DNA from: an uncultured delta proteobacterium | GTDB taxonomy: Bacteria; Desulfobacterota; Desulfuromonadia; Geobacterales; DSM-12255 | Direction: 5' to 3' | NCBI GenBank assembly: GCA_963787125.1 | Contig: CAWBBV010000001.1 | Span: forward strand, 32,001 to 96,000 | Length of the DNA: 64,000 bases | Shown here: piece after piece, positions 1 to 64,000 of the stretch | Numbering within the stretch: position 1 is the stretch's first letter | Layout: each line of letters opens with the position of its first letter | Notes under the pieces: generated by a model | Told to the model about the DNA's origin: nothing | Seen by the model: only the letters and a program-made list of their open reading frames with translations | The model's database searches: none | Translations under genes and position numbers: made by a program

Positions 1-10
1 TGAAAGAAGG

Positions 11-1384
11 GTGACAACCAGAACTCTTCAACTGCAGAGCATTAATGAACAGGACAATTACAAGCTCAAAGAGCTGCTCATTCTTAATCGAATAAGTAGT
101 CTCAACCTCTCAAACATCAGGCTTAATCGCCTTACCTGCATCATCCTGACTGCTCTGACCTCAAACGCACCGTTATTTTTCGATAGAGCAATGCTCTTCC
201 TTCTGAATGAAAGAACCCAGATACTCCAGGGGATGCTGGGAGTCATGCGCAAAGATACTCTCTCCGGATCTAGCAACTACGCATCAGATCGAAATTTTCA
301 CAGCCTGGGTGAAGAGGTCATTGCTGAAACGGATTCTCCGCTTAACATGCAACTCCGGACCTGCAGAATTGAGCTAACGAAGGGTCGAGGCATCTTTTAC
401 CGTGTTGTTAACGAGAAGAAAGTCTTCATCTGTAAATCCCTGCAAGGCAACCAGCAGCAACCGCCGGAGATATTTCAGCAGCTGGATATCGGCTTGGCTG
501 CCGTTATGCCGCTGATGGGGAAGAATGGTATCTTTGGTGTCGTAGTTGTTGACAACCCCCTTTCTTTAAAAAATATCAGTAAAAATGACCTTAAATTCCT
601 GCAACTCTTTTCGAATCATGCCAGTATTGTGATTGAAAATCTCATGTTATACACCTCGCTCGAAGAGGCTCACAGGGAGTTGCAGGAAGCACAGGAACAG
701 CTTGTACATGGTGAGCGCCTTGCCACAATTGGCGAGATGGCTGCAAGTATCGCCCACGAACTCAAAGGCCCCATGGTCGCTATAGGTGGTTTTGCCAGAA
801 GGCTTGCCAAAAAAATTCCACCAGACTCAGCCGAAGCCGGGTATGTCGCAACTATTATTGAGGAAGAACTGCGCCTGGAAGGGATGATTGATGAAGTGCT
901 TTCTTTCTCTAAAAAGACAACTATTTGCTATGAAAAAAGCTCCATTACCGAAATTGTTGAAGGTTCCCTGGCAATTTTAAGCCATATTTTCGAAAAGAAT
1001 TGTGTCACTCTTTTAAAATCGTTCCCCCGGAACGAGATTATGCTTTACGCAGACTGCCAGCAACTGAAACAGGTTTTCATCAATCTTGTCCATAATGCCC
1101 TTGATGTCATGCGGGCCGGTGGAGTGTTACGTGTGGCGATAACCCCGGCCAAAATCGGCAAAGAGCGGGCCGTTGCCGTACGAATTTCCGACACGGGGGG
1201 CGGTATTCCGGAATCTCTCCGCAACAACATCTTTACGCCGTTTTTCACCACTAAAAGCAGCGGCACCGGCCTCGGCCTACCGATTGCGAACAGAATCGTC
1301 GTAAATCATAACGGCAAGTTAAAAGTCAAAAACAATTCGGCAGGAGGGGCGGAGTTTACGGTTTTACTCCCATGCCAGGATTAG
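11..1384 (+). CDS. GAF-domain sensor histidine kinase
   Basis: H-box (IAHELKGPM), N-box ([10 protein letters not shown]), G1 (DTGGGI), F (IFTPFFTTK) and G2 (GTGLGL) motifs; GAF-like N-terminal half; GTG start near window edge is uncertain. Confidence 0.9.
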
Positions 1385-1417
1385 CCCGCGAATGAATTGA
1401 GGATATTTTGATCCCGC

Positions 1418-2782
1418 TCACACCCCGCCGCTATGCAGATCCCGCTTATGATACCGCCAGCCAAAGGCCGCCGCACGGACCCACCAGTCGATAACAAACA
1501 CTCCCCAGACTGCATACAATGACATCTGGAGCAGGTCCGCGACCATCCACGCCAGCAGCACTCTCACCCCCCACATAGTCAAAAGAGTAGTGAGAAAAAC
1601 GTAGAAAGTATCGCCGGTGCCACGCAGGCTCCCGGCGTAGACAAAAGAGAGCGCCAGGGGTATCTGGGCCAGGGCGACCAGTCGTAGGAAAACAGTCCCT
1701 TCCCTGATAACGTCGAGGTCAGGGGTAAAAAGGGCCAGCAGCGGTGCCGGAATGAGCACGAAAACAGCTGCCATCCCCCCCATAACGAGCAGCGCCAGCC
1801 GCATCGCTTCACTATGCCCCGCCCTTGCCTGCCGGTATTTGCGGGCGCCTAGTGACTGCCCCATGAGGGTTGCCGCCGCTATTCCCATCCCGGCGCCCGG
1901 CATGAAAGAGAGCGATTCAATGGAGAGGCCGACCTGATGAGCGGCGTAAGCAACTGTGCCGTAACCGAGAATTATTTTTGAATAGATAATCTGGCCGGAT
2001 TGCTGCGCCACTCTTTCAAGGGCAACCGGATAACCGACTCGCCAGATTCGCCGCCAGAGAAGATAATCAGGTTTGCCGAATTTTATTGTCCGAAGCTGCA
2101 GTGTGCGCAAAAGCAGATAGAAAAACCCGATTGCTTCTGAGATGTTGATTGCATAAGCAGCACCGATAACGCCAAGACGGGGAAAGCCGAGTTTGCCGTA
2201 GATCAGCGGCCAGGCAATGACTATATGGAGGATATTGACGAGGATGATTGCGGTCATCGGGGCTTTCGTTTCGCCTCTGCCGTGCATGATCGCTGAGAGA
2301 ATATTCAGGCCGGCGGTAAAGCCGAAATAGAGAAAAACGAGCCTGATGTACTGGTCGGCGTAAGTCATCACATCGCCGCCGGCGCCGAGGTAGTGGACGA
2401 CACTGCTGCCAAAGCCTGTGCCGCAGAGGGTTGCGAAATAAATCATGCCTGCACAGGCAATGACCGCCACAAAAGCTGCCTTGCGGGTGTCCTCTACCCT
2501 GCCTGCCCCCCATAAATGGGCGATAACAACGGTTGTACCGGTTGCCAGCCCCCAGAATACGGTCATTGCCACGAAGATGAGGAACTGACCCAGACCGACC
2601 GCGGCAATGGCCGCGGCGCCCAGACCGCCAACCATAAAAATATCAACTATGGAGACCAGCCGCTGGAACAGAGCTGATAATAGCACCGGCAGGGAGAGGT
2701 TGACCACCCGGCGACGGATGGAAACCCGCTTCGCCGGATTATCAAGGAGGGCATGCTGTAGGGTTGTAAATATATTTTTCAA
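1418..2782 (-). CDS. MATE family efflux transporter
   Basis: ~12 hydrophobic segments; VDIFMVGGLG..AIAAVG, GRGETKAPM, GSLRGTGDT MATE signatures. Confidence 0.92.
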   Translation of the reverse strand: MKNIFTTLQHALLDNPAKRVSIRRRVVNLSLPVLLSALFQRLVSIVDIFMVGGLGAAAIAAVGLGQFLIFVAMTVFWGLATGTTVVIAHLWGAGRVEDTRKAAFVAVIACAGMIYFATLCGTGFGSSVVHYLGAGGDVMTYADQYIRLVFLYFGFTAGLNILSAIMHGRGETKAPMTAIILVNILHIVIAWPLIYGKLGFPRLGVIGAAYAINISEAIGFFYLLLRTLQLRTIKFGKPDYLLWRRIWRVGYPVALERVAQQSGQIIYSKIILGYGTVAYAAHQVGLSIESLSFMPGAGMGIAAATLMGQSLGARKYRQARAGHSEAMRLALLVMGGMAAVFVLIPAPLLALFTPDLDVIREGTVFLRLVALAQIPLALSFVYAGSLRGTGDTFYVFLTTLLTMWGVRVLLAWMVADLLQMSLYAVWGVFVIDWWVRAAAFGWRYHKRDLHSGGV

Positions 2783-2810
2783 GGGGTACGGCTACTTTCT
2801 TACGTGGCAG

Positions 2811-3062
2811 TTAAATTCCAAGCTCTTCCGACATGCCCAATACAAAGTTTTTCGCCCGGCCTGATGGGGCGATAATCCCATAGGCAAGCGCCTCTTTCAG
2901 CTCTGCTTCAGTTGCACCGGCCTCCTTCGCGCCCGCGAAGTGCTTCTTCAGTCAGGCAGGGCAGCCGACTGCCACCGCGCAGCCGACCCTGATAAGCTCT
3001 CTCGTCCGGGCGTCCAGAACCTCTTCGTACTCGAAATCAAGAATCTTCTTGCGGATTTTCAT
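2811..3062 (-). CDS. AhpD/carboxymuconolactone-decarboxylase-like selenoprotein (CxxU), 83 aa, in-frame UGA at 2952-2954
   Basis: Manual translation MKIRKKILDFEYEEVLDARTRELIRVGCAVAVGCPA-U-LKKHFAGAKEAGATEAELKEALAYGIIAPSGRAKNFVLGMSEELGI*; CMD-like pattern continues past the TGA; G-rich RBS (GGGGAG) upstream; hairpin 11 nt after UGA. Confidence 0.85.
2925..2940 (-). promoter_or_regulatory. Putative bacterial SECIS hairpin
   Basis: Minus strand reads TGA-CTGAAGAAGCA (11 nt)-CTTCGC-GGGC-GCGAAG: perfect 6-bp stem with G-containing apical loop. Confidence 0.75.
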
Positions 3063-3192
3063 GACTCCCCCTTTTAAGCGTGAAAAGTTGACAGCTTTTG
3101 TGCAATCTACTACAGGCGTGTGTGAAATGGAATGTTTTAGGCTCATGACAAACGGCAGGGGTGCATGCTATATATAATCCCGGAGAGCTACC

Positions 3193-3678
3193 ATGAAAGA
3201 TGACAACTATTGGATGGGGCGAGCCCTGCGCCTGGCTCGCAGGGCAGAAGCGCTTGGTGAGGTACCGATAGGGGCGCTGCTTGTTAAAGATAACACGGTC
3301 ATCGGCAAAGGCTTCAATCAGCGAGAGGGTAAAAATGACCCCTCTGCCCATGCAGAAATGATCGCCATCCGCCAGGCGTCACGCAAGCTTAAAGCCTGGC
3401 GGCTCACCGGCACGACTCTCTATGTAACCCTTGAGCCCTGTCCCATGTGCATGGGCGCACTGCTTCTTGCCAGAGTTGAGCGGGTGGTCTTCGGCTGCCT
3501 TGACCCCAAAGGTGGCGCTGCCGGCTCGCTGTACAATCTGGCCGCGGACAACCGTTTCAACCATCGGGTTGAGCTCACAACCGGGGTCAGAGAGGCCGAG
3601 TGCTCCGCAATACTGACCCTGTTTTTCCGGAATTTACGCCGGGAGAAAAAACTGTTGCGTGAGTCAACTCCAGGCTAA
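3193..3678 (+). CDS. tadA: tRNA adenosine(34) deaminase
   Basis: GEVPIGA, HAEMIAIR and TLEPCPMC zinc motifs; DPKGGAAGS. Confidence 0.95.
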   Translation: MKDDNYWMGRALRLARRAEALGEVPIGALLVKDNTVIGKGFNQREGKNDPSAHAEMIAIRQASRKLKAWRLTGTTLYVTLEPCPMCMGALLLARVERVVFGCLDPKGGAAGSLYNLAADNRFNHRVELTTGVREAECSAILTLFFRNLRREKKLLRESTPG

Positions 3679-3704
3679 AACAACATTTATCTTATCCTCC
3701 GCTC

Positions 3705-4136
3705 CTACCCCCGCCGGTAAGCGGCCATCGGCCAGAAGGGGATGCCGCCGCGGGGGGTGAATTCACCCTTGACAGTCATGCTGACAGGCTTGAGAAGCCT
3801 GACCAGATCGTTACAGATCCGGTTCACTCCGGCCTCGTGAAACTCACCGAACATCCGGAACGATCCCAGGTAAAGTTTGAGACTCTTGCTTTCGACACAG
3901 AGTTCATCAGGTTGATAATCGATGATGATTGTGCCGAAATCCGGCTGTCCAGTCATCGGGCAGAGGCAGGTGAATTCAGGGCATTCGATATGGATTGTGC
4001 CGACAGCCCCGCAGGGGTTGCGCTCCGGCATGGCAAACGGGCTGGGGAATGCTTCCAGGAGCGCGGCATCCGGCTTGTCGTATGAGTAGCAGGTCTTTTT
4101 CTCACCCAAAGACTTAAGGTTTTCGTGCAATTCCAT
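3705..4136 (-). CDS. queF: NADPH-dependent preQ0 reductase (short type)
   Basis: PEFTCLCPMTGQPDF, ESKSLKLYL, FHE, RGGI motifs. Confidence 0.95.
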   Translation of the reverse strand: MELHENLKSLGEKKTCYSYDKPDAALLEAFPSPFAMPERNPCGAVGTIHIECPEFTCLCPMTGQPDFGTIIIDYQPDELCVESKSLKLYLGSFRMFGEFHEAGVNRICNDLVRLLKPVSMTVKGEFTPRGGIPFWPMAAYRRG

Positions 4137-4160
4137 CTCCTCTCCTTTTCCAGCAGTAAA

Positions 4161-4355
4161 TCAATGGCTGTTGAGCCGTTCAAGCATACTCTCGTAATCT
4201 GCCAGCTTTTGCGCCAGTTTACCTAGTTCTGCCGGTGTATAAACAGGCGCACCTTTTGCCAGTTCGCATTTGAGCTCAGTAATAATATCGTGAATATCGG
4301 GTTGCCAGGCAGCAGAGCGCTCCTGACCAAGCAGGCGCAGGTTTTTACCGGTCAT
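4161..4355 (-). CDS. Small hypothetical protein (64 aa)
   Basis: ATG at 4355 overlaps the glnE end; ORF fills the gap to queF; helical composition. Confidence 0.55.
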   Translation of the reverse strand: MTGKNLRLLGQERSAAWQPDIHDIITELKCELAKGAPVYTPAELGKLAQKLADYESMLERLNSH

Positions 4356-7300
4356 CTGCTGCGTTTCCCAGAATTCGCTCATAGACCCCGCGGATCCCTT
4401 CGGTAATCTCTTCATACTCCTTCATCAGAGTTTCACCAGGGTGGCGGAGCTTTGGGTCGTAGCCGAGGCGCCTCGCCAGCATATCAAGGAGCTCTTTAGC
4501 ACCACCAAGATCGTTGATTGAATTGTCATGAACAATCCTGAGCCTGTTTTCCAGCCTGCGGAGGAACTTGTAGCCGGTCAGAAGAGTATCGCAGTCGTTT
4601 TCGCCCATTATTCCGGCAGTCTGGATCGATTTGAGTGCTGTCAGGGTATTTTTGCTCCTGATCTCCGGCATGGAATGGCCATGCTTCAGCAGCAGATACT
4701 GGACAATGAATTCGACATCCACCATCCCGCCGCGACCGGTTTTTATATTGTAACTGCCGGCGCTTTCCCGGGCAATCTCGTTCTCCATTCTCATTCTGAG
4801 ACGATGGATTTCTGATTTGACGGCGTCATCAGCACTGAAACCGTAGACCGTGTGGCGGATAATCTCCTCAATGCCTTCTTTCAGAGTGTCTCCCCCCAGC
4901 ACGACTCTTGACTTTGTCAGCGCCTGCCTTTCCCAGACCTGGGCTTCGTCCCGGTGATAAGCTTTGAAAGAATCAAGGGAGGTCACCAGCGGACCGGCAT
5001 TGCCCGATGGCCGCAGCCGGGTGTCGAGCTTGTAGACGTAACCTTCACGGGTCTGGGTGGTCAGTATCATGATAATCTTCTGCCCTAGCTTGGCAAAGTA
5101 TTCATGATTGCTTATCTGTTTAACGCCATCGGTAAATCCCTTGTGGTCGTAGATGTAGATGATGTCCAGGTCAGAATGATAATTGAGCTCCATCCCCCCC
5201 ATTTTTCCCATGCCGATAACAGCAAAATCAGCTTCGTGCTCATTTCCGGCGGAATCCACGTAAAGCGGCCGACCGAATCTGGACAGCTCCTGCCTGGCAA
5301 TCGCACAGGCAGCATTCAGACAGGCAGTTGCCAGAGTCGTCAGCTGTGTGGCAATTTCTGTCTGGCCGAGCTTGCCATAAATATCATTCATCCCGATGCG
5401 GAGGAACTCTTCATGGCGATAGCGGCGCAGCACATCAAGCCGCTCCTCGAAATTGCCGGCCAGGTGCAGCATCAGGCCAAGCTCCTCCGCCATCACCTTA
5501 TACTCTTTGTAGGAAGAGGCGAGGGTTCTGGCTACCATGCTGTCAAGCAGCTCCGGATGGCCGATGAAGATTTTTGAGAGGAATTCCGACATGCCGAATA
5601 GCGAAACGATCAGCTTCAACACTTCGCGATTTTCGGCCAGAAGAGCATAAAAGGTTGAGCGGGAACCAACCGCGCAGAGAAACCGTTCCAGGTTGGTCAT
5701 GGCCATGTCAGGATCCGGAGAAGCGAAAATCTCCTGCAACAGAGGCGGGCCGATCTTTTCGAGGATTCTGTAGGCGCGTTCGGTAAGGTGAGCCCGCGGC
5801 GGCCCGTCACGCAGCAGTAGCAGATGCTCGTAAGCGCTGTCAACATTGCAGAAACGCCGCTCCGCCAGCATATCCTTGAGGATGTCCGGGTCGGCATTGC
5901 GGTCAAAGAAGTGATAGATTTCAGGGAGGACATCTTCCTTGAGCTTCTTATCCCTGGAGAGAAACAGGTTGCCATAAATAGAGGAAACATTAACCCTGTG
6001 CTGTTCAAGCTCGGTCCTGAAACGCTCGGCGCCGTCCGGTGAGAGGTAGCCGCACCTTCTGGCCAACGCAAGATACTCTTCGTCTTTTTTCGGCAGATTG
6101 TGGGTCTGGCGCTCCTGAACTACCTGAATCCGGTGTTCGACCGTGCGGAGAAACCGGTAGGCATTTGATAGCAGCTGACAATCTTCTGCACTTATGAGCT
6201 GAGCCTCCTGCAGTATCCGGAGCGATTTGAGTGAGTTTTTTTCACGCAGCTTCGGATTTTTGCCGGCATAAACCAGTTGCAGCGCCTGGATGAAAAATTC
6301 TATCTCGCGGATGCCGCCCCGGCCAAGCTTGATATTGTACTCGCCCTCAAGCTCCCGGGCCAGCGACGCATCAATCTTCTTTTTCATGGCCATCATGTCT
6401 TCGATCAGATTGTAGTCGAGATATTTGCGGTGAATAAACGGGTCGAGCCTTTTCAGCAGATCTTCTCCCAAAGAGATCGAGCCCGCAACAGCCCTGGCTT
6501 TGAGCATGGCTGATCTTTCCCAGGACTGCCCCCAAAGTTCGTAATAGACCTCTGCAGAGCGCAGGGACAGAGCTACATCACCACCCTTGCCTTCCGGTCT
6601 TAACCCCAGGTCAACCCGAAAGACAAAGCCATCCTCGGTAACCTGTGACATCGCCTTGGTGATCATCTCGGCCTGTTTAACAAAAAAAGTGTGCAGCGAG
6701 ATTTTCCCTTTAACACCATTCTCGCCATCAGAAACTCCGCTCGTCTCCCCCAGATCGCCGGTGTAGAAATAAATGAGGTCAATGTCGGAAGAGAAGTTCA
6801 GCTCGCGGCCACCAAATTTGCCCATAGCGAAGATAGTCAAGTCAGCTTCGCTACCGCACTCCGTCAGGCGTGGAATACCGTGCTCAAGAATTAGTGTCTT
6901 GCGGGTGATTTCGCAGGCGACCTGCAGCGCAGCTGCCGCCAGAGCGGATAGTTCGGCGGTAACCTCTTCAAGGGGAGCAAGCCCGCCCAGATCTCGGGCT
7001 GCAATCCGGAGCATTTCGCGGTATTTAAAGCAGCGCAGCTGTTGAAAAAGTTCGGTGAAGCCGATATCAGACGGCAGTTGCGCCCGCAGAGCAGTTATCA
7101 TCCCTGCTTCGCTACGGACAAGATCTATTTCGTTCCCAATAAAAAGATTGGTAAAGGCAGCCGGATCTCGGCAGATAATGTTTGTGAGGAAGGGGGATGA
7201 GCCAAGCAGATTGAGGAGCTGCGCCAACCTCAGCGGTTGATTATAGATCGTATGCAGCTGCTCTGCGGGAACAACGGAAGAGATTCTCTCCAGATTGTTT

Positions 7301-7524
7301 AAGGCCATATCCGGCATGGCTGCATCCATAGCCGCTCTGGTGATTACCGCAACAGTCTCGACGGCAAACTGCTCAGCCAGCAGGCGGATGTTGGTTGCGG
7401 AGCGGGGAGGGTAGGCAAATCCAAGCCCACTCAGGAATTCAATCAAAACCCTTTCATTGTCCCCTTCAAGATCAGGGGTGAGCGCTGCCTGCAAGGCAGC
7501 CTGAATATCCAGCATCGGGTTCAT
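4345..7524 (-). CDS. glnE: Bifunctional glutamine synthetase adenylyltransferase/deadenylase
   Basis: Two nucleotidyltransferase repeats ([34 protein letters not shown]), [22 protein letters not shown]. Confidence 0.97.
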
Positions 7525-8561
7525 TCCCCGGTCAGGGCTTTAAGCCCTGCCTGGTAATCGCCGCGGACGACGCCTCTTTCGGTAATAATTCCGGTAATGT
7601 AGCGTGCCGGGGTCACATCAAAAGCTGGGTTGCGGACAACCACCCCTTCAGGGGCTATCCGAACCCCGCGCAGGTGAGTCACCTCGGAGGAGTGGCGCTC
7701 CTCAATTGGTATCTCATCACCACTCTGCAGGGTCAGATCGAGGGTCGAGAGCGGCGCTGCCACATAGAACGGGATCCGGTTCTCTTTGGCCAGCACCGCC
7801 ACGCTGTAAGTGCCGATTTTGTTGGCTGTGTCGCCATTGGCAGCAATTCTGTCCGCACCGACAACAACACAGCTTATCTCACCTTTCTGCATGAAATAGC
7901 CGGCCATGTTGTCAGCAATGAGTGTTACCGGGATATTGTCTTTCATCAGTTCCCAGGCGGTCAGCCGGGCCCCCTGCAGCCACGGGCGGGTCTCATCGGC
8001 AAAGACCCTGATATTCTTCCCGGCTTCATGGGCGGCGCGAATGACACCGAGTGCCGTACCGTACCCGGCAGTGGCCAGCCCACCGGCATTACAGTGGGTT
8101 AAAATTGTTGTCCCCTCCCGGATCAGCGTCGCGCCATGCCTGCCGATAGCCCGGCAGATCTGCAGATCCTCCTGTTCAATGCTGACAGCCTCGGCTTTTA
8201 AAAGCACGCGAATTGAGTTGATATCTTTATCTTTGTTGGCCGCGGCGACCCGTTTCATCCTTTCAATCCCCCAGAAAAGGTTAACCGCAGTAGGTCTGGT
8301 TTTGGCCAGAACGTCGCAGACATTATCAAGTTGGCGGAAAAATGATTCATGGGTGTCGGCAATGATGTCGCGTGCCCCGAGTGCAACCCCCATTGCCGCT
8401 GCAACGCCTATCGCCGGCGCTCCGCGGATTATCATCCCCTTTATTGCTTCCGCAACACCCTGGAAATCATCATACTCGTTATAGATCTCTTCAGTCGGCA
8501 GCCTGGTCTGATCAATCATGATTACTTTGTCGTTACGCCACTCGATTGTTCTGAAAGACAT
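7521..8561 (-). CDS. mtnA: Methylthioribose-1-phosphate isomerase
   Basis: [44 protein letters not shown]; start moved to ATG 8561. Confidence 0.96.
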
Positions 8562-8799
8562 GTTGGAGTCCTTTAGTAAGTTAGAAGTATTTTCTCCGGT
8601 TTCAGGCAAAAAAATTACTACGTTAAGGCACTTATCCTGTTTATCAGGCTACCGTAAAGTTGATGTCTGCTCCGCAGGTGCAAAGTAGTGAATAGTAGCA
8701 AAAAGAGGCGGGTTAGTGAAACCTGTTTTTTTAAAGCAGATTTTAAGGGCTGAAAACGAATGGCGTTCAGGGAGATAGATTCAATGCAGAGCAGACAGA

Positions 8800-10038
8800 T
8801 CAGGCAGTCAATTTCTCACAGCAATTTCTGTTGTCGGCAGTCACACCATGGTTCATGTTGCTACTGAAGGCAAAAGCCCCGACCAGACAGACAATGCCGG
8901 CCAAAAACAGGGTTTGCGGTGTTCCGAGTCCGGTGGAAAGCGCCCCGGCCAGATAGCTCCCCAGCGGTGCAGCACCAGTAAAAATCATGGAATAACAACT
9001 CATCATTCTCCCCCGTTTGCTATCTTCGCTGACGGACTGCACATATGAAACAGAGGCCGCCATCAGAACCATCATACAGGTGCCAATGACAGAGACTCCA
9101 ACCATTGCCTGGAGCAGATTTTCTGAAAATGACAGCACGATAATGCTTAGTCCCAGCAAGGCAGTTGCCGCTGCAAGCAGTTTATGCAGCCCTTCATTGC
9201 TTCTCCTTGACCCGAAATAAAAAGTTCCGCCCAGAGCACCAGCTCCCGATGCAGTCAGCAACAGTGCATAGGTGCCGGCCCCCCCCTGCAGTAAATCCCT
9301 GGCGATCACCGGCATCAGGATCGTACAGGGCCAACCGGCCAAACAGATCAAACCATAAAGTAAAAGAACGTTTTTAAGAGGTTTATAGCTCAGAGCGTAT
9401 TTTAGCCCCTCCTTCATTTCCAGGAAAAACCCGTTGTTTTCGGGTTTATTGGTCACAGGCAAGTTTTTCATCATTAGCAATGCCAGGATGACGGCAAGAT
9501 AACTCGCACCGTTGCACAGAAAGCAGAGCCCTTCTCCACTGCGGGTCATGATAATCCCTGCAAGGGAAGGGCCGATCAATCTTGCGCCGTTGACAATTGT
9601 GGAGTTAACCGCCACAGCACTGCAATAGTCATTTTTGTCATCGATAAGTTCAATCAGGAAAGCCTGCCGAGCGGGCACCTCGAATGCGTTGATCAAGCCG
9701 AGAGCACTGTTGAGGAGGATGATTATCCCTACCGTAAGGACCCCTGAATAGTTGCAACAGGCAAGCAGGAGCGCCTGCAAAAGGCAGAGGAACTGTGCGG
9801 CCAGCACGGTGTGATAGCGATTCCAGCGATCAATAAGCACGCCTGCCACAGGAGCAAGCAGCAGCGATGGGGCAAAACCGGAAAGCGCCACCAGTCCGAG
9901 CATTAAGGCTGAACCACTCTGCTGATAAACGATCCAGGGGAGGGCAATCCTCTGCATCCAGGTACCGATGAGAGAAATCCCCTGGCCGATAAAAAACAGC
10001 CTGAAGTTCTTGCCGCCGAGAGTACGAAAAATTCCCAT
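8800..10038 (-). CDS. MFS transporter (MFS_3-like)
   Basis: NFRLFFIGQGISLIGTWMQ N-terminus, AGVLIDRWNR loop, ~12 TM; ATG 10038 just after hydratase stop. Confidence 0.9.
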   Translation of the reverse strand: MGIFRTLGGKNFRLFFIGQGISLIGTWMQRIALPWIVYQQSGSALMLGLVALSGFAPSLLLAPVAGVLIDRWNRYHTVLAAQFLCLLQALLLACCNYSGVLTVGIIILLNSALGLINAFEVPARQAFLIELIDDKNDYCSAVAVNSTIVNGARLIGPSLAGIIMTRSGEGLCFLCNGASYLAVILALLMMKNLPVTNKPENNGFFLEMKEGLKYALSYKPLKNVLLLYGLICLAGWPCTILMPVIARDLLQGGAGTYALLLTASGAGALGGTFYFGSRRSNEGLHKLLAAATALLGLSIIVLSFSENLLQAMVGVSVIGTCMMVLMAASVSYVQSVSEDSKRGRMMSCYSMIFTGAAPLGSYLAGALSTGLGTPQTLFLAGIVCLVGAFAFSSNMNHGVTADNRNCCEKLTA

Positions 10039-10043
10039 GATCT

Positions 10044-11780
10044 TTACATCCTTGACAAAACCTTGATCCAGTTCCACGGATTATGGAGTCCGGTATAGTT
10101 GGGAGTGACCTCCTTGTCAACGTTAAGCAGCTTATAAACGCCTATCTGTGCCGACTTGCATGAATAGGAAACCATAAACACCGACTCATCCGGAATTTCG
10201 GTGTACTCACCCAAAAATGCAAGATTTGTGGAACCTTCAGGGACAACCGGGGGTCTGTCCCCCGTGTTCCGGGGAAGGAACATGCTGGTGACGTAGGGGA
10301 GCATGTAGGGAACGCTGGTAGTTGTTTTCAATATTTCCGGCAATTCTTTCATGAAGCCGAATTGGTAACTCATTTCAGTCAATAACTCTTCGCCGTTGCA
10401 TTCACTCATTTTCTTCTTTACATAATCCCCTTCCCTGTCCACGTAGAGGCCATAGGCCATAAATATGGTCGTGTCTTCATCCTGATTTTTCACGAACGGC
10501 TGCCAGGGGAGATGAATAATCAGATTCCAGGGCGATTCGGTAAATATCACCATATGTTGTTCGCCGAATTTCTTGTTCTTGGTGAACTTCATGATTAAAT
10601 TCTCCAGCAGTTTTCCTCTGCTGGTCAGGTTGAATACCACGAATTTAGACTGGTCAATTTTGCTGGTGAAGTTCCCCGGATTACCAAGATCCGGCTGTTT
10701 TTTCAGGATGTTCTCCCACAGTGTCCAGGCACCATCAACCTTGGTTCTTACAGTCTCCGGAGCCTTTTCCATGGTCCCTTCCCTTGAATCGGCTGTCTTT
10801 GAGCCGATGGTGACAAAGGCAAAATCACCTTGCTTAACCGTAATCTCTTCATTTTTCCCATTCCGGATAAAATGGATCTTCTCAACCGTCTTTTCCTTGC
10901 CACCAGGCTTGAAATCGATATCCGTCACTTTGCAACCCATGTGAAAATTGACCCCCTGGTTGCCAAGCCATTTCAAGGTCGGAACTACTACCGATTCATA
11001 GGTGTTATAGGTTGTATTCCAGCCGGACTTTTCAAGGTCGGCAATGGTATCCAGATCAAAAAAATAGTTACGGAGATAGCGCCGCATTTCACTGAGGCTG
11101 TGCCAGGTATCAAAGCCGAAGATGGAAGCGAACATATGCCAGAATTTGGTTTTGAAAAATGAGGGCTGAAAGTATTCATCAATCCTTTTTCCCTGAAAAT
11201 TCTCCTCGGAGGTCAATACCAGCTTGAGAAAATCGTAGCGGTCCGCAAAGCTCAAGCGGAAGTCAGTGTGATCGATAATCAGTTGCTCTTTGCCGACCAG
11301 TCTTGTTATGGAATTAAGCTTATGGGCCGCACTAAATTCGGACATTTCATCATAAAGGTTCTTTTTGGGCTTAAAGTTATTGTACTCCTCACTGGTTTTT
11401 ACCAGTTTTTCCAGTTCGACCTGATCGTCAAGGGAGGGGATCCTGGCGAGAAAATCAAAGTAAGCCTGATGGGCAATATGATTGACAAGCCGGGCGCCAC
11501 GGGCCGCATAAGGCTTTTTCTGAGTGCCGCCCTTGGAATCCAGCGCTCCCCCCGCGACGCTCAGTTCTTCAAGGATATGGATATTTTTACCCGCAACCTT
11601 GCCGTCCTGGATTGCGTAGACTGCGGCAGAGAGTCCGGCCAGGCCGCCACCGACAATATAGATCTTGCTGTCCGGGGTTACCGGAGGGATTGTGACAGCA
11701 TTGCCACGGCTTACTGGAAGCAGAAAGATGCTCGTCAGTATAAGCGTCAGTGGAAACGTCCTTAATTTAAAGTTATTCAT
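10044..11780 (-). CDS. Oleate hydratase / myosin-cross-reactive antigen family FAD protein with putative signal peptide
   Basis: YIVGGGLAGLSAA Rossmann motif, YNTYES, MPY-like MLPYVTS..PR..GDRP.VVP.GSTNLAFLGEY C-terminal MCRA motifs. Confidence 0.85.
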   Translation of the reverse strand: MNNFKLRTFPLTLILTSIFLLPVSRGNAVTIPPVTPDSKIYIVGGGLAGLSAAVYAIQDGKVAGKNIHILEELSVAGGALDSKGGTQKKPYAARGARLVNHIAHQAYFDFLARIPSLDDQVELEKLVKTSEEYNNFKPKKNLYDEMSEFSAAHKLNSITRLVGKEQLIIDHTDFRLSFADRYDFLKLVLTSEENFQGKRIDEYFQPSFFKTKFWHMFASIFGFDTWHSLSEMRRYLRNYFFDLDTIADLEKSGWNTTYNTYESVVVPTLKWLGNQGVNFHMGCKVTDIDFKPGGKEKTVEKIHFIRNGKNEEITVKQGDFAFVTIGSKTADSREGTMEKAPETVRTKVDGAWTLWENILKKQPDLGNPGNFTSKIDQSKFVVFNLTSRGKLLENLIMKFTKNKKFGEQHMVIFTESPWNLIIHLPWQPFVKNQDEDTTIFMAYGLYVDREGDYVKKKMSECNGEELLTEMSYQFGFMKELPEILKTTTSVPYMLPYVTSMFLPRNTGDRPPVVPEGSTNLAFLGEYTEIPDESVFMVSYSCKSAQIGVYKLLNVDKEVTPNYTGLHNPWNWIKVLSRM

Positions 11781-11847
11781 ACAAAACCCCTCTGTTAGTG
11801 TTCAATTGCGGTATATTTTTGTAGCTTCGAGCGGCGATAATCCAATC

Positions 11848-13422
11848 TCAAGCCGTTACGGCATCAAAGGTATCAGCGGTCACGCCGGTAGATTTCAATT
11901 CCGCCTTTTTGATCCTGAAAGTCTCAGTTCTGGGAAAATCGTCCACCAGCCGCAGATACCGCGGGATACAAAACCTGGCGAGCTTGCCCTGGAGAAAATC
12001 CCATAGCTCCTTACCAGTAAGGCTGTTGCCATCCACAAGCTTGAATGAGGCCATGATATTGTCTTCGGTCAACTCCGAGGGGACAGCATATACCGCTGCT
12101 TCCAGTACGTCAGGATGCTTGAGAATGGCCTGTTCCACCTCATAGGCAGACACATTCTCCCCCCTGCACCTCATGGAATCCGTACTGCGGCCAACGAAGT
12201 AGACATATCCCTGATCGTCCTGATACATCAGGTCACCGGTATATTCCCATTCACCCCTGGTTTTTTCTCCCGATGCATCCGGATTTTTATAATACTCGAC
12301 AGAACTTTTCCTGGTCGTGTCTATCTTGAACAGTAGCTCTCCGGTTGAGCCGGCCGACACATCATCCCCCTGGTCATCAACAAGCTTGATAATGGCGTTC
12401 ATCGGCTTGCCGATGGAGCCCTTTGGTCCGTCACCGAAATTGGCAATGGATCCTGAGCCGTCAACTGCTGCATAGGCCTCCCATATTTTCACCTTGAACC
12501 TTTCCTCGAACGGTTCCCACATGTCCGCTGGACACCCTGCTGACAATACCTTCTCCACCTGATGGCTCTTTTCAAAAAGGCTCCGGGGCTGTTTCATCAG
12601 GATCGGAATGAGGGCGCCGATGGTATTGAATATGGTGGCCTTTGACCTGGTCACCTCTTCCCAGAAACTGCTGGCGGAAAACTGTTTGGACAGCGCCACC
12701 CTGCAGCCCACTATCAACGCGGAGGTGACGGTAACATAGAGCGCATTACCGTGGAACAGTTGCAGTGAGGTGTAATATACGGAATCCGGGGTGAGAATTA
12801 TGGCGGCAAGCATCTTGAGGCGATTAATGACATTTTTGTTGTAACGCATGACCACCCCCTTTGGCAGGCCGGTTGTGCCGGAGGTGTACATGAGCATCAG
12901 GATGTTATTCTCGTCAAAGTCCACGACCGGTTTAGTTGTGGAGATATCCTTACTGAACTGGTCCTTGAGGTCGATCATCCCGGCGGGAACCTGAAAACCG
13001 GCTGGCGCCTCCATGGTATTAACGATTACCCTCTCCAGCTTTGGAGTTTTGTCGACAACGCTCGTGAAGATATCGATCAGGTCGTAATCAACGACCAGAA
13101 ATCTCGTGTCACTGTTGTCGATGGTGTAGGCAAGCTGGTCGCTGCGCAATGAAGTGTTGACCGTGTTGACGTACATGCCAATCTTCTGGACACCGAAAAA
13201 GATGTCGAGGAACTGTGACGAGTTGTTCATCAGGGTTGCGATGCCATCGCCCGGGGCTCCTCCGAGCTTCAGGAGAAAGTTGGCGGTCCTGTTGGCGTTC
13301 AGGTCCATCTCGGCGTAACTGATATAGCGGTCCTGATGGACAATATGGAGAAATGGTTTATCTTTCAGTCTTGCCGACTGTTCTTCCAAAAGGGCAGCCC
13401 AATTGTTAGCAGTTGTAATCAT
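11848..13422 (-). CDS. AMP-dependent acyl-CoA ligase (CaiC/FATP-like)
   Basis: YTSGTTGLPKG P-loop, YTGDL, YFVGR..D..R.RGENVS. Confidence 0.92.
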   Translation of the reverse strand: MITTANNWAALLEEQSARLKDKPFLHIVHQDRYISYAEMDLNANRTANFLLKLGGAPGDGIATLMNNSSQFLDIFFGVQKIGMYVNTVNTSLRSDQLAYTIDNSDTRFLVVDYDLIDIFTSVVDKTPKLERVIVNTMEAPAGFQVPAGMIDLKDQFSKDISTTKPVVDFDENNILMLMYTSGTTGLPKGVVMRYNKNVINRLKMLAAIILTPDSVYYTSLQLFHGNALYVTVTSALIVGCRVALSKQFSASSFWEEVTRSKATIFNTIGALIPILMKQPRSLFEKSHQVEKVLSAGCPADMWEPFEERFKVKIWEAYAAVDGSGSIANFGDGPKGSIGKPMNAIIKLVDDQGDDVSAGSTGELLFKIDTTRKSSVEYYKNPDASGEKTRGEWEYTGDLMYQDDQGYVYFVGRSTDSMRCRGENVSAYEVEQAILKHPDVLEAAVYAVPSELTEDNIMASFKLVDGNSLTGKELWDFLQGKLARFCIPRYLRLVDDFPRTETFRIKKAELKSTGVTADTFDAVTA

Positions 13423-13463
13423 AGTGTCTCCTTCTATTTAAGGTAGTTTGATAAGTGCGGCGG

Positions 13464-14531
13464 CTATTTCAATTTAGGCAGGCTCAAGCCGCCATGGTCA
13501 ATGGTCTTGAAGAACTTTGAAAAGCCATAACCTGATTCAAGACGAATCGCTTTTGACGGACAGATAGCCACGCAATCTCCACAGGCCATACAATCAGACC
13601 CGGCTTTCATGGCAGGCTTATTCTCCTTCATCACTATGGAACAAGCCGGACAGATCCGTTCACAGGTTCCACACCCGTTACAGTTGCCATAATCAAAGCG
13701 CAGCTCTCCCCAGCTGGTCTGGGCAGGATCCGTGTAGTCCGGGATGGTGAACCTTTCGGCAAGACTGATTTCAGCAGCAGTGCCGCTGCAGTCGGTAACC
13801 GTTTTCTCACCATTTTCGTACCAGTCTACCCGATGGGTTGACCGCTCCACAAAGCCATCGGGGTTCCCCGCAGGCCAGCCGATGGCCAGGCTGGAAATGA
13901 ATTTGTAAGGGTATTTGATGCCAAAGCGCTTGTTCCATTTGAAGCCCGGATAATCGAAAGCCACCCTGGAAAAACTTACCCAGCAGGTTCCAAGCCCCAT
14001 GCTGTGTGCTGCCAGAGCCATGTTCTGGCCGGCTATACCGCAATCAAGGTCAGGATTGGAGACACCGCGGCGGTCCTTGAAGATCATGATGACTGTCGGT
14101 GCTCCATGGTAGAGGGATAGCCTGCCATCAGCAATGAGGGGGATAGCGCCGAAGGGGACAGGGTGGAGTTTCGCCGGCATCAGCAAGGTGAAGAGCTTTG
14201 CCAGCGGCAGTTTCCAGGAGTTGCCGGGGGTGCGGTACTCCAGGAATGCCTTGAAAAATCTGCAGATCTTGACAACCGATGCTGTGAGTTCACTGATTAT
14301 CCGTGGTTCCCTGATCACAACAAATTTCCAGGGTTGGCAGTTCCCGGCAGAAGGGGCAAATCTGCCGGCTTCCAGAATCCGCTTCACCAGCTGTTCGGGA
14401 ACCTGCTCCTGCTTATACCAGCGGACGCTTCTTCTCTTCAGGATGGTCAACTCCGTAGCGGTGAAGTTCTCCTGAACATGTTTCAGGGATTGGCCGGCAC
14501 CCTGGGTCTCCCCCATATTGTCAACTAGCAT
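13464..14531 (-). CDS. Nitroreductase with C-terminal 2x[4Fe-4S] ferredoxin domain
   Basis: RRSVR, APSAGNCQPW, LAAHSMGLGTCW; CNGCGTCERICP and CMACGDCVAICP; start chosen at ATG 14531. Confidence 0.9.
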   Translation of the reverse strand: MLVDNMGETQGAGQSLKHVQENFTATELTILKRRSVRWYKQEQVPEQLVKRILEAGRFAPSAGNCQPWKFVVIREPRIISELTASVVKICRFFKAFLEYRTPGNSWKLPLAKLFTLLMPAKLHPVPFGAIPLIADGRLSLYHGAPTVIMIFKDRRGVSNPDLDCGIAGQNMALAAHSMGLGTCWVSFSRVAFDYPGFKWNKRFGIKYPYKFISSLAIGWPAGNPDGFVERSTHRVDWYENGEKTVTDCSGTAAEISLAERFTIPDYTDPAQTSWGELRFDYGNCNGCGTCERICPACSIVMKENKPAMKAGSDCMACGDCVAICPSKAIRLESGYGFSKFFKTIDHGGLSLPKLK

Positions 14532-14925
14532 ATTTTTCACCTTTATCCCTGCGCATGGCTGCCAGAAACAAGACTGTCCAGACAAGATCAACAAGCGCGG
14601 AGAAAAAGCCGATGAGCGTAATTTCTTTAAGCAGGTAGAGGCTGCCCAGGGTGAAAAAGATGATCAGCTTGGCGAGGCATCCAGTCCATATTACCGCTTC
14701 GTTTCTGTCAGGATCACGGGATACCAGATAGTAACCGATGGCGAAAACTGCCACTGCTACCCAGAAGAAGGCAAAGAAGGTCAGGGGCACGACTCCTGAT
14801 ATGGCGGTTTTTGAGCCGAACAGCAGCCAGAGGGTGGTCTGCGGCATTATCAGGCCGGTCAGGGCAAACGCCATGTTCCAGAGCGCTCCCAGAAAATAGA
14901 TTGTCTTACGGGTTTTTATCTTCAT
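14521..14925 (-). CDS. Hypothetical 4-TM membrane protein
   Basis: Four hydrophobic segments; tightly packed in operon; ATG 14925. Confidence 0.75.
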   Translation of the reverse strand: MKIKTRKTIYFLGALWNMAFALTGLIMPQTTLWLLFGSKTAISGVVPLTFFAFFWVAVAVFAIGYYLVSRDPDRNEAVIWTGCLAKLIIFFTLGSLYLLKEITLIGFFSALVDLVWTVLFLAAMRRDKGEKYAS

Positions 14926-14938
14926 GCGCGCAGCCCCC

Positions 14939-15766
14939 CTAAAGGCCCAATATTTTATCCAGAATCCCCCGGGCATGGAGGAAAGCGTTAAGCCTGAAAT
15001 AGGTGTTTGGCGCCATCCTCTTCAGAAACCACAAGATTTTGGCATCAGGTTGAGGATGAACGTACAGCCTGTTCTTTCTGATCGCCCTGCAGGTCGCCCG
15101 GCAAACGCTTTCCACCGAACCGAACGCGAACTTGCTGAAAAATGAGTCCGCCATCCTGAAATGACGGTTATCGGTACAACGCGCCCGGCTCATAAGATTT
15201 GACTTAAAGAAGGTCGGGCAGACAACTGTCACGCCGATATTGCTGCCGCTTAACTCAACCCGGAGTGTCTCTGACAGGGAGATGACGCCGGCTTTCGTAA
15301 CATTATAAGGGGCCATCTCCGGCAAGGAACAGATCCCGGCAGCAGATGCCGTGTTAACGATATGTCCCCACCCCTGTTTTTTGAAGATTGGAATGAACGT
15401 TTGACAACCGTAGATGGCACTCATGAGCATGACATCAATCTCGAACCGCCAATCCTCCAGGGACACCTTCTCCATGAACCCTAATACCGGCACACCGGCA
15501 TTGTTGATGACGATATCAACCGTGCCCCATCTGGCAAGCACGGTTTCGGCAAGGGCTTGCACCTCTGCCGGGTTTGTAACATCACAACAGACGGGAAAAC
15601 CCTGGCCACTGCCGTTCATGAGCTGGACCGTCTCGACGGCACTGGCGAGATTGATGTCGCTAACCGCAACTCTCCAGCCCAGGCGGGCAAATTCCAATGC
15701 GAGGCCCCGGCCCAGGCCACTGCCAGCGCCGGTGATAACCACCGTCCTTGTTTTGAAACGGTCCAT
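14939..15766 (-). CDS. Short-chain dehydrogenase/reductase
   Basis: TGAGSGLG, NNAG, NTAS, YNVTK catalytic motif. Confidence 0.95.
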   Translation of the reverse strand: MDRFKTRTVVITGAGSGLGRGLALEFARLGWRVAVSDINLASAVETVQLMNGSGQGFPVCCDVTNPAEVQALAETVLARWGTVDIVINNAGVPVLGFMEKVSLEDWRFEIDVMLMSAIYGCQTFIPIFKKQGWGHIVNTASAAGICSLPEMAPYNVTKAGVISLSETLRVELSGSNIGVTVVCPTFFKSNLMSRARCTDNRHFRMADSFFSKFAFGSVESVCRATCRAIRKNRLYVHPQPDAKILWFLKRMAPNTYFRLNAFLHARGILDKILGL

Positions 15767-15789
15767 AAACCACCCCTTATCTTGACTGA

Positions 15790-17052
15790 TTAACCTTGCT
15801 GCACCCTTTCCAGAATATGGATAGTCATGGCCGCCTCTTCAAAGGCGAGACTCCCCCCGCCATTTTGCCCGAGTCCCAACCGGCACCCTTCAACCTGACG
15901 CGGTCCGGCCTCATGGCGGAGCTGGGTGACAAGCTCGTGGATCATGGCCAGCCCGGACGCGCCCACCGGATGGCCGCGCGACTCCAGCCCCCCGGAGGTA
16001 TTCAGCGGAATTTTACCGCCAAGCTTTGTTGCGCCGCTTTCGGCAAAGAGGCCACCTTCACCCGCCTTGCAAAAGCCCAATGACTCACATTGATGCAGCT
16101 CACCGAAGGCAGTGGCATCGTGGACCTCGGCAAGATTGATATCTTCAGGACCGACTCCCGCCGCATTGTAGGCCTGCAGGGAGAGCCTCGCCCCTATGTC
16201 CAGCTCAAGCCGGTCGTGCTTCCGGTTGGTGCCGGAACCGAGGATTGATGCCCGGATCCTGACCGGACGCGGATTCTTGAGTTTCTTCAAAAAATCTTCA
16301 GAGCAGACAATGGCAGCAGCGGCTCCATCACCGACAGGAGCACACATCGGCACGGTCAGAGGCCAGACCACCGACTTGCCGGCAAGAACTTCTGCAACGG
16401 ACATGTCTTTCTGAAACTGGGCATTGGGATTCATGGAGCCATGGTAATGGTTTTTGGCTGCGATGACGGCCAGCTGCCGCTGAGTGGTGCCGAAAGTGGC
16501 CATGTGCCATCTGACCGCGCAAGCGTAGACATCCATGAAGGCACTTCGGGACAAACCGGCTCCCGAGCCGGCGTCATCAGGGGGAATGTCGAGCTTCACT
16601 CCCGCCATGATCCCATGCAGGGCCAGCATCTGTGCCTGCATGTTGGCGACATCTATCCCCGAATTAAAAGCCATAAAGGTTTTTGCCTTATCCTCGCTAT
16701 ATATTTTTTCCATGCCGATGGCCAGGGAGCATTCGAACATGCCGCTGGCCACATCCTTGTAGGCAGAATGGAGTGCCGTGGAAGCAGAGGCGCAGGCGTT
16801 CTCCACATTGGTGACGGGAATCCCCTCGATCCCCAGGGGACGCAGCGCCACCTGACCTTTTATGGAATGCTGCCTGTTAAAGAATCCCCAGGCGGTATTG
16901 GCAAAAAATGCCGATTGGATGTCACCGACCTTGATTTCCCCTGCATCTTCCATGGTTCGGTAAAAGGCGTCTGCCACAAGCTCCTTTTCGGTGCGCTCCA
17001 AATGCTTGCCAAAACGGGTGGTACCGGCTGCAACTATATAAACATCCCGCAT
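15790..17052 (-). CDS. Thiolase family protein (SCP2/lipid-transfer type)
   Basis: VENACASAS, EVHDA, SGGLESRGHPVGASG; AGGAG RBS before ATG 17052. Confidence 0.93.
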   Translation of the reverse strand: MRDVYIVAAGTTRFGKHLERTEKELVADAFYRTMEDAGEIKVGDIQSAFFANTAWGFFNRQHSIKGQVALRPLGIEGIPVTNVENACASASTALHSAYKDVASGMFECSLAIGMEKIYSEDKAKTFMAFNSGIDVANMQAQMLALHGIMAGVKLDIPPDDAGSGAGLSRSAFMDVYACAVRWHMATFGTTQRQLAVIAAKNHYHGSMNPNAQFQKDMSVAEVLAGKSVVWPLTVPMCAPVGDGAAAAIVCSEDFLKKLKNPRPVRIRASILGSGTNRKHDRLELDIGARLSLQAYNAAGVGPEDINLAEVHDATAFGELHQCESLGFCKAGEGGLFAESGATKLGGKIPLNTSGGLESRGHPVGASGLAMIHELVTQLRHEAGPRQVEGCRLGLGQNGGGSLAFEEAAMTIHILERVQQG

Positions 17053-17098
17053 CTGATAACTCCTTTTATATTTGCCTGGTTTCGCCTGCCCTTTATAG

Positions 17099-17114
17099 AG
17101 CAAGGAGCATGCCG
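17099..17114 (-). promoter_or_regulatory. Sigma-54 -24/-12 promoter of thiolase operon
   Basis: Minus strand CGGCATG-CTCC-TTGCT matches YGGCAYR-N4-TTGCW with exact GG-N10-GC spacing; adjacent to divergent sigma-54 activator gene. Confidence 0.85.
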
Positions 17115-17119
17115 CCTCG

Positions 17120-17132
17120 CAACTGACTGATA
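17120..17132 (-). promoter_or_regulatory. Putative IHF binding site
   Basis: TATCAGTCAGTTG matches WATCAR-N4-TTR, immediately upstream of the sigma-54 site. Confidence 0.6.
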
Positions 17133-17169
17133 TAACTAGGTATATGCAAGCGGGTCAAAGGGTATTGTT

Positions 17170-17202
17170 TTTATTGAGACACTTTGCGACTTTATTAAGA
17201 CA
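17170..17202. promoter_or_regulatory. Direct repeat, candidate upstream activator sequence
   Basis: TTTATTGAGACA (17170-17181) and TTTATTAAGACA (17191-17202), 21-bp period. Confidence 0.45.
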
Positions 17203-17264
17203 TTCGAGCTTTGCAATAATAGCGGAGTTTGCTATTTTAACCCCCGGCTATCGTGAGGTGATAA

Positions 17265-20200
17265 ATGACTGTCATATTTTTTGATCTGGGCCCGGAGCAA
17301 TGGCGATTTCTCGCTGTACTGGAAGCTTTGGGGGGCACCCTTCATATTGACATTCTCGACAGCCTCGCGCCTTTGTCCGCCGGCCAACTGGTAGACATCC
17401 TGAAGAAGACTGCTGCCACAGGTACACTCATTCAGGAACAGAGCGGGCTGTTTTCTCTTGCCAATCCTCTTGCCACACCTTTGGCGAGAAAACTTGACCT
17501 GGTGAACAGGGGCGCAAGCCTCTCAGCTTTGGTGGACGTAATATATTCAGGAAAGATTGAGAACCGGCTCGACCCTCGCAGGCTCATCGCCCTTCTGGAC
17601 AGGTCAGGCAGGGATCTTGAGGCGGGCATGCTTGAATTTAGCCTTGTGGATCTGGAAAAAGAGCGCGGTTCTGATCTTGAGGTCATTCACACGCTCCTCC
17701 TGAGGGGAGTCAACCGGCTGAAGAACCTTGCCCTGGATCCTGATACAAGCTCAATTTATATTGCCCGGGCCTTGAAGCTATCCAATCTTTGCTTTGTATT
17801 GGGGCGGGGAATCGGTGAACTGGACGAAATCCTTGACACCGCCCAGCTGTTGGCAACCAGGCTGGGCGACAAACGTTCCCAGGCCCTGATCAATCTCAAT
17901 GTGGGGATGCTTTACTATTTTACCGGCCGGAGGGGGGAAGCCTTTTTAGTGTTGTCAGTTGGACTGGAAAAAGTCAACGAGCTGGGGGATGAGGATATCC
18001 TCTCCCAGTCCGCCGAATATATTGCCATTTTTTATTTTATGAAAGGTCAGTTCCGGGAGGTTATGAAGCACCTGGAGCATCTGGAAAATCTCATCGACTT
18101 TAATGTTGAGACTATTCAGACCATGACCTATATAGTTTTCAGCTACAGCGCTCTCTATCTGGGCCAGTTCCATCGCGCCTTCGGCTTCCTTGATTCAAAT
18201 CTCCGCATTGCCGAAGAGAACTCCAATAAGGCTCTGGCTTCTGTCTTGAGGAGCGTCCTCGGTACGACGCTGATACTGGTAAAAAGATACAGTGAAGCAG
18301 AACTCCATCTCAACCGGGCCAGACAAGAGTCACTCGATTGCGACAATGCCTTCGGCTACCACTATTCCGGCGGCGGCCTTGCCTTTCTCTATTTCACAAC
18401 TGGAGATTTAAGTAAAAGTTACGCGATCTACAAGGACACCGTGGAAAAGGTGATGCAGGCCGGACTGCTGCAGCAGTATTCATCCCCCTGGATTCTGGAA
18501 ATCTTTCACGAATTTCATCGCCGGGGATTCGAGCCCCTTCCGTACTGGAATTACCTCGACAACATGGAAATGACATTGAACGGAGTCAATGTTCAACTGA
18601 GGGGTGTGGCGTTACGGCTTAAGGTTCAGGACCGGATTGATCAGGGATTCAGGGAAAAGGGGCCGTTACTCGCCGACCTTGAGGCCAGCAGGACCTGTCT
18701 TGAAATCTCAGGGAACAATATGCAACTGGCTAAGACAGTCCTGGAGATTGCCCATCTGGAACTACTCCATAACAATAAGGACGCAGCACGGGGGTATGCC
18801 CAGGAAGCATGGCGTCTGTTCGGTGGCCATGCAGATGACTTTTTCCCTGATCAGTACAAGTTGCTGCTGGAGAAAAAACAGTTTTCTCCCGATCAACAAT
18901 CAGCCAGAAACGATTATCTCAGTCGCTACTTTGAGGAGATGGCAGCGATCAAAACCAGCCAGGGGCAGGAAGAGACGTTGAGCAAAGCGATTATCTCAAC
19001 GAACCGGTTTTTTGGCGCCGAACGTGGCGGCATCTTCTGGTTTGCCGACGGCAATTTCACCAGAAGCCCTGAACTCCGGGCGGTAAGCAATCTGACCAAA
19101 GAGGAGGTTGAGTCACCCCGCTTTAAACCATGCCTGGAACACGTATTCAAAGCCTTCCGTACCAAAAAGCCTCTGGTCGTCAGGAATGATCCAGTGGAGA
19201 CAGCAATGAAGGGCGAGAAGACCCGCTCCGTCCTCTGTTTGCCTTTTGAGGTTCAGGGAATGACTCGTGGCGTCATCTACCACGATAATTCGTACATGCA
19301 GGATGCTTTCGATTTCCTCGATCCGGCGATGATGGCATTTCTGGCCCGTCACACATCTGACATAATAGATTCCCTGCTGAACACCATGAAGATCAAGGAT
19401 GAAAAGGAGAAACTCTCACGGGAGCGGGTCACCTGTCAGCAGGCGTATAATAAACTGCAGCTTATCGCCGGGTCACAGGTCATGCGGGATCAGCTTGCCA
19501 TGGCCGGGCAGGTCGCTGCGACCGGTTCGAACGTGCTTCTTCTCGGGGAGACCGGAACAGGTAAAGGGGTGTTTGCCCGCTGGGTTCATGAAAACAGCCC
19601 GCGAACTAATGGTCCATTTATTGAGGTGGACTGTACGACAATTCCGGAGAATCTGGTGGAGAGCGAACTGTTCGGCTATGAGAAGGGAGCCTTTACCGGA
19701 GCGGTCAATCAGAAGCTCGGCAGGGTCGAGCTGGCGCATAACGGGACACTTTTTCTTGACGAAATCGGCGAGCTGCCGCTACATCTCCAGACCAAACTCT
19801 TAAAGACATTGGAGGAAAAAACCTTTGTCAGGATCGGGGGTGGACGGGTCATCAAGTCGGACTTCCGTCTGATTGCAGCCACCAACCGCAACCTGAAGAA
19901 TGAGGTCAGTATTGGTCGTTTCCGGGAGGATCTCTACTATCGACTTAATGTTTTCCCGCTGTCCATTCCCCCATTGAGAGAGCGAGCTGAGGATATTATT
20001 GAGCTGGCGAGGTATTTTGTTGAGTTCTACGCCAGAAAAAACGGCAGGACCGGCCTGGAACTTTCACGCGAAGACCTGAAGATCCTGCTGAATTATTCCT
20101 GGCCGGGCAATGTCAGGGAACTGCAAAATGTAATCGAAAGAGCAATTATTCTGGCAAAAGGCGACAAGCTGCTGATTCCCCTGTTTCCCACAGGCGCAGA

Positions 20201-20411
20201 GTCGGATTCCAGGGGAATCTTCGCTGACTTGCCAACGCTGGATGAGCTGCAACGATGCTACATCCTGCACGTATTCGAGCATACCAAAGGGAAGGTGAGT
20301 GGCCCTGGTGGAGCTGCTGACATCCTTGGCATGAAGCGGACAAGCCTTTACTCCCGAATGAGATCGCTGGATATGGATTTCAAGGGAAAAGGGAGCATAA
20401 ATGGAGAGTAG
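17265..20411 (+). CDS. Sigma-54-dependent enhancer-binding protein with long helical (TPR-like) N-terminus and GAF domain
   Basis: GETGTGK Walker A, ELFGYEKGAFTGA, LFLDEIGE, FREDLYYRLNV, WPGNVRELQN, C-terminal Fis-type HTH. Confidence 0.95.
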   Translation: MTVIFFDLGPEQWRFLAVLEALGGTLHIDILDSLAPLSAGQLVDILKKTAATGTLIQEQSGLFSLANPLATPLARKLDLVNRGASLSALVDVIYSGKIENRLDPRRLIALLDRSGRDLEAGMLEFSLVDLEKERGSDLEVIHTLLLRGVNRLKNLALDPDTSSIYIARALKLSNLCFVLGRGIGELDEILDTAQLLATRLGDKRSQALINLNVGMLYYFTGRRGEAFLVLSVGLEKVNELGDEDILSQSAEYIAIFYFMKGQFREVMKHLEHLENLIDFNVETIQTMTYIVFSYSALYLGQFHRAFGFLDSNLRIAEENSNKALASVLRSVLGTTLILVKRYSEAELHLNRARQESLDCDNAFGYHYSGGGLAFLYFTTGDLSKSYAIYKDTVEKVMQAGLLQQYSSPWILEIFHEFHRRGFEPLPYWNYLDNMEMTLNGVNVQLRGVALRLKVQDRIDQGFREKGPLLADLEASRTCLEISGNNMQLAKTVLEIAHLELLHNNKDAARGYAQEAWRLFGGHADDFFPDQYKLLLEKKQFSPDQQSARNDYLSRYFEEMAAIKTSQGQEETLSKAIISTNRFFGAERGGIFWFADGNFTRSPELRAVSNLTKEEVESPRFKPCLEHVFKAFRTKKPLVVRNDPVETAMKGEKTRSVLCLPFEVQGMTRGVIYHDNSYMQDAFDFLDPAMMAFLARHTSDIIDSLLNTMKIKDEKEKLSRERVTCQQAYNKLQLIAGSQVMRDQLAMAGQVAATGSNVLLLGETGTGKGVFARWVHENSPRTNGPFIEVDCTTIPENLVESELFGYEKGAFTGAVNQKLGRVELAHNGTLFLDEIGELPLHLQTKLLKTLEEKTFVRIGGGRVIKSDFRLIAATNRNLKNEVSIGRFREDLYYRLNVFPLSIPPLRERAEDIIELARYFVEFYARKNGRTGLELSREDLKILLNYSWPGNVRELQNVIERAIILAKGDKLLIPLFPTGAESDSRGIFADLPTLDELQRCYILHVFEHTKGKVSGPGGAADILGMKRTSLYSRMRSLDMDFKGKGSINGE

Positions 20412-20609
20412 CCAGGGCCATGAATTTATTTCGTTGCATGAATGGAAAATATTATCCGCTCGGCGGAGATCAGTGCAGCCGGGTTTTTTAACTGCCTGAA
20501 ATCGGGAAAATAGATTGAATTCAGTTATACTTATAAGGCTAATTTGGGTCAGTTGTTTTAATTAGAAATTAAGGCCATCCTTGCGGCGGTCAGCAGCAGA
20601 GGCAACAGC

Positions 20610-23600
20610 GTGGGCAGATTAGCCATAATCCTGACATATTGCATCTTTTTTCTCTCCGGAGCAGCAGCCCTGATCTATGAAATAGTCTGGAGCCGTTACT
20701 TGAGCCTTGTTTTCGGCGGCTCGCACCTGGCTGTTACCACCGTGCTTACGGTGTTTATGGGGGGTCTGGCTCTGGGCAGTTACTTAATCGGCAGACGCGT
20801 CGATCGCTCTCACCAACTACTGCGGCTTTATGGTTGTCTGGAACTGGGGGTCGCAGCTGCAGCCCTGCTGTTTGTCGGCCTTTTGCAAATCTATCCGCCG
20901 ATCTATATCAAGCTTGCCCAACTGGTTCCTGAATCCACCCTCTACCTCTCCGCTATTCGCATCACCTTTGCCGTCATTGCCCTGATCATCCCCACAACCC
21001 TTATGGGCGGTACTCTTCCGGTTCTAACGGCATTCACAGCCCGCCTTTTGAGCGGTCCGGGGGTGCGCCTCTCCTTCCTCTACGGCTGCAATACCCTCGG
21101 CGCTGTCTGCGGTGCCGCGGCAACCGGTTTTGTCATGCTGCGCAGCTTTTCCATGGGTATAACCCTGGCTACCGCGGTGGGAATAAATATCTGCGTCGGT
21201 TTGGCCGCTTTTGCCCTGCAACGACTGGTAACAACGGCACCGGCTGCAGAGGCAGCAGCGGAAACGGCCATGGCAAGAGACGATCTCGATTCGGTTTCAA
21301 CGGGGCCTTTGCCTTTCAGGCTGGTACTCTGGGGTATCGGTGTGAGCGGTTTTTGTGCCATGGGGTATGAGGTTCTCTGGAACAGAATTCTGAGCATTGC
21401 CGTTGGCGCCAGCGCCTACGGCTTCACCCTGCTGCTCATGGCCTTTCTTTCTGGCATCGGCCTTGGGAGTGCCGCTTATGGCTTCCTGGGCAGGATCTCC
21501 ACCAGACTGCGCCGCCGGCCTCTCTCCTTGCGCACTGCTGTTACCGCCTTCGGCGCGGTCCAGCTGACAATAGGTCTGACAGCTTTTTTGGCAACGGTGC
21601 AGTTTCGCTATCTCCCTACCTATGTGGCGTTTCTGCATGATTACTTTCTTGCCCTCTTCCCCAAAGTTGATCAGTTCCAGGTAATACAGCTGGCCAATTT
21701 TGTGCTCGCCTTTGCCATCATGTTTATCCCGGCTTTTTTCATGGGGGTGGCCTTTCCCCTTGCCGGAGAGATCCACAGCCGCTGCCGCAGACAGGTCGGC
21801 GCTGCTGTTGGTGAGCTGCTCTCCTTCAACACAGTGGGAGCCATTCTCGGCGCCGGGGTCAGCGGATTTCTCCTTATCTACCTGCTCGGCATCCAGCGCT
21901 CGCTGCAGATCCTTATCCTGATCAACAGCGGCTACGGCCTGCTGCTGATAGTTGCTGCCAAAGGCGACAAAACCCGGCTGCGGCTGGCAATGCTGCTTGC
22001 TTTGGCCGCACTCATGGTGCCGATTGCCGCCCCTGCCGGGTGGCAGCTCTGGGATCCGAAGCTTTATGCCGTCTACCAGTCCAATAAACCCGAAGCCTAC
22101 GGAACTCCTGAAGAGGTCAGCGAGATGCTGGCCAATCTTGACGTCCGTTATTACAGTGAAGGGTCACAGGCCATTGTCAGCGCCGTCCAGTCGGCAGATA
22201 CGCTCTTTTTTATCACCAACGGCAGGGTGGAGGCTTCCAACACCCACCAGGACATGCAGTGCCAGTATGTCCTCGGTCATCTGCCCATGCTGCTCCACAA
22301 AAAGCCGCGGCAGGTCTTTGTTCTTGGTACCGGCAGCGGCATGACCCTGGGGGCGGTTTCGGTGCATCCAGGCGTGGAGAAGATAACCCTGGCTGAAATT
22401 GAGCCGGGGGTGCTGGGTGTGGCCAGGGTCTTCGGCATAGACAATCACTACATCCTCAACAAACCCGACCCGCGGCTGAAAGTTGTTTTCAACGATGGCC
22501 GTAACCACCTGCTGACGACCAAAGACCGCTTCGACGTCATTACCGCCGATCCGGTCCACCCCTGGTTTAGTGGCGCCGGTTATCTTTATTCAACCGAATA
22601 TTTCCGCCTTGCCAGCCAGCGGCTCAATCCCGGCGGCATTATCTGTCAATGGCTCCCCCTATATGAGCTGACTGCCGAGAATCTGCAATCGGTGGTCAGA
22701 ACAATCCGTGAAAACTTCGCCTATACCATGATCTGGGTAACCCACTACGATGCCGAGATTATTGCCAGCAACTCACCTATAATCATCGACGAAGAAGAGC
22801 TGGGGCGGCGTTTTGCAGTTGCAGGCATTGCCGAAGACCTGCGCCAGATCAGGATGGGGAGCCCGGAAGACTTCCTCAGTTATTTTGTTATGGGGAGTGA
22901 AGGCGCCAAAGCTTACAGCCGGGAAGGGCGGATTAATACCGACGATAATCTCTATCTGGAGTTCTCCGCTCCCCGCAGCATCGGCCTGGAGTATCTGCGG
23001 GGTGCCAACCTGGCAGGTCTTCTCCGGCACCGGGAGAAGCTGCTCCCTTACCTGCGCCGCCCGGTGAGCTCCCCGGCCGGCAACCTTCAGACGGCCCGCT
23101 GGGAGGCTAATCATCAGGCAGCGCTGCTGGAAGACAAAGTCCATCTGCTTGATGTCGCCGGCAAGCAGATGACTTACCAGTATACGGACATTGCCACCGA
23201 ACTTGACAATCGCTACCCCCGTTATGCGCCGTGGCGTTTCACCAAAGAGGAGTCGGGTGATGAAAGAGGCGGGGGCACAACTGTTTTGCAGGAATTGGAA
23301 ATTCCCTTGCTGGATGAGCATGAAGCGCCGCTGAAAGGGGCATTAATGGCGGTTCTCGTCCGCAAGAACAGTCGCCAGGCGCGGATTTTTTTCGTTGACG
23401 ATAACACCCGGACAGTCTTCGGCAAGCTGCGGGTAAAGGGATCGGGAAAAGACGCCTACATAGAGAAATTCGTTGCGACTGTTATGCAGGATGCCAAGAA
23501 AATCTACGCTGCCGAGGCGGCACAGGCGACAGCCACCGGGAAGATTGCCCCCTCAATGCTGACCGTATTTCCGAAGATTAAAACGCTGGTGGAGGCCAGG

Positions 23601-23615
23601 ATAGATCGGGAGTAA
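20610..23615 (+). CDS. Fused membrane (MFS-like)/spermidine synthase family protein
   Basis: FFLSGAAALIYEIVW N-terminus with many TM segments, then VLGTGSGMT, AEIEP, NDGRNHL, FDVITADP aminopropyltransferase-fold motifs. Confidence 0.9.
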   Translation: MGRLAIILTYCIFFLSGAAALIYEIVWSRYLSLVFGGSHLAVTTVLTVFMGGLALGSYLIGRRVDRSHQLLRLYGCLELGVAAAALLFVGLLQIYPPIYIKLAQLVPESTLYLSAIRITFAVIALIIPTTLMGGTLPVLTAFTARLLSGPGVRLSFLYGCNTLGAVCGAAATGFVMLRSFSMGITLATAVGINICVGLAAFALQRLVTTAPAAEAAAETAMARDDLDSVSTGPLPFRLVLWGIGVSGFCAMGYEVLWNRILSIAVGASAYGFTLLLMAFLSGIGLGSAAYGFLGRISTRLRRRPLSLRTAVTAFGAVQLTIGLTAFLATVQFRYLPTYVAFLHDYFLALFPKVDQFQVIQLANFVLAFAIMFIPAFFMGVAFPLAGEIHSRCRRQVGAAVGELLSFNTVGAILGAGVSGFLLIYLLGIQRSLQILILINSGYGLLLIVAAKGDKTRLRLAMLLALAALMVPIAAPAGWQLWDPKLYAVYQSNKPEAYGTPEEVSEMLANLDVRYYSEGSQAIVSAVQSADTLFFITNGRVEASNTHQDMQCQYVLGHLPMLLHKKPRQVFVLGTGSGMTLGAVSVHPGVEKITLAEIEPGVLGVARVFGIDNHYILNKPDPRLKVVFNDGRNHLLTTKDRFDVITADPVHPWFSGAGYLYSTEYFRLASQRLNPGGIICQWLPLYELTAENLQSVVRTIRENFAYTMIWVTHYDAEIIASNSPIIIDEEELGRRFAVAGIAEDLRQIRMGSPEDFLSYFVMGSEGAKAYSREGRINTDDNLYLEFSAPRSIGLEYLRGANLAGLLRHREKLLPYLRRPVSSPAGNLQTARWEANHQAALLEDKVHLLDVAGKQMTYQYTDIATELDNRYPRYAPWRFTKEESGDERGGGTTVLQELEIPLLDEHEAPLKGALMAVLVRKNSRQARIFFVDDNTRTVFGKLRVKGSGKDAYIEKFVATVMQDAKKIYAAEAAQATATGKIAPSMLTVFPKIKTLVEARIDRE
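23572..23615 (+). repeat. Direct repeat copy 1 (3' end of spermidine-synthase gene), left island boundary
   Basis: CGAAGATTAAAACGCTGGTGGAGGCCAGGATAGATCGGGAGTAA; 40/44 identical to 36782-36824. Confidence 0.9.
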
Positions 23616-23670
23616 GTGCTGGCGGTCGGGAGTTTATGGGCGGCAGACGGGAGTCAAAGCAGGAATGAGT

Positions 23671-24867
23671 TCACGTCAACGCCCGACGCTGCCTTTTCAG
23701 ATATCCGGCAAATCTCCCAATGCTGCCGTATCTGTGCAGAAGCAGGACGATCAGCTTCAAGCGGAGCTGCCATGGCGGGCTGCTCTGTTCAAGGGGAAAG
23801 CGGAGTTTCACCCCGTCAGCCGAGAACGCATCCAGTGTATGAGCAAGCAGGCGCTTTCCTCCTTCAAGACGGCTTTTTCTTCCGGACACGTCGAACGAGA
23901 CAAGCTTTGCAAAATGTCTGCTCACCTCAGCGTCATCTTTTGGCGTCAGCGGCGTATCAACACCAAACAGCTCACCTGTTGCAAAGAGAAAAGCATTCAC
24001 CGGCAGCAAAATCCCGTTATCCCTGCAGAACTTTTCGATCTCACGCCAATCGGCTGAAGTCCCGTAACGTCTGCAGAGCCAGGCGAAATGGAGCATCTGC
24101 TTCAGATCCAGCATACGCAGCTTGTAGTTTTCGTGGGATATTTCCGAGTGGAGGATGCAGTGGAGCAGTTGATGGCTTGGCGACATGGCAGCAAAGGAGA
24201 GCCCGTCACTCTCCCCCATGGCGCATGTTTGCCAGACATCACGGCTCGCCAGCAGCTGGAGATCACGTACCTCAAAGAGATCCCGGTGAAGCTCCAGGTG
24301 CACCGGCATCCCCTCCCTGACAAGGGGGGCATAATGCTTTGCCTTCCCGTTTTTCCAGAGCGCCACCATTTCCACATAGCTATCCGGGACGATATAACCT
24401 TCTGTTAAAAGCAGGGCGACAGCTTCGTCAGCCCGGCTCTCCGGAACGAGCAGGTCGATATCCATCATGAACCTGTCACCCAGATTCCCGTAAAGCCCGG
24501 TCAAAAGGGCTGCGCCACCCTTGAGGGGCATGGCAGGAATTCCGGCGCTGGCAAGGGTAGCGATAATTTCTTTCAGCTGACCAAGAATTGCTGCGTTGCG
24601 CTCCAGGTTCAGTTGATGCATTGCCTCCAGATACTCAAGAAACTGCTCTGGAAGGAGATTCTGCACCCCCTTGGCAAACACTGCGCTGTAAAGGGCTGGA
24701 GCAAGATTGGCGCAGTTGGCGAGAAAAGCTACCGCTTCCCAGTCGATCCGGTGGCTGTCATGCCCGGTGCAGAGCGGTTTAACAGCCGCTTCGTCCGTAA
24801 AGGGGGATAGTAGCTGGCATAGCAGAAGAAGAGACTGCGGAACCTTAATGCGTGCGGCAACGCTCAC
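23671..24867 (-). CDS. Nucleotidyltransferase family protein (NTP_transf_5-like)
   Basis: PLKGGAAL...R.MMDIDLLVP, LELH, DW motifs typical of RiPP/lasso-associated NTases; start overlaps kinase stop. Confidence 0.85.
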   Translation of the reverse strand: MSVAARIKVPQSLLLLCQLLSPFTDEAAVKPLCTGHDSHRIDWEAVAFLANCANLAPALYSAVFAKGVQNLLPEQFLEYLEAMHQLNLERNAAILGQLKEIIATLASAGIPAMPLKGGAALLTGLYGNLGDRFMMDIDLLVPESRADEAVALLLTEGYIVPDSYVEMVALWKNGKAKHYAPLVREGMPVHLELHRDLFEVRDLQLLASRDVWQTCAMGESDGLSFAAMSPSHQLLHCILHSEISHENYKLRMLDLKQMLHFAWLCRRYGTSADWREIEKFCRDNGILLPVNAFLFATGELFGVDTPLTPKDDAEVSRHFAKLVSFDVSGRKSRLEGGKRLLAHTLDAFSADGVKLRFPLEQSSPPWQLRLKLIVLLLHRYGSIGRFAGYLKRQRRALT

Positions 24868-26048
24868 TTCATCACCCCAGTCCCCTCCAGCAGCGTCAAC
24901 CCCTCGGCGGTCGATGCGTAGGTCAGGGCGTAGCGGTCAAGAGCCGCCAGCCAGTCGATGATGGCACTGACCCGCGTCTCATCAAGATCCGGGAGCTGAT
25001 AACCGGCGTCAAGGATTCTGCTCAGGCTCTGAACGATGCTCAGCCGCTGCGTTGTCCCACTGGTTCCTGCAATGAACTCGGGGAAGATGAGCGCATTGGC
25101 GTGGCAGCTGCTGCCGTTTTGGGCAAAGCGGATTGAGTCCGGCAGGAGGTACCTGATCCTCTGGCCGTCAAAGCGGATATGATCCTGACTGGTCGCCAGT
25201 AGTGGAAAGTCGGGGAGGATTACCGGCCAGCTCCCCTCCTTGATCCCCGGGGCAAGGGGCATGGCAAAAATAGAGCCGTCAGTAGCATCAATCACCAGCG
25301 GCTCATCGCTGACAAGCCCGTAACCTCTTGCAAGGAGCGCCATGGCAAAGGTGCTCTTACCCGCCCCGGATCTACCGGCAAGGAGCAGGCTCCTGCCGTC
25401 AGAACCGCAGACAGCGCTGCCGTGGATGGTGAGCAGATGGGGCTGCTTTTGGTAGGCAAAAACCCGCAGCTGCCCGTAAATGTTTGGCAGAAGCCGCTTC
25501 GCAGCCAGAGGCTCACCGCTCTCCTTACCATTCATCAGAATCTGCCAGACATCCCCTGCCGCCTCAATCGTGACGACAAGCTTCACTGTGTCAGCGGTTG
25601 CTCCAAGAAAGGGGGCGATAAACGGCGTGATCCAGCGCTGCAACAGCTCTTCGTCACCAACAATGGTAAAAACCGTATTAAGCAGAGAGTAGCAGGGGAA
25701 CTCATCAGAAAGGGGAAACTCGCACTGCGGTGAGTTCAGGTAATCGGGGTATTCGCCATCCAGCGGCTCGCTCCCTGCCAGAATGGCGGCCAGTTCCATA
25801 ACCCCCGGCAGCGACTCTTCTGGCAGTTGTAGATCCATGGCAAGATCATGGACGCTCTCCCCCTGCTCAAGGCGCAGCAGCACCACGGTAGCTGTCCGGT
25901 CAAGGCCGTAAAGCTTTTTGCTTTGCTTTGAAAAAAGCACTGACTCTTCCCCCAGAAGGAAAAGAGTCAGGCTATTGTTAAGTGATAATTTTTCACAGAC
26001 GGGCAGAGAAATTTTACAGCCCCCCTGAATCAGACGGAGTTGATGCAC
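24864..26048 (-). CDS. PqqD/RRE-like N-terminal domain fused to HPr-kinase-like P-loop kinase
   Basis: ESVLFSKQSKKLYGLDRTATVVLLRL (RRE-like); IHGSAV, GRSGAGKST, LVSDE (HprK-like). Start uncertain: GTG 26048 or in-frame ATT 26012, 7 nt after a G-rich RBS. Confidence 0.8.
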   Translation of the reverse strand: MHQLRLIQGGCKISLPVCEKLSLNNSLTLFLLGEESVLFSKQSKKLYGLDRTATVVLLRLEQGESVHDLAMDLQLPEESLPGVMELAAILAGSEPLDGEYPDYLNSPQCEFPLSDEFPCYSLLNTVFTIVGDEELLQRWITPFIAPFLGATADTVKLVVTIEAAGDVWQILMNGKESGEPLAAKRLLPNIYGQLRVFAYQKQPHLLTIHGSAVCGSDGRSLLLAGRSGAGKSTFAMALLARGYGLVSDEPLVIDATDGSIFAMPLAPGIKEGSWPVILPDFPLLATSQDHIRFDGQRIRYLLPDSIRFAQNGSSCHANALIFPEFIAGTSGTTQRLSIVQSLSRILDAGYQLPDLDETRVSAIIDWLAALDRYALTYASTAEGLTLLEGTGVMK

Positions 26049-26211
26049 ACGCCCTCTTTGCCGTAGTTGGCGACATCAACAGATAAACCCCAACCGCACT
26101 CCCGACGGCATATTTGCCAAAGCGCTTGATGAACTCCCGCCGCACCATTTCAGGGGATTTCTCAGCATCAGCCCCTTCTGTTTTACTGTTTTCATTCGCT
26201 TCAATCATCAC
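26014..26211 (-). CDS. 65-aa putative precursor peptide with twin-arginine-like leader
   Basis: GGAGG RBS; RREFIK, hydrophobic stretch, A-C-A then short Ser/Thr-rich tail STPSDSGGL; directly upstream of RRE-kinase. Confidence 0.75.
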   Translation of the reverse strand: MMIEANENSKTEGADAEKSPEMVRREFIKRFGKYAVGSAVGVYLLMSPTTAKRACASTPSDSGGL

Positions 26212-26219
26212 AGATCCTC

Positions 26220-26615
26220 CTATTTTGCCACATCACTTCGGATAGCAGGTTTTTTGACAGCTTGCTTCATGGTTACAGTCACAGGTGTGGACAATCCCCC
26301 TACGAAACCATCCCTTTTAGCGGCAACCGCAAAGGTGAGCTGCTCTGCGCTGCCAGTTTCAGTAAAAAGGTAATCAGTCTGCGACCCGTGGAGGTCAATC
26401 CAGCGGGAATCAGGAAGCAGCCTGTCCCCGCTCTCAAAATATACCCGGTAACTCGCACCTAGTCTTACCGGCCTCCAGGAAAGCATAACCCCGTCACCCG
26501 TTTGTACCCCTTTGAGCGCAGTAACTTTCTCAGATCCGTGCCTGTGCCCAAACGGAGACGCAAACAGACTGGTTGCCGTGAAGATCATCAATATTGTTAA
26601 AATCAATTTTTTCAT
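26220..26615 (-). CDS. Secreted single FN3-like domain protein
   Basis: Sec signal MKKLILTILMIFTATSLFA; VMLSW...A.YRVY...TDY...LTFAVAA FN3 pattern. Confidence 0.7.
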   Translation of the reverse strand: MKKLILTILMIFTATSLFASPFGHRHGSEKVTALKGVQTGDGVMLSWRPVRLGASYRVYFESGDRLLPDSRWIDLHGSQTDYLFTETGSAEQLTFAVAAKRDGFVGGLSTPVTVTMKQAVKKPAIRSDVAK

Positions 26616-26632
26616 CTACCCCTCCGGTAAAG

Positions 26633-27496
26633 CTAGTTGTTGATTACAGTTTTGAGTCTTCTGCCTTCCTGATCGTAATAGGTGAGGCCGGGATTGCCGG
26701 GGATAAGCAGTGAAACCCCTGAACTGCCACGGGCAGCGTCAACATCGGTTTTGATATAGAACCTGACCACCAGTTCGGCAACAGCACTGTTTGGGGTGTA
26801 ATCCCAGCTGAAGTAGAACTTTTTGGTACGGCTGCCGTTGAATGCCCAGTCTCCGGCTACTGAGGAGAGCGGAAGCAGACTGCCTGATGTGGCAAGCTTT
26901 TCACCATAGCTGTTGCCGCAACTGCCAGCAGCTTTGCCGCTGCAATCAAAGATGGCAACCTCGGAGAGGTAGCTGGCATCATACCCCTCCAGAGTCCAGG
27001 AAATGGTGGCCTGGTTATTTCTCGTCATGACAGGAACCGTTGCTGCGGCAAGCACAGCCGGCATCCGCTGCTGCGCCTCTGCAAGCGGGGCGGCACTGTT
27101 GGTCAGCCAAGCGGTAAGCACCGGCGTATTTGTGGAGCTGGATGACACCTGCAACAGCGCACTCTTTGTCCCCTGGCTGGCAGGTTTGAAACTGACTGAA
27201 ACCGTGCAGCTAGCGTGGGCCGCCAGAGTGCCGGTGCAACTGTGCGGATGAAGGTCAAACTCTGCCGGATTTATCCCGGCAAGGGCAATACCGCTTACGT
27301 TCATGGCTGTCCCGGTAAGATTTGTAATGGTAAAATCCACCGGTGTTGAATCATTTCCAAGGGCTGTCACCGGAAACTGCCTCACCGCCGGATAGATGGC
27401 GATCTGGCTGTCCTGAACAACATCGGCTGCCGATGCCGGAGTGACAGATGCGTTGCAACTGAATATCAGAAATGCTGCAAGAATATACTTTTTCAT
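26633..27496 (-). CDS. Secreted protein: choice-of-anchor-D/ASH-like Ig domain plus C-terminal domain shared with upstream adhesin
   Basis: Sec signal; FTITN.G...C...LA...SCTVSVSFKP...G.KSA.L motif; C-terminal half aligns by eye to adhesin C-terminus. Confidence 0.8.
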   Translation of the reverse strand: MKKYILAAFLIFSCNASVTPASAADVVQDSQIAIYPAVRQFPVTALGNDSTPVDFTITNLTGTAMNVSGIALAGINPAEFDLHPHSCTGTLAAHASCTVSVSFKPASQGTKSALLQVSSSSTNTPVLTAWLTNSAAPLAEAQQRMPAVLAAATVPVMTRNNQATISWTLEGYDASYLSEVAIFDCSGKAAGSCGNSYGEKLATSGSLLPLSSVAGDWAFNGSRTKKFYFSWDYTPNSAVAELVVRFYIKTDVDAARGSSGVSLLIPGNPGLTYYDQEGRRLKTVINN

Positions 27497-27507
27497 AGTT
27501 CTCTCCT

Positions 27508-30500
27508 TTACGGTGCAACCGCATGCTTCAGCCGTCTGCCGCTGAGGTCGTAGTATTCAGTGCCTGATTGCAGCAGGTTCCCAGGGATCAGGAGCGAAAG
27601 GCTCCCTTTTCCGGCGGCATCGTCTGCTGCGGTTTTACGGTAGAAGCGGATGACCATGTCAGTTGCCGATGCCGGAGCCGTGAAGGTGTAACTGTAGTTG
27701 AACTGATTTGAGGTAACACCGTTATAACTCCAGCTGCTTGCGTTTGTGCTGACGGCCGGGAGATTTCCCGAGTCGGAAAAATTGCTGGCAAAGCTGTCAC
27801 CGCAGGTTCCGGCTGGAACCCCTGCACAGTTGAACAGCGCAATCCGTGAGAGGTAATCGTCGTCATAGCCAAGCAGCGACCAGGTGATGGTGTACTGCTG
27901 ACCGGGTTGGATCGTGGTTGGAATATTCAGTGCTGAAAGCACCGACGGAATCCGTCTGGCGGCCTCCTCCTGAAGCGTCTCATGGTTATAAAGGAATGCT
28001 GTGACTGTCATGCCGTCATGGGGGATCTCAAGCTGGGCTGATTTTGACCCCTGGGTAGCAGCACCCGGACAGAACTTGACGCCAACTGTACAGCTTGCGC
28101 CAGCGGCAACTGCCTGGCTTGAGCAGTTATCCCCCGAAATTGTGTACTCGGCAGCATCATTCCCCCCTTTGCCCACAGTGCCAAAGGTAACGGAAGCAGC
28201 CGATCTGTTGGTGACAGTGAACGGAATCTCCCCGCTACAGCTACCTTGCGCCACCACACCAAACAGATGGCGATCAGGCGAAACTGCAATGGCGGTATCA
28301 AGGGCTGAGAGGCTGCTGATGTTGGCAGCGGCGGCAACCGTCATGGTAAAGCTCTGGTTGGCATTCCCCTGGCTGTTTGTGGCAATGATGAAAATGGCAA
28401 AACTTCCACTTACATTGGGTGTACCGGAGATGGTGGCCGTGCCGTTGCCATTGTCATGGAAGCTGACACCGGCTGGCAGAGCGCCTGTACGTTTAAGCGC
28501 AGCCGTGGGGTTGCCGGTGGCGTTTACGGTGAAGCTGCTGCCGACGCCGTAGTTCCAGCTGGCGCTGTTGGCGGATGTGATGGCAGGAGCCGCCAACGCA
28601 GCAGCAGTGGTAAAGGTCTGGTCAGCGCCATTGGTTGTGCCGGAGAGGCTGCTGGCAACGGCACGGAAATGGTACGTGGTTAAAGCTGTCAGGCCGGAGA
28701 CAGCAAGGGAGACCGGAGTATTGGTCACGCCGGAGACTGTTGCTGGCGAAGCCGCAATACAGCCGCTGCCGTAGGAGGCGGTCGCTCCATACTCGAAACA
28801 GACCGTACTGTCGGCATTATTGGCATTCACCGTCCCGTTCATGGTGGCGGCGGAGGTGGTAACGCCACTGACTGCATCGGTGGTGACGGTCGGCACAGGA
28901 ATGTAAGTAAACATGATCATCTCGCTACTTATGCCGCCTGGTGAAGTGACGACCACGCTATTGTTTGGCCCCGTGCCAGCCGGTGTGGTGAGTGTAATCT
29001 GAGAGTCACTGACAACTACAACATTCGAAGCTGCTGCTCCGCCAATGGTGACTCCGGTCGTTCCGGTGAAGCTCGTGCCGGTGATGGTTACGCTGGTTCC
29101 CCCGGCAGCAGTCCCGCTTGACGGCGAGATACCGGTAATGACCGGAACCTCAGTTAGATCATTGATGGTAATGGTGAAGGCCTTCTCGAAGTACAGCCCA
29201 CCCTGGTCAGTGCTGCGAACCCGGACAGAGTAACTGCTCTTGACCTCATAGTTCGGGCTGTTGGTTATCCGCAGATTATCGACGCTGATATTGAAGGAGG
29301 CGTTGTCGGTGCTGCCGGTGCCGCTGACGAGGGTGTAGGTGAAGGTGTTACCTGCATCCGGGTCGGTGGTGCTCAGGGTGCCTACGGTGGAGTTGGCCGC
29401 CACGTTCTCGTCGATTGAGCTGGCAGAAAAGCTGATGTCGGTCGGGGTAGAGTTATAGGTAAACAGGCCGGCGCCAGTACCAGTGCCGCCGGGTGTGGTG
29501 ACCGCCACATCTCTGACTCCGAGCGTGCCGACTGGCGTGGTGGCCGTTATAGTGGTGGCGTTGACTACCGTTATCCCGGCGGCGGCACTGCCGCCAATGG
29601 TGACGCTCGTCGCCCCGGTGAAGTCGGTGCCGCTAATGGTGACAGTGGTTCCGCCAAGAGGAGATCCGCTGGCAGGTAGAATGCTGCTGACAGTCGGCGC
29701 AGGAATGTAGGTGAACAGGGTAGTCCCGCTACTGAAACCGCCCGGTGATTTAACGACCACACTGTTGTTTGAGCCTGTGCCAGCCGGTGTAGATAGGGTA
29801 ATCTGAGTGTCACTGACAACTATTACGTTAGTTGCTGCTGCTCCGCCAAAGGTGACTCCGGTCGTTCCGGTGAAGCTCGTGCCAGTGAGGGTTACGCTGG
29901 TTCCCCCGGCAGCGGGTCCACTTGGCTGCGAGATACTGAAAATGACCGGAGTCTCCAGCAGATCATTGATGGCGATGGCGAAGGGCTTTTCGAAGTATAA
30001 TCCGCTCTGATCGGTGCTGCGGATACGGACGGAATAGCTGTTTTTCACCTCGTAGTTGGGACTGCTCGTGATCCGCAGGCTGCTGCCGCTGATGTTGAAG
30101 GAGGCGTTGTCCGTAGATCCGGCTCCGGACACAAGGGTGTAGCTGAAGGTTCCTCCATCCGGGTCGGTGGTGCTCAGGGTGCCCACGGTGGTGTTGGCAA
30201 TGACGTTTTCGTCGATTGAGCTGGCAGACAGGGCGATGTCGGTTGGGGCTGCGTTGCATGCTCCGGTCGTGAAGGTGGCATCCGAGCCGTTGCTGGTGCC
30301 ACCGGTGCTGATCCCTTTAGCCCGGAAGTGGTAGGTGGTGTTGCAGGTTAGTCCCGACACAGCTGCCGAGACCGCTGTATTCGAAGCGCCGCTAACCGGG
30401 CTCTGGCTGGCGGTTATTGAACTGCCATAACCGGTGGTCAACCCGTAGTCGAAGGTAACGGTGCTACTGTAGCCGTTGGCGTTAACCGTGCCGTTCAGGG

Positions 30501-32091
30501 TCGTGCCGGTGGATGTGATGCTTGTTGCCGTGCCGGTAGTGGCAGTAGGAGGATTCGTGGTAGTCACTGATACGGTGTTGGTGTAGTACGTATGATGCAA
30601 GCCGCTGTACCCGCGAACCCGGTAATAATAAGTCGTTCCTGCGCTGAGCCCTGTCACGGAGTAGGTAAGCAGATTCCCCACATCCAGACCCCGATACCCG
30701 GTAACCATGGCTGTAAACGCTGTATCAGTGGCCACATCCAGCAAGTACCCGGTTGCGCCGGTCACTGTGTTCCAGTTGGCACTGAACCCGCTTCCGGTTA
30801 TGCCCGAGGCGGCTGTGGCCACCGGCAATGTCCCCAGGTATTCGGTGGCGCCTTTTTCGGACGTCGCACCGGCGCGTAGATAGCCGCGCCCATCCACAAA
30901 CACACTGCCGTTGCTACTAACCGGGTTAATCGCCAGGCTGCCTGCATTGGGCAAATGAGATGAGACATACCCGCCGTTTCCGACCAGGTTGGCCAGGCTG
31001 GCGTTTTGCGGGAACCCTTCGGTTCCCCGTACGTCGCCGGTGCCCCAGGTATAATAGGCGTCATTACTTCCTACGGAACCGATCAGATTGTAGCCGCCGG
31101 ATATAAACGTAAAAGTGATTCCTCCTGAATAGAGACCGGTTGGGTCAAAATAAATATCCGAATCTCCTCCGCCCGTGGTTGCAACGTTCCCGGCCACCAC
31201 CGTATTTTTCAGCGTAAAAGTGCCGCCCGGCGTCGGAATGCCTGAATTATTATACACCGAGAGCCCTGCTTCCCAGGAATTGCTGCCATTAGTGGAATAA
31301 TTCTTGGTAATGGTGCAATTGATCACGTTGAAGCTGCTGTTGCCAAAATGGGCAACCACGCCCTGATTGTCCGAAGTGTTACCCGAAAAGGTACAGCCTT
31401 CCAGGGTTACGACTTTCCCAACGGAACGTTCATGCAATGCACCTCCCTGGTAAGCCGAATTACCTTCAAACGTACTGTCCACTACGGTCAGGGTGCCCAG
31501 GTTATCAATGGCCCCGCCGTACCCCTGTCCAGGAGGGAGATTAGGACCCATAGGTACTGAATTCTGGTAAAAATAGGAACGCAGAACTGTGAGGGTGGCT
31601 GTTGCTGCCACACTAATGCCTCCTCCGTAGGTACTACTCATTGAGTGATTGAGCGAACAATTGTTGATCTTGCAGCGGTCCAGGGTCAAATTGGCTAATC
31701 CGCCCAGGCGAATTCCTGCTCCGGTCTCCGAAGCCACGGCGCTCCGTCCGTTGCTGATGGTAAGGTCAGAAATGGTGATTGTCCCGGCAGTAATGTCAAA
31801 CACGCGCACCGCATTGTTACCGTTAATAGTAAGGCTGGCAACGCCCGGACCTTTGATGGAAAGGTTTTTAGCGATGGATAACGTTGAGGAGAGGGTAATG
31901 GTTGCCGGATAGGTGAGGTTGAACACAACCGTATCACCCGCCGTAGCATTGGTGATGGCTAGACGCAGACTGCCCGCACCGGAATCTGCCGTAGAGGAGA
32001 CCGTTTGGGTTGCCGAAAAAGCAGGAAGAGCGAGCCCTCCCAAGAGCATACTGACCATTAGACTCAATTTAACCCATTTCAGCAGATTCAT
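27508..32091 (-). CDS. Large Ser/Thr/Gly-rich surface adhesin (beta-helix/choice-of-anchor-Q-like, FN3, cadherin-like, IPT/TIG, Ig, ASH domains)
   Basis: GAGGGG RBS, ATG 32091, Sec signal; DSGAGSLR.AI, F.GN.A..GGA repeats, FN3 (GLSAGTTYYYRVR), cadherin (PTDI.LS...DEN...DPD...NYE), three IPT/TIG repeats. Confidence 0.88.
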   Translation of the reverse strand: MNLLKWVKLSLMVSMLLGGLALPAFSATQTVSSTADSGAGSLRLAITNATAGDTVVFNLTYPATITLSSTLSIAKNLSIKGPGVASLTINGNNAVRVFDITAGTITISDLTISNGRSAVASETGAGIRLGGLANLTLDRCKINNCSLNHSMSSTYGGGISVAATATLTVLRSYFYQNSVPMGPNLPPGQGYGGAIDNLGTLTVVDSTFEGNSAYQGGALHERSVGKVVTLEGCTFSGNTSDNQGVVAHFGNSSFNVINCTITKNYSTNGSNSWEAGLSVYNNSGIPTPGGTFTLKNTVVAGNVATTGGGDSDIYFDPTGLYSGGITFTFISGGYNLIGSVGSNDAYYTWGTGDVRGTEGFPQNASLANLVGNGGYVSSHLPNAGSLAINPVSSNGSVFVDGRGYLRAGATSEKGATEYLGTLPVATAASGITGSGFSANWNTVTGATGYLLDVATDTAFTAMVTGYRGLDVGNLLTYSVTGLSAGTTYYYRVRGYSGLHHTYYTNTVSVTTTNPPTATTGTATSITSTGTTLNGTVNANGYSSTVTFDYGLTTGYGSSITASQSPVSGASNTAVSAAVSGLTCNTTYHFRAKGISTGGTSNGSDATFTTGACNAAPTDIALSASSIDENVIANTTVGTLSTTDPDGGTFSYTLVSGAGSTDNASFNISGSSLRITSSPNYEVKNSYSVRIRSTDQSGLYFEKPFAIAINDLLETPVIFSISQPSGPAAGGTSVTLTGTSFTGTTGVTFGGAAATNVIVVSDTQITLSTPAGTGSNNSVVVKSPGGFSSGTTLFTYIPAPTVSSILPASGSPLGGTTVTISGTDFTGATSVTIGGSAAAGITVVNATTITATTPVGTLGVRDVAVTTPGGTGTGAGLFTYNSTPTDISFSASSIDENVAANSTVGTLSTTDPDAGNTFTYTLVSGTGSTDNASFNISVDNLRITNSPNYEVKSSYSVRVRSTDQGGLYFEKAFTITINDLTEVPVITGISPSSGTAAGGTSVTITGTSFTGTTGVTIGGAAASNVVVVSDSQITLTTPAGTGPNNSVVVTSPGGISSEMIMFTYIPVPTVTTDAVSGVTTSAATMNGTVNANNADSTVCFEYGATASYGSGCIAASPATVSGVTNTPVSLAVSGLTALTTYHFRAVASSLSGTTNGADQTFTTAAALAAPAITSANSASWNYGVGSSFTVNATGNPTAALKRTGALPAGVSFHDNGNGTATISGTPNVSGSFAIFIIATNSQGNANQSFTMTVAAAANISSLSALDTAIAVSPDRHLFGVVAQGSCSGEIPFTVTNRSAASVTFGTVGKGGNDAAEYTISGDNCSSQAVAAGASCTVGVKFCPGAATQGSKSAQLEIPHDGMTVTAFLYNHETLQEEAARRIPSVLSALNIPTTIQPGQQYTITWSLLGYDDDYLSRIALFNCAGVPAGTCGDSFASNFSDSGNLPAVSTNASSWSYNGVTSNQFNYSYTFTAPASATDMVIRFYRKTAADDAAGKGSLSLLIPGNLLQSGTEYYDLSGRRLKHAVAP
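28897..30249 (-). repeat. Internal duplication of cadherin-like + IPT module in adhesin gene
   Basis: Copies at ~29701-30249 and ~28897-29448 with long identical DNA runs. Confidence 0.85.
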
Positions 32092-32239
32092 TTTCCCCTC
32101 CGGATTTTCCGAATACGTCTGGTCACCGATATCTTCCTGACTGACCGTGTAATGCCTTGAATTAGTTAGGTTTAATTTCATGAGACAGAGGCGTCTGAAG
32201 GGGGTAGAGAAGAGATCTCTCCCTCCAGACAGAAATCAC

Positions 32240-32794
32240 CTACGACCTTGTTGGATATATTCCCATAACCGCAATACAGAGCAGCACCGGCAGATAGGGC
32301 TGCATGTTGTCATGTGGAACCGGTCCGGTTGCTGTTCCCGCCTGCTGCACAGCATCGGCGGCCAGTTGAGTACTGTTCGGTTGTGCCTGATAGCTGCTCG
32401 TCGGGGTGAACACCCTTCCTGACTGATTTCCCCCTTTGGAAAAATAGCTGTTCGCCACCGTCGCCAGACTGGCATTGGCAGTTGAAACCGCATTCAAGCC
32501 ATGACTATGGGGTGGGAAATTGCTTCCCGTCAAAGAAACCGAGGCGGTGCCGACAACATTGCCCCAGTTTCGCGGGGTCAGCCCCGGCCCTGTGCCGACG
32601 TCCATGGGTGCTCGCCCCGACAGGTTCGGCAGGCAGAAGTTAATCTTGCCGTCACCGCCAAAGGCGACCCCCAAAAGGGAATAGAGCGCCGAGTTCTGCT
32701 GGATCTGCATAATCTGGCCGTCGCAGGTCGCCCAACCTAATGGGGCATAGTTAAAGGCAAAAGCCCGTATTTCTCCGATAAATGGATCAGCCAT
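32240..32794 (-). CDS. Phage tail-collar domain protein (microcystin-dependent-protein-like), paralog 3
   Basis: PFIGEIRAFAFNYAP.GW..CDG...LYSLLG..FGGDG...F.LPNL.GR; HSH; HDNMQP; ends PTRS. Confidence 0.9.
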   Translation of the reverse strand: MADPFIGEIRAFAFNYAPLGWATCDGQIMQIQQNSALYSLLGVAFGGDGKINFCLPNLSGRAPMDVGTGPGLTPRNWGNVVGTASVSLTGSNFPPHSHGLNAVSTANASLATVANSYFSKGGNQSGRVFTPTSSYQAQPNSTQLAADAVQQAGTATGPVPHDNMQPYLPVLLCIAVMGIYPTRS

Positions 32795-32812
32795 GTCAAA
32801 TTCTCCTTGTGA

Positions 32813-33331
32813 TCAAGATCTTGAGGGCCAGAGGCCGGTCAGGGCAATGCAGAAGTTGATGGTTAATGATGGCTGCATGTTGTTGTGCCCGGCAGAGCCC
32901 CCCGCTGGCGAGAGAGCCCCGGCTGCCATGGTTGCTGCCGGTGACGCCTTTGCTGTTGCGTAGGTGGTTTTGCCCGTATCTGCCACAGCTGCCAGAACAG
33001 CCCCCTGGGGCATATTGTTGCCACCGGCAAGGGAGTTGGCCATCAGGGCATGGGTATGGGTCGGCAGTTGGGAGGTTGCCGACAGGGCAACGGCCTCGGC
33101 TCCGCCCGGTTTCCCTTCAAGGTAGGTAGCGTTGGCATGGAGCAGAGTCCGCCCGCGGAAGTCGGGGAGCTTGAAATTTGCTATGCCGTCGCCGCCGTAG
33201 GTGGTGCCGATCAGGGAGAAGAGTGCATTGTTCTGACTGATCGATAAGGTCTGCCCGTCACAGGTTGACCAGTACTGGGGGGCAAAGTTGAAACTGAACA
33301 GCCTGATTTCACCGATAAATGGTTCTGCCAT
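32813..33331 (-). CDS. Phage tail-collar domain protein, paralog 2
   Basis: PFIGEIRLFSFNFAP, ALFSLIGTTYGGDG, LPDFRGR, HTH, HNNMQPSL; ATG 33331 with AGGAG RBS. Confidence 0.9.
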   Translation of the reverse strand: MAEPFIGEIRLFSFNFAPQYWSTCDGQTLSISQNNALFSLIGTTYGGDGIANFKLPDFRGRTLLHANATYLEGKPGGAEAVALSATSQLPTHTHALMANSLAGGNNMPQGAVLAAVADTGKTTYATAKASPAATMAAGALSPAGGSAGHNNMQPSLTINFCIALTGLWPSRS

Positions 33332-33350
33332 AAAGTTCTCCTTTTTATCC

Positions 33351-33872
33351 CTAGGATCTTGTGGGGAAATAGCCGTTTGTGGCAATGATGAAGCTTATAC
33401 ACTGGGCCGGCATCAGATTGGAGTGGGGCTGGGCCGGAGTAGGTGGTGAAGATCCCACCGATGCCTGATTCATGAGGCTGTCCGGAGCTGCTGCCGAATA
33501 GAGATTGAAACCGCTGCTGTCTCCAGGGTAGTTCCCCCCGGGAGCCGCGACTGTCCCCGGGCCGCCAGCGCTGATTGCGTGGCTGTGGGCAGGAGTATGG
33601 ACAACTTGCAGGGTTTCGTTCTCCGTGCCGAATGAGTTGCCGATGGTTCTTGGTGTCAGCCCGGTTCCAGTCCCCATGTGCACCGGAACGCGCCCCCTCA
33701 GATCCGGCAGATTGAAGTTGGTTGTCCCGTTTCCACCGTAGGTTGTGCCGATTGCTGCAAATAGCACATCGTACTGACTGATCTGCAAGAGGCTGCCATC
33801 GCAGAAAGCCCAGTCCATGGGGGCGAAATTCCCCCCGAACATCCGTATTTCACCTACAAATTGATCACTCAT
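33351..33872 (-). CDS. Phage tail-collar domain protein, paralog 1
   Basis: FVGEIRMFGGNFAP, IGTTYGGNG, LPDLRGRVP, HSH, HSNLMP; ends PTRS. Confidence 0.9.
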   Translation of the reverse strand: MSDQFVGEIRMFGGNFAPMDWAFCDGSLLQISQYDVLFAAIGTTYGGNGTTNFNLPDLRGRVPVHMGTGTGLTPRTIGNSFGTENETLQVVHTPAHSHAISAGGPGTVAAPGGNYPGDSSGFNLYSAAAPDSLMNQASVGSSPPTPAQPHSNLMPAQCISFIIATNGYFPTRS

Positions 33873-33949
33873 CGTTTTCCTCCTTTTTGTTGGAAAATCA
33901 AATTCGCTTCACCGGCTGTTCACTGCTCCTTCCCTGCCATTTACGATGA

Positions 33950-34246
33950 TTACCCCCGAGGCGCGCTGAATACCGCCTGGTAATAGACCGCATCACTTCT
34001 GCCGGTATGGACCGGGCCGATAAACAGCTCCATCTCCCCCATGACAGGGTGCTTTACAAGGTGCGTGTCGTGCCAGAATACGGGGTTTTCGCAACTCCTG
34101 AAGAGCAGTGAAAAGGCGCTGAGCGAGCTAGAGCTCATATCCTTTACTTCGGCCAGTTCCATTGTTACCGGCTCCATACCTGCCGCTGCCACCTGAAATG
34201 CTGTCGTGATATGTGGCTCGAAATCTTCTATTTTGAAACCTGCCAT
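33950..34246 (-). CDS. DUF6916-like small protein
   Basis: FSLLF...HP.MG...LF..P......YQAVF pattern recalled for the small protein accompanying tail-collar triplets. Confidence 0.7.
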   Translation of the reverse strand: MAGFKIEDFEPHITTAFQVAAAGMEPVTMELAEVKDMSSSSLSAFSLLFRSCENPVFWHDTHLVKHPVMGEMELFIGPVHTGRSDAVYYQAVFSAPRG

Positions 34247-34278
34247 GCTTTTATCCTCTCCTTGAAAATTGATCGGTG

Positions 34279-34827
34279 TCAGGCTGCATCCAGATTTGCA
34301 GCTGGCGGCCGCACCATGAAATAATAGACTTCCTTGTCTTCGCTGATCCGGAAACCGAGTCGCTGGTAGTAATCGAGCACCGGGTTGTTCTTCTCCACAT
34401 GGAGGCTGACCGGTATGCCGACACTGTCTGCCTCCTTCAGCAGGGCTTTCAGGAGCGCACTGGCAATGCCACGGCGCCGGAATTCAGGGAGCAGGGCGAC
34501 GTCAATCAGCCGGTAATCGTCAATATTGCGATTAACATAGAATCGCCCGGCCGGAACTCCATTCTCCATGATCATGTCAAAGCTGGGGTTTTGGTAATTG
34601 ACCATGTACTGGTTGTGCTGGAGGTTGAACTGCATCCGCAGAAACTGCTGCCACTGCTCTTCCGGCCAGTTGACCAGCTCCTTCTCTTCGGTACGGGTGG
34701 AAGCATAGAGCCTGAAGAGGAACTCCAGATCTCCATCGGTAATTAGACGTAGGCTGATAATGGCATTCCCGGATTCAGAAGATGATCTCTTTGCCTGTTG
34801 TATTGTCGTGTCCATACGTTCAGTCAT
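34279..34827 (-). CDS. GNAT family acetyltransferase
   Basis: DVALLPEFRRRGIAS acetyl-CoA motif, LHVEKNNP...YQRLGF; LYASTR.EE N-terminus; start may be 34815. Confidence 0.9.
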   Translation of the reverse strand: MTERMDTTIQQAKRSSSESGNAIISLRLITDGDLEFLFRLYASTRTEEKELVNWPEEQWQQFLRMQFNLQHNQYMVNYQNPSFDMIMENGVPAGRFYVNRNIDDYRLIDVALLPEFRRRGIASALLKALLKEADSVGIPVSLHVEKNNPVLDYYQRLGFRISEDKEVYYFMVRPPAANLDAA

Positions 34828-34844
34828 TAGCGTTAAGTCACAAA

Positions 34845-35195
34845 TCAGCTTTTAGGTAGTATGAAAGAAGGAAGGACGAGTTGACTGAACGACCCGTTTC
34901 CGCTCAGTTCAGCCTGCCCCAGCCAGTTGATGTTGACATTGATCTGGCCGCCACCCTCATATCGGAAAACCACCTCTTCACCATGGAAGCTGATCAGTAC
35001 CCCCCACGTTGCCTTACTGAACCCGCCGATCTGTTTATCCCCGATATCCTGGAAATTAATTTCAGTAAGGCCGGGAATGCTGATGATTCCGTTGCCAAGA
35101 GCCTCCGGCCAGGTTATGGATTGTCCGGGATCCAGAATCTCTTCCAGCACGGTGATCCTTTTGTAGTAACTGTTCTTGACGGTCAGATTCCACAT
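34845..35195 (-). CDS. Hypothetical protein (beta-rich, 116 aa)
   Basis: AAGGAG RBS, co-oriented in gene run; no motif recognised. Confidence 0.65.
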   Translation of the reverse strand: MWNLTVKNSYYKRITVLEEILDPGQSITWPEALGNGIISIPGLTEINFQDIGDKQIGGFSKATWGVLISFHGEEVVFRYEGGGQINVNINWLGQAELSGNGSFSQLVLPSFILPKS

Positions 35196-35242
35196 AGCTT
35201 TCTCCTTGGTTACTTTTGTATTTACGTTGCCGTTTGACGGTT

Positions 35243-36058
35243 TTAAATATCAGAATACTTTTCCGGGAACCGCTCTCGCCGCAGCCGCGCAACCATGGCT
35301 ATCATCTGCGGGTAGTCGAACTCATCAGGCATCAGCAGCGGCAGGGCAATGTTTTCGCTAACTGTCTTATGTACGGCAACCTCCCATGCAAGGCTTGAAT
35401 AGTCCGTTTCCATAGACATGGCATGGATTGTCAGCTCCTGACCCCAGTAGTAGATCCGGTCGGCCTGCACATTGGCCTGCATGCGGCGCACCTCATCAAG
35501 GGTCTGGGGCTCCTCCAGGCAGCGCCAGATGTCGGCATAGAGGAAATTCACCGGTAGATCCGGCTGCCATTCAAGGGCATCGGCACGGATTATCCTGATC
35601 TTGCTGTTGATCTCTTCAGGCAGGCCGTCCCGCGCCCCGGAGAGCCCGAACAGTTCTATCACCTCCGGATCCCGCTCGATGATGGTCACCATAATCACCT
35701 TCGGATTGAGGGCCATGTTGATTGCCACCCACCCCATGCCGAGACCCATGACCACCGTATGCCCCGATGCATGGCGGCACCCCAGCTCCTGGCTCTCGAT
35801 CTCATGGGGGGAAAGTGACATCCAGGTTTCCCACTCTGCACCATTGCTGCCGCAGTCACGCATCAGCACCGGCATCCCTTGCACCATCCAGAGACCGCTG
35901 CAATAGCCGCGATCAAGGCAGAAGCCTGTTCTGGACAGACGCCATTTGCCGATGCTTCCTTCAATGTATGCGGGCATATAGTGGTCGGAGGTAAAGAGGG
36001 GGACGCCAAGCAATCCGGTCAGTTGATTCTGGTCAAAATCTGTTTTATCTCTAAGCAT
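35243..36058 (-). CDS. Class I SAM-dependent methyltransferase-like protein
   Basis: VVMGLGMGW motif I, VTIIERDPEVI acidic motif, ADAL, LYADIW. Confidence 0.7.
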   Translation of the reverse strand: MLRDKTDFDQNQLTGLLGVPLFTSDHYMPAYIEGSIGKWRLSRTGFCLDRGYCSGLWMVQGMPVLMRDCGSNGAEWETWMSLSPHEIESQELGCRHASGHTVVMGLGMGWVAINMALNPKVIMVTIIERDPEVIELFGLSGARDGLPEEINSKIRIIRADALEWQPDLPVNFLYADIWRCLEEPQTLDEVRRMQANVQADRIYYWGQELTIHAMSMETDYSSLAWEVAVHKTVSENIALPLLMPDEFDYPQMIAMVARLRRERFPEKYSDI

Positions 36059-36299
36059 TAGTTTTCATTTTCTACCAGGTAAGTCATTGTAATTGCGAAG
36101 CTGATACTTACCAAACTTTGGTTTGAAGTCAAGTATTTTTAATTGAGACTTGTTATTATTACATCTTCTGACATCTTATTTACCTGTATTTGCATAGATA
36201 AAAAATTTTGGGCCACTAAAATACGAATTTCAAAGCCTTAAACCATCCATTCGCGCTGCTCATAAAATCAAGAGCTGTCTCAATTTACCTATTGGGTAA

Positions 36300-36782
36300 T
36301 TAATTAGCCAGCCCGCTGCTCACAAGGTGACATGTGCTACACCCGTCAGAACTGGCAAAAACCCCGCTTTCCGTCCCGGCGTAGAGGGTGCCGTAGCCGT
36401 CGATCAGCAGTGACAAGATTTTTGTGTCTGCCAGACTGCCGCAGGCGCTCCAGCGACCGCCGCTGTCGCTGCCCTTGAAAACCCCGCTGCTGTAAACGGC
36501 AGCATAGAGATTTGCCGCACTCTTAACAATCGCTTTTACCCGGCTGTTCAGAGGCAGATTTGAACTTGCAGCTGTCCAGGCGCTGCTGTCGTCTTTCTTC
36601 CAGACCACATCGCCGTCAAAACCTGCATAAATACTGCTGACATCAATGAAAATCACCAGCGGCGGTTTTGTAGCATTTACTGTCAGCCCGGCATTGACTG
36701 GGCTCCATGAGTTACAGTCCCGAGTTGAGTAAATCCCCCCTTCGCTTCCAGCATAGAGATTGCCAACCGGAGCTATCTCCAC
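36300..36782 (-). pseudogene. 5'-truncated BNR/Asp-box beta-propeller fragment
   Basis: Repeated LYAG..GG.Y.S.D....W motifs; no signal peptide or RBS; ORF starts exactly at the direct-repeat junction. Confidence 0.7.
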
Positions 36783-36824
36783 GAAAATTAAAACGCTGTG
36801 GAGGCCAGGATAGATCTGGAGTAG
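36782..36824 (+). repeat. Direct repeat copy 2 (degenerate), right island boundary
   Basis: CGAAAATTAAAACGCTG-TGGAGGCCAGGATAGATCTGGAGTAG. Confidence 0.9.
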
Positions 36825-36850
36825 CTGTTCAGTATCTATTTTAAAAATCT

Positions 36851-36958
36851 TTAGCCACGGATGTCACGGATGGACACGGATAAAACCTTACAACTTTCTT
36901 AGTTTAAAAACTTTCTGGTTAGCCGTTATCCGTGGCCATCCGTGTAATCCGTGGCTAA
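36851..36958. repeat. Long inverted repeat made of 9-bp CACGGAT units
   Basis: Arms 36851-36883 and 36926-36958, 30/33 complementary, 42-bp AT-rich spacer. Confidence 0.9.
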
Positions 36959-36976
36959 CTGTTTGTCTTGATTAGC

Positions 36977-37462
36977 TTAGTAGATGAAAGGTATCAGGCG
37001 GCGGACACGGCGGGCGTAATCCTGGTAGCCGGGGAAAAGTTGCCCCAATAACTCCTCTTCTTTGCGGGATTTCAGGGTGAATAGCAGCAAGAGCAGCAGG
37101 GTATAGCCGAGGATCAGCCAACTGTGATTCAGTAATCCCCATCCGAATGCCATTTGGAGAATGCCGCTGTAGATCGGGTGGCGGACCAGGCGGTAGGCGC
37201 CATGCCCCAGAAGAACGCTCCCGGCTTTGGGGCAGATGAAAGGGGTGAGGTTGCGACCGAGATTAAAGCTGCCAGCTGCGGCCAGCAGGGTTCCGGTAAT
37301 CATCAGGCTTATACCGGCGTATCTGCCGATAATCCGCCAGCCGCTGCTCCAGGGGGGAAGAAAAGGGAGTGTCTGCGGCCCCAGGATTATCAGGGTAAAG
37401 AGGGCGAACTGACAAAGCACGAACAGCTCACCGCGGCTATTTTGCCACCAGGGGGGGCGGAT
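36977..37462 (-). CDS. Isoprenylcysteine carboxyl methyltransferase/PEMT family membrane protein
   Basis: LGRNLTP, GAYRLVRHPIYSG, EEELL...FPGY.DY; frame extends upstream of GTG 37420 to an ATC at 37462. Confidence 0.8.
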   Translation of the reverse strand: MRPPWWQNSRGELFVLCQFALFTLIILGPQTLPFLPPWSSGWRIIGRYAGISLMITGTLLAAAGSFNLGRNLTPFICPKAGSVLLGHGAYRLVRHPIYSGILQMAFGWGLLNHSWLILGYTLLLLLLFTLKSRKEEELLGQLFPGYQDYARRVRRLIPFIY

Positions 37463-37464
37463 AA

Positions 37465-38904
37465 TTACCCCTTCAGCTTTGCCAGCAGCAGCTCGTTGAC
37501 CACCGCCGGGTTGGCCTTCCCTTTGGAGGCGCGCATGACTTGCCCGACAAAAAAGACCAGAACCTTTTCCTTGCCGCCGCGGTACTCTTCCACCTGCCCC
37601 ATGTTGGCGGCCATGATCTCATCAATTATCGCTTCAATCGCTCCCGTATCCGAGACCTGGACCAGACCTTTTTCGGCAACAATCACCTCTGCTCTTTTGC
37701 CGCTCTGCCACATCTCATCGAAGACCGTTTTTGCCATCTTGACGGAGACCGTCCCTTTCTCTACCAGAGCAAGGAGTTCGGCCAGCAGCGCCGGTGCTAC
37801 CGGGCAGGCGGTTATCTCCTGGCTGTTGTCGTTCAGTCCGCGGGTCACCTCGCCCATAACCCAGTTGGCAGCGGCTTTCGGCTGGGAACCGGCGGCAAGG
37901 AGCGCTTCATAGTATTCCGCCAGCTCTCTGGTGGCGGTCAAAACCTCAGCGTCGTACAGGGAGAGGCCAAGCTCAGCCTGGTAGCGGCTGAATTTTGCTT
38001 CCGGCAGCTCCGGCAAGGAGAGTCTGGTGTCTTCTACCCAATCGTTGGAAATTACCAGCGGTACCAGATCGGGATCGGGGAAGTAACGGTAGTCGTGGGC
38101 ATCTTCTTTGCCGCGCATGGAGCGGGTTTTGCCGCTGTTGGGATCAAAGAGACGGGTCTCCTGGACAATTTTGCCGCCATCTTCAATCACCTCGATCTGG
38201 CGCTCAATCTCGTACTCAATCGCCTGTTTGACAAAGCGGAACGAGTTGACGTTCTTGGTTTCAGTTCTGGTGCCGAACTTGTCTGCGCCTGCGAGCATGA
38301 CCGAGACGTTGGCGTCACAGCGAAAGCTCCCCTCCTCCATGTTGCCGTCGCAGATGCCCAGGTAGACGACAATCTGGTGAAGTTTCTTTAAGTAGGCAAC
38401 CGCTTCATCGGCAGTTCTGATGTCCGGCTCGGAGACAATCTCCAGCAGCGGGGTACAGGCGCGGTTCAGGTCGACGCCGGAACCGTTCCCCAGTCCCGAC
38501 ACATCGCTATGGACGAGTTTGCCGGCGTCCTCTTCCATATGAATCCGGGTGATGCCGATCCGCTTGCCGATTCCGTTCACCTCGATATCCAGGTGGCCAT
38601 GCTCACAGATGGGGAGCTCGAACTGGCTGATCTGGTAACCTTTCGGCAGATCGGGATAGAAGTAGTTCTTCCGGGCAAAGACCGAGCGGGGGGCGATGGC
38701 GCAATTGGTTGCCAGTCCGGCCTTGATGGCGTACTCCACGACTTTCTTGTTCAGCACCGGCAGTGCCCCGGGCAGACCAAGGCAGACCGGACAGGTCTGT
38801 GAGTTGGGGCTGGCGCCGAACTCTGTTGAGCAGCCACAGAAAATCTTGGTGTTGGTTTTCAGCTGGACATGGACTTCAAGACCGATAACGGGTTGGTATT
38901 TCAT
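37465..38904 (-). CDS. gatB: Asp/Glu-tRNA amidotransferase subunit B
   Basis: [35 protein letters not shown]. Confidence 0.98.
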
Positions 38905-38919
38905 ATGTTAACTCCGGAT

Positions 38920-40377
38920 TTAGATCGTTGCTTTCAGTTTATGCCACCCTGTCGCCTGTTCAAAGGCAAAGGCCGCGCGGATGATCGTCTCTTCGCCGAA
39001 CGGCTTGCCGATCAGCTGCAGGCCGATGGGGAGCCCTTTGCTACTTAGCCCGGCAGGGACTGAAATTCCGCAGGTACCGGCCAGGTTGACCGGTATAGTG
39101 AAGATATCTGACAGATACATCTGCAAGGGATCGCTGCTCTTTTCGCCGATTTTAAAGGCCGGCGTTGGCGCCACCGGGGTGAGGATGACATCAACCTTCT
39201 CGAACGCCTTGAGAAAATCCTGCATGATGAGCGTCCGCACCTTCTGGGCCTTGATATAGTAGGCGTCGTAGTAACCGGAGGAGAGCGCGTAGGTGCCGAG
39301 CATAATCCGCCGCTTGACCTCGGTGCCGAACCCCTCTGCCCGGCTTTTCATGTACATCTCTTTCAGCCCGGAGCAGTCCACAGCCCTGTGGCCGAACCTG
39401 ACGCCGTCATAGCGGGCAAGGTTTGAGCTGGCTTCAGCCGTGGCAATCAGGTAGTAGCAGGCAACAGCATAGTCGGTGTGAGGGAGAGAGATATCGATGA
39501 ATTCGGCGCCAAGACCCCGATAGGTCTCAATGGCAAGCTCCATGGTTTTTTTAACGTCAGAATCAAGGCCGCCCTGGTAATACTCTTTCGGCAGGCCGAT
39601 CTTCAGCCCCTTGACGTCCGGTCGCAACGCTGCCAGGTAATCCGGCACGGGCCGGTCAACACTGGTGGAGTCCAATGGATCATGACCGGCGATTGCGCCG
39701 AGCATGATGGCAGCGTCGCGCACATCGCGGGTCATGGGGCCGACCTGGTCAAGCGACGAAGCATAGGCTATGACACCGTAGCGGGAAACACGGCCGTAGG
39801 TCGGCTTCAGGCCGACGCAGCCGCAGTGCGACGCCGGTTGGCGGATCGAACCGCCGGTATCGGTGCCGAGAGTGGCAATTGCCTGCTGAGCCGCAATGGC
39901 AGCGGCAGAGCCACCGGATGATCCGCCGGGAATGCAGTCGGTATCCCATGGATTACGGGTGACGCCGAAGGCACTCCCTTCACAGGACGAGCCCATGGCA
40001 AATTCATCCTGGTTAAGCTTGCCAAGGAGAACTGCGCCGCTACCTTTGAGCTTCTGCCAGGCGGTCGAATCGTAAGGGGCAATGAAGTCGCCCAGGATCT
40101 TCGAGGCACAGGTGGTGCGAATCCCTTTGGTCAGGAAAATATCTTTGAGGGCAAGCGGAATCCCGGTGAGAAGATTCATCTCCCCCTGGGCGATCTTTTT
40201 GTCGGCCTCGGCGGCGCTCGCCAGCGCCTCTTTCTCCGCAACAGTTATAAAGGCGTTTATTTTTGCATCGGTTGCCGCTATCCGGGCAAGCATCGCTGTT
40301 GTAACCTCAACTGAGGAGAGCTCTTTCTTCTCCAGCTTGTCATGCAGCTCATGGATGGTGAGTTCAAATAGTTCCAT
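38920..40377 (-). CDS. gatA: Asp/Glu-tRNA amidotransferase subunit A
   Basis: Amidase signature [31 protein letters not shown]. Confidence 0.98.
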
Positions 40378-40421
40378 TTGTGTAAATCTCCTCTTAAAAG
40401 CAGGTAAAGATAATCAGGTAA

Positions 40422-40466
40422 AGGTAAAGGTAGAGGTAAAGAATTTCTTTACCTCTACCTTTACCT
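40422..40466. repeat. Perfect 22-bp palindrome built from AGGTA(A/G) hexamers between gatC and gatA
   Basis: AGGTAAAGGTAGAGGTAAAGAA-T-TTCTTTACCTCTACCTTTACCT. Confidence 0.9.
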
Positions 40467-40480
40467 CTATCTGGTCTTTA

Positions 40481-40768
40481 CTATTCTATGACCTGCGGCA
40501 CCTTGAAGAATCCCTCGGTACTTTCCGGGGCGTTTGCCAAGGCGTTTTCTGTGCCGATTGACGGGCGGACTTCGTCAGCGCGGAAAGCATTCTCCATCGG
40601 GACAGCATGAGAGGTCGGGATAATATTGTCAGTGTTAAGCTCTGAAAGCTTGTCCACATAGGCAAGAATTGCATCCATCTGACCGGTGAACAGTGAAATC
40701 TCGTTATCATCAAGCTTGAGGCGGGCAAGAGTGGCAACATGTTCTACCTCTTGTCTGGTTATCTTCAT
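40481..40768 (-). CDS. gatC: Asp/Glu-tRNA amidotransferase subunit C
   Basis: VEHVATLARL, FRADEV, NAP....FFKVPQVIE; ATG 40768 with AGGAG RBS. Confidence 0.96.
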   Translation of the reverse strand: MKITRQEVEHVATLARLKLDDNEISLFTGQMDAILAYVDKLSELNTDNIIPTSHAVPMENAFRADEVRPSIGTENALANAPESTEGFFKVPQVIE

Positions 40769-40856
40769 AACGGCTCCTGATCTTGCGTAAAGTCTGGAAA
40801 GAAGGGTCTTTTCTAGCACGTATGCCGGTAAAAGGCAAGCCGGCAGGGTGGATGTT

Positions 40857-40886
40857 TTTGCAATATTGTTTCAGAAATATTGCAAA
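40857..40886. promoter_or_regulatory. Dyad (operator-like) between divergent gatC and cytochrome gene
   Basis: TTTGCAATATT-N8-AATATTGCAAA perfect 11-bp inverted repeat. Confidence 0.5.
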
Positions 40887-40937
40887 GATCTAGATACCTG
40901 TTATAAAGAGAGCACCATCACTTTACGGAGGTAAACT

Positions 40938-41201
40938 ATGAAAAAGAGTCTTGCAGTTATTTCTGCGGTTTCGCTGCTGGGATTTGCAGCTGCAGCAGGT
41001 GCAGCACCGGTGATCGACGGGGCCAAGCTGCTTGATGAGCGCTGTTCGGTATGTCACAAGTCAGATCGTCCGAAAGCTGCCAAAAAGAGCAAGGCTGAAT
41101 GGGAGAAGACTGTTTCCAGAATGATCGGTAAAGGGGCAAAGTTGACTGCGGAGGAGAAGAAGGCTTTGGTGGAGCATCTGGCAAAGACTTACAAGCCATA
41201 A
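40938..41201 (+). CDS. Small periplasmic monoheme cytochrome c
   Basis: Sec signal, CSVCH heme motif, W...V.RM axial Met pattern, GGAGG RBS. Confidence 0.9.
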   Translation: MKKSLAVISAVSLLGFAAAAGAAPVIDGAKLLDERCSVCHKSDRPKAAKKSKAEWEKTVSRMIGKGAKLTAEEKKALVEHLAKTYKP

Positions 41202-41233
41202 GCAATTTTGGATAAAGTAGTCCAGTTACAATC

Positions 41234-41266
41234 AAAGGGGGGGTGCTTGTAAAGTGCCTCCCCTTT
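41234..41266 (+). terminator. Putative intrinsic terminator after cytochrome gene
   Basis: AAAGGGGGGGTGCTT-GTA-AAGTGCCTCCCCTTT hairpin; short U-tract. Confidence 0.5.
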
Positions 41267-41317
41267 ACCTTGGACTTAAGCTAATTGCAGTAATGCTATT
41301 TTTCCACAAATAAAAAC

Positions 41318-41346
41318 TTGACAAACATTAATCTAATGTCTAAATT
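41318..41346 (+). promoter_or_regulatory. Sigma-70 promoter of R-M locus
   Basis: TTGACA-17 bp-TAAATT, 33 bp upstream of first ATG. Confidence 0.7.
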
Positions 41347-41379
41347 GCAATTACGCTATTATTGCAAATGTGGAGATTT

Positions 41380-41955
41380 ATGAAAGCCAAGTTGGAAAAC
41401 ATAGCGACTGTTCAGGCTGGGTATTCATTCCGTTCGCGGCTTGAATCGCTGGACACCGGTGCTGTTGCCGTCATTCAGATGAAAGATCTGACCAGCGCCA
41501 ACCGTGTCGACTGTAGTGAGTTGGTAAGGGTGGATATGGATCTGCTCAAAGAGCACCATCTTGTCAGGCTGGGCGATTTAATCTTTCGTTCGCGCGGCTT
41601 GACCAGTAATTCTGCTCTTCTTGCGGATGACCCGGGGGATGCAGTGCTGGCAGCGCCGCTCCTGCGCATCAGGATCAAAAGTAGGAAGGTGTTGCCCGAA
41701 TATCTGAACTGGTACATCAGTCAGCAACCTGCTCAGGCATATCTGACCAGTTGTGCTGCCGGCACTGCACTCAAGATGATCAGTAAACAGTCGCTGGAAA
41801 GCCTTGAAGTAGATATCCCTTCCCTGGCACGGCAGCATCTCATTGTCAAGATGACAGCCTTGGAAGAGGAAGAGCAGCGCATCATGAAAAAACTGGCAGA
41901 GAAACGCACTCAATATATTTCGAAAACTTTACTGCAAATAGCTCAAGGAGACTGA
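41380..41955 (+). CDS. Half-size HsdS-like (single TRD) protein
   Basis: GDLIF, YL.WY, L..LE..IPSL..Q..I S-subunit core motifs followed by coiled-coil; ATG 41380. Confidence 0.8.
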   Translation: MKAKLENIATVQAGYSFRSRLESLDTGAVAVIQMKDLTSANRVDCSELVRVDMDLLKEHHLVRLGDLIFRSRGLTSNSALLADDPGDAVLAAPLLRIRIKSRKVLPEYLNWYISQQPAQAYLTSCAAGTALKMISKQSLESLEVDIPSLARQHLIVKMTALEEEEQRIMKKLAEKRTQYISKTLLQIAQGD

Positions 41956-41960
41956 ACGTC

Positions 41961-43517
41961 ATGGCAGACAAGATAGATCAGAAAGACATCAACAACGCGG
42001 CCTGGGCTGCCTGCGACACCTTTCGGGGAGTTGTCGACCCGGCGCAGTACAAGGACTACATTCTCGTCATGCTGTTCGTGAAATACATCTCCGACGTCTG
42101 GAAGGATCACTACGAAGAGTACCGCCAGCAGTACGGCGACGACGATGCCCGTATCCGCCGCAAGCTTGAGCGGGAGCGTTTCGTGCTCCCATTTGCCGAG
42201 CTGAAGAATCATGACACCGGTGAAGTTGAAGACATCTTTCTGGCTGACTATTACAGCCTCTACGAACGGCGCGGCGTAGCCAACATCGGCGATCTGATCA
42301 ACATCGTGCTGGATACCATCGAGGAAGCAAACAAGGCAAAGCTAGAAGGGGTTTTCCGTAACATCGACTTTAACAGCGAATCAAATCTCGGCAGGACCAA
42401 GGACCGTAACCGCCGCCTGAAGACTCTGCTGGAGGATTTCAACAAGCCGCAGCTGGACATGAGTCCCGGTAATGTTTCCGAGGATGTCATTGGCAACACC
42501 TATATCTACCTGATTGAGCGCTTCGGTGCAGATGCGGGAAAGAAGGCCGGAGAGTTCTACACTCCTCACAAGATTTCAACTCTGGTCGCCAAGCTGGGCA
42601 GACCCAAGCCTGGAGACCGCATCTGCGACCCGGCCTCCGGCTCCGGTGGCCTGCTCATCGAGGCGGCGCGGGAGGTTGGCGACCGGAACTTCGCTCTTTT
42701 CGGCATGGAGTCTAACGGCAGCACCTGGGCACTGGCCAGGATGAACATGTTCCTCCACGGTTTCGACAGCGCCCGCATCGAGTGGTGCGATACGCTCAAC
42801 AGCCCGGCGCTGGTGGAAAACGACCGCCTGATGAAGTTCAATGTACTGGCTGCAAATCCGCCGTTTTCCCTCGACAAATGGGGCGCAGAGGAGGCGGAAA
42901 GTGACCGCTATAACCGCTTCTGGCGCGGTGTGCCGCCAAAATCCAAGGCCGACTGGGCCTTCATCAGCCATATGGTGGAAGCTGCCCTGGAAAAGGAGGG
43001 GCGGGTCTCCGTCGTCGTTCCCCACGGGGTGCTCTTCCGCGGCGCTGCCGAGGGGCGCATCCGCCAGAAGATGATTGAGGAGAATCTGTTGGATGCCGTT
43101 GTCGGCCTGCCGGGCAATCTATTTACCACCACCTCCATTCCGGTGGCGATCCTCGTTTTTGACCGCAGCCGGGAGAAGGGGGGCGCCAATCAGGAGCGCA
43201 AGGACGTCCTCTTTGTCGATGCCAGCCGCGACTACCTGCCGGGTAAAAACCAGAACTCCCTCTCCGACGAGCATATCCGCAAGATTGTCGAGACTGTTGC
43301 TGCCCGGCAGGAGGTGGAGAAATACGCCCATGTCGCCGGCTTCGAGGAAATTCAGGAGAACGACTTCAACCTCAATATTCCCCGCTATGTGGACACCTTC
43401 GAGGAGGAGGCGGAGATCGATATCGATGCCGTGCAGGTGGAGATCGAGCAGCTGGAGAGTGAGCTGGTGGCGGTGCGGGCGAGGATGGCGGCGATGTTGA
43501 AGGAGATTGAGAGATGA
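41961..43517 (+). CDS. hsdM: Type I R-M methyltransferase subunit
   Basis: GEFYTP, DPASGSGGLL, ANPPF, PHGVLFRG, FNLNIPRYVD. Confidence 0.97.
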   Translation: MADKIDQKDINNAAWAACDTFRGVVDPAQYKDYILVMLFVKYISDVWKDHYEEYRQQYGDDDARIRRKLERERFVLPFAELKNHDTGEVEDIFLADYYSLYERRGVANIGDLINIVLDTIEEANKAKLEGVFRNIDFNSESNLGRTKDRNRRLKTLLEDFNKPQLDMSPGNVSEDVIGNTYIYLIERFGADAGKKAGEFYTPHKISTLVAKLGRPKPGDRICDPASGSGGLLIEAAREVGDRNFALFGMESNGSTWALARMNMFLHGFDSARIEWCDTLNSPALVENDRLMKFNVLAANPPFSLDKWGAEEAESDRYNRFWRGVPPKSKADWAFISHMVEAALEKEGRVSVVVPHGVLFRGAAEGRIRQKMIEENLLDAVVGLPGNLFTTTSIPVAILVFDRSREKGGANQERKDVLFVDASRDYLPGKNQNSLSDEHIRKIVETVAARQEVEKYAHVAGFEEIQENDFNLNIPRYVDTFEEEAEIDIDAVQVEIEQLESELVAVRARMAAMLKEIER

Positions 43518-44542
43518 GTGTCGGGAAGAAAATGCAGATTCGCAACAGCACTGCAGAGTTTCTCATCTTTGCCACACGATCTGGTGAGAACGGCATCGAA
43601 GTGCGAGTTGAGGATGAAACAGTTTGGCTGTCACAAAAGCTTATTGCCGAGCTGTTTCAGGTTACGGTGCCGACCATCAACGAACACCTCGACAACATCT
43701 ACAAACAGAAAGAGCTGACGCGCGAAGCAACAGTTCGGAAATTCCGAATAGTTCAGACAGAAGGTAGTCGGCAGGTGGGGCGAAATACCGATTTCTACAA
43801 TCTTGACGCCATCATCTCCGTCGGCTATCGCGTCAACTCGCTGCGGGCTACCCAGTTCAGGCAGTGGGCAACCGGAATCCTGCGGGATTATTCCATTCGC
43901 GGTTATGTGCTCGACAAGGAACGCCTGAAAAACGGTTCATTCTTCAGCAAGGAATATTACGAAAATCTGCTGGCTGAAATCCGGGAGATCCGGGCGAGCG
44001 AACGAAAGTTCTACCAGAAGATAACCGACATTTACGCTACGGCAATGGATTACCGGGCGGATGCCGAGATTACCGAGAAATTCTTTGCCGCCGTCCAGAA
44101 CAAGCTCCATTTCGCCATTCATGGCCACACGGCGGCAGAGCTGATCGTGAAGCGGGCGGATAGCAGCAAGGAGAACATGGGGATGACGTCCTGGAAGAAT
44201 TCACCGGACGGGAAGATTCTCAAGCCGGATGTCTCCATTGCCAAGAACTATCTGTCGGCAAGGGAAATAAAGTCTTTGGATCGATTCGTGACCATGTACC
44301 TCGACTACGCCGAAGATCAGGCAGAGCGCAACATTCCCATGACCATGGAAGACTGGGCCAGCAAGCTGAACGCCTTTCTACAGTTCAATGAACGCGACAT
44401 TCTTAAAAATCAGGGTACAGTCAGCCAGGCTATTGCCAAATCCTTTGCCGAAAGCGAGTTCGAGAAATACCGGGTCGTACAGGATCGCTTGTTTGAATCG
44501 GATTTTGACAGAGTGGTTAAGAAGCTGGAGGGCGGGGAATGA
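43514..44542 (+). CDS. rhuM: RhuM family (virulence/DNA-binding) protein
   Basis: TVWLSQK..AELF, YNLDAIISVGYRVNS.RATQFRQWA, IREIRASE..FYQKI.DIY, QNKLHFA. Confidence 0.9.
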   Translation: MSVGKKMQIRNSTAEFLIFATRSGENGIEVRVEDETVWLSQKLIAELFQVTVPTINEHLDNIYKQKELTREATVRKFRIVQTEGSRQVGRNTDFYNLDAIISVGYRVNSLRATQFRQWATGILRDYSIRGYVLDKERLKNGSFFSKEYYENLLAEIREIRASERKFYQKITDIYATAMDYRADAEITEKFFAAVQNKLHFAIHGHTAAELIVKRADSSKENMGMTSWKNSPDGKILKPDVSIAKNYLSAREIKSLDRFVTMYLDYAEDQAERNIPMTMEDWASKLNAFLQFNERDILKNQGTVSQAIAKSFAESEFEKYRVVQDRLFESDFDRVVKKLEGGE

Positions 44543-44643
44543 TTTATGGTGTGGATCCATATCGAGGTAATGCTCGCAATGGTAATGAGAGACTGACCAT
44601 TCCGTGGAGATGCACGAGATGGTTTAGATGATGGAGGATTGCA

Positions 44644-45516
44644 ATGAATAAAGAATTGATGGTTCGGCTGCATACACAATTTGATGGAATTGCCAACATC
44701 TGGCCCGACTCAGAGGTTGAATTCTGGTATGCCCGCGACTTGCAGGGAGTTCTGGGGTATGACCGTTGGGAGAACTTCAAGAAGGTCATAGACAAAGCTA
44801 TAATCTCCTGCGAATCAACAGGAGTCACTGTGTCCGATCATTTTCGTGACGTCACGAAAATGATCGAGCTTGGCAAGGGGGGTAAGCGTGAAGTCGAAGA
44901 TTATATGCTGACTCGTTACGCTTGCTACCTGATCGCCCAGAATGGCGACCCGCGAAAGGATCAGATCGCCTTCGCCCAAAGCTACTTTGCCATCCAGACC
45001 CGCAAGCAGGAGATCATTGAAGAGCGAATTCACCTGCAAGAACGGCTGCAGGCCCGTCAGAAACTGCGTGAATCCGAAACTGAACTCTCAAAAAACATCT
45101 TTGAGCGCGGCGTTGATGAGCAAGGGTTCGGACGCATTCGATCCAAAGGTGATCATGCTTTATTTGGCGGTAATAACACCCTGTCAATGAAGGGGCAGCT
45201 TGGTGTTCCGGACAATCGTCCACTTGCCGACTTCCTGCCGACCGTTACCATTGCCGCAAAAAATCTCGCCACGGAAATCACCAACCACAATGTGCGTCAG
45301 CATGACATGCAAGGAGAAGGGCCTATTACCGACGAGCATGTGCAGAATAACCGCAGTCTCCGCAACATGCTGGTGGAGCGTGGTATCAAGCCAGAGGAGT
45401 TGCCTGCGGAAGAGGATTTGAAGAAGCTTGAGCGGCGGGTGAAGTCGGAAGAAAAGCGGCTGATCAAGGGGACTGAGCTGCCGAAGATTGTGGAGGGTAA
45501 CGCTGATGAAGAGTAA
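44644..45516 (+). CDS. dinD: DNA-damage-inducible protein D (BRO-N-like)
   Basis: FWYARDLQ..LGY..W.NF, LTRYACYLIAQNGDPRK..IAFAQ.YFA.QTRKQE. Confidence 0.9.
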   Translation: MNKELMVRLHTQFDGIANIWPDSEVEFWYARDLQGVLGYDRWENFKKVIDKAIISCESTGVTVSDHFRDVTKMIELGKGGKREVEDYMLTRYACYLIAQNGDPRKDQIAFAQSYFAIQTRKQEIIEERIHLQERLQARQKLRESETELSKNIFERGVDEQGFGRIRSKGDHALFGGNNTLSMKGQLGVPDNRPLADFLPTVTIAAKNLATEITNHNVRQHDMQGEGPITDEHVQNNRSLRNMLVERGIKPEELPAEEDLKKLERRVKSEEKRLIKGTELPKIVEGNADEE

Positions 45517-46708
45517 AAAAATCTCTGACATCTGCGATGTTGTTGGTGGCTTTGCATTTCAAAGTGGCGCTATGAAAAGTGAAAAGGGCAGATATCAAGT
45601 TATAAAGATGAGCAATCTTTATAAGGGCACCCTTGATCTTGACAGAAACCCCTCATTCATAGATGAGATCGAGCCCCGTCATAAACAATATCTCCTTCAA
45701 GAAGGGGATGTTCTGATGACTCTCACAGGAACTATAGGAAAAAAGGATTACGGGTATTCTGTTCAAATTGAAAAACAGAAAAACCTCTTATTAAACCAGC
45801 GGGTTTGCCTGCTAAGGCCTAAAAGTGGAAAAATAAATGGTTACTACCTGCTTCAATTATTACGATCAAATGCGTTTTTGGATCAGTTTTTTGAATCTTC
45901 TATTGGAGGCACTGGAAATCAATCAAACGTCAGCATAACCATATTGAAAGACATGATAGTTGGCCTTCCTGAAATTGAAGGTCAAACCGCCGCCGCATCT
46001 CTGCTCTCTGCTTGGGATCTCGCCATCGAAAAGGCAGAGCGGCTGATTGCGGCCAAGGAGAAGCGGTTTACTTTACTTACGCAAGAATTGATTCACAACT
46101 GTACTGAAGATTTGCGGCACTTCCATCTCAGGGATATCTGTGAGCCGGTAACCCGGAAAAACGACGGCAACGAACTAAATGTCCTAACAACCTCGGCGCA
46201 GCATGGCCTTATCAGCCAACTGGATTACTATAAGAAGAGCGTTTCAGCAGAAGATGTTAGAGGCTATTATCTGCTGAAAAACGGCGAATTCGCCTACAAT
46301 CGGAGTTCCTCCAACGGCTACCCCTACGGCGCAATCAAGCGACTTGAAGATTATCCACAAGGCGTACTCTCCACGCTTTATCTCTGCTTCTCATTGAAAA
46401 ACGATGCTCCATGTGATTCCGATTTTATGGCCCATGCCTTTGAAGCTGGCTTGCTGAACAAGCAACTTGTGGGCGTTTGCCAGGAAGGCGCGCGGAGCCA
46501 TGGGCTGCTGAATATTACGAAAACGGATTTTTTCGGGATGAAGATTTCTTTGCCGGCAATCGCTGCGCAAAAGCAAATCTCGGCTATTCTCAACACCGCC
46601 CGCCAGGAAATTGATCTGCTGAAAAAGCAGGCCGAAGCCTTTCGCCGGCAGAAGCGCGGGTTGATGCAAAAGCTGTTGACCGGGGAGTGGCGGGTGCAGG
46701 TGGGGTAG
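45506..46708 (+). CDS. hsdS: Type I R-M specificity subunit (two TRDs)
   Basis: Two AT-rich variable regions separated by LP....Q conserved segments; ends KRGLMQKLLTG. Confidence 0.92.
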   Translation: MKSKKISDICDVVGGFAFQSGAMKSEKGRYQVIKMSNLYKGTLDLDRNPSFIDEIEPRHKQYLLQEGDVLMTLTGTIGKKDYGYSVQIEKQKNLLLNQRVCLLRPKSGKINGYYLLQLLRSNAFLDQFFESSIGGTGNQSNVSITILKDMIVGLPEIEGQTAAASLLSAWDLAIEKAERLIAAKEKRFTLLTQELIHNCTEDLRHFHLRDICEPVTRKNDGNELNVLTTSAQHGLISQLDYYKKSVSAEDVRGYYLLKNGEFAYNRSSSNGYPYGAIKRLEDYPQGVLSTLYLCFSLKNDAPCDSDFMAHAFEAGLLNKQLVGVCQEGARSHGLLNITKTDFFGMKISLPAIAAQKQISAILNTARQEIDLLKKQAEAFRRQKRGLMQKLLTGEWRVQVG

Positions 46709-46719
46709 GTTTGGGTTTT

Positions 46720-46770
46720 GTGGACTTGGTGGACGACGTGGACTTTGTGGACGTGATGGACTGGATTGAC
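46720..46770. repeat. Six tandem 9-bp-period RTGGAC units upstream of four-helix-bundle gene
   Basis: GTGGAC/ATGGAC at 46720, 46729, 46738, 46747, 46756 and degenerate ATTGAC at 46765. Confidence 0.88.
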
Positions 46771-47180
46771 GTGGGAGGGTCTGTTTATGGCTGATGGGGA
46801 AGGGTTGATTCCGAAGCATGGCGGGTATCGCAGGCTGAAAAGTTTTCAGATTGCCCAGCTTGTTTTTGATGTGACGGTGCGCTTCTGTGAACGCTACATT
46901 GACCGGTTCAGCCGCACCAGCGACCAGATGGTGCAGGCGGCGCGGAGCGGCGTGCAGAACATTGCCGAGGGGAGCCAGGCTTCCGGTACCTCGAAGAAGA
47001 CCGAGCTGAAGCTGACCAATGTGGCCCGGGCGAGCCTGGAAGAGCTGAAGCTGGACTATGAAGATTTTTTACGGCAGCGGGGGCTGCCACTCTGGGAGCG
47101 GGAGGACCCGCGCCGGAAGGCGCTGGTGGCGCGGCGCTGTTGCACGGCGGATGAGGTGGCGGGATGGGTGAAGGAAATCT

Positions 47181-47265
47181 ATGGACTTGGTGGACCAAGT
47201 GGATGTAATGGACTTGATGGACTGTCCACATCGTCCATGTCGTCCACTCCGTCCATAAAGTCCAC
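47181..47265. repeat. Intragenic palindrome: five RTGGAY units followed by five GTCCAY units, 9-bp period
   Basis: Units at 47181-47222 and 47224-47265; translated as a G/S-periodic linker. Confidence 0.88.
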
Positions 47266-47315
47266 AAAAACCAACCCCACCAACCTGAAGTTCCCCCGGT
47301 TCAGTGGACAGGGTG

Positions 47316-48179
47316 TTAAGCTGCAAATTTGAGTTGATCCGCCTCGTATGGAGTCCGATACCCCAGCGAAGAATGAATTCTTTTACGGTTATAGAAACGT
47401 TCTATGTAACTGAAGATGCTCTGGCGTGCATCGGCTCGGGTTGAATACTGGCAGTGAAATACAAGCTCTCTCTTAAGTGTCCCAAAGAAGCTTTCTGCCG
47501 GTGCGTTGTCCCAACAATTACCTTTGCGACTCATGCTGCAAGTTGTGCCATTTTTCACTAACAGGGCCTGGAATTCAATGCTTGCATACTGCGACCCTCT
47601 ATCGGAATGATGAATCAGTCCACGCGGCGGGTTTCGTCGCTTAACTGCGAGAATGAAAGCATCGATGACAATATTCCGGGTCATTCGCTCCGACATGGAC
47701 CACCCAACGATGGCACGTGAAAACAAGTCCATAACTATTGCCAGGTAGAGCCACCCCTCGCCGGTCCAGATGTAAGTGATGTCTGCGGCCCATGCCTGGT
47801 TAGGCCGCTTTGGCGTGAACTCCCGATTGAGAAGGTTGGCCGCCACGGGCAACTTATGCTTAGAGTTGGTCGTTGCCTTGAACTTGCGCTTCGTCTTCGC
47901 TCTAAGGCCATCTTTTCTCATCAGGCGGGCAATCTTGTTACGACCGTAATGCTTGCCGCGCCTCTGTAGTTCCCGGTGCACCCTGGGACTTCCGTAGGTG
48001 CGATTGCTCTCTTGGTGAATCTCTTTGATCACCTCTGATAGCGCTTGATCTTCTTGACTTTTTTTGCCTTCTGGCTGTTTTAACCAGGCGTAATATCCGC
48101 TCCGTGAAACGTCGAAAACGCTACACATGATGGAGATCCGAAACTCAGTCTGATTCTCACGGATGAAGCTAAAGGTCAA
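47316..48179 (-). CDS. IS3 transposase OrfB (DDE integrase core)
   Basis: [29 protein letters not shown]. Confidence 0.95.
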
Positions 48180-48472
48180 GTCGGGTCTTTTGAAAAGATG
48201 GCCATTGCTTTTTTTAAGATTTCACGCTCCATCTTTAAACGCTCATTTTCACGCTTAAGTTGACGGATTATCTCCGCGTCAGAGGTCATATGCCCTTTGC
48301 CGGGAAACGCTTCTTCAGGTTTAACCGATAACTGCCTGATCCAGTTGTAAAGCGTGTTGGGGTGAATCCCCATATCGCTCGCTATCTGGTTTACATCGGC
48401 ACCTCCATCGGTAACCAGTTTGATCGTTTCGATCTTGAACTCGCGGGTGAACGACTTTCTCTTCGATACCAT
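48176..48472 (-). CDS. IS3 transposase OrfA (HTH)
   Basis: FTREFK.E..KL, IA..MGI...[27 protein letters not shown] before ATG 48472. Confidence 0.93.
48208..48215 (-). promoter_or_regulatory. -1 ribosomal frameshift slippery site (A7G) of IS3
   Basis: AAAAAAAG near the end of orfA, just upstream of the orfB ORF. Confidence 0.8.
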
Positions 48473-48689
48473 GACTGTCCTCCGTCTGCTTTTGTAGCAG
48501 CTTTTCGGACTGTCCACAATCTCGGGGGAAGTTCAACCCCGAAATCTCCGCCAACGCTGCCCTCACCCTCCTTGCCGTCGCCTGCTCCCTGCTGGACCGC
48601 CAGTTGGCGGCCCAGGCCGAAGCTTTTGAAAAGGAAGGTGGCTTCACCGAGCGGCTCTACCGCACCCGCAGCCAGGCCAGGAGAAAACC

Positions 48690-51600
48690 ATGACCGGTTT
48701 CCGCTTCAACGAAAAATACCTCTCACAGATCCCCGCCCTGCAACTCCTCATCAAGCTGGGATACGAATACCTTCCTCCGGAAAAGGCCCTTGCCCAGCGC
48801 CAGAGGAAGACCGGCAACGTGCTGCTGGAAGGCATTCTGCGCGACCAGCTGAAGCGCCTCAACCGGATCAACTACAAGGGGCGCGAGTTCCTGTTCAGCG
48901 AGGAGAACATCCAGACCGCTATCCAGAAGCTGAAGAGCGTCAAGTACGACGGGCTGCTCAAGACCAACGAGGCGATCTACGACCTGATCACCCTCGGGAC
49001 GGCGCTGGAGCAGAGCATCGAGGGGGATTCCAAGAGCTTCAACCTGAACTATATCGACTGGCGCAACTGGGAGCGCAATGTCTTTCATGTCACCGCCGAA
49101 TTCAGCGTGGACCGCTTCCGCAGCTCCGAATCGGCTCGGCCTGATATCGTCCTCTTTGTCAACGGCATCCCGCTAGGGGTGATCGAATGCAAATCGCCCA
49201 ATGTGGAGGTGGAACAGGCGATCTCCCAGTCGATCCGTAACCAGAACGACGACTACATCCCCCGCCTGTTCGTCTTTGCTCAGCTGGTGATTGGGGTCAA
49301 CAAGAATGCCGCCCAGTATGCCACTGCCGGCACGGCGGCCAAATTCTGGGGGATCTGGAAAGAGCTGCGCGACAAGGAAGCCGATGTTGCCGGTTGCGTT
49401 AATACCGCTCTTTCGCCGGAGAAGAAGGACCTGCTTTTCAGCGGCGAATTTACCGTTGCCCGATCATTTTTTGATGCCCACGAAGCCGAGGGAGAGCGAC
49501 TGGTAACGGAGCAGGACCGGACGCTTTACAGCCTCTGCCGACCGGAGCGGCTGCTGGAGCTGGCCTTCAAGTTCACCCTCTTCGATGGCGGCATCAAGAA
49601 GATCGCCCGCTATCAGCAGTATTTCGTCGTCAAGTCCACCCTGGAGCGGATCAGGCAGCTGGACGCCGACGGCCGGCGGCGGGGGGGCATCATCTGGCAC
49701 ACCCAGGGGTCGGGCAAGTCGCTGACCATGGTCATGTTGGGGCGGGGGCTGGCCCTTGATCCGGGGGTGACCAACCCGCGCATCGTGCTGGTGACGGACC
49801 GGGATGATCTGGACAAACAGCTGGGGAATACCTTTGCCGCCTGCGGTCTGGACCCTAACCGGGCCACTTCTGGACGGCATCTGATGGAGCTGGTTTCGGA
49901 ACACAAGGCCAGTATTGTCACCACTCTGATTCACAAGTTCGACAAGGCGCTGAATCTGAGGAAGTTCCAGGACGATTCCCCCGATATTTTCATGCTGATC
50001 GACGAGAGCCACCGGACCAACTTCGGCAATTTCTCGGCGCGGATGCGGCAGATGTTCCCCAATGCCTGCTACATCGGTTTTACCGGCACGCCGCTTCTGA
50101 AGAAGGAGAAGAACAATTTCGTCAAGTTCGGCGGGCTGATCGAACCGCACTACTCCATCAATCAGGCGGTGGAGGACGGGGCGGTGGTGCCGCTGCTTTA
50201 CGAGGGGCGGCTGGTGGAGATGGAACAGAACAAGGCTGCCATTGATCTCTGGTTCGAGCGCCATACGCAAGGTTTGACCAAGGAGCAGAAGGCAGACCTG
50301 AAGCGGAAGTTCGCCAAGGCATCCATGCTGAACAAGGCCGATCAGGTCGTCTACATGCGCGCCTTTGACATCAGCGAGCATTTCCGCGCCAACTGGCAGG
50401 GGACCGGTTTCAAGGCCCAGCTGGTCGCGCCGAGCAAGGCCGTTGCCCTGAAGTATCAGCAGCATCTGGAGACTATCGGTTTTATCTCATCCGAGGTGGT
50501 CATTTCCGCGCCGGATAGCCGTGAAGGCTATGAAGAGACCGACGACGAGCCGACGGACGAGGTGGTCAAATTTTGGCTGAAGATGATGAAGCGCTACGGC
50601 AGCGAGGAGGAATACACCAAGCAGATCATCAACCAGTTCAAGTTCGGCTCGGAGCCGGAAATCCTCATCGTTGTGAGCAAGCTCCTGACCGGTTTCGATG
50701 CCCCGCGCAACCGGGTTATCTACATCTGCAAGGAGTTGAAGGAACATACCCTGCTCCAGGCCATTGCCCGCGTCAACCGGCTGTCTGAGGACAAGGACGA
50801 GGGGTTTGTCGTTGACTACGTTGGCCTGCTGGGAGAGCTGGACAAGGCGCTCACCATGTACAGCGCTTTCGAAGGCTATGACGAGGACGACCTGAAAGGG
50901 ACGATGACCTCCATCAATGCCGAGATTGAGAAGCTGCCCCAGCGCTACTCCGACCTCTGGGATCTCTTCAAGACAGTGAAGAACAGTTACGACGAGGAAG
51001 CCTATGAAGTCCTGCTGGCCGATGATGCCGTGCGGGAGGACTTTTACCAGCGTCTGGCCGAGTATAGCAAGTCGCTCGGCATTACCCTCTCCGCCGAAGC
51101 CTTCATCATGAACGTCGACGACGCCAAGCTGCAACGCTACAAAGGCGACCTGAAGCGCTTCCACAACCTGAAGGCTGCCGTAAAACTTCGCTATGCCGAG
51201 GCCATCGACTACCGGGATTACGAGCCGAAGATCAAGAAACTCCTCGACACCCATATCCAGGCCAGCGAGGTGATCCAGCTGAACGAACCTGTAAACATCT
51301 TCGATGACAAGATGTTCACTGCTGTCAAGGAGGAACAGGGAGTGTATGGCAGGACGACGGCTGCCAAGGCCGATGCCATTGCTCATGCCACGAAAAAGGT
51401 TATTTCCGAGAAGATGGCGGAAGATCCGGCCTTTTACGAAAAGTTCTCCAAGCTGATCCAGCAGGCCATCGAGGATTTCCGGGCGAAACGGATTTCCGAT
51501 CTTGAGTTCCTGAACCGGGCAATGGAGTACCGCGGCAAGGTTGTTACCCGCCAGCATGACGATATGCCGCAGCAGCTCGCAGGGAGCGAAGAGGCGATGG

Positions 51601-51887
51601 CCTATTACGGTGTTCTGAAGCCGCTCTTTGCCCAGTGCGAGCTGGGAGAGACCGAGTGTGAGGCCGTTGCCGCCGATGTTGCCCTGGCAATCCAGGCCAT
51701 ACTGGAGCGGCACTGGAAGGTGCAGTTCTGGGATGACAGCGATGCCCAGAATAAGGTGGTCAACGATATTGACGACTATCTGTATGACGAGGTGAGGGGC
51801 AAAAACGGTATCGAACTCAGTCTGGAGCAGATGGATGAAATAATCAGGAAGGCGCTGGGTGTGACGGAAAGCAGGAGAAGGAAATAG
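48690..51887 (+). CDS. hsdR: Type I R-M restriction subunit
   Basis: RPDIVLFVNGIPL..IECK nuclease motif, WHTQGSGKS, DESHR, GFTGTP, LTGFDAP, LLQAIARVNR. Confidence 0.97.
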   Translation: MTGFRFNEKYLSQIPALQLLIKLGYEYLPPEKALAQRQRKTGNVLLEGILRDQLKRLNRINYKGREFLFSEENIQTAIQKLKSVKYDGLLKTNEAIYDLITLGTALEQSIEGDSKSFNLNYIDWRNWERNVFHVTAEFSVDRFRSSESARPDIVLFVNGIPLGVIECKSPNVEVEQAISQSIRNQNDDYIPRLFVFAQLVIGVNKNAAQYATAGTAAKFWGIWKELRDKEADVAGCVNTALSPEKKDLLFSGEFTVARSFFDAHEAEGERLVTEQDRTLYSLCRPERLLELAFKFTLFDGGIKKIARYQQYFVVKSTLERIRQLDADGRRRGGIIWHTQGSGKSLTMVMLGRGLALDPGVTNPRIVLVTDRDDLDKQLGNTFAACGLDPNRATSGRHLMELVSEHKASIVTTLIHKFDKALNLRKFQDDSPDIFMLIDESHRTNFGNFSARMRQMFPNACYIGFTGTPLLKKEKNNFVKFGGLIEPHYSINQAVEDGAVVPLLYEGRLVEMEQNKAAIDLWFERHTQGLTKEQKADLKRKFAKASMLNKADQVVYMRAFDISEHFRANWQGTGFKAQLVAPSKAVALKYQQHLETIGFISSEVVISAPDSREGYEETDDEPTDEVVKFWLKMMKRYGSEEEYTKQIINQFKFGSEPEILIVVSKLLTGFDAPRNRVIYICKELKEHTLLQAIARVNRLSEDKDEGFVVDYVGLLGELDKALTMYSAFEGYDEDDLKGTMTSINAEIEKLPQRYSDLWDLFKTVKNSYDEEAYEVLLADDAVREDFYQRLAEYSKSLGITLSAEAFIMNVDDAKLQRYKGDLKRFHNLKAAVKLRYAEAIDYRDYEPKIKKLLDTHIQASEVIQLNEPVNIFDDKMFTAVKEEQGVYGRTTAAKADAIAHATKKVISEKMAEDPAFYEKFSKLIQQAIEDFRAKRISDLEFLNRAMEYRGKVVTRQHDDMPQQLAGSEEAMAYYGVLKPLFAQCELGETECEAVAADVALAIQAILERHWKVQFWDDSDAQNKVVNDIDDYLYDEVRGKNGIELSLEQMDEIIRKALGVTESRRRK

Positions 51888-51889
51888 TC

Positions 51890-52597
51890 ATGCTGCACAG
51901 CTCAGTCACTTATGGCAAGGAAAAGATCAGCTTTCGGGTTCTTCACGGGGCACGGAAAACATTGGGAATTGAAGTTTACCCTGATGGCAGCGTGGTGGTC
52001 AAAGCCCCTGTCGGAGCTGATTCAGGAGCGATCGACAAGAGGATTTTCAAGCGCGCTCGCTGGATAATCCGCCAGCAGGGTTATTTCCGCCAGTTTGAAC
52101 CGCGGACCCCGGCGCGGCAGTTCATCGGCGGCGAGACTCATTTTTATCTCGGCAGGCAGTACCGATTGAAGATCAGTGAGGGAGAGAAAGATACGGTTAA
52201 ATTGAGCCGGGGACATTTTCTGCTTGAGGTCAAAACTTTGCTTGATTCAGGCAGGGTCAGGCAGCTGATGGAGAGGTGGTACGCAGAGAAGGCAGCGATC
52301 AGATTTCAGGAGAGTTTTGAGCGTTGCTGGTCCGGTTTTCCCGGGCAGGGCGCTGATAAACCCCGCCTGCAGATCAGGCGGATGAAAAAGCGATGGGGAA
52401 GCCTGTCGCGTAGCGGCCTGCTTACTCTCAACACAGATTTGATCCGTGCCCCGCAGGAGTGCATTGATTACGTCATCACCCATGAACTTTGCCATACCCT
52501 GCACCATGACCATGGTGCGATATTTTACGCTCTTCTTGGGGAGGTTATGCCCGATTGGGAGAGGCGGAAACACAAGCTAGAGTTGGCGCTGGTCTGA
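51890..52597 (+). CDS. YgjP/DUF45-like M48 metallopeptidase
   Basis: MKKRWGS, IDYVITHELCH (HExxH), H...FY; typical position after hsdR. Confidence 0.9.
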   Translation: MLHSSVTYGKEKISFRVLHGARKTLGIEVYPDGSVVVKAPVGADSGAIDKRIFKRARWIIRQQGYFRQFEPRTPARQFIGGETHFYLGRQYRLKISEGEKDTVKLSRGHFLLEVKTLLDSGRVRQLMERWYAEKAAIRFQESFERCWSGFPGQGADKPRLQIRRMKKRWGSLSRSGLLTLNTDLIRAPQECIDYVITHELCHTLHHDHGAIFYALLGEVMPDWERRKHKLELALV

Positions 52598-52614
52598 TCT
52601 TGGGGGTACCCGCT

Positions 52615-53832
52615 ATGGAAAAGAGAAGAAGCCGCGATTCATTTACGAAGTCGTTGAAGCGAATCTGTCAACGGATCGATGAACAAAGAGTATTTGAAAT
52701 GGATTGTAACTATGCTTTTTTGCCAGGAGTTCAGCACTCTCGATTACGAGTGAAGGCTCTATGGGTGGTCGGTTCATATGCCCGTGGTGCCTTATTTTGC
52801 GGGGATCTCGATCTGGTTGCCGATATTATTAAAGAAGAGGGAGTGATGCCTCTGACAGCGACCGTCTCACGCTCAATCATCGGTCGCGCTCCAGATGTCC
52901 GTTTATACATCGGCACCCCGGAAGAAAATACTTCTGGAGTCACCTTTCCTGAGGAGAAACTGCTCTGGTCGTCTGATGCGTCCGATTGGAGCGCAACCAT
53001 CAATGCGATTCCCGTTGACCCAAAAGCTGCTCGTTTCGAGCGACTGCATGACATACTGCCGCTTCGCAAGGAGCAGATCACAGACTATGGCGACAAAGAT
53101 ACCTTTGAGAAGATCGTTGATTTGTTGAACCAGCAAGTTCTTTCATCCCAGTGGGTTGCAGTCTCTGACATCAGTGTACAGCCTGAAGAATGGTCGTTTG
53201 CGGCAAAAAAGCTTTTCGAATACATTCAACGATGGTGCGGTAAGAAGACGCAAGAAGTCATGCCGTTTGCCATCGAATGGTTCAAGGACAACAACAGGTG
53301 CGACCTCTGGCACCACAAATATAACGAAAAAACGCGTTTCAAAATTGGTGGAGCGGAGGTGTTGGTCGGACGGCCTTGCATCGACTTGTCCCAGCTGGAT
53401 TCTCTTTCCTGTGCCGCCATTGTCATTGTCCCCCATATGTCGCGACGAGGTCCGAATGGCCTGTGGCTTCTCTCGCGTGGGGTCAATCACCCAATCGAAC
53501 AGCAATTTATCGCCTGTAGTGCTTTCTACTTGGCCCAAGGAAAGTGTTCCAGTATTGCTGAAGAATCAGACGGCTGGAAACGTATTCACTCCCTCGAACT
53601 TTTCCAACAGAAAGTGCAGGCCAAGATTCGTAAACAGGAGTTCAAAGGTGACGATGAAGATATTCACTACGACATTGTCAACGCGACAGGCAGTGAACTA
53701 CTTTCATTGATCGCCGCGGTTGATATCGTTGAGATGGATTCAGCCCGTTACCCGATAACACGTAATGGACAGCTCTTTGATGAGGCTGAAAAGCCTGCCC
53801 ACGTGGAAGAGATGGTGGCTGCTTTTTCCTGA
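52615..53832 (+). CDS. Hypothetical protein with Pol-beta-type nucleotidyltransferase motif
   Basis: LWVVGSYARGALFCGDLDLV fits hG[S]x(8-10)DxDh; ATG 52615; remainder unrecognised. Confidence 0.65.
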   Translation: MEKRRSRDSFTKSLKRICQRIDEQRVFEMDCNYAFLPGVQHSRLRVKALWVVGSYARGALFCGDLDLVADIIKEEGVMPLTATVSRSIIGRAPDVRLYIGTPEENTSGVTFPEEKLLWSSDASDWSATINAIPVDPKAARFERLHDILPLRKEQITDYGDKDTFEKIVDLLNQQVLSSQWVAVSDISVQPEEWSFAAKKLFEYIQRWCGKKTQEVMPFAIEWFKDNNRCDLWHHKYNEKTRFKIGGAEVLVGRPCIDLSQLDSLSCAAIVIVPHMSRRGPNGLWLLSRGVNHPIEQQFIACSAFYLAQGKCSSIAEESDGWKRIHSLELFQQKVQAKIRKQEFKGDDEDIHYDIVNATGSELLSLIAAVDIVEMDSARYPITRNGQLFDEAEKPAHVEEMVAAFS

Positions 53833-53886
53833 GAGGACAGGACCTTCAGTTGTTGCGCTAGATACGCGCGAGCCTTTTGCGCCGCC

Positions 53887-56097
53887 TTACGCCCGCTCCA
53901 AACCCGCAAACCTGACCAGCAGCTTCTTCGGCCCTGCCGAGGTGAACCAGACAATCACCTTCTGACTGTCGCCCTCCCCTTCAATTTTGCGGATCGTGCC
54001 GACGCCGAACTTGGCGTGGCGAACTTTCATGCCGATCTGAACGCCATCTTCAGAATCATCGGGCACCGTTTCGACTTCGTTCGGCTCAACTTCGCCGGCG
54101 GCAAATACCGCTGCCAGGTTATGACCGGCGTATTCTGCCACCGGTATTCGGTTTATACTCCCCCAGCTGCTGACGGCTGACTCCACGGTTTCACTTTCCA
54201 GGTGCTCTCGCGGGATATCGGCGAGAAACCGTGACGGCTGATTGTACTGATCCTGGCCGAAGATCCTCCGACGGCGGGCGTTAGTCATGTAAAGCCGCTC
54301 TCTGGCCCGCGTCATCCCCACATAACAGAGGCGCCGCTCCTCCTCCATCTGCTCAGGATCTTCCAGTGAGCGCACATGGGGGAAAAGTTTTTCTTCCATG
54401 CCGACCATGAATACCAGCGGGAATTCCAACCCTTTGGCGGCATGGATTGTCATGAGTGTGGCAGAATCCCGGCTCGCGTCGCTGCGCTCCAGGTCTGAAA
54501 CCAGCGCTACCTGTTCCAGGAACTGGGAAAGATCCGAGTCACTGCCCCCTTTGGCAAACTGCTCCATTGCCACCAGCAGCTCTTCCAGATTGGCAAGGCG
54601 GTCAGCCGCTTCACTTGTCCGCTCTTCTTTCAGCTTTGCCGTATAGCCGGTTTCATTCATGACCATGGCAGCCAGTTCTGCCAAAGGCAGTTCGGCAGCG
54701 CTCGTGCGCATTTTTACCATGAAGGCGGCAAAAGCGGCCACCTTCGCCCGTGGCCCGCTCGTGAGGAGATTGCCGCTGGCGGCTTCCTGGAGAGCATCGT
54801 AAAAGACCAGACCTTTGGCGGCAGCAAGCTCGCTGATTCGGTCGGTTGTAGCATGACCGATGCCACGGGGAGGCACGTTGATGATCCTTTTTATGGAGAT
54901 TTCATCAGCCGGATTGTTGAGGACCTTGAGGTAAGCGAGGATATCCTTGACCTCCATCCGCTCATAAAAGCGCATGCCGCCGACCATATGGTAAGGAATC
55001 CCGTCGGCCACAAGGGCATCTTCTACCGAGCGCGACTGGGCATTGGTCCGGTAGAAGACGGCGATATCCTTGAGCGTCCCCCCTTTTCTGACCCAGCGTG
55101 ACGCTTCCTGACAGACGAATCTGGCTTCAGCCCGTTCATCTTCAACTCGCTTGTAGACGATCTTCTCACCGACCGGATTCTCTGTCCAGAGGGTCTTGGC
55201 CTTGCGGCCGCGGTTGCGGGCAACCACCGCGCCGGCAGCAGTGAGGATATTGCTGGTGGAGCGATAGTTCTGCTCCAGTTTGACAACCGTGACTCCGGGA
55301 AAATCCCGCTCAAAATCGAGAATATTTCTGATATCTGCGCCACGCCAACGGTAGATCGACTGATCATCGTCACCGACTACACAAAGGTTGCGCCGCTCGC
55401 CTGCCAGGAGTTTGACCAGACGGTACTGCACGGGATTGGTGTCCTGATACTCATCAACCAGGAGCCAATGCCACTTCTCCCGGTAATGGTGAAGAACTTC
55501 AGGGAATTCCTCAAAAAGCCTGACGGTATAAAGGAGCAGATCGCCGAAATCAAGGGCATTGCACTTGGCCAGTCTTTTCTGGTAAGCGCTGTAGACTCTG
55601 ACAAGCCGCTCCGCCATCTGGTCGCCGGTGGCAAGATCTTCCGGTGAGTTCCCCGCATTTTTGCATTCATCAATTGCTGCCGCAAAGGCTTTGGCCGGAT
55701 ACTTCTTTTCATCAATATTCTGCTCAATGATGACCTCTTTCAGCAGCCGTTCGCTCTCCTTGTCATCATAAATCGCAAAGTTGCTGCCAAAGCCGAGCCG
55801 GCCGATCTCACGGCGCAGAATCCGCACACAGGTGGCGTGAAATGTTGCAATGAGCGGGGTCTCCAGGCCGCCAAGAAGCTTTTCGACCCGCTCCCTCATC
55901 TCCCCTGCCGCTTTGTTGGTAAAGGTGACGGCCAGGATCTGCCAGGGACGAACGCCATGCTCTTGAATCAACCAGGCGATCCGGTGGACGATTACCCGTG
56001 TCTTGCCGGAACCGGCGCCGGCTAGAACGAGCAGCGGCCCTGTACCATGGCTGACAGCCTGTTGCTGCGGAGTGTTAAGATGCCTGAGCAGTTTCAT
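53887..56097 (-). CDS. pcrA: UvrD/PcrA ATP-dependent DNA helicase
   Basis: LAGAGSGKT, TFTNKAA, VDEYQDTN, VGDDDQSIY, LEQNYRS, EERRLCYVGMTRA, C-terminal Tudor-like domain. Confidence 0.96.
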   Translation of the reverse strand: MKLLRHLNTPQQQAVSHGTGPLLVLAGAGSGKTRVIVHRIAWLIQEHGVRPWQILAVTFTNKAAGEMRERVEKLLGGLETPLIATFHATCVRILRREIGRLGFGSNFAIYDDKESERLLKEVIIEQNIDEKKYPAKAFAAAIDECKNAGNSPEDLATGDQMAERLVRVYSAYQKRLAKCNALDFGDLLLYTVRLFEEFPEVLHHYREKWHWLLVDEYQDTNPVQYRLVKLLAGERRNLCVVGDDDQSIYRWRGADIRNILDFERDFPGVTVVKLEQNYRSTSNILTAAGAVVARNRGRKAKTLWTENPVGEKIVYKRVEDERAEARFVCQEASRWVRKGGTLKDIAVFYRTNAQSRSVEDALVADGIPYHMVGGMRFYERMEVKDILAYLKVLNNPADEISIKRIINVPPRGIGHATTDRISELAAAKGLVFYDALQEAASGNLLTSGPRAKVAAFAAFMVKMRTSAAELPLAELAAMVMNETGYTAKLKEERTSEAADRLANLEELLVAMEQFAKGGSDSDLSQFLEQVALVSDLERSDASRDSATLMTIHAAKGLEFPLVFMVGMEEKLFPHVRSLEDPEQMEEERRLCYVGMTRARERLYMTNARRRRIFGQDQYNQPSRFLADIPREHLESETVESAVSSWGSINRIPVAEYAGHNLAAVFAAGEVEPNEVETVPDDSEDGVQIGMKVRHAKFGVGTIRKIEGEGDSQKVIVWFTSAGPKKLLVRFAGLERA

Positions 56098-56243
56098 CTG
56101 TTTCCTTGAATTTCGTGTTCTCTCACCCGGAAATTATTAGCAGATTACACCCTCTTTTGCCATTGGAAAGAGAGTTTAACCTTGCCTCTACGGCGTATGA
56201 TGGTAAAATTTCATCAGGTATCAAGAGCAAAAAGGGGGGGATT

Positions 56244-56867
56244 ATGAAAATGGCGACAATAAAAAGGTTACTGCTGTCAGGCAGCTTGCTGCTGATGTTG
56301 GCAGGCTGCGCTACGCTTGACGTTACACCGAAAAAGGCGCTCTCTCCGGCAACTGACAAACAGAGTGTGACAATCGGGATTCAGGCTTCTGGTGACCGGC
56401 TTGTGGAAACGCTCAACGCAGCAGACGGAGCACTGGTAAAATCTGCTTCAGGGACGCTCTTTGACAGGGTAATCATATTGCCAAAAGAGTCGAAATACCA
56501 GCTGCCCCAGGAGGTAAAAGCGGCCCACGCGGTTGACTATATCCTCTCGATCGGCATCGGCGATATCAGTGTCAGCGGCGACCTTAACCCGCTCTGGTTT
56601 GCTTCGCTGCCACTCCTCTTTTTTAAAGTCTATGCGCCGATAATCACCTTTCAGCCGGGGATCTCACTTGATATGACCCTGCGTGACGCTACCAGCGGCG
56701 CGGTACTTATGCAGAAGCAGGTGATGGAGGTAAGTTCAGACCACTACGCACCTTCAGACCCCGGGGCAAAAGTGCGGCAGCTGATTTCCCTGACGATCAA
56801 CAATGCCCTGGTGGCGATAATGCGTGATGCCCAGCAAAGTATTGCAGCGGCAAGAAAGGGTAAATAG
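56244..56867 (+). CDS. Putative lipoprotein
   Basis: Basic N-terminus, hydrophobic core, lipobox LAGC; ATG 56244 after G-rich RBS. Confidence 0.8.
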   Translation: MKMATIKRLLLSGSLLLMLAGCATLDVTPKKALSPATDKQSVTIGIQASGDRLVETLNAADGALVKSASGTLFDRVIILPKESKYQLPQEVKAAHAVDYILSIGIGDISVSGDLNPLWFASLPLLFFKVYAPIITFQPGISLDMTLRDATSGAVLMQKQVMEVSSDHYAPSDPGAKVRQLISLTINNALVAIMRDAQQSIAAARKGK

Positions 56868-56880
56868 GTAAAGCGCTCCG

Positions 56881-58128
56881 GTGCTTCTTAAACCTGCCAA
56901 ATCGGGCTCTCTCGAGCTGATCAGCCGTTTTCTGAAAGAGCTGTTTCCACGCCAATGCTGGCCGTTGCTCTGGCTTGCCGGCGGGACTGTCCGGGATATT
57001 CTTCTCGACAAGGAGATCAAAGATATTGATCTGGTTGCCGCACTGCCGCCCGGAGTGCTTGCAACGCTCGGCTTCAATCATGTTCAAGCGCTCACAACCA
57101 CTCCCATCTGGTTCCGTCACTTTCATAAACAGGGCAATGTGGAGATAACCTTAGTGGCCGGCATTGAGTCGCTCCCGGAGGACTTAAGCCGGCGTGATTT
57201 CACCTTGAATGCCATGTTGATGTCGCTTGACGGCGAGCTGATCGATCCGCTTGATGGTCAAGAGGATTTAAAGAAACTGCGACTGAAGCCGTGCAGTGAC
57301 AAGATTTTCATGCGCGACCCCATTCGTATTTTCAGAGCCTTCAGGTTTGCGGCAGCCGGATATTATCTTTCGGGAGAAACTGCTGCCCTTATCAAGCAAC
57401 AGAGCTGGGATGAAGAGCTGGAGCGGCTGCCGGTTGAACGGTTCAGCCGGGAAATGCGGCAAGCCCTGCAGTATGCCAACCCCGGCCGGTTCTTTCAGCT
57501 TATGATCGAAACCGGTGTCGGCAGGGGCCTGGTGCCGGAGCTTTTCAGGATGCCGCAAATCGCGGCTGGACCGCTGCAGTATCATCCTGAAGGAGATCTC
57601 TTCAGCCACTCCCTCCAGGTTCTGGAGCGGCTCGCTGCTGTTAGCGACTCAGCTCTGGCAAGGTTTTGCGCTTTTTTCCACGATATCGGCAAGTTTTCTA
57701 CCAACCCTGCATACTATCCCAAGCATCATGGTCACGACGAAGCCGGTTTCAAGCCTGCAGAGGCTTTCTGCAGGCGGCTGGCACTCCCCGCTGAGTACGG
57801 GCGGGCACTGGCATGGACAAGCCGACTGCACGGCAATGCCAACCGGCTCCCCGAGTTGAGACCGGCAACGCGGCTACGAATGGCAGAGCAGGCAACACGC
57901 GGTGGGATAGCTGAGTTGCTCCCCCTGATTGCGGCTGCTGACAAACCTGGCAATGATATAGCCGGTGAGTGGCAAGGAGTTCTTGCTATTGCCGGGATGA
58001 ATATGGGTGAACTCGGGATTGATGTCGAAGAACTCAATTTACTGAAGCCACAAAACCGCTCTGCATTTATTCTCCAGAGGCGAATAGAGCTCCTTAAACG
58101 GTCGGCAGGCGCCGCTACTTCCGCTTGA
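56881..58128 (+). CDS. Class II tRNA nucleotidyltransferase with HD domain (possibly CC-adding)
   Basis: GG.VRD......DIDL, EDLSRRDFTLNA, DPIRIFRAFRF, ER, H..FHDIGK. Confidence 0.88.
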   Translation: MLLKPAKSGSLELISRFLKELFPRQCWPLLWLAGGTVRDILLDKEIKDIDLVAALPPGVLATLGFNHVQALTTTPIWFRHFHKQGNVEITLVAGIESLPEDLSRRDFTLNAMLMSLDGELIDPLDGQEDLKKLRLKPCSDKIFMRDPIRIFRAFRFAAAGYYLSGETAALIKQQSWDEELERLPVERFSREMRQALQYANPGRFFQLMIETGVGRGLVPELFRMPQIAAGPLQYHPEGDLFSHSLQVLERLAAVSDSALARFCAFFHDIGKFSTNPAYYPKHHGHDEAGFKPAEAFCRRLALPAEYGRALAWTSRLHGNANRLPELRPATRLRMAEQATRGGIAELLPLIAAADKPGNDIAGEWQGVLAIAGMNMGELGIDVEELNLLKPQNRSAFILQRRIELLKRSAGAATSA

Positions 58129-60301
58129 GAGCCGGCACTTTCCTTATCACTTTATGGTAACTTTTCACCGAATTGCCAAGGTCCTCCAGCTCCATCATGA
58201 AACCGACGATCTCGAAGTATGCTATCGCATCCTGTAAAACTCTGGTGCACTCCATGGCGTCAGCCGGTTGCTGCTCAGGGGTGCAGATAACTATCTGCTG
58301 GCTCTCAGTCAGATGCCAGGCAACAAAGGCTCTGTAGTGTCCACCGGATTTTGTCGCAATTATATACCCTTTACATCTCTGGGTGTTATTCCCCGCCAGT
58401 ACGGCCTGAACAGTGTTGCTGGAGGAGAGGATTGCAATTATTTCAGCCGGAGCGGAATATTCAATGACGCTCAGCCCCGGGTCGATGCTGAACTCTGTTG
58501 TCGAGAGCCCACTGCTGCCGCAAAAACTGCCAAATTCATTTAAGAGACCGTTAGTGATCTCAGGCTCACCGCTAACAGGTGCATCGGCAATATCATCCTC
58601 CGTTGCAACCGGCACTTGCAGCGGCATGGCAACCGGAATGGAGGGCTGAGTGACTGCCTCAACCGCTTCTGGACGTAACAGTTGAGGCGCAAGTGCTGCT
58701 GCGACAATAGCGGGGTTAGCGGCCGTAATTACCGGCGTTGGCGGCTGTTGTGCCGGGGTCGCCGCCGGTTCGGGCGACGACGCAACTGGAACATTGATAA
58801 TGGCAACAGTGGCGGCCGCTTTCTCTGCTTGAATGCCTGCTGTAAGGGCACCGGTCGGTGGTGGACCGGCGACAAGCAACAGCTTTAATTCGGACAACAG
58901 AGCTGTTTTTTCCATTTCAGCAGCTTGACTCCTGACTTCAATCTCCCGGGATAATCTCAGGATCTCAGCGTCAGCAATGTAGAGCGCATCAAGCAGTTCA
59001 GCCTCTTTGTTGATTTTTTCCGTTGCCATCCTTATGTATTCAGCTTCGACTGCAGTCAAATCAGCCTGAACAGCCTCCCGATCAACAGTCGTTCTGATCA
59101 GTCGTTCGATTTCGGTTTTAGCTGCGGCAAGCTCATCTTCCAGTGTTGCCAGCTTCACTGTCGCAACAGATTCATTGACCAGATTGTCTTGAGCGGTTTC
59201 CAGCTCAGCTTTTAACTGGTCAATCTGCTCATTCAGAATATCAATGTTGCGGCAAAGATCTTCTTCCCGATGTTGTCCGTCTCTCCAGGAGGTTTCAAAA
59301 AGAGACAGAGCGGCAATCTTGTCTTCTGCTGCCGTCTTCTCAGCGAAGAGAAGGGCGCTTAACGAATCTTTTTCAGCGATCAACTGCGAGATCTTCTCGG
59401 CAGCTGAATCCTTTTCTGCTGCAAGCTCATGCATAAGCTGAAAATTCTGGATTTTAAAGCCATCAATTGACCCCTGCAGTGCTGTGATCCGGGCGTTAAG
59501 AGACTCTTCACACAGCGCCGCCTTTCTTGAAGCTACTTCAAGATTGCTTTTCAGTGTTGCTGCCAGTGCCTCTTGTTTACGGATTTCAGGAATGAAAATA
59601 TCCCTTTTGACAGTGTCAATTTCGTTAGCAAGTTTCTCATCACTAAGCTGTTTCAATTCGGCCGCTTTATCAAGTGACGCTTTGAGTGCCGCAATCTCAC
59701 GGACGGCACTCACCTCAAAAGCAAGTTTTTCGCTGGTCATCTTCTCCAGGGCAGCGCGGGTAGATAAAAGCTCGGCCTGAAGAGTGCTAAGCTCTAATGA
59801 AGCGGTCGCGAATTGGCTCGTAGAAATTGCTGCGATATCGTGGGCGGTTGCCAGTGCCAGCACAGATAAAGCCTTTTCAGGGGCAGGAAAACTGGCTTGG
59901 GTGCGTAACACCGGTTTTTTCTGCGGCGGCCGCATGACACTAATTCCTTTAATGATGACCTCGCGCATCGCCAGGCTGAACTCCAGGTTCACTCTCTCCA
60001 TGGAAAAACCCATTGCCTGGACAAATTCTTCTGCCTCTGCTAGAACTTTAGGATAGTCTTCGCTGGTATCAGCAGAGAAGTCCGACGTATAAACAAAGAC
60101 GCTCTTTATCCCCATCTCAAGGAGTGCAACATGCGCCTGCATAGTCTTTTCGACTCTGGAGACACAGATGTATGCTTCGCAAGGATGCCCCCGAAATCTG
60201 GCGTCAGAAAGCTGCACCTCACCTTTGGAACGGTAGATTTCAATGATGTGCTGAGCGGGAATATTGATATAATTCAACGAAGGGTTGATGGCAAAGCTCA
60301 T
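58115..60301 (-). CDS. Hypothetical protein: two related terminal domains linked by long coiled coil and Pro/Ala linker
   Basis: 728-aa ORF; heptad-rich centre; both ends share F.I.P.L..I and GF.ME motifs. Confidence 0.8.
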   Translation of the reverse strand: MSFAINPSLNYINIPAQHIIEIYRSKGEVQLSDARFRGHPCEAYICVSRVEKTMQAHVALLEMGIKSVFVYTSDFSADTSEDYPKVLAEAEEFVQAMGFSMERVNLEFSLAMREVIIKGISVMRPPQKKPVLRTQASFPAPEKALSVLALATAHDIAAISTSQFATASLELSTLQAELLSTRAALEKMTSEKLAFEVSAVREIAALKASLDKAAELKQLSDEKLANEIDTVKRDIFIPEIRKQEALAATLKSNLEVASRKAALCEESLNARITALQGSIDGFKIQNFQLMHELAAEKDSAAEKISQLIAEKDSLSALLFAEKTAAEDKIAALSLFETSWRDGQHREEDLCRNIDILNEQIDQLKAELETAQDNLVNESVATVKLATLEDELAAAKTEIERLIRTTVDREAVQADLTAVEAEYIRMATEKINKEAELLDALYIADAEILRLSREIEVRSQAAEMEKTALLSELKLLLVAGPPPTGALTAGIQAEKAAATVAIINVPVASSPEPAATPAQQPPTPVITAANPAIVAAALAPQLLRPEAVEAVTQPSIPVAMPLQVPVATEDDIADAPVSGEPEITNGLLNEFGSFCGSSGLSTTEFSIDPGLSVIEYSAPAEIIAILSSSNTVQAVLAGNNTQRCKGYIIATKSGGHYRAFVAWHLTESQQIVICTPEQQPADAMECTRVLQDAIAYFEIVGFMMELEDLGNSVKSYHKVIRKVPALKRK

Positions 60302-60397
60302 GGTTCACCCCATTTTCAGCCAGATTTCAGTTATTGTTTTTTAGCGGAATAGACAAACTATACTCTTCACAAGTAGTCGGGATTATAAAGGATAAAC

Positions 60398-60607
60398 ATG
60401 AAAATAAATAGTGATTACATCAAACTGGATAGTTTCCTCAAGGCAGTCAACGAGGTAGCTTCCGGCGGAGAAGCAAAGGTTATTATCGGCGAAGGGTTGG
60501 TAGAAGTTAACAGCGAAACTGAATTCAGACGTGGCAGGAAACTGCGGCCAGGAGACCGCGTTGAGCTGAACGGCAAAGCCTATCGTGTCGAAGGTGAAGA
60601 CGAATGA
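60398..60607 (+). CDS. S4-domain RNA-binding protein (YaaA/YbcJ-like)
   Basis: YIKLDSFLK....SGGEAK..I..G.V.VN.E.E.RRGRKL. Confidence 0.92.
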   Translation: MKINSDYIKLDSFLKAVNEVASGGEAKVIIGEGLVEVNSETEFRRGRKLRPGDRVELNGKAYRVEGEDE

Positions 60608-61080
60608 GCGCGATCAAAACGCTGGTGAAACTTTATCAGGCTAAGATCGGCTGTGAAGTTCACGTCGGCGACTGGCTGACCGTTGAGCAGCAAAGAATTG
60701 ATGCTTTTGCTGCTGCAACCGGCGATCTCCAATGGATTCATACCGATCCTGCAAGGGCAGCCATAGAGTCACCGTATCAGGCGACCATTGCTCATGGCTT
60801 CCTGACGCTGTCACTGCTGCCGCTTCTCACTGAAAGCAATGCTGTCGGGACGTTTGAGAAAAACTATCCCGGCATGAAACTGAGGGTCAACTACGGTCTG
60901 GAAAAAGTACGCTTTCCGGCGCCCGTCATAACCGGGGCGAGAGTCAGGGCGAGAAGTCTGGTAACAGCGGTGGAAGAGGTCTCCGGTGGGGTGCAGATCG
61001 CCTACAGAATCACTGTGGAGATAGAGAGTGGAGCAAAGCCTGCTTGTGTGGTGGAGCAGCTTTTCAGGCTTTATCCGTAG
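60604..61080 (+). CDS. MaoC family dehydratase
   Basis: FAAATGDLQWIHTD, TIAHGFLTLSL, VNYGLEKVRF. Confidence 0.93.
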   Translation: MSAIKTLVKLYQAKIGCEVHVGDWLTVEQQRIDAFAAATGDLQWIHTDPARAAIESPYQATIAHGFLTLSLLPLLTESNAVGTFEKNYPGMKLRVNYGLEKVRFPAPVITGARVRARSLVTAVEEVSGGVQIAYRITVEIESGAKPACVVEQLFRLYP

Positions 61081-61097
61081 ATAATATTGTTTTCGCC

Positions 61098-61139
61098 GAC
61101 AAAAAAAGCGCCGACCTTGCGGTCAGCGCTTTTTTTGTC
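61098..61139. terminator. Bidirectional intrinsic terminator
   Basis: A7-GCGCCGACC-TTGC-GGTCAGCGC-T7 between convergent genes. Confidence 0.9.
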
Positions 61140-61154
61140 TTGGTGTTGAACCGA

Positions 61155-63224
61155 CTACATATATCTGGCCAAAAGCGGTACCAGCATCAGCGAAACGATA
61201 TTAATGATCTTGATCATCGGGTTGATAGCCGGTCCGGCAGTATCTTTGTACGGATCACCGACTGTATCGCCGGTAACTGCTGCCTTATGGGCTTCGCCAC
61301 CTTTGCCGCCATGATGACCATCTTCGATATACTTCTTGGCATTATCCCAGGCGCCGCCACCAGTGGTCATGGAGATGGCAACGAAGATGCCGGTGACGAT
61401 TGTGCCGACGATTACCCCGCCCAGCGCCTTGGGGCCGAGGGTGAAGCCGATAACAACCGGTGCGAGAATCGGGATCAGGCCTGGAATGACCATCTCTTTC
61501 AGTGCGGTCTTGGTAACGATATCAACACAGGCAGCATAATCCGGCTTGCCGGTGCCTTCCATGATCCCTTTGATTTCACGGAACTGGCGACGGACTTCAA
61601 CAACAACTGCTCCACCGGCCTTACCGACAGCATCCATGCACTGAGCAGCAAAGTAGTAAGGGAGCATGCCGCCAAGAAAGAGGCCGACAATTATGTAGGG
61701 GTCGGAAAGGTCAAACTTGATAATCTCTTTACCGGCAAGATGCAGCGCGTGATTGAGTTCATCAACATATGAGGTGAAAAGGATGACGGCAGCAAGACCG
61801 GCGGAGCCGATGGCATACCCCTTGGTAACAGCCTTGGTGGTATTGCCGACTGCGTCGAGCGGATCTGTGACTGCGCGTACTGAGTCGTCAAGCTCCGCCA
61901 TTTCAGCAATGCCGCCGGCATTATCGGTTATCGGGCCGTAAGCGTCCATGGCGACAACGATGCCGGTGAGGGAGAGCATTGATACTGCAGCGATGGCAAT
62001 GCCGTAAACGCCGGCGCATTTGTAGGCGACAACAATCCCGGCTGCAATAACGATTACCGGCAGAGCGGTGGATTTCATGGAGATGCCCAGGCCGGCGATG
62101 ATGTTGGTACCGTGACCGGTGGTGGATGCCTGGGCAATATGTTGCACAGGGCCATACTCAGTAGCGGTGTAATACTCTGTGATCCAGAAAATGGCGCCGG
62201 TTACGACCAGGCCGACTATGGCCGAGATGAAGATGTTCATGGCGCTGAAGTTCTGTCCGGCTGCGTTGGTAAGCCCGCCAGGGAACATCTGCACTGTGAC
62301 GAAATAAAAGGCGATGCAGGCGAGGACGCCGGAAACAATCAGACCTTTATAGAGAGCCGTCATGATTTTCTTGCTGCCGCCAAGTTTAACGAAGAAAGTG
62401 CCGATGATGGAGGTTATGATGGAAATGCCGCCAAGGATAAGCGGATAGCTGACCGAAGCAGGACTGGTTGTGAAGGTGATCGCGCCAAGCAGCATCGCAG
62501 CGATCAGGGTCACGGCATAGGTTTCAAACAGGTCTGCTGCCATACCGGCGCAGTCACCGACGTTGTCGCCAACGTTGTCGGCGATAACCGCCGGGTTACG
62601 TGGATCGTCTTCGGGGATTCCGGCTTCTACCTTGCCGACCAGGTCGGCGCCGACGTCAGCACCCTTGGTGAAGATACCACCACCAAGACGGGCGAAAATG
62701 GAGATCAGTGAACCACCAAAACCAAGACCAACCAGCTGATTGACAATTTCATTTGTCGGTGCACCCGGCATCAGCTTGATCAAAACCAGGTAGTAACCGG
62801 CAACGCCTAAAAGACCGAGACCAACCACCAGCATACCGGTGATGGCGCCACCCTTGAAAGCAACATTGAGGGCTTTTTCAATGCCACCTTTGGCCGCTTC
62901 CGTAGTACGGACATTGGCTCGCACTGAGACGAACATGCCGATAAAACCGGTCAGACCGGAAAAAAGAGCCCCGACAGCGAAACCGACAGCGGTTTTGGCG
63001 CCGAGAGTGGCAAAGAGGGCTACAAACATTATTGCACCCACAACAGCGATAATAGTGTACTGACGCTTCATGTAGGCGCCAGCCCCTTCCTGAATCGCAG
63101 CGGCAATCTGGCGCATCCGGTCATTCCCCTGCGGGAGAGCCAAAATCCAGTTTGCTGATAAAAGACCGTAGACAACCGCTGCAGCAGCGCATGCCAATGC
63201 AAAATAGATGGCGTACTGTTCCAT
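61155..63224 (-). CDS. hppA: Membrane proton-pumping pyrophosphatase, K+-independent type
   Basis: [46 protein letters not shown] has the Lys diagnostic of K+-independence. Confidence 0.95.
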
Positions 63225-63533
63225 TTCCTAATTTCCTCCTTTATTTAACGCCTTGCGAAAGCGCTTATAAGCAAAAACGGATCATAATTAAAGGAATCCG
63301 GCAACTTTGTCAATATGTATTAGCTCTTACAAAGTGTATACATTTTTTCAATCAATTAATCTTGTGTCAAAACTTATCTCTGCTATACTGTCAAGATAGA
63401 CAAAGTTGGCAGTAGCAACGTGTCAAAGCATGTGAAAACAGGTCGATTTTATTGCTTTATTCCGATTTAAACGCTTCCATTTTACTTTTATATATCTTGA
63501 CAGAATCGCCGTTTTTGCAATAAGGTGTCATTT

Positions 63534-64000
63534 ATGAAAGAGTCACTGCCAAATCACAAAGATGAGTTTGTTTCGCTAAAGCTGAAGCTGATGGAAGAGC
63601 GTTGCCGGAAAAATGGCCTTTCCCTGACAATTCAGCGCCGCGCAATTCTGGAAAACCTCTCTTCCCGCAAGGATCACCCGACAGCTGATCAGATCTTTGC
63701 AGCGATACAGAACAGGGTTGCCGGGGTTTCACGCACTACCGTCTACCGGGTTCTGGAGACTTTTGTCCAGCTCGGCTTGGCCCAAAAGATCAGTAATCCT
63801 GAGGCTAAGGCGCGCTTTGACGCCGATACTACCAGACATCATCATGCTTCCTGCATAGAGTGCGAAAAAATCATTGATATTGACAGTTCCGTTTTACCCG
63901 ATATTGACCTGAGCAAGGCCGACCTGAAAGGTTTTGAAGTGTTCGACTGCTCCGTGGTTGCTGTTGGGCTCTGTAGCGACTGCAGCAGTAAAGCCGGGGT
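63534..64000 (+). CDS. Fur family transcriptional regulator (PerR-like), runs off window end
   Basis: Manual translation: LTIQRRAILE, DHPTADQI, VSRTTVYR, RFDA...HHHASCIEC, CSDC; absent from ORF track because no stop in window. Confidence 0.92.
   Translation, partial: MKESLPNHKDEFVSLKLKLMEERCRKNGLSLTIQRRAILENLSSRKDHPTADQIFAAIQNRVAGVSRTTVYRVLETFVQLGLAQKISNPEAKARFDADTTRHHHASCIECEKIIDIDSSVLPDIDLSKADLKGFEVFDCSVVAVGLCSDCSSKAG

Follow-up and report, generated by a model that had tools for sequence, protein, structure and literature searches.

We analysed a window of 64,000 nucleotides and observed that positions 23671–36058 are filled by 13 minus-strand ORFs (Table 1). Neighbouring genes are spaced by −35 to +77 nt, as computed from the ORF coordinates, and this spacing fits one operon. 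An earlier sequence-only reading had described twelve co-oriented, closely spaced genes here. Its orientation, spacing and list of parts were borne out, but not its count, as 13 genes are present and had in fact been listed. The block comprises module 1 (32240–36058), made of a methyltransferase-fold gene, a GNAT gene, a DUF6916 gene and three Collar paralogs in fixed order, and module 2 (23671–32181), made of the genes for a giant protein, its 287-aa paralog, an FN3 protein, a 65-aa peptide, an RRE-fused HprK-like kinase and a PF14907 nucleotidyltransferase. As the same reading had stated, no phage capsid, sheath, tube or baseplate families were found among the 29 ORFs scanned (13.4–46.7 kb of the window).

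Table 1. Features of the 13-gene block, with window coordinates
Feature	Coordinates	Strand	Evidence
g01, 271 aa, Rossmann/methyltransferase-fold (spermidine-synthase-like), local collar cassette	35243..36058	-	PHROG methyltransferase 4.3e-8
g02, 116-aa ORF	34845..35195	-	no family match; best Atlas score 0.81
GNAT acetyltransferase, collar cassette	34279..34827	-	Acetyltransf_1 2.5e-13
DUF6916 protein, 98 aa, without signal peptide	33950..34246	-	PF21880 1.5e-22
Collar paralog A	33351..33872	-	PF07484 1.5e-29
Collar paralog B	32813..33385	-	PF07484 2.7e-27
Collar paralog C	32240..32794	-	PF07484 1.1e-23; weak Gp10_C match
Giant secreted protein, 1557 aa: beta-helix, fn3, cadherin, TIG, C-terminal unit	27508..32181	-	Pfam, NCBIfam
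C-terminal unit (~265 residues) of the giant protein, common to the 287-aa paralog and all related modules	27508..28314	-	
287-aa secreted paralog: two Ig-like beta-sandwiches and conserved tail	26633..27496	-	Choice-of-anchor D 2.3e-16
131-aa secreted FN3-like protein	26220..26615	-	weak similarity to same-position fn3 proteins of L003/L008, L012
65-aa precursor-like peptide with a polar N-terminus, RRxFIKRFG, a hydrophobic core and a short tail bearing the invariant Ser-Asp	26014..26211	-	
RRE (PqqD-like)-fused HprK-like kinase, 394 aa	24864..26048	-	
PF14907 (NTP_transf_5) nucleotidyltransferase, 398 aa	23671..24867	-	2.9e-41

The Pfam matches agreed with the names first given to the GNAT, DUF6916, Collar and NTP_transf_5 proteins, and the TIG, cadherin and fn3 domains with the description of a giant adhesin. 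The N-terminus of the giant protein is signal-peptide-like, as read from the translation. Its passenger part differs at every related locus (DUF285, DUF11/GEVED, DUF5122 or Flg_new). The C-terminal unit is 48–50% identical to the giant C-termini of loci L001/L002 and, across longer stretches, 40–43% identical to the L003/L012 ones; alignment A2 of this unit has 39 invariant positions. The 287-aa protein, previously called a partner protein, is indeed a paralog of this unit (39% identity) and shares with it a strongly conserved YYD..GRR tail. Its AF2 model (pLDDT 76.6) gave only generic ASH/PapD/HYDIN Ig matches, and it is present in six of the eight lineages (window, L001, L002, L003, L004/L010 and L012). 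The earlier name 'FN3 protein' for the 131-aa product held for its L003 counterpart (fn3 6.9e-8; 26% identity) but not for the window protein itself, which has no Pfam match; the protein is missing from L001 and L002. In the translations, these three proteins carry Sec-type signal peptides and the enzymes carry none.

The kinase scored under the curated cut-offs for both Hpr_kinase_C (26 bits, 6.9e-6; cut-off 33.3, Pfam) and HprK_rel_A (76.1 bits, 2.4e-21; cut-off 200, NCBIfam), and its PqqD match had an E-value of 0.0082 (Pfam). The assignment as an RRE-kinase, weak by profile, was retained because it is backed by the fold and by homologues with a clear PqqD match: three beta-strands and three helices are followed by a PEPCK/HprK-like domain, with Foldseek matches to PEPCK and HprK/P. 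The P-loop and LVSDEP motif residues S227, G228, G230, K231, S232, T233, S247, D248, E249 and P250 are invariant (alignment A1). At every related locus that extends far enough, the nucleotidyltransferase gene follows the kinase gene and both are found together with the peptide gene. This trio is usually preceded by genes for a giant secreted protein and a secreted paralog of ~290 aa. At L007 the trio follows a TPR gene, and neither a giant nor a partner gene lies within 1.4 kb.

The small ORF noted earlier as Tat-like is preceded by an AGGAGG ribosome-binding site and has counterparts in other phyla at 32–54% identity, which upheld it as a gene. It is kept in seven lineages, plus a partial copy in L009. 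In the window, L001, L002 and L003, its gene and the start of the kinase gene overlap. Invariant residues (alignment A3) are RR, F, RFG, L, S, T and the S-D pair. The layout is that of a Tat signal, with a polar n-region, RRxF[IV]K, an uncharged core of 13–15 residues and a basic c-region. The window peptide gave no match to the NCBIfam TAT_signal_seq model. A small-residue −3/−1 site precedes Ser-Asp in five of the eight close peptides, the other three having no clear signal-peptidase site (by eye). TatC is present in all four module-bearing genomes.

We modelled the peptide together with the kinase, using small custom alignments. The hydrophobic core of the peptide was placed on the RRE with ipSAE values of 0.90, 0.91 and 0.88 (best control, 0.02); 58 of 80 solved complexes attain the mark applied to this score, as do 2 of 110 mismatched pairs. 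The runs had at least 72% of contacts in common, with partner pLDDT of at least 65, and paired kinase residues 43–56 with peptide residues 41–47. The contacts also included the RR, F and RFG positions (23–24, 27–28 and 31–32). The peptide is thus predicted to bind the kinase RRE, a pass that may reflect likeness to solved RRE–leader complexes. It seems that module 2 phosphorylates a very small peptide with a leader resembling a twin-arginine export signal.

Module 2 is related to two known kinds of system, the linear polyphosphorylated peptides (LPP) and 'HPr-rel-A'. The closest described one is the LPP family of Bacillota (lppA-K-B-S-D-N; PMC13381572). According to the sections of that report drawn on here, the phosphate is placed by the kinase on an internal Ser, three residues past the leader cut, and LppN was inactive in the published heterologous system; we therefore leave the nucleotidyltransferase chemistry at our locus as a proposal. 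From the same sections, both systems have an HprK-like kinase, RRE-guided in LPP and predicted to be so in module 2, an 'uncharacterised NTP transferase' (LppN-type; PF14907 here, matched by family description) and a linear ribosomal peptide without a lasso cyclase. The internal phospho-Ser shortly after the leader cut, and the location among cell-surface genes, can also be likened to module 2.

The differences from LPP, as these sections describe it, are as follows. The RRE-like domain is fused to the kinase in module 2, with the PqqD E-value given above, whereas the RRE is the discrete LppB in LPP. LPP has an SpI-like (SipW-type) leader peptidase and an MsbA-like export pump, whereas module 2 has neither: no peptidase family was found among the 13 block proteins (Pfam, NCBIfam), and the block contains no gene for an ABC transporter, its sole ABC_tran match being the kinase P-loop (Pfam). 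The leader carries RRxFIKRFG and a hydrophobic core instead of YxxPxVLxHQxIxFETxxS, and the hosts are Desulfuromonadales-like bacteria and Acidobacteriota instead of Bacillota. Unlike LPP, module 2 is accompanied by genes for a giant secreted protein and for a paralog of it. Relative to LPP as there described, module 2 is a system of the same kind that is new in lacking the dedicated peptidase, the exporter and the leader motif.

The enzyme set also resembles HPr-rel-A, defined by TIGR04352 (HprK-related kinase A) and TIGR04353 (PqqD family peptide chaperone), for which our literature search found no paper. The Acidobacteriota loci of this type that we examined hold a peptide, PqqD, kinase and PF14907 nucleotidyltransferase, the same set in the same order as in module 2. 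Bona fide HPr-rel-A kinases score 245–360 bits on TIGR04352, and the window kinase falls below the cut-off. TIGR04353 matches in L034 and L037 but not in the N-terminus of the window kinase, where the RRE is fused, unlike in HPr-rel-A. The tail after the likely cut is 7–11 residues in module 2 versus 20–70 in HPr-rel-A.

Using a regex fixed beforehand, we found kinase-adjacent Tat-like small ORFs at six of eight distant loci. Under a stricter filter, 10 such ORFs lay near kinases (70 kb) and none in the remaining 367 kb of those loci; the window's own genome has 13 in 8.4 Mb. A Tat-like ORF precedes the PqqD and kinase genes in all six examined loci with TIGR04352 above the cut-off, a count that includes L035 and L050, read by eye. 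The six distant peptides from the regex all have a small residue at −1, of AxA type in five and with L at −3 in L036 (by eye), and the L033 peptide matches TAT_signal_seq.

The comparison with paeninodin-type lasso peptides, drawn from sequence earlier, holds for the kinase and the nucleotidyltransferase. In the part of the lasso-peptide review considered here (PMC8498205), an HPr kinase homologue phosphorylates the precursor serine hydroxyl and a nucleotidyltransferase then adds hexose to the phosphate; the paeninodin and pseudomycoidin tailoring enzymes are likened to those of module 2 on this basis. The lasso pathway also has a macrolactam cyclase (asparagine-synthase-like) and a B2 leader protease, neither of which was found among the 13 proteins or the scanned flanks. 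The conserved Ser of our peptide is not its last residue, unlike that of paeninodin as described there.

From these comparisons we tentatively suggest a Gram-negative class of ribosomal phosphopeptides in which the RiPP leader would be a true twin-arginine signal, and to which the orphan HPr-rel-A systems and RRE-fused relatives such as module 2 would belong; we consider this possible, while holding it with less than even confidence. In the reading of module 2 itself that we favour as probable, the kinase RRE would grip the hydrophobic core of the leader while the kinase phosphorylates a tail serine, for which the invariant Ser of Ser-Asp is the best candidate, and the nucleotidyltransferase might then extend the serine phosphate, as reported for pseudomycoidin. 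The leader would double as the twin-arginine signal, so that the finished peptide could be exported through the housekeeping Tat pathway, with trimming by the general signal peptidase, which would account for a module without a peptidase or exporter of its own. Outside the cytoplasm it would meet the Sec-exported giant protein, the 287-aa paralog and the FN3 protein, and our guess is that it could act on the shared C-terminal unit as a ligand, as an anchor or as a cue for maturation. If the wider class exists, a phospho(glyco)peptide of 7–70 residues would be released at the cell surface, acting here on the two-Ig unit of the giant adhesin and its paralog, with Tat and the general signal peptidase doing the jobs of the SpI-like peptidase and ABC pump of Bacillota LPP.

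The Tat proofreading chaperones TorD, DmsD and NapD are cytoplasmic holders of a twin-arginine signal peptide until its cargo is finished. By analogy, the holding here would be done by a PqqD-type RRE that is part of the modifying enzyme itself, for a cargo of only a few residues.

The twin-arginine look could also be no export signal but only the motif recognised by the RRE, in which case the peptide would be a substrate that stays inside or exits by another route. This would agree with the modelled contacts at the RR, F and RFG positions and the core, with the failure of TAT_signal_seq on the window peptide and with the three close peptides lacking a clear cleavage site. However, the layout matches a Tat signal at every point, all six distant peptides have the small −1 residue, the L033 peptide passes the model, and the module has no exporter or peptidase though its companion proteins are all secreted; we thus find this rather unlikely.

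We consider it quite unlikely that the small ORF is no kinase substrate at all but a Tat-exported or membrane-anchored mini-protein, with the enzymes acting on the C-terminal unit before export, on a glycan or on a lipid. The non-terminal position of the invariant Ser, unlike in paeninodin, and the conserved tail of the giant protein and its partner could be taken this way. Against it, Sec-type signals are present on the giant protein, its partner and the FN3 protein but on none of the enzymes, L007 keeps the trio without giant or partner nearby, the complex model passes its controls, and the peptide–PqqD–kinase order recurs in six of six HPr-rel-A loci.

Turning from the phosphopeptide proposal for module 2 to module 1, the methyltransferase named earlier was supported by PHROG and by an Atlas look-alike ('spermidine synthase family', score 0.99) but by nothing in Pfam, NCBIfam or PDB sequence searches. 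A 90% identical g01 copy heads the cassette of the same-genus genome G806, and g01 is missing from the G255 and G812 cassettes. For g02, no family was found in Pfam, NCBIfam or PHROG, and its match in G806 is limited to the last 19 residues. The GNAT gene keeps its position in G806 (76% identity), G812 (58%) and G255 (51%), and DUF6916 is carried by 6 of the 401 genomes sampled from the phylum and by 4 of the 21 sampled from the family. The three Collar paralogs keep a fixed order, each being nearest to the same-position paralog of other genomes (A: G806 94%, G812 65%, G255 64%; B: G806 91%, G255 68%; C: G806 76%, G255 64%); the true start of B is likely the ATG at 33334. The Collar proteins match PHROG tail-fibre families. 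Of the relatives that have been studied, the nearest are the fibre tips of phage T4, gp12/gp10 (by Pfam names), and, through the Collar domain, the tail of virophage DSLV2, which is heterotrimeric in the part of the report used here (PMC12724248). Unlike in these viruses, no virus genes lie near the cassette among the ORFs scanned; the three Collar genes, with GNAT and DUF6916, adjoin a giant secreted protein instead.

We compared the 13 window proteins with 14 related loci by tblastn and obtained matches only for the giant C-terminus, partner, fn3, peptide, kinase and nucleotidyltransferase; collar, DUF6916 and GNAT had no match at any of the 14, so the predicted co-occurrence of the collar cassette with the peptide, kinase and nucleotidyltransferase genes was absent there. 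The kinase module recurs in eight lineages without any collar gene. Among 401 genomes of the phylum, the only one with a close kinase is that of the window itself; in the family sample (n = 21) it is joined by G804, which has no DUF6916. The Collar domain occurs in 0 of 3 other genomes carrying the kinase module, and a close kinase in 0 of 5 (phylum sample) and 0 of 3 (family sample) other DUF6916 genomes, small counts from a close module known from three whole genomes and a handful of contigs.

Conversely, the collar cassette recurs beside other, differently built giant proteins without the kinase module in same-genus, same-family and same-order genomes. In G806, g01, GNAT, DUF6916 and collars A–C are 76–94% identical to ours, the giant protein is non-collinear, and no partner, peptide, kinase or nucleotidyltransferase match was found in the 20-kb locus, nor a close kinase in the whole genome; the entire block is absent from its syntenic SpeE-like to GatB interval.

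The 13 genes are therefore not one conserved system, and the earlier proposal of a single undescribed system joining the collar cassette to the kinase module was not sustained. The block is probably a composite operon, in which a collar cassette and a peptide-tailoring module that travel separately meet at a single giant surface-protein gene. A single integrated surface device of collar trimer, GNAT, DUF6916, giant adhesin and tailored peptide, with the peptide module needed for assembly or anchoring, would suit the close co-oriented packing, the finding of each module separately beside giant surface proteins, and one short contig (L024) on which DUF6916 and a collar gene are immediately preceded by genes for an HprK-like kinase and a sulfotransferase, but is very unlikely given the above counts, the kinase-free G806 cassette beside a different giant protein, and the four paralogous HprK-like loci without collar genes in relatives of the L024 genome. 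As the 13 genes are packed in operon-like fashion, the collars may still work with the giant protein in the window strain.

The sequence-only reading had described a block of co-oriented genes in the window, and this observation was confirmed by our analysis: 13 closely spaced ORFs occupy the stretch (see table). The intergenic gaps, in order, are 47, 17, 32, 77, -35, 18, 58, 11, 17, 8, -35 and -4 nt, and the fifth becomes +16 if the ATG at 33334 is taken as the start. As the gaps range from -35 to 77 nt, the packing is operon-like. Searches of Pfam and NCBIfam assigned one GNAT, one DUF6916, three Collar proteins and one NTP_transf_5 (PF14907) nucleotidyltransferase. The 1557-aa giant protein carries NosD-like beta-helix, fn3, cadherin, TIG and 'choice-of-anchor' Z and Q domains (Pfam/NCBIfam). 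The 287-aa partner was assigned by NCBIfam to 'choice-of-anchor D' and is a paralog of the last ~265 residues of the giant protein (the A2 unit); a Foldseek search with its model gave generic Ig-like matches only. Matches of the 394-aa kinase to PqqD, Hpr_kinase_C and HprK_rel_A were all sub-threshold (Pfam/NCBIfam). For g01, the methyltransferase-fold gene, the sole matches were a PHROG methyltransferase and a spermidine-synthase look-alike, and PDB sequence searches with g01 and the nucleotidyltransferase gave nothing useful. No relatives of g02, a 116-aa ORF, were found in Pfam, NCBIfam, PHROG or the look-alike search. Sec-type signal peptides were read from the translations of the giant, 287-aa and 131-aa (FN3) proteins, and the kinase and nucleotidyltransferase translations are without one. 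The sigma-54 consensus matched 32 times in the window versus 40.8 expected, with zero matches upstream of the operon. The neighbours on either side are unrelated or housekeeping genes, encoding a sigma-54 activator, an MFS/spermidine-synthase-like fusion, a PEMT-like protein, GatB, GatA and a type I R-M system.

Coordinates of the gene block and of neighbouring and related features (G000 is the genome of the window)
Feature	Location	Strand	Remarks
Gene block	window 23671-36058	minus	
Collar cassette	window 32240-36058	minus	g01, GNAT, DUF6916 and Collar paralogs A, B and C; g02 lies here
MFS/spermidine-synthase fusion	window 20610-23615		1001 aa; MFS-like membrane domain and spermidine-synthase domain; orthologues in relatives
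Paralog of the fusion	G000:C5:42165-45125		48% identical
160-aa ORF	window 36300-36782		just upstream of block; repeated Gly/Ser/Tyr-rich units resembling propeller blades; no match in Pfam or PHROG
Type I R-M locus	window 41362-46708		specificity gene apparently split; order: 197-aa Methylase_S fragment, HsdM, RhuM-family and Bro-N proteins, 406-aa HsdS
Second PF14907 nucleotidyltransferase of the genome	G000:C6:111899-112654		8.6e-50; 29% identical to that of the window

The same reading took the block for a single system of collar proteins, adhesin and modified peptide. This was not supported, as the modules recur apart when followed from either side. On the kinase side, a word-indexed protein search returned only 11 close homologues (44-51% identity), and scans of genome and metagenome contigs yielded 14 related loci, which together with the window form 8 lineages when grouped by kinase-gene DNA identity. 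When the 13 window proteins were compared with the 14 loci by tblastn, six things matched, all of them members of the kinase module. These are the small peptide, kinase and nucleotidyltransferase, the partner, the giant C-terminal unit and, in L003/L008 and L012/L013 only, the FN3 protein. No match to g01, g02, GNAT, DUF6916 or the collars turned up in these loci, and none of the three whole genomes holding related kinase loci has a Collar domain anywhere. The passengers of the giant proteins are mutually unrelated across loci (DUF285 repeats; DUF11/GEVED/beta-helix; DUF5122 propeller; Flg_new/cadherin). In the genome of the window, no paralogs of the peptide or kinase were found, nor of the module-specific second half of the A2 unit, its Ig part having weak look-alikes only; the nucleotidyltransferase has one weak paralog.

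On the single metagenome contig of L012/L013, the whole module, from giant and partner through the double-fn3 protein and peptide to kinase and nucleotidyltransferase, forms a tandem repeat with a period of 12.4 kb; the kinase there spans two frames (two HSPs), reflecting a frameshift or a sequencing error, and a sigma-54 activator fragment lies upstream of the module. L043, in genome G804 of the window's own genus, is a divergent kinase and nucleotidyltransferase pair at a contig end, 45% and 37% identical to those of the window. The genus thus holds a second lineage of the kinase module.

On the collar side, and including the window's genome each time, DUF6916 was found in 6 of the 401 genomes sampled from its phylum and in 4 of the 21 sampled from its family. 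The close kinase was found in 1 of the 401 (the window's own) and, in the family sample, in the window's own genome and G804, which is without DUF6916. From these distributions, none of the other DUF6916 genomes (5 in the phylum sample and 3 in the family sample) has a close kinase. The best comparison for the collar side is the same-genus genome G806, in which the cassette has the gene order of the window (identities: g01 90%, GNAT 76%, DUF6916 81%, collars A/B/C 94/91/76%) and is followed by a 1505-aa giant protein. Partner, FN3 protein, peptide, kinase and nucleotidyltransferase were all unmatched in this 20-kb locus, and at the syntenic site of G806, from a SpeE-like gene (72%) to GatB (91%), the whole block is absent. 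The order GNAT-DUF6916-A-B-C-giant was also observed in the same-family G812 and the same-order G255. The 5 DUF6916 genomes of the phylum sample have look-alikes to the Ig part of the partner only, and none to its second half.

The only hint tying tailoring enzymes to collar genes is L024, a 3.2-kb contig of genome G087, where DUF6916 and a collar gene have an HprK-like kinase (303 aa, without an RRE) and a Sulfotransfer_1 sulfotransferase immediately upstream of them. No collar genes were found at four paralogous HprK-like loci in relatives from the same genus, and thus the link of this type rests on that one contig.

Kinase loci without collars and collar genomes without a close kinase mean that the cassette and the kinase module were not found together elsewhere, the pattern of co-occurrence that the sequence-only reading had itself named as speaking against it. 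We concluded that cassette and peptide module are accessories independent of one another, each attaching to giant surface-protein genes. As both attach to such genes, the adhesin gene is their meeting point and not evidence of one machine, and the picture of the block is corrected to one of separate accessories.

Two further ideas were considered. A chimeric giant gene, joining a 5' part of collar-cassette origin to a 3' part of kinase-module origin, is unsupported as stated, since the giant protein of G806 has domain types in common with that of the window but not collinearly. The collar C-terminal Ser as a kinase target was rejected: Ser is the last residue in all three window collars and also in two of three in the kinase-less G806, in other cassettes the last collar residue is P, Q, N, G or A, and module-bearing genomes are without collars.

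The small ORF encoding the 65-aa peptide has a strong ribosome-binding site and overlaps the start of the kinase gene, an overlap that recurs in L001, L002 and L003. In the peptide alignment, a variable polar N-terminus is followed by invariant R24, R25, F27, R30, F31 and G32, then by an uncharged core, by L45, S47 and T50, and by invariant S60 and D61 near the end. Judged from the alignment, this layout appears to be a textbook twin-arginine signal with a tail of only 7-11 residues. Small residues at -3/-1 stand just before Ser-Asp in 5 of the 8 peptides (by eye), and such a signal-peptidase cut would leave this Ser 2-5 residues downstream. TatC is present in all four module-bearing genomes. 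We propose that the leader is a Tat signal, undescribed as far as the literature could be searched. In a search with subscription journals outside its scope, no paper was found on a Tat-type RiPP leader or precursor peptide, and the titles and abstract starts among the matches listed for twin-arginine, RiPP and precursor described no such leader.

In the modelled kinase (pLDDT 77.8), the N-terminus shows the RRE pattern of three consecutive strands plus three helices. The best structural matches of its second domain are PEP carboxykinases and HprK/P; the C-terminal domain of HprK has a PEPCK-like fold. The P-loop and LVSDEP are conserved family-wide, the latter being invariant except for its first two positions, and a profile search against PDB sequences gave mostly P-loop matches. 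Prediction of the kinase-peptide complex gave ipSAE values of 0.90, 0.91 and 0.88 (best control, 0.02); among solved complexes 58 of 80 attain the ipSAE mark, as do 2 of 110 mismatched pairs. Agreement between runs covered at least 72% of contacts, and the partner pLDDT was at least 65. In the model, peptide residues 41-47 pair with kinase residues 43-56, and residues 48-59 head for the kinase domain. The model supports binding of the peptide by the kinase, although the score may echo solved RRE-leader complexes.

According to PMC8498205, lasso precursors are phosphorylated at a C-terminal Ser by HPr kinase homologues, and in pseudomycoidin a nucleotidyltransferase adds a hexose to the Ser phosphate. 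Linear polyphosphorylated peptides (LPP) were defined in 2026 and are described as Bacillota-restricted, with a YxxP-type leader motif, a polyphosphorylated core Ser3, a nucleotidyltransferase inactive in the authors' host and an unknown function (PMC13381572). The kinase, RRE and nucleotidyltransferase logic is common to LPP and the module of the window; however, the latter is missing the peptidase, the pump, the LPP leader motif and a discrete RRE. The LPP idea is thereby extended beyond Bacillota, to Desulfuromonadales-like bacteria and Acidobacteriota, with a different architecture (fused RRE, no peptidase or pump). If correct, the proposal describes a RiPP route whose recognition leader is a general export signal, and it is directly testable with three genes and mass spectrometry.

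With E<=1e-30 as the limit, a kinase profile search of 1.84 billion representatives returned 681 proteins, and many of these are full length; therefore, the fused architecture is common and the close subfamily rare. We took the eight more distant kinase loci of the two phylum samples and observed a small Tat-like ORF beside the kinase in six of them, using a twin-arginine regex fixed before looking. Under stricter filtering (the motif, an uncharged run of >=13 residues and an ORF of 35-130 aa), tuned after the first hits were known, the same-strand sequence surrounding 14 kinases, 70 kb in all, gave 10 hits; the remaining 367 kb of those loci gave 0, and the window's genome, 8.4 Mb with both strands counted, gave 13. 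L003, L035 and L036 escaped it. Four distant loci, L035 and L050 have bona fide kinases of 'HPr-rel-A', the NCBIfam system of TIGR04352 kinase and TIGR04353 PqqD chaperone (245-360 bits; cut-off, 200). TIGR04353 'peptide chaperone' matched in both loci tested from this set. The order Tat-like peptide, PqqD, kinase was found in all six (L035 and L050 by eye, the L050 contig ending inside the kinase gene), and a PF14907 nucleotidyltransferase follows the kinase in L033, L034, L036 and L037; none was found at L035. These loci point to the small Tat-leader peptide as a concrete candidate substrate of the 'HPr-rel-A' system. Two surveys of RREs make no mention of kinases, and the literature search, again outside subscription journals, gave no paper on HPr-rel-A, HprK-related kinase, TIGR04352, TIGR04353 or DUF6916. 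Several of the loci adjoin PEP-CTERM or polysaccharide genes. At L031 (G239:C119), which has no nucleotidyltransferase adjacent to the kinase, a 65-aa Tat-like ORF precedes the RRE-fused kinase, and genes for a radical SAM protein and a PMT_2 glycosyltransferase lie before the ORF.

Follow-up and report, generated by a model that had tools for sequence, protein, structure and literature searches.

The 64-kb window analysed here (the whole stretch of DNA, C1:32001-96000) carries a trio of genes for a short peptide, an HprK-like kinase with an N-terminally fused RiPP recognition element (RRE), and a nucleotidyltransferase-fold enzyme (NTase). We consider it highly probable that the three constitute a precursor-kinase-NTase module. 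As a fuller explanation we favor, with modest confidence, a RiPP-type system for linear phosphorylated peptides, with the twin-arginine (Tat) and signal peptidase route included; the Tat/LepB route taken by itself is put forward more tentatively. An earlier note on this DNA had interpreted the trio similarly, and its RRE fold, its conserved peptide, and the lack of a dedicated protease or transporter have stood, whereas its proposal of a new class has not and its suggestion of nucleotide addition is probably wrong.

Gene Organization

Precursor ORF, kinase, and NTase all lie on the minus strand, where the ORF list and the earlier note had placed them (Table 1). The ORF translation bears out the 65-aa peptide first described, with its RREFIK leader, A-C-A, and nine-residue tail STPSDSGGL; the protein database entry is the 64-aa form, whose numbering is used below. 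A Shine-Dalgarno sequence, GGAGGA, is found at 26215-26220, 6 nt 5' of the peptide ATG; it shares nucleotides with the stop codon of the preceding gene. The kinase and NTase genes do overlap, by 4 nt, and an overlap of 35 nt between the peptide and kinase genes exists only if GTG 26048 is the kinase start. Because homologues start at query residues 17-25, and because residues 1-11 are disordered in the AF2 model, this GTG is probably not the true start, which probably lies near residues 12-17. Judged from the sequence, the arrangement of the trio exceeds chance.

Table 1. Features of the locus, with positions in the window
Feature	Position	Strand	Remarks
Precursor peptide gene	26014..26211	-	65 aa from GTG 26211; 64 aa from ATG 26208; stop 26014-26016
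Leader, residues 1-55	26044..26208	-	RREFIK (R23 R24), hydrophobic stretch, basic c-region, A-C-A
Predicted core, residues 56-64	26017..26043	-	STPSDSGGL; Ser/Thr-rich
RRE-fused HprK-like kinase	24864..26048	-	394 aa as listed
RRE (PqqD-like) domain, residues ~17-92	25773..26000	-	Four strands then three helices in the AF2 model
P-loop GRSGAGKST, residues 225-233	25350..25376	-	Kinase domain
NTP_transf_5 (PF14907) nucleotidyltransferase-fold enzyme	23671..24867	-	398 aa; family name common to PsmN/LppN
NTase D136-x-D138, putatively catalytic	24454..24462	-	Invariant in 10 aligned NTases
14-bp hairpin + U-rich tail	25930..25970	-	44 nt after peptide stop, within 5' end of kinase ORF
Upstream genes, same tight operon	26220..32181	-	131-aa Fn3-like, 287-aa choice-of-anchor D, 1557-aa repeat protein; gaps 8-17 nt

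The hairpin that follows the peptide gene is more stable than expected (z = -3.05; none of 200 shuffled sequences folds equally well), and comparable hairpins follow three other peptide genes, making four of the ten examined. Its function would possibly be that of an attenuator setting the ratio of precursor to enzymes. A scan for sigma-70 promoters found none in 23300-27700, and the single match to the sigma-54 pattern in the window, fewer than expected by chance, is distant from the locus. Among the sequencing runs listed for this DNA there is no RNA run, and one sediment DNA run contains a fraction of 0.13 of its sequence words.

Genome-wide searches with the families Asn_synthase, Transglut_core3, and Radical_SAM gave zero matches within C1:32001-96000, and the reported absence of a lasso cyclase, B2 protease, or radical SAM enzyme is thus true of the whole window. 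A lasso reading of the trio was rejected, there being no Asn-synthase-like cyclase or transglutaminase-like B2 protease in the window.

The RRE-Fused Kinase

An RRE fold was taken to be a three-stranded sheet followed by three helices, with likeness in sequence or fold to known RREs, and the N-terminus of the kinase shows both. The AF2 model has a pLDDT of 92.4 overall and above 95 over the RRE part (strands 19-49, helices 51-90). The six best Foldseek matches of this domain were RREs of lasso B1 proteins (TbiB1/TfuB1, probability 0.99-1.0, E 0.01-0.02), and the four best of 48,161 chains compared with VIA-align were RiPP RREs (CteB, TfuB1, TbiB1, and TigE, Z 6.0-6.8; PqqD, Z 4.6). At the sequence level, the PqqD family matched the kinase weakly (E=0.008, residues 35-73) and three fused homologues at E=1e-8 to 5e-13, and a profile of the kinase alignment (A1) retrieved TbiB1 (E=7.2e-4) and HprK (1ko7; E=1.1e-5) from the PDB sequences. 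Model, profile, Foldseek, and VIA-align all agree, so the N-terminus as modelled has the RRE fold that the earlier note had proposed. That this RRE binds the leader is suggested by their co-occurrence, described below.

The remainder of the protein has the hallmarks of an HprK-like peptide kinase: a P-loop, acidic residues, and an HprK/PEPCK-type fold, Foldseek having found both PEPCK and HprK/P. Hpr_kinase_C matched at E=6.9e-6, and the best-scoring kinase family was TIGR04352 (HprK_rel_A), at 76.1 bits over residues 171-388, which does not reach the curated cut-off of 200. Among 32 homologues, G230 and K231 of the P-loop are invariant, as are H209, D248, and K270, and S227, G228, S232, and T233 are nearly so; on this alignment, the catalytic residues are intact. 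The closest relatives are metagenomic and share 37-49% identity with the kinase. Related kinases are known to act on peptide serines: LppK of the linear polyphosphorylated peptides (LPPs) polyphosphorylates a linear core at Ser3 (PMC13381572), and PsmK of pseudomycoidin phosphorylates a C-terminal Ser (PMC6993621). By analogy, the kinase would phosphorylate the peptide, with STPSDSGGL as the likely target.

The Nucleotidyltransferase

The NTase scores 142 bits against PF14907, far above the gathering cut-off of 31.2; a comparison with PDB sequences gave no usable match. In addition to its DxD motif, K116, G117, R132, H194, and H240 are invariant in the 10 aligned NTases. PsmN, the one relative from the NTase family listed as tested, is inactive as D134A/D136A and is required for hexose addition to phosphoserine (PMC6993621). 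By this analogy, the enzyme of the window probably adds a hexose rather than a nucleotide, contrary to the earlier suggestion that the peptide might be nucleotidylated. LppN showed no activity in a heterologous host (PMC13381572), so that of all the steps we propose that of the NTase is the most uncertain.

Related Peptides beside Related Kinases

The leader of the window's peptide would qualify as a Tat signal, with a twin-arginine motif of the S/T-R-R-x-F-L-K kind (RREFIK, the arginines at residues 23-24), a moderately hydrophobic h-region, a basic c-region (K51 R52), and an AxA site (A53-C54-A55). An alignment of 12 leaders (A4) gives the consensus RRxFxKxxGxxAAYxAPxxxxL, and hypervariable cores stand behind these conserved leaders. 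A word search of the protein database with the peptide returned only the peptide itself and no close relatives; an alignment search returned 15 proteins, all unnamed and chiefly close kin of the seeds. Of 12 leader-bearing peptides and proteins encoded next to kinases, none matched an NCBIfam model; for the window's own peptide, TIGR02811 alone appeared, far under its cut-off. In a protein atlas the nearest clusters are unnamed proteins of 57-63 aa, and named neighbors, at 0.86-0.88, have Tat signals, which we regard as a lead only.

We compared nine distant full-length fused kinases, from the window's own phylum, the Campylobacterota, and the Bacteroidota. At seven, an ORF of the leader family is found no more than 3.5 kb away, so that peptides of the same design are indeed conserved beside homologous kinases in other phyla; it is absent at the other two loci, L059 and L195 (the latter on a 5.9-kb contig). 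An NTase gene adjoins six of the nine, following the kinase, as it also does in a genome of the same genus (G001), and none is present at the other three. The kinase homologue of the same genus lies at a contig end, which is why its peptide region is missing. Leader-family ORFs also adjoin several unfused kinases.

The association is specific in most genomes. Out of 41,141 ORFs in the window's own genome, the leader profile matched one at E<0.01, the window's peptide itself, the next best having E=0.27. Two matches were found in G274, one beside each of two kinases, and a single kinase-adjacent match in each of G329 and G096; in G254 the profile also matched in two non-adjacent places (E=2.7e-5 and 0.003). 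Since in most of the genomes tested every match of the leader profile is to an ORF next to a kinase, the peptide is, on this sequence evidence, very probably the substrate of the kinase.

Proposed Pathway and Export

The precursor would be a 64-aa peptide composed of a 55-residue conserved leader and a nine-residue hypervariable, Ser/Thr-rich core. The RRE would hold the leader, and the kinase would then phosphorylate, once or more than once, a serine close to where the core begins. To this phosphate the PF14907 enzyme would attach a further group, with hexose the likeliest by the example of PsmN. Export of the modified peptide would fall to the general Tat translocase and cleavage of its leader to signal peptidase I, leaving a nine-residue phospho(glyco)peptide outside the cytoplasm.

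We propose Tat and signal peptidase I because the module itself encodes neither peptidase nor exporter, and because the leader shows every feature expected of a twin-arginine signal, namely RRxF[IL]K, an h-region of weak hydrophobicity, a c-region with basic residues, and AxA. The absence of a dedicated protease and transporter, already claimed from the window, held up on wider searching. Searching the genome (99.96% complete) gave no SipW-type peptidase (TIGR02228); TatC and a LepB-type signal peptidase are encoded there. No ABC exporter is encoded among the window genes scanned (8800-46708) or in the nine related neighborhoods. TatC is also present in all five other host genomes; this weighs little, since it is common (11 of 14 control genomes). 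At 51 of 101 loci an ORF with a generic Tat-like signal lies within 1 kb of the kinase; the corresponding figures are 13 of 74 for distances of 2-3 kb and 15 of 56 for 3-4 kb, and all are to be read against the high background of the detector (about 20%).

The Tat-like look of the leader might instead reflect recognition by the RRE only, in which case the peptide would be no Tat substrate and would either be handled by an unlinked protease and transporter or stay inside the cell. The motif YxxPx[VIL], to which the RREs of lasso, PQQ, and LPP systems bind (PMC13381572), occurs in seven of the 12 aligned leaders, inside the presumptive h-region; the window's own leader lacks it and lacks YxxP as well. 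The leader at L027 has RK in place of RR, and the leader profile misses the ordinary Tat substrates of the genome (best E=0.57), so the leader family is more specific than a Tat signal. Against this, R23 is invariant and R24 is kept in 11 of the 12 leaders, in the full RRxFxK context and with AxA-like sites before the variable part, and no peptidase or exporter gene recurs across the nine neighborhoods. Moreover, Cys-rich cores at L030 beside a VKOR/thioredoxin gene point to export, and at sphingomonad HprK_rel_A loci proteins of 140-180 aa with plain Tat-type signals are encoded upstream of the kinase. On balance, we think it rather unlikely that the leader serves RRE recognition alone.

The same sphingomonad proteins can also be taken to suggest a maturation pathway for Tat-exported proteins, as opposed to one for a natural product, in which kinase and NTase would place a phospho(glyco)syl mark on the cargo before its export. 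The 64-aa peptide would then be a minimal form of such cargo, perhaps anchored in the membrane or serving as a carrier, and connected with surface glycans or adhesins. At L192 and L193 the proteins bearing this leader are 185-212 aa long, the modules at L027, L059, and L190 sit among glycosyltransferase and sugar genes, and LPP and paeninodin clusters are located in capsule loci (PMC13381572). Just upstream of the trio, an unnamed domain of about 155 aa ends two of the three operon genes and recurs in a secreted protein upstream of the L022 module; the functional tie of the three upstream genes to the trio is uncertain. However, the shared domain is confined to these two loci, most leader-family members are 56-113 aa long with very short tails, and the neighborhoods of the nine modules are otherwise unrelated (for example, a trp operon or housekeeping genes). 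Such a pathway seems to us improbable.

Least probable is that the small ORF is incidental and that the kinase and NTase act elsewhere, for instance on the C20 lasso peptide or a polysaccharide. The genome does contain a paeninodin-like lasso cluster on contig C20, the only place where the cyclase and B2 protease of the lasso kind are found, as well as another PF14907 gene within a sugar locus, and the peptide is without close database relatives. But the C20 cluster has two kinases and an RRE of its own, peptides of this design accompany fused kinases in several phyla and are nearly absent from the rest of those genomes, and the ORF has a strong Shine-Dalgarno sequence and is tightly coupled to its neighbors. 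The window kinase and the kinases of the lasso cluster share about 35% identity over about 90 residues only.

Relationship to Known Systems

The nearest described system is that of the LPPs (LppA/K/B/S/D/N: kinase, RRE, NTase, SipW-like peptidase, and exporter; Popov et al., Nat Commun 2026, May; PMC13381572). Like the LPPs, the locus combines a linear precursor, its leader conserved and its core variable, with an HprK-like kinase, an RRE, and an NTP transferase of the PF14907 type; like them it lacks a macrolactam cyclase and occurs in a genome that has a lasso cluster at another site. Since LPPs have already been published, the "linear phospho-peptide class" of the earlier note is not new, and we regard the locus as a variant. 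It differs in several respects from the LPPs as there described. The RRE is fused to the kinase, whereas that of the LPPs is discrete; a SipW-like peptidase was not found in the whole genome, and an MsbA-like exporter is absent from the module; the leader is Tat-like, in contrast to YxxPxVLxHQxIxFETxxS, of which seven of the 12 relatives share only the YxxPx[VIL] part; and the hosts belong to Gram-negative phyla rather than to the Bacillota, to which LPPs were said to be restricted. New here relative to the LPPs, as read from the sequence, are therefore the kinase-fused RRE, the Tat-like leader, and the lack of a dedicated peptidase or exporter.

Paeninodin (PadeK) and pseudomycoidin (PsmK, PsmN) likewise involve an HprK-family kinase acting on a serine of a ribosomal peptide and, for pseudomycoidin, a PF14907-like enzyme with a catalytic DxD that is needed for hexose on the phosphate (PMC6993621); unlike them, the module has no cyclase, B1/B2, or ABC exporter. 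The NCBIfam "HPr-rel-A system" (TIGR04352, HprK-related kinase A; TIGR04353, PqqD family peptide chaperone) includes the top kinase family of the window protein, and its sphingomonad members, which exceed the cut-off (232 bits for one kinase), also have Tat-like neighbors; the window kinase differs in scoring 76 bits against the required 200 and in having the PqqD part fused. Searches of a literature library found no paper on HprK-related kinase or HPr-rel-A and none joining twin-arginine, RiPP recognition element, and precursor peptide, and a looser search gave nothing relevant.

Redox enzyme maturation proteins (REMPs) such as TorD and DmsD are chaperones that may bind twin-arginine signals until the cargo is finished. 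Their clients are cofactor enzymes, no modifying enzyme is joined to them, and their fold is unrelated to that of the RRE-kinase; the likeness is an analogy in manner of working only.

Biological Significance

LPPs were described only in 2026, only in Bacillota, and as dependent on a dedicated SipW-like peptidase and an ABC pump (PMC13381572). The locus and its relatives extend what would be the same chemistry to three or more Gram-negative phyla, in a module reduced to precursor, RRE-fused kinase, and NTase. If the proposed route is correct, phosphorylation of a peptide (or protein) would be linked to the export of folded proteins. It would also provide a handle for genome mining, a Tat-like mini-ORF beside a PqqD-HprK fusion, for a family without a name in current RiPP tools and NCBIfam.

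A more speculative possibility, about which we are doubtful, is that the leader serves two purposes, as a working Tat signal whose hydrophobic region carries an RRE-binding motif; the RRE of the kinase would then act as a proofreading-like chaperone, masking the signal until the core has been phosphorylated (and glycosylated) and then releasing the cargo. If this were true of the wider HprK-related-kinase-A family, including its Tat-type neighbors of 140-210 aa, it would amount to a widespread and undescribed phospho(glyco)sylation of Tat cargo before export in Gram-negative bacteria, and to the first RiPP family in which Tat and signal peptidase I replace a peptidase and pump of its own.

Organization of the Module

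The module consists of three abutting minus-strand open reading frames (ORFs; see table), which the ORF listing of the window places as the last three genes of a tightly packed operon, behind genes for an Fn3-like protein (131 aa), a choice-of-anchor-D protein (287 aa), and a repeat protein (1557 aa), with gaps of 8–17 nt. A Shine-Dalgarno sequence, GGAGGA, lies 6 nt 5' of the peptide ATG and overlaps the stop codon of the upstream gene. The earlier note described this trio correctly. Genome-wide searches, which put none of these enzymes inside the window, bear out its further statement that a lasso cyclase, a B2 protease, and a radical SAM enzyme are all missing from the neighborhood.

Coordinates of the module and associated features (window coordinates unless a locus is named)
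Feature	Position	Strand	Remarks
Small peptide ORF	26014-26211	minus	65 aa from GTG, or 64 aa from ATG 26208
RRE-fused HprK-like kinase ORF	24864-26048	minus	394 aa
Nucleotidyltransferase (NTase) ORF	23671-24867	minus	398 aa
14-bp hairpin, U-rich tail	25930-25970	minus	44 nt past peptide stop; z = -3.05
Unnamed ~155-aa C-terminal domain	26633-27496		residues 131-287; by homology
Unnamed ~155-aa C-terminal domain	27508-32181		residues 1397-1557; by homology
Unnamed ~155-aa C-terminal domain	L022:3818-4474		by homology

The C-terminal domains of the 287-aa and 1557-aa proteins, both secreted, are mutually homologous, and the domain recurs at L022, a Campylobacterota locus, in a secreted ORF of 218 aa immediately 5' of the peptide gene (BLASTP E = 7e-10); its profile matched these three proteins only, across all loci and the window's own genome. 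Because of this homology, the window and L022, the two closest systems, share a fourth, unnamed neighbor. The window hairpin is stable and falls within the kinase gene, in its conserved 5' coding region, and hairpins follow the peptide gene in four of ten loci examined, including the window (L027 and L023 comparable, L022 weaker). Attenuator hairpins occur after precursor genes, and by analogy the window hairpin may be one.

A scan of the window found no sigma-54 promoter pattern near the module. Convergent on the module (17265-23615) are genes for a sigma-54 activator of 1048 aa, whose N-terminal region is long, and then a 1001-aa fused MFS/spermidine-synthase protein. The window also contains a type I restriction-modification set (41362-46708; S, M, a 342-aa ORF, and S) with a DinD-like gene inserted; the 342-aa ORF has no NCBIfam match.

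The Kinase and Its RRE Domain

The kinase shows a weak PqqD match (E = 0.008, residues 35-73), a match to Hpr_kinase_C (E = 6.9e-6), and a score of 76 bits to TIGR04352 ("HprK-related kinase A"), under the cut-off of 200. An exhaustive HMMER search returned 5,530 relatives at E ≤ 0.001, 1,521 at E ≤ 1e-10, and 44 at E ≤ 1e-30; since most of the best 150 are 370–410 aa long and align from query residue 19–30 on, the fusion of kinase and RiPP recognition element (RRE) constitutes a large family. The nearest relatives of the window kinase are metagenomic sequences. Residues H209, G230, K231, D248, and K270 are invariant among 32 aligned members. Compared with PDB sequences, the profile of these 32 matched HprK (1ko7, E = 1.1e-5) via its kinase part and, over positions 6-84, the lasso RREs TbiB1 (E = 7.2e-4) and TfuB1 (E = 0.023).

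The AlphaFold model (pLDDT 92.4) as a whole resembles PEPCK and HprK/P in a structure search. Its residues 1-11 are disordered, and residues 19-90 form four strands and three helices. When the N-domain was folded alone (pLDDT 78.9), its best six Foldseek matches were all TbiB1 or TfuB1 (probability 0.99–1.0, E 0.01–0.02), and comparison with 48,161 chains ranked the RRE parts of CteB, TfuB1, TbiB1, and TigE as the top four (Z 6.0–6.8; PqqD itself, 4.6). These Z values are middling, yet nothing but RiPP RREs stands at the head of the ranking. Among the fused homologues, three give Pfam PqqD matches with E values between 1e-8 and 5e-13. Profile, model, Foldseek, and chain comparison thus bear out the RRE fold at the kinase N-terminus that the earlier note had predicted.

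The kinase start as listed, a GTG at 26048, is probably wrong, and with it the 35-nt overlap between the kinase and peptide genes, because homologues begin at query residues 17-25 and the first residues are disordered in the model. The other nearby start candidates (26000-26048, minus strand) are only the non-canonical codons ATT and CTG just 3' of the peptide stop, a position suggesting that the two genes may be coupled by termination and reinitiation.

A Family of Leader Peptides

Read from the ATG, the peptide has 22 polar residues, R23-R24 in RREFIK, a weakly hydrophobic stretch, K51-R52, A53-C54-A55, and the tail STPSDSGGL. A word search found no relatives of it. Nine full-length fused kinases had usable context (L022, L027, L059, L180 to L184, and L188; L180 to L184 and L188 were re-fetched as L189 to L193 and L195), and an ORF matching a leader profile (E < 0.01) lies within 3.5 kb of seven of them; none was found beside those of L059 and L195, the latter on a 5.9-kb contig. 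Leader-family ORFs also adjoin unfused kinases (L023, L024, L030, L034, L088, and L120), and hosts of such pairs include Campylobacterota, Bacteroidota, Planctomycetota, and the window's own phylum.

Twelve aligned peptides yield the consensus RRxFxKxxGxxAAYxAPxxxxL, with R23 invariant and R24 present in 11. An AxA-like site follows, and then unlike tails that are short and Ser/Gly-rich, Cys-rich, His/Gly-rich, or Arg-rich; in most of the 12, as read off the alignment without statistics, a Ser or Thr lies at most four residues from the predicted AxA site. Such a pairing of conserved leader and hypervariable core typifies RiPP precursors.

The pairing also holds in the reverse direction. At E < 0.01 the window peptide is the sole match to the leader profile among 41,141 ORFs of its own genome, in which the best ordinary Tat substrate scores just E = 0.57. 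In other whole genomes, the profile of the 12 peptides matched two places in G274, one beside each of its two kinases; one kinase-adjacent place each in G329 and G096; and three places in G254, one kinase-adjacent and two elsewhere (E = 2.7e-5 and 0.003). It found no match in the same-genus genome G001, which is 81% complete and has its kinase cut by a contig end. Leader-bearing ORFs are thus conserved beside these kinases, distant ones included, a point on which the earlier note had proposed to check its reading.

A Planctomycetota version of the module (L030:509-4772) encodes a VKOR-thioredoxin fusion, an NTase-SET domain fusion, a precursor of 89 aa whose core is Cys-rich, a stand-alone PqqD, and a kinase.

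The Nucleotidyltransferase

The NTase matches PF14907 at 142 bits, and K116, G117, R132, D136, D138, H194, and H240 are invariant among 10 relatives. Folds and intact catalytic motifs are established for both enzymes. An NTase gene adjoins six of the nine fused kinases, as well as the G001 kinase fragment; the surroundings are otherwise unrelated (trp operon, housekeeping or sugar genes), with no recurring peptidase or transporter gene in the nine loci. A second PF14907 gene in the window's genome (contig C6, locus L020 7585-12851) lies among polysaccharide genes (GT2, Bac_transf), with a DDE transposase as its neighbor.

Comparison with Known Systems

In the lasso peptide pseudomycoidin, the HprK-type kinase PsmK phosphorylates the C-terminal serine, and PsmN, an "uncharacterized NTP transferase" that is inactive as a D134A/D136A mutant, is required for the phosphate to receive one or two hexoses (PMC6993621). 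Linear polyphosphorylated peptides (LPPs) have a precursor LppA, a kinase LppK that has a discrete RRE partner LppB, a SipW-like peptidase LppS, an MsbA-like pump LppD, and an NTP transferase LppN, inactive in the test host; core Ser3 receives up to four phosphates (PMC13381572). The linear phosphopeptide class proposed in the earlier note therefore exists and is not new, having already been printed as LPPs. LPPs and paeninodins are stated there to be restricted to Bacillota, and the text searched says nothing of kinases fused to an RRE, of hosts that are Gram-negative, or of twin-arginine motifs. The window system differs from the LPPs described there in its kinase-fused RRE, its Tat-like leader, the lack of a pump inside the module, and the lack of a SipW-type peptidase anywhere in its 99.96% complete genome. 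NCBIfam names TIGR04353 "HPr-rel-A system PqqD family peptide chaperone".

Like many LPP hosts, the window's genome carries a separate, complete paeninodin-like lasso cluster (contig C20, locus L019 3312-10703, minus strand), with an Asn-synthase-like cyclase, two HprK-like kinases, a sulfotransferase, PqqD (B1), a transglutaminase-like B2, an ABC exporter, and a candidate precursor (10473-10703) containing W-S-A-P-T-L.

Proposed Modification and Export

By analogy with LppK and PsmK, the RRE would bind the leader and the kinase would phosphorylate a serine early in the core; the NTase, like PsmN, would then place a hexose-type group on the phosphate. A nucleotide as the added group is possible and without precedent. 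Tat and signal peptidase I would stand in for a dedicated pump and peptidase. For the Tat route speak the conserved RR, the full motif, the basic c-region, and AxA; TatC and LepB encoded in the same genome; TatC in all five other host genomes; and the VKOR/thioredoxin gene adjoining the Cys-rich precursor of L030. A wider pattern also speaks for it: Tat-like ORFs occur at 51 of 101 loci within 1 kb of the kinase, 29 of 78 at 1–2 kb, 13 of 74 at 2–3 kb, and 15 of 56 at 3–4 kb, among them ORFs for 140–180-aa proteins upstream of bona fide TIGR04352 kinases in sphingomonads. In the Sphingomonadaceae loci (L025-L066 and others, e.g., L050:3949-4422), such kinases have conserved upstream proteins of 135–180 aa with plain Tat-type signals and no NCBIfam model. 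Against the Tat route count the high background of this ORF detector, the commonness of TatC among genomes, and one relative with RK rather than RR.

The Tat look of the leader could instead partly reflect RRE recognition: YxxPx[VIL], a known RRE-binding motif, falls inside the "h-region" of 7 of the 12 leaders. The window leader lacks the motif and its RRE has the weakest PqqD score, and at L022 and L027 a degenerate motif is paired with no Pfam PqqD match at 1e-5, which hints, in a very small sample, that leader motif and RRE may co-vary. The Tat-like leader is the most interesting feature of the module and the least proven; the trio itself is a real, conserved three-gene module of the LPP/HPr-rel-A kind.
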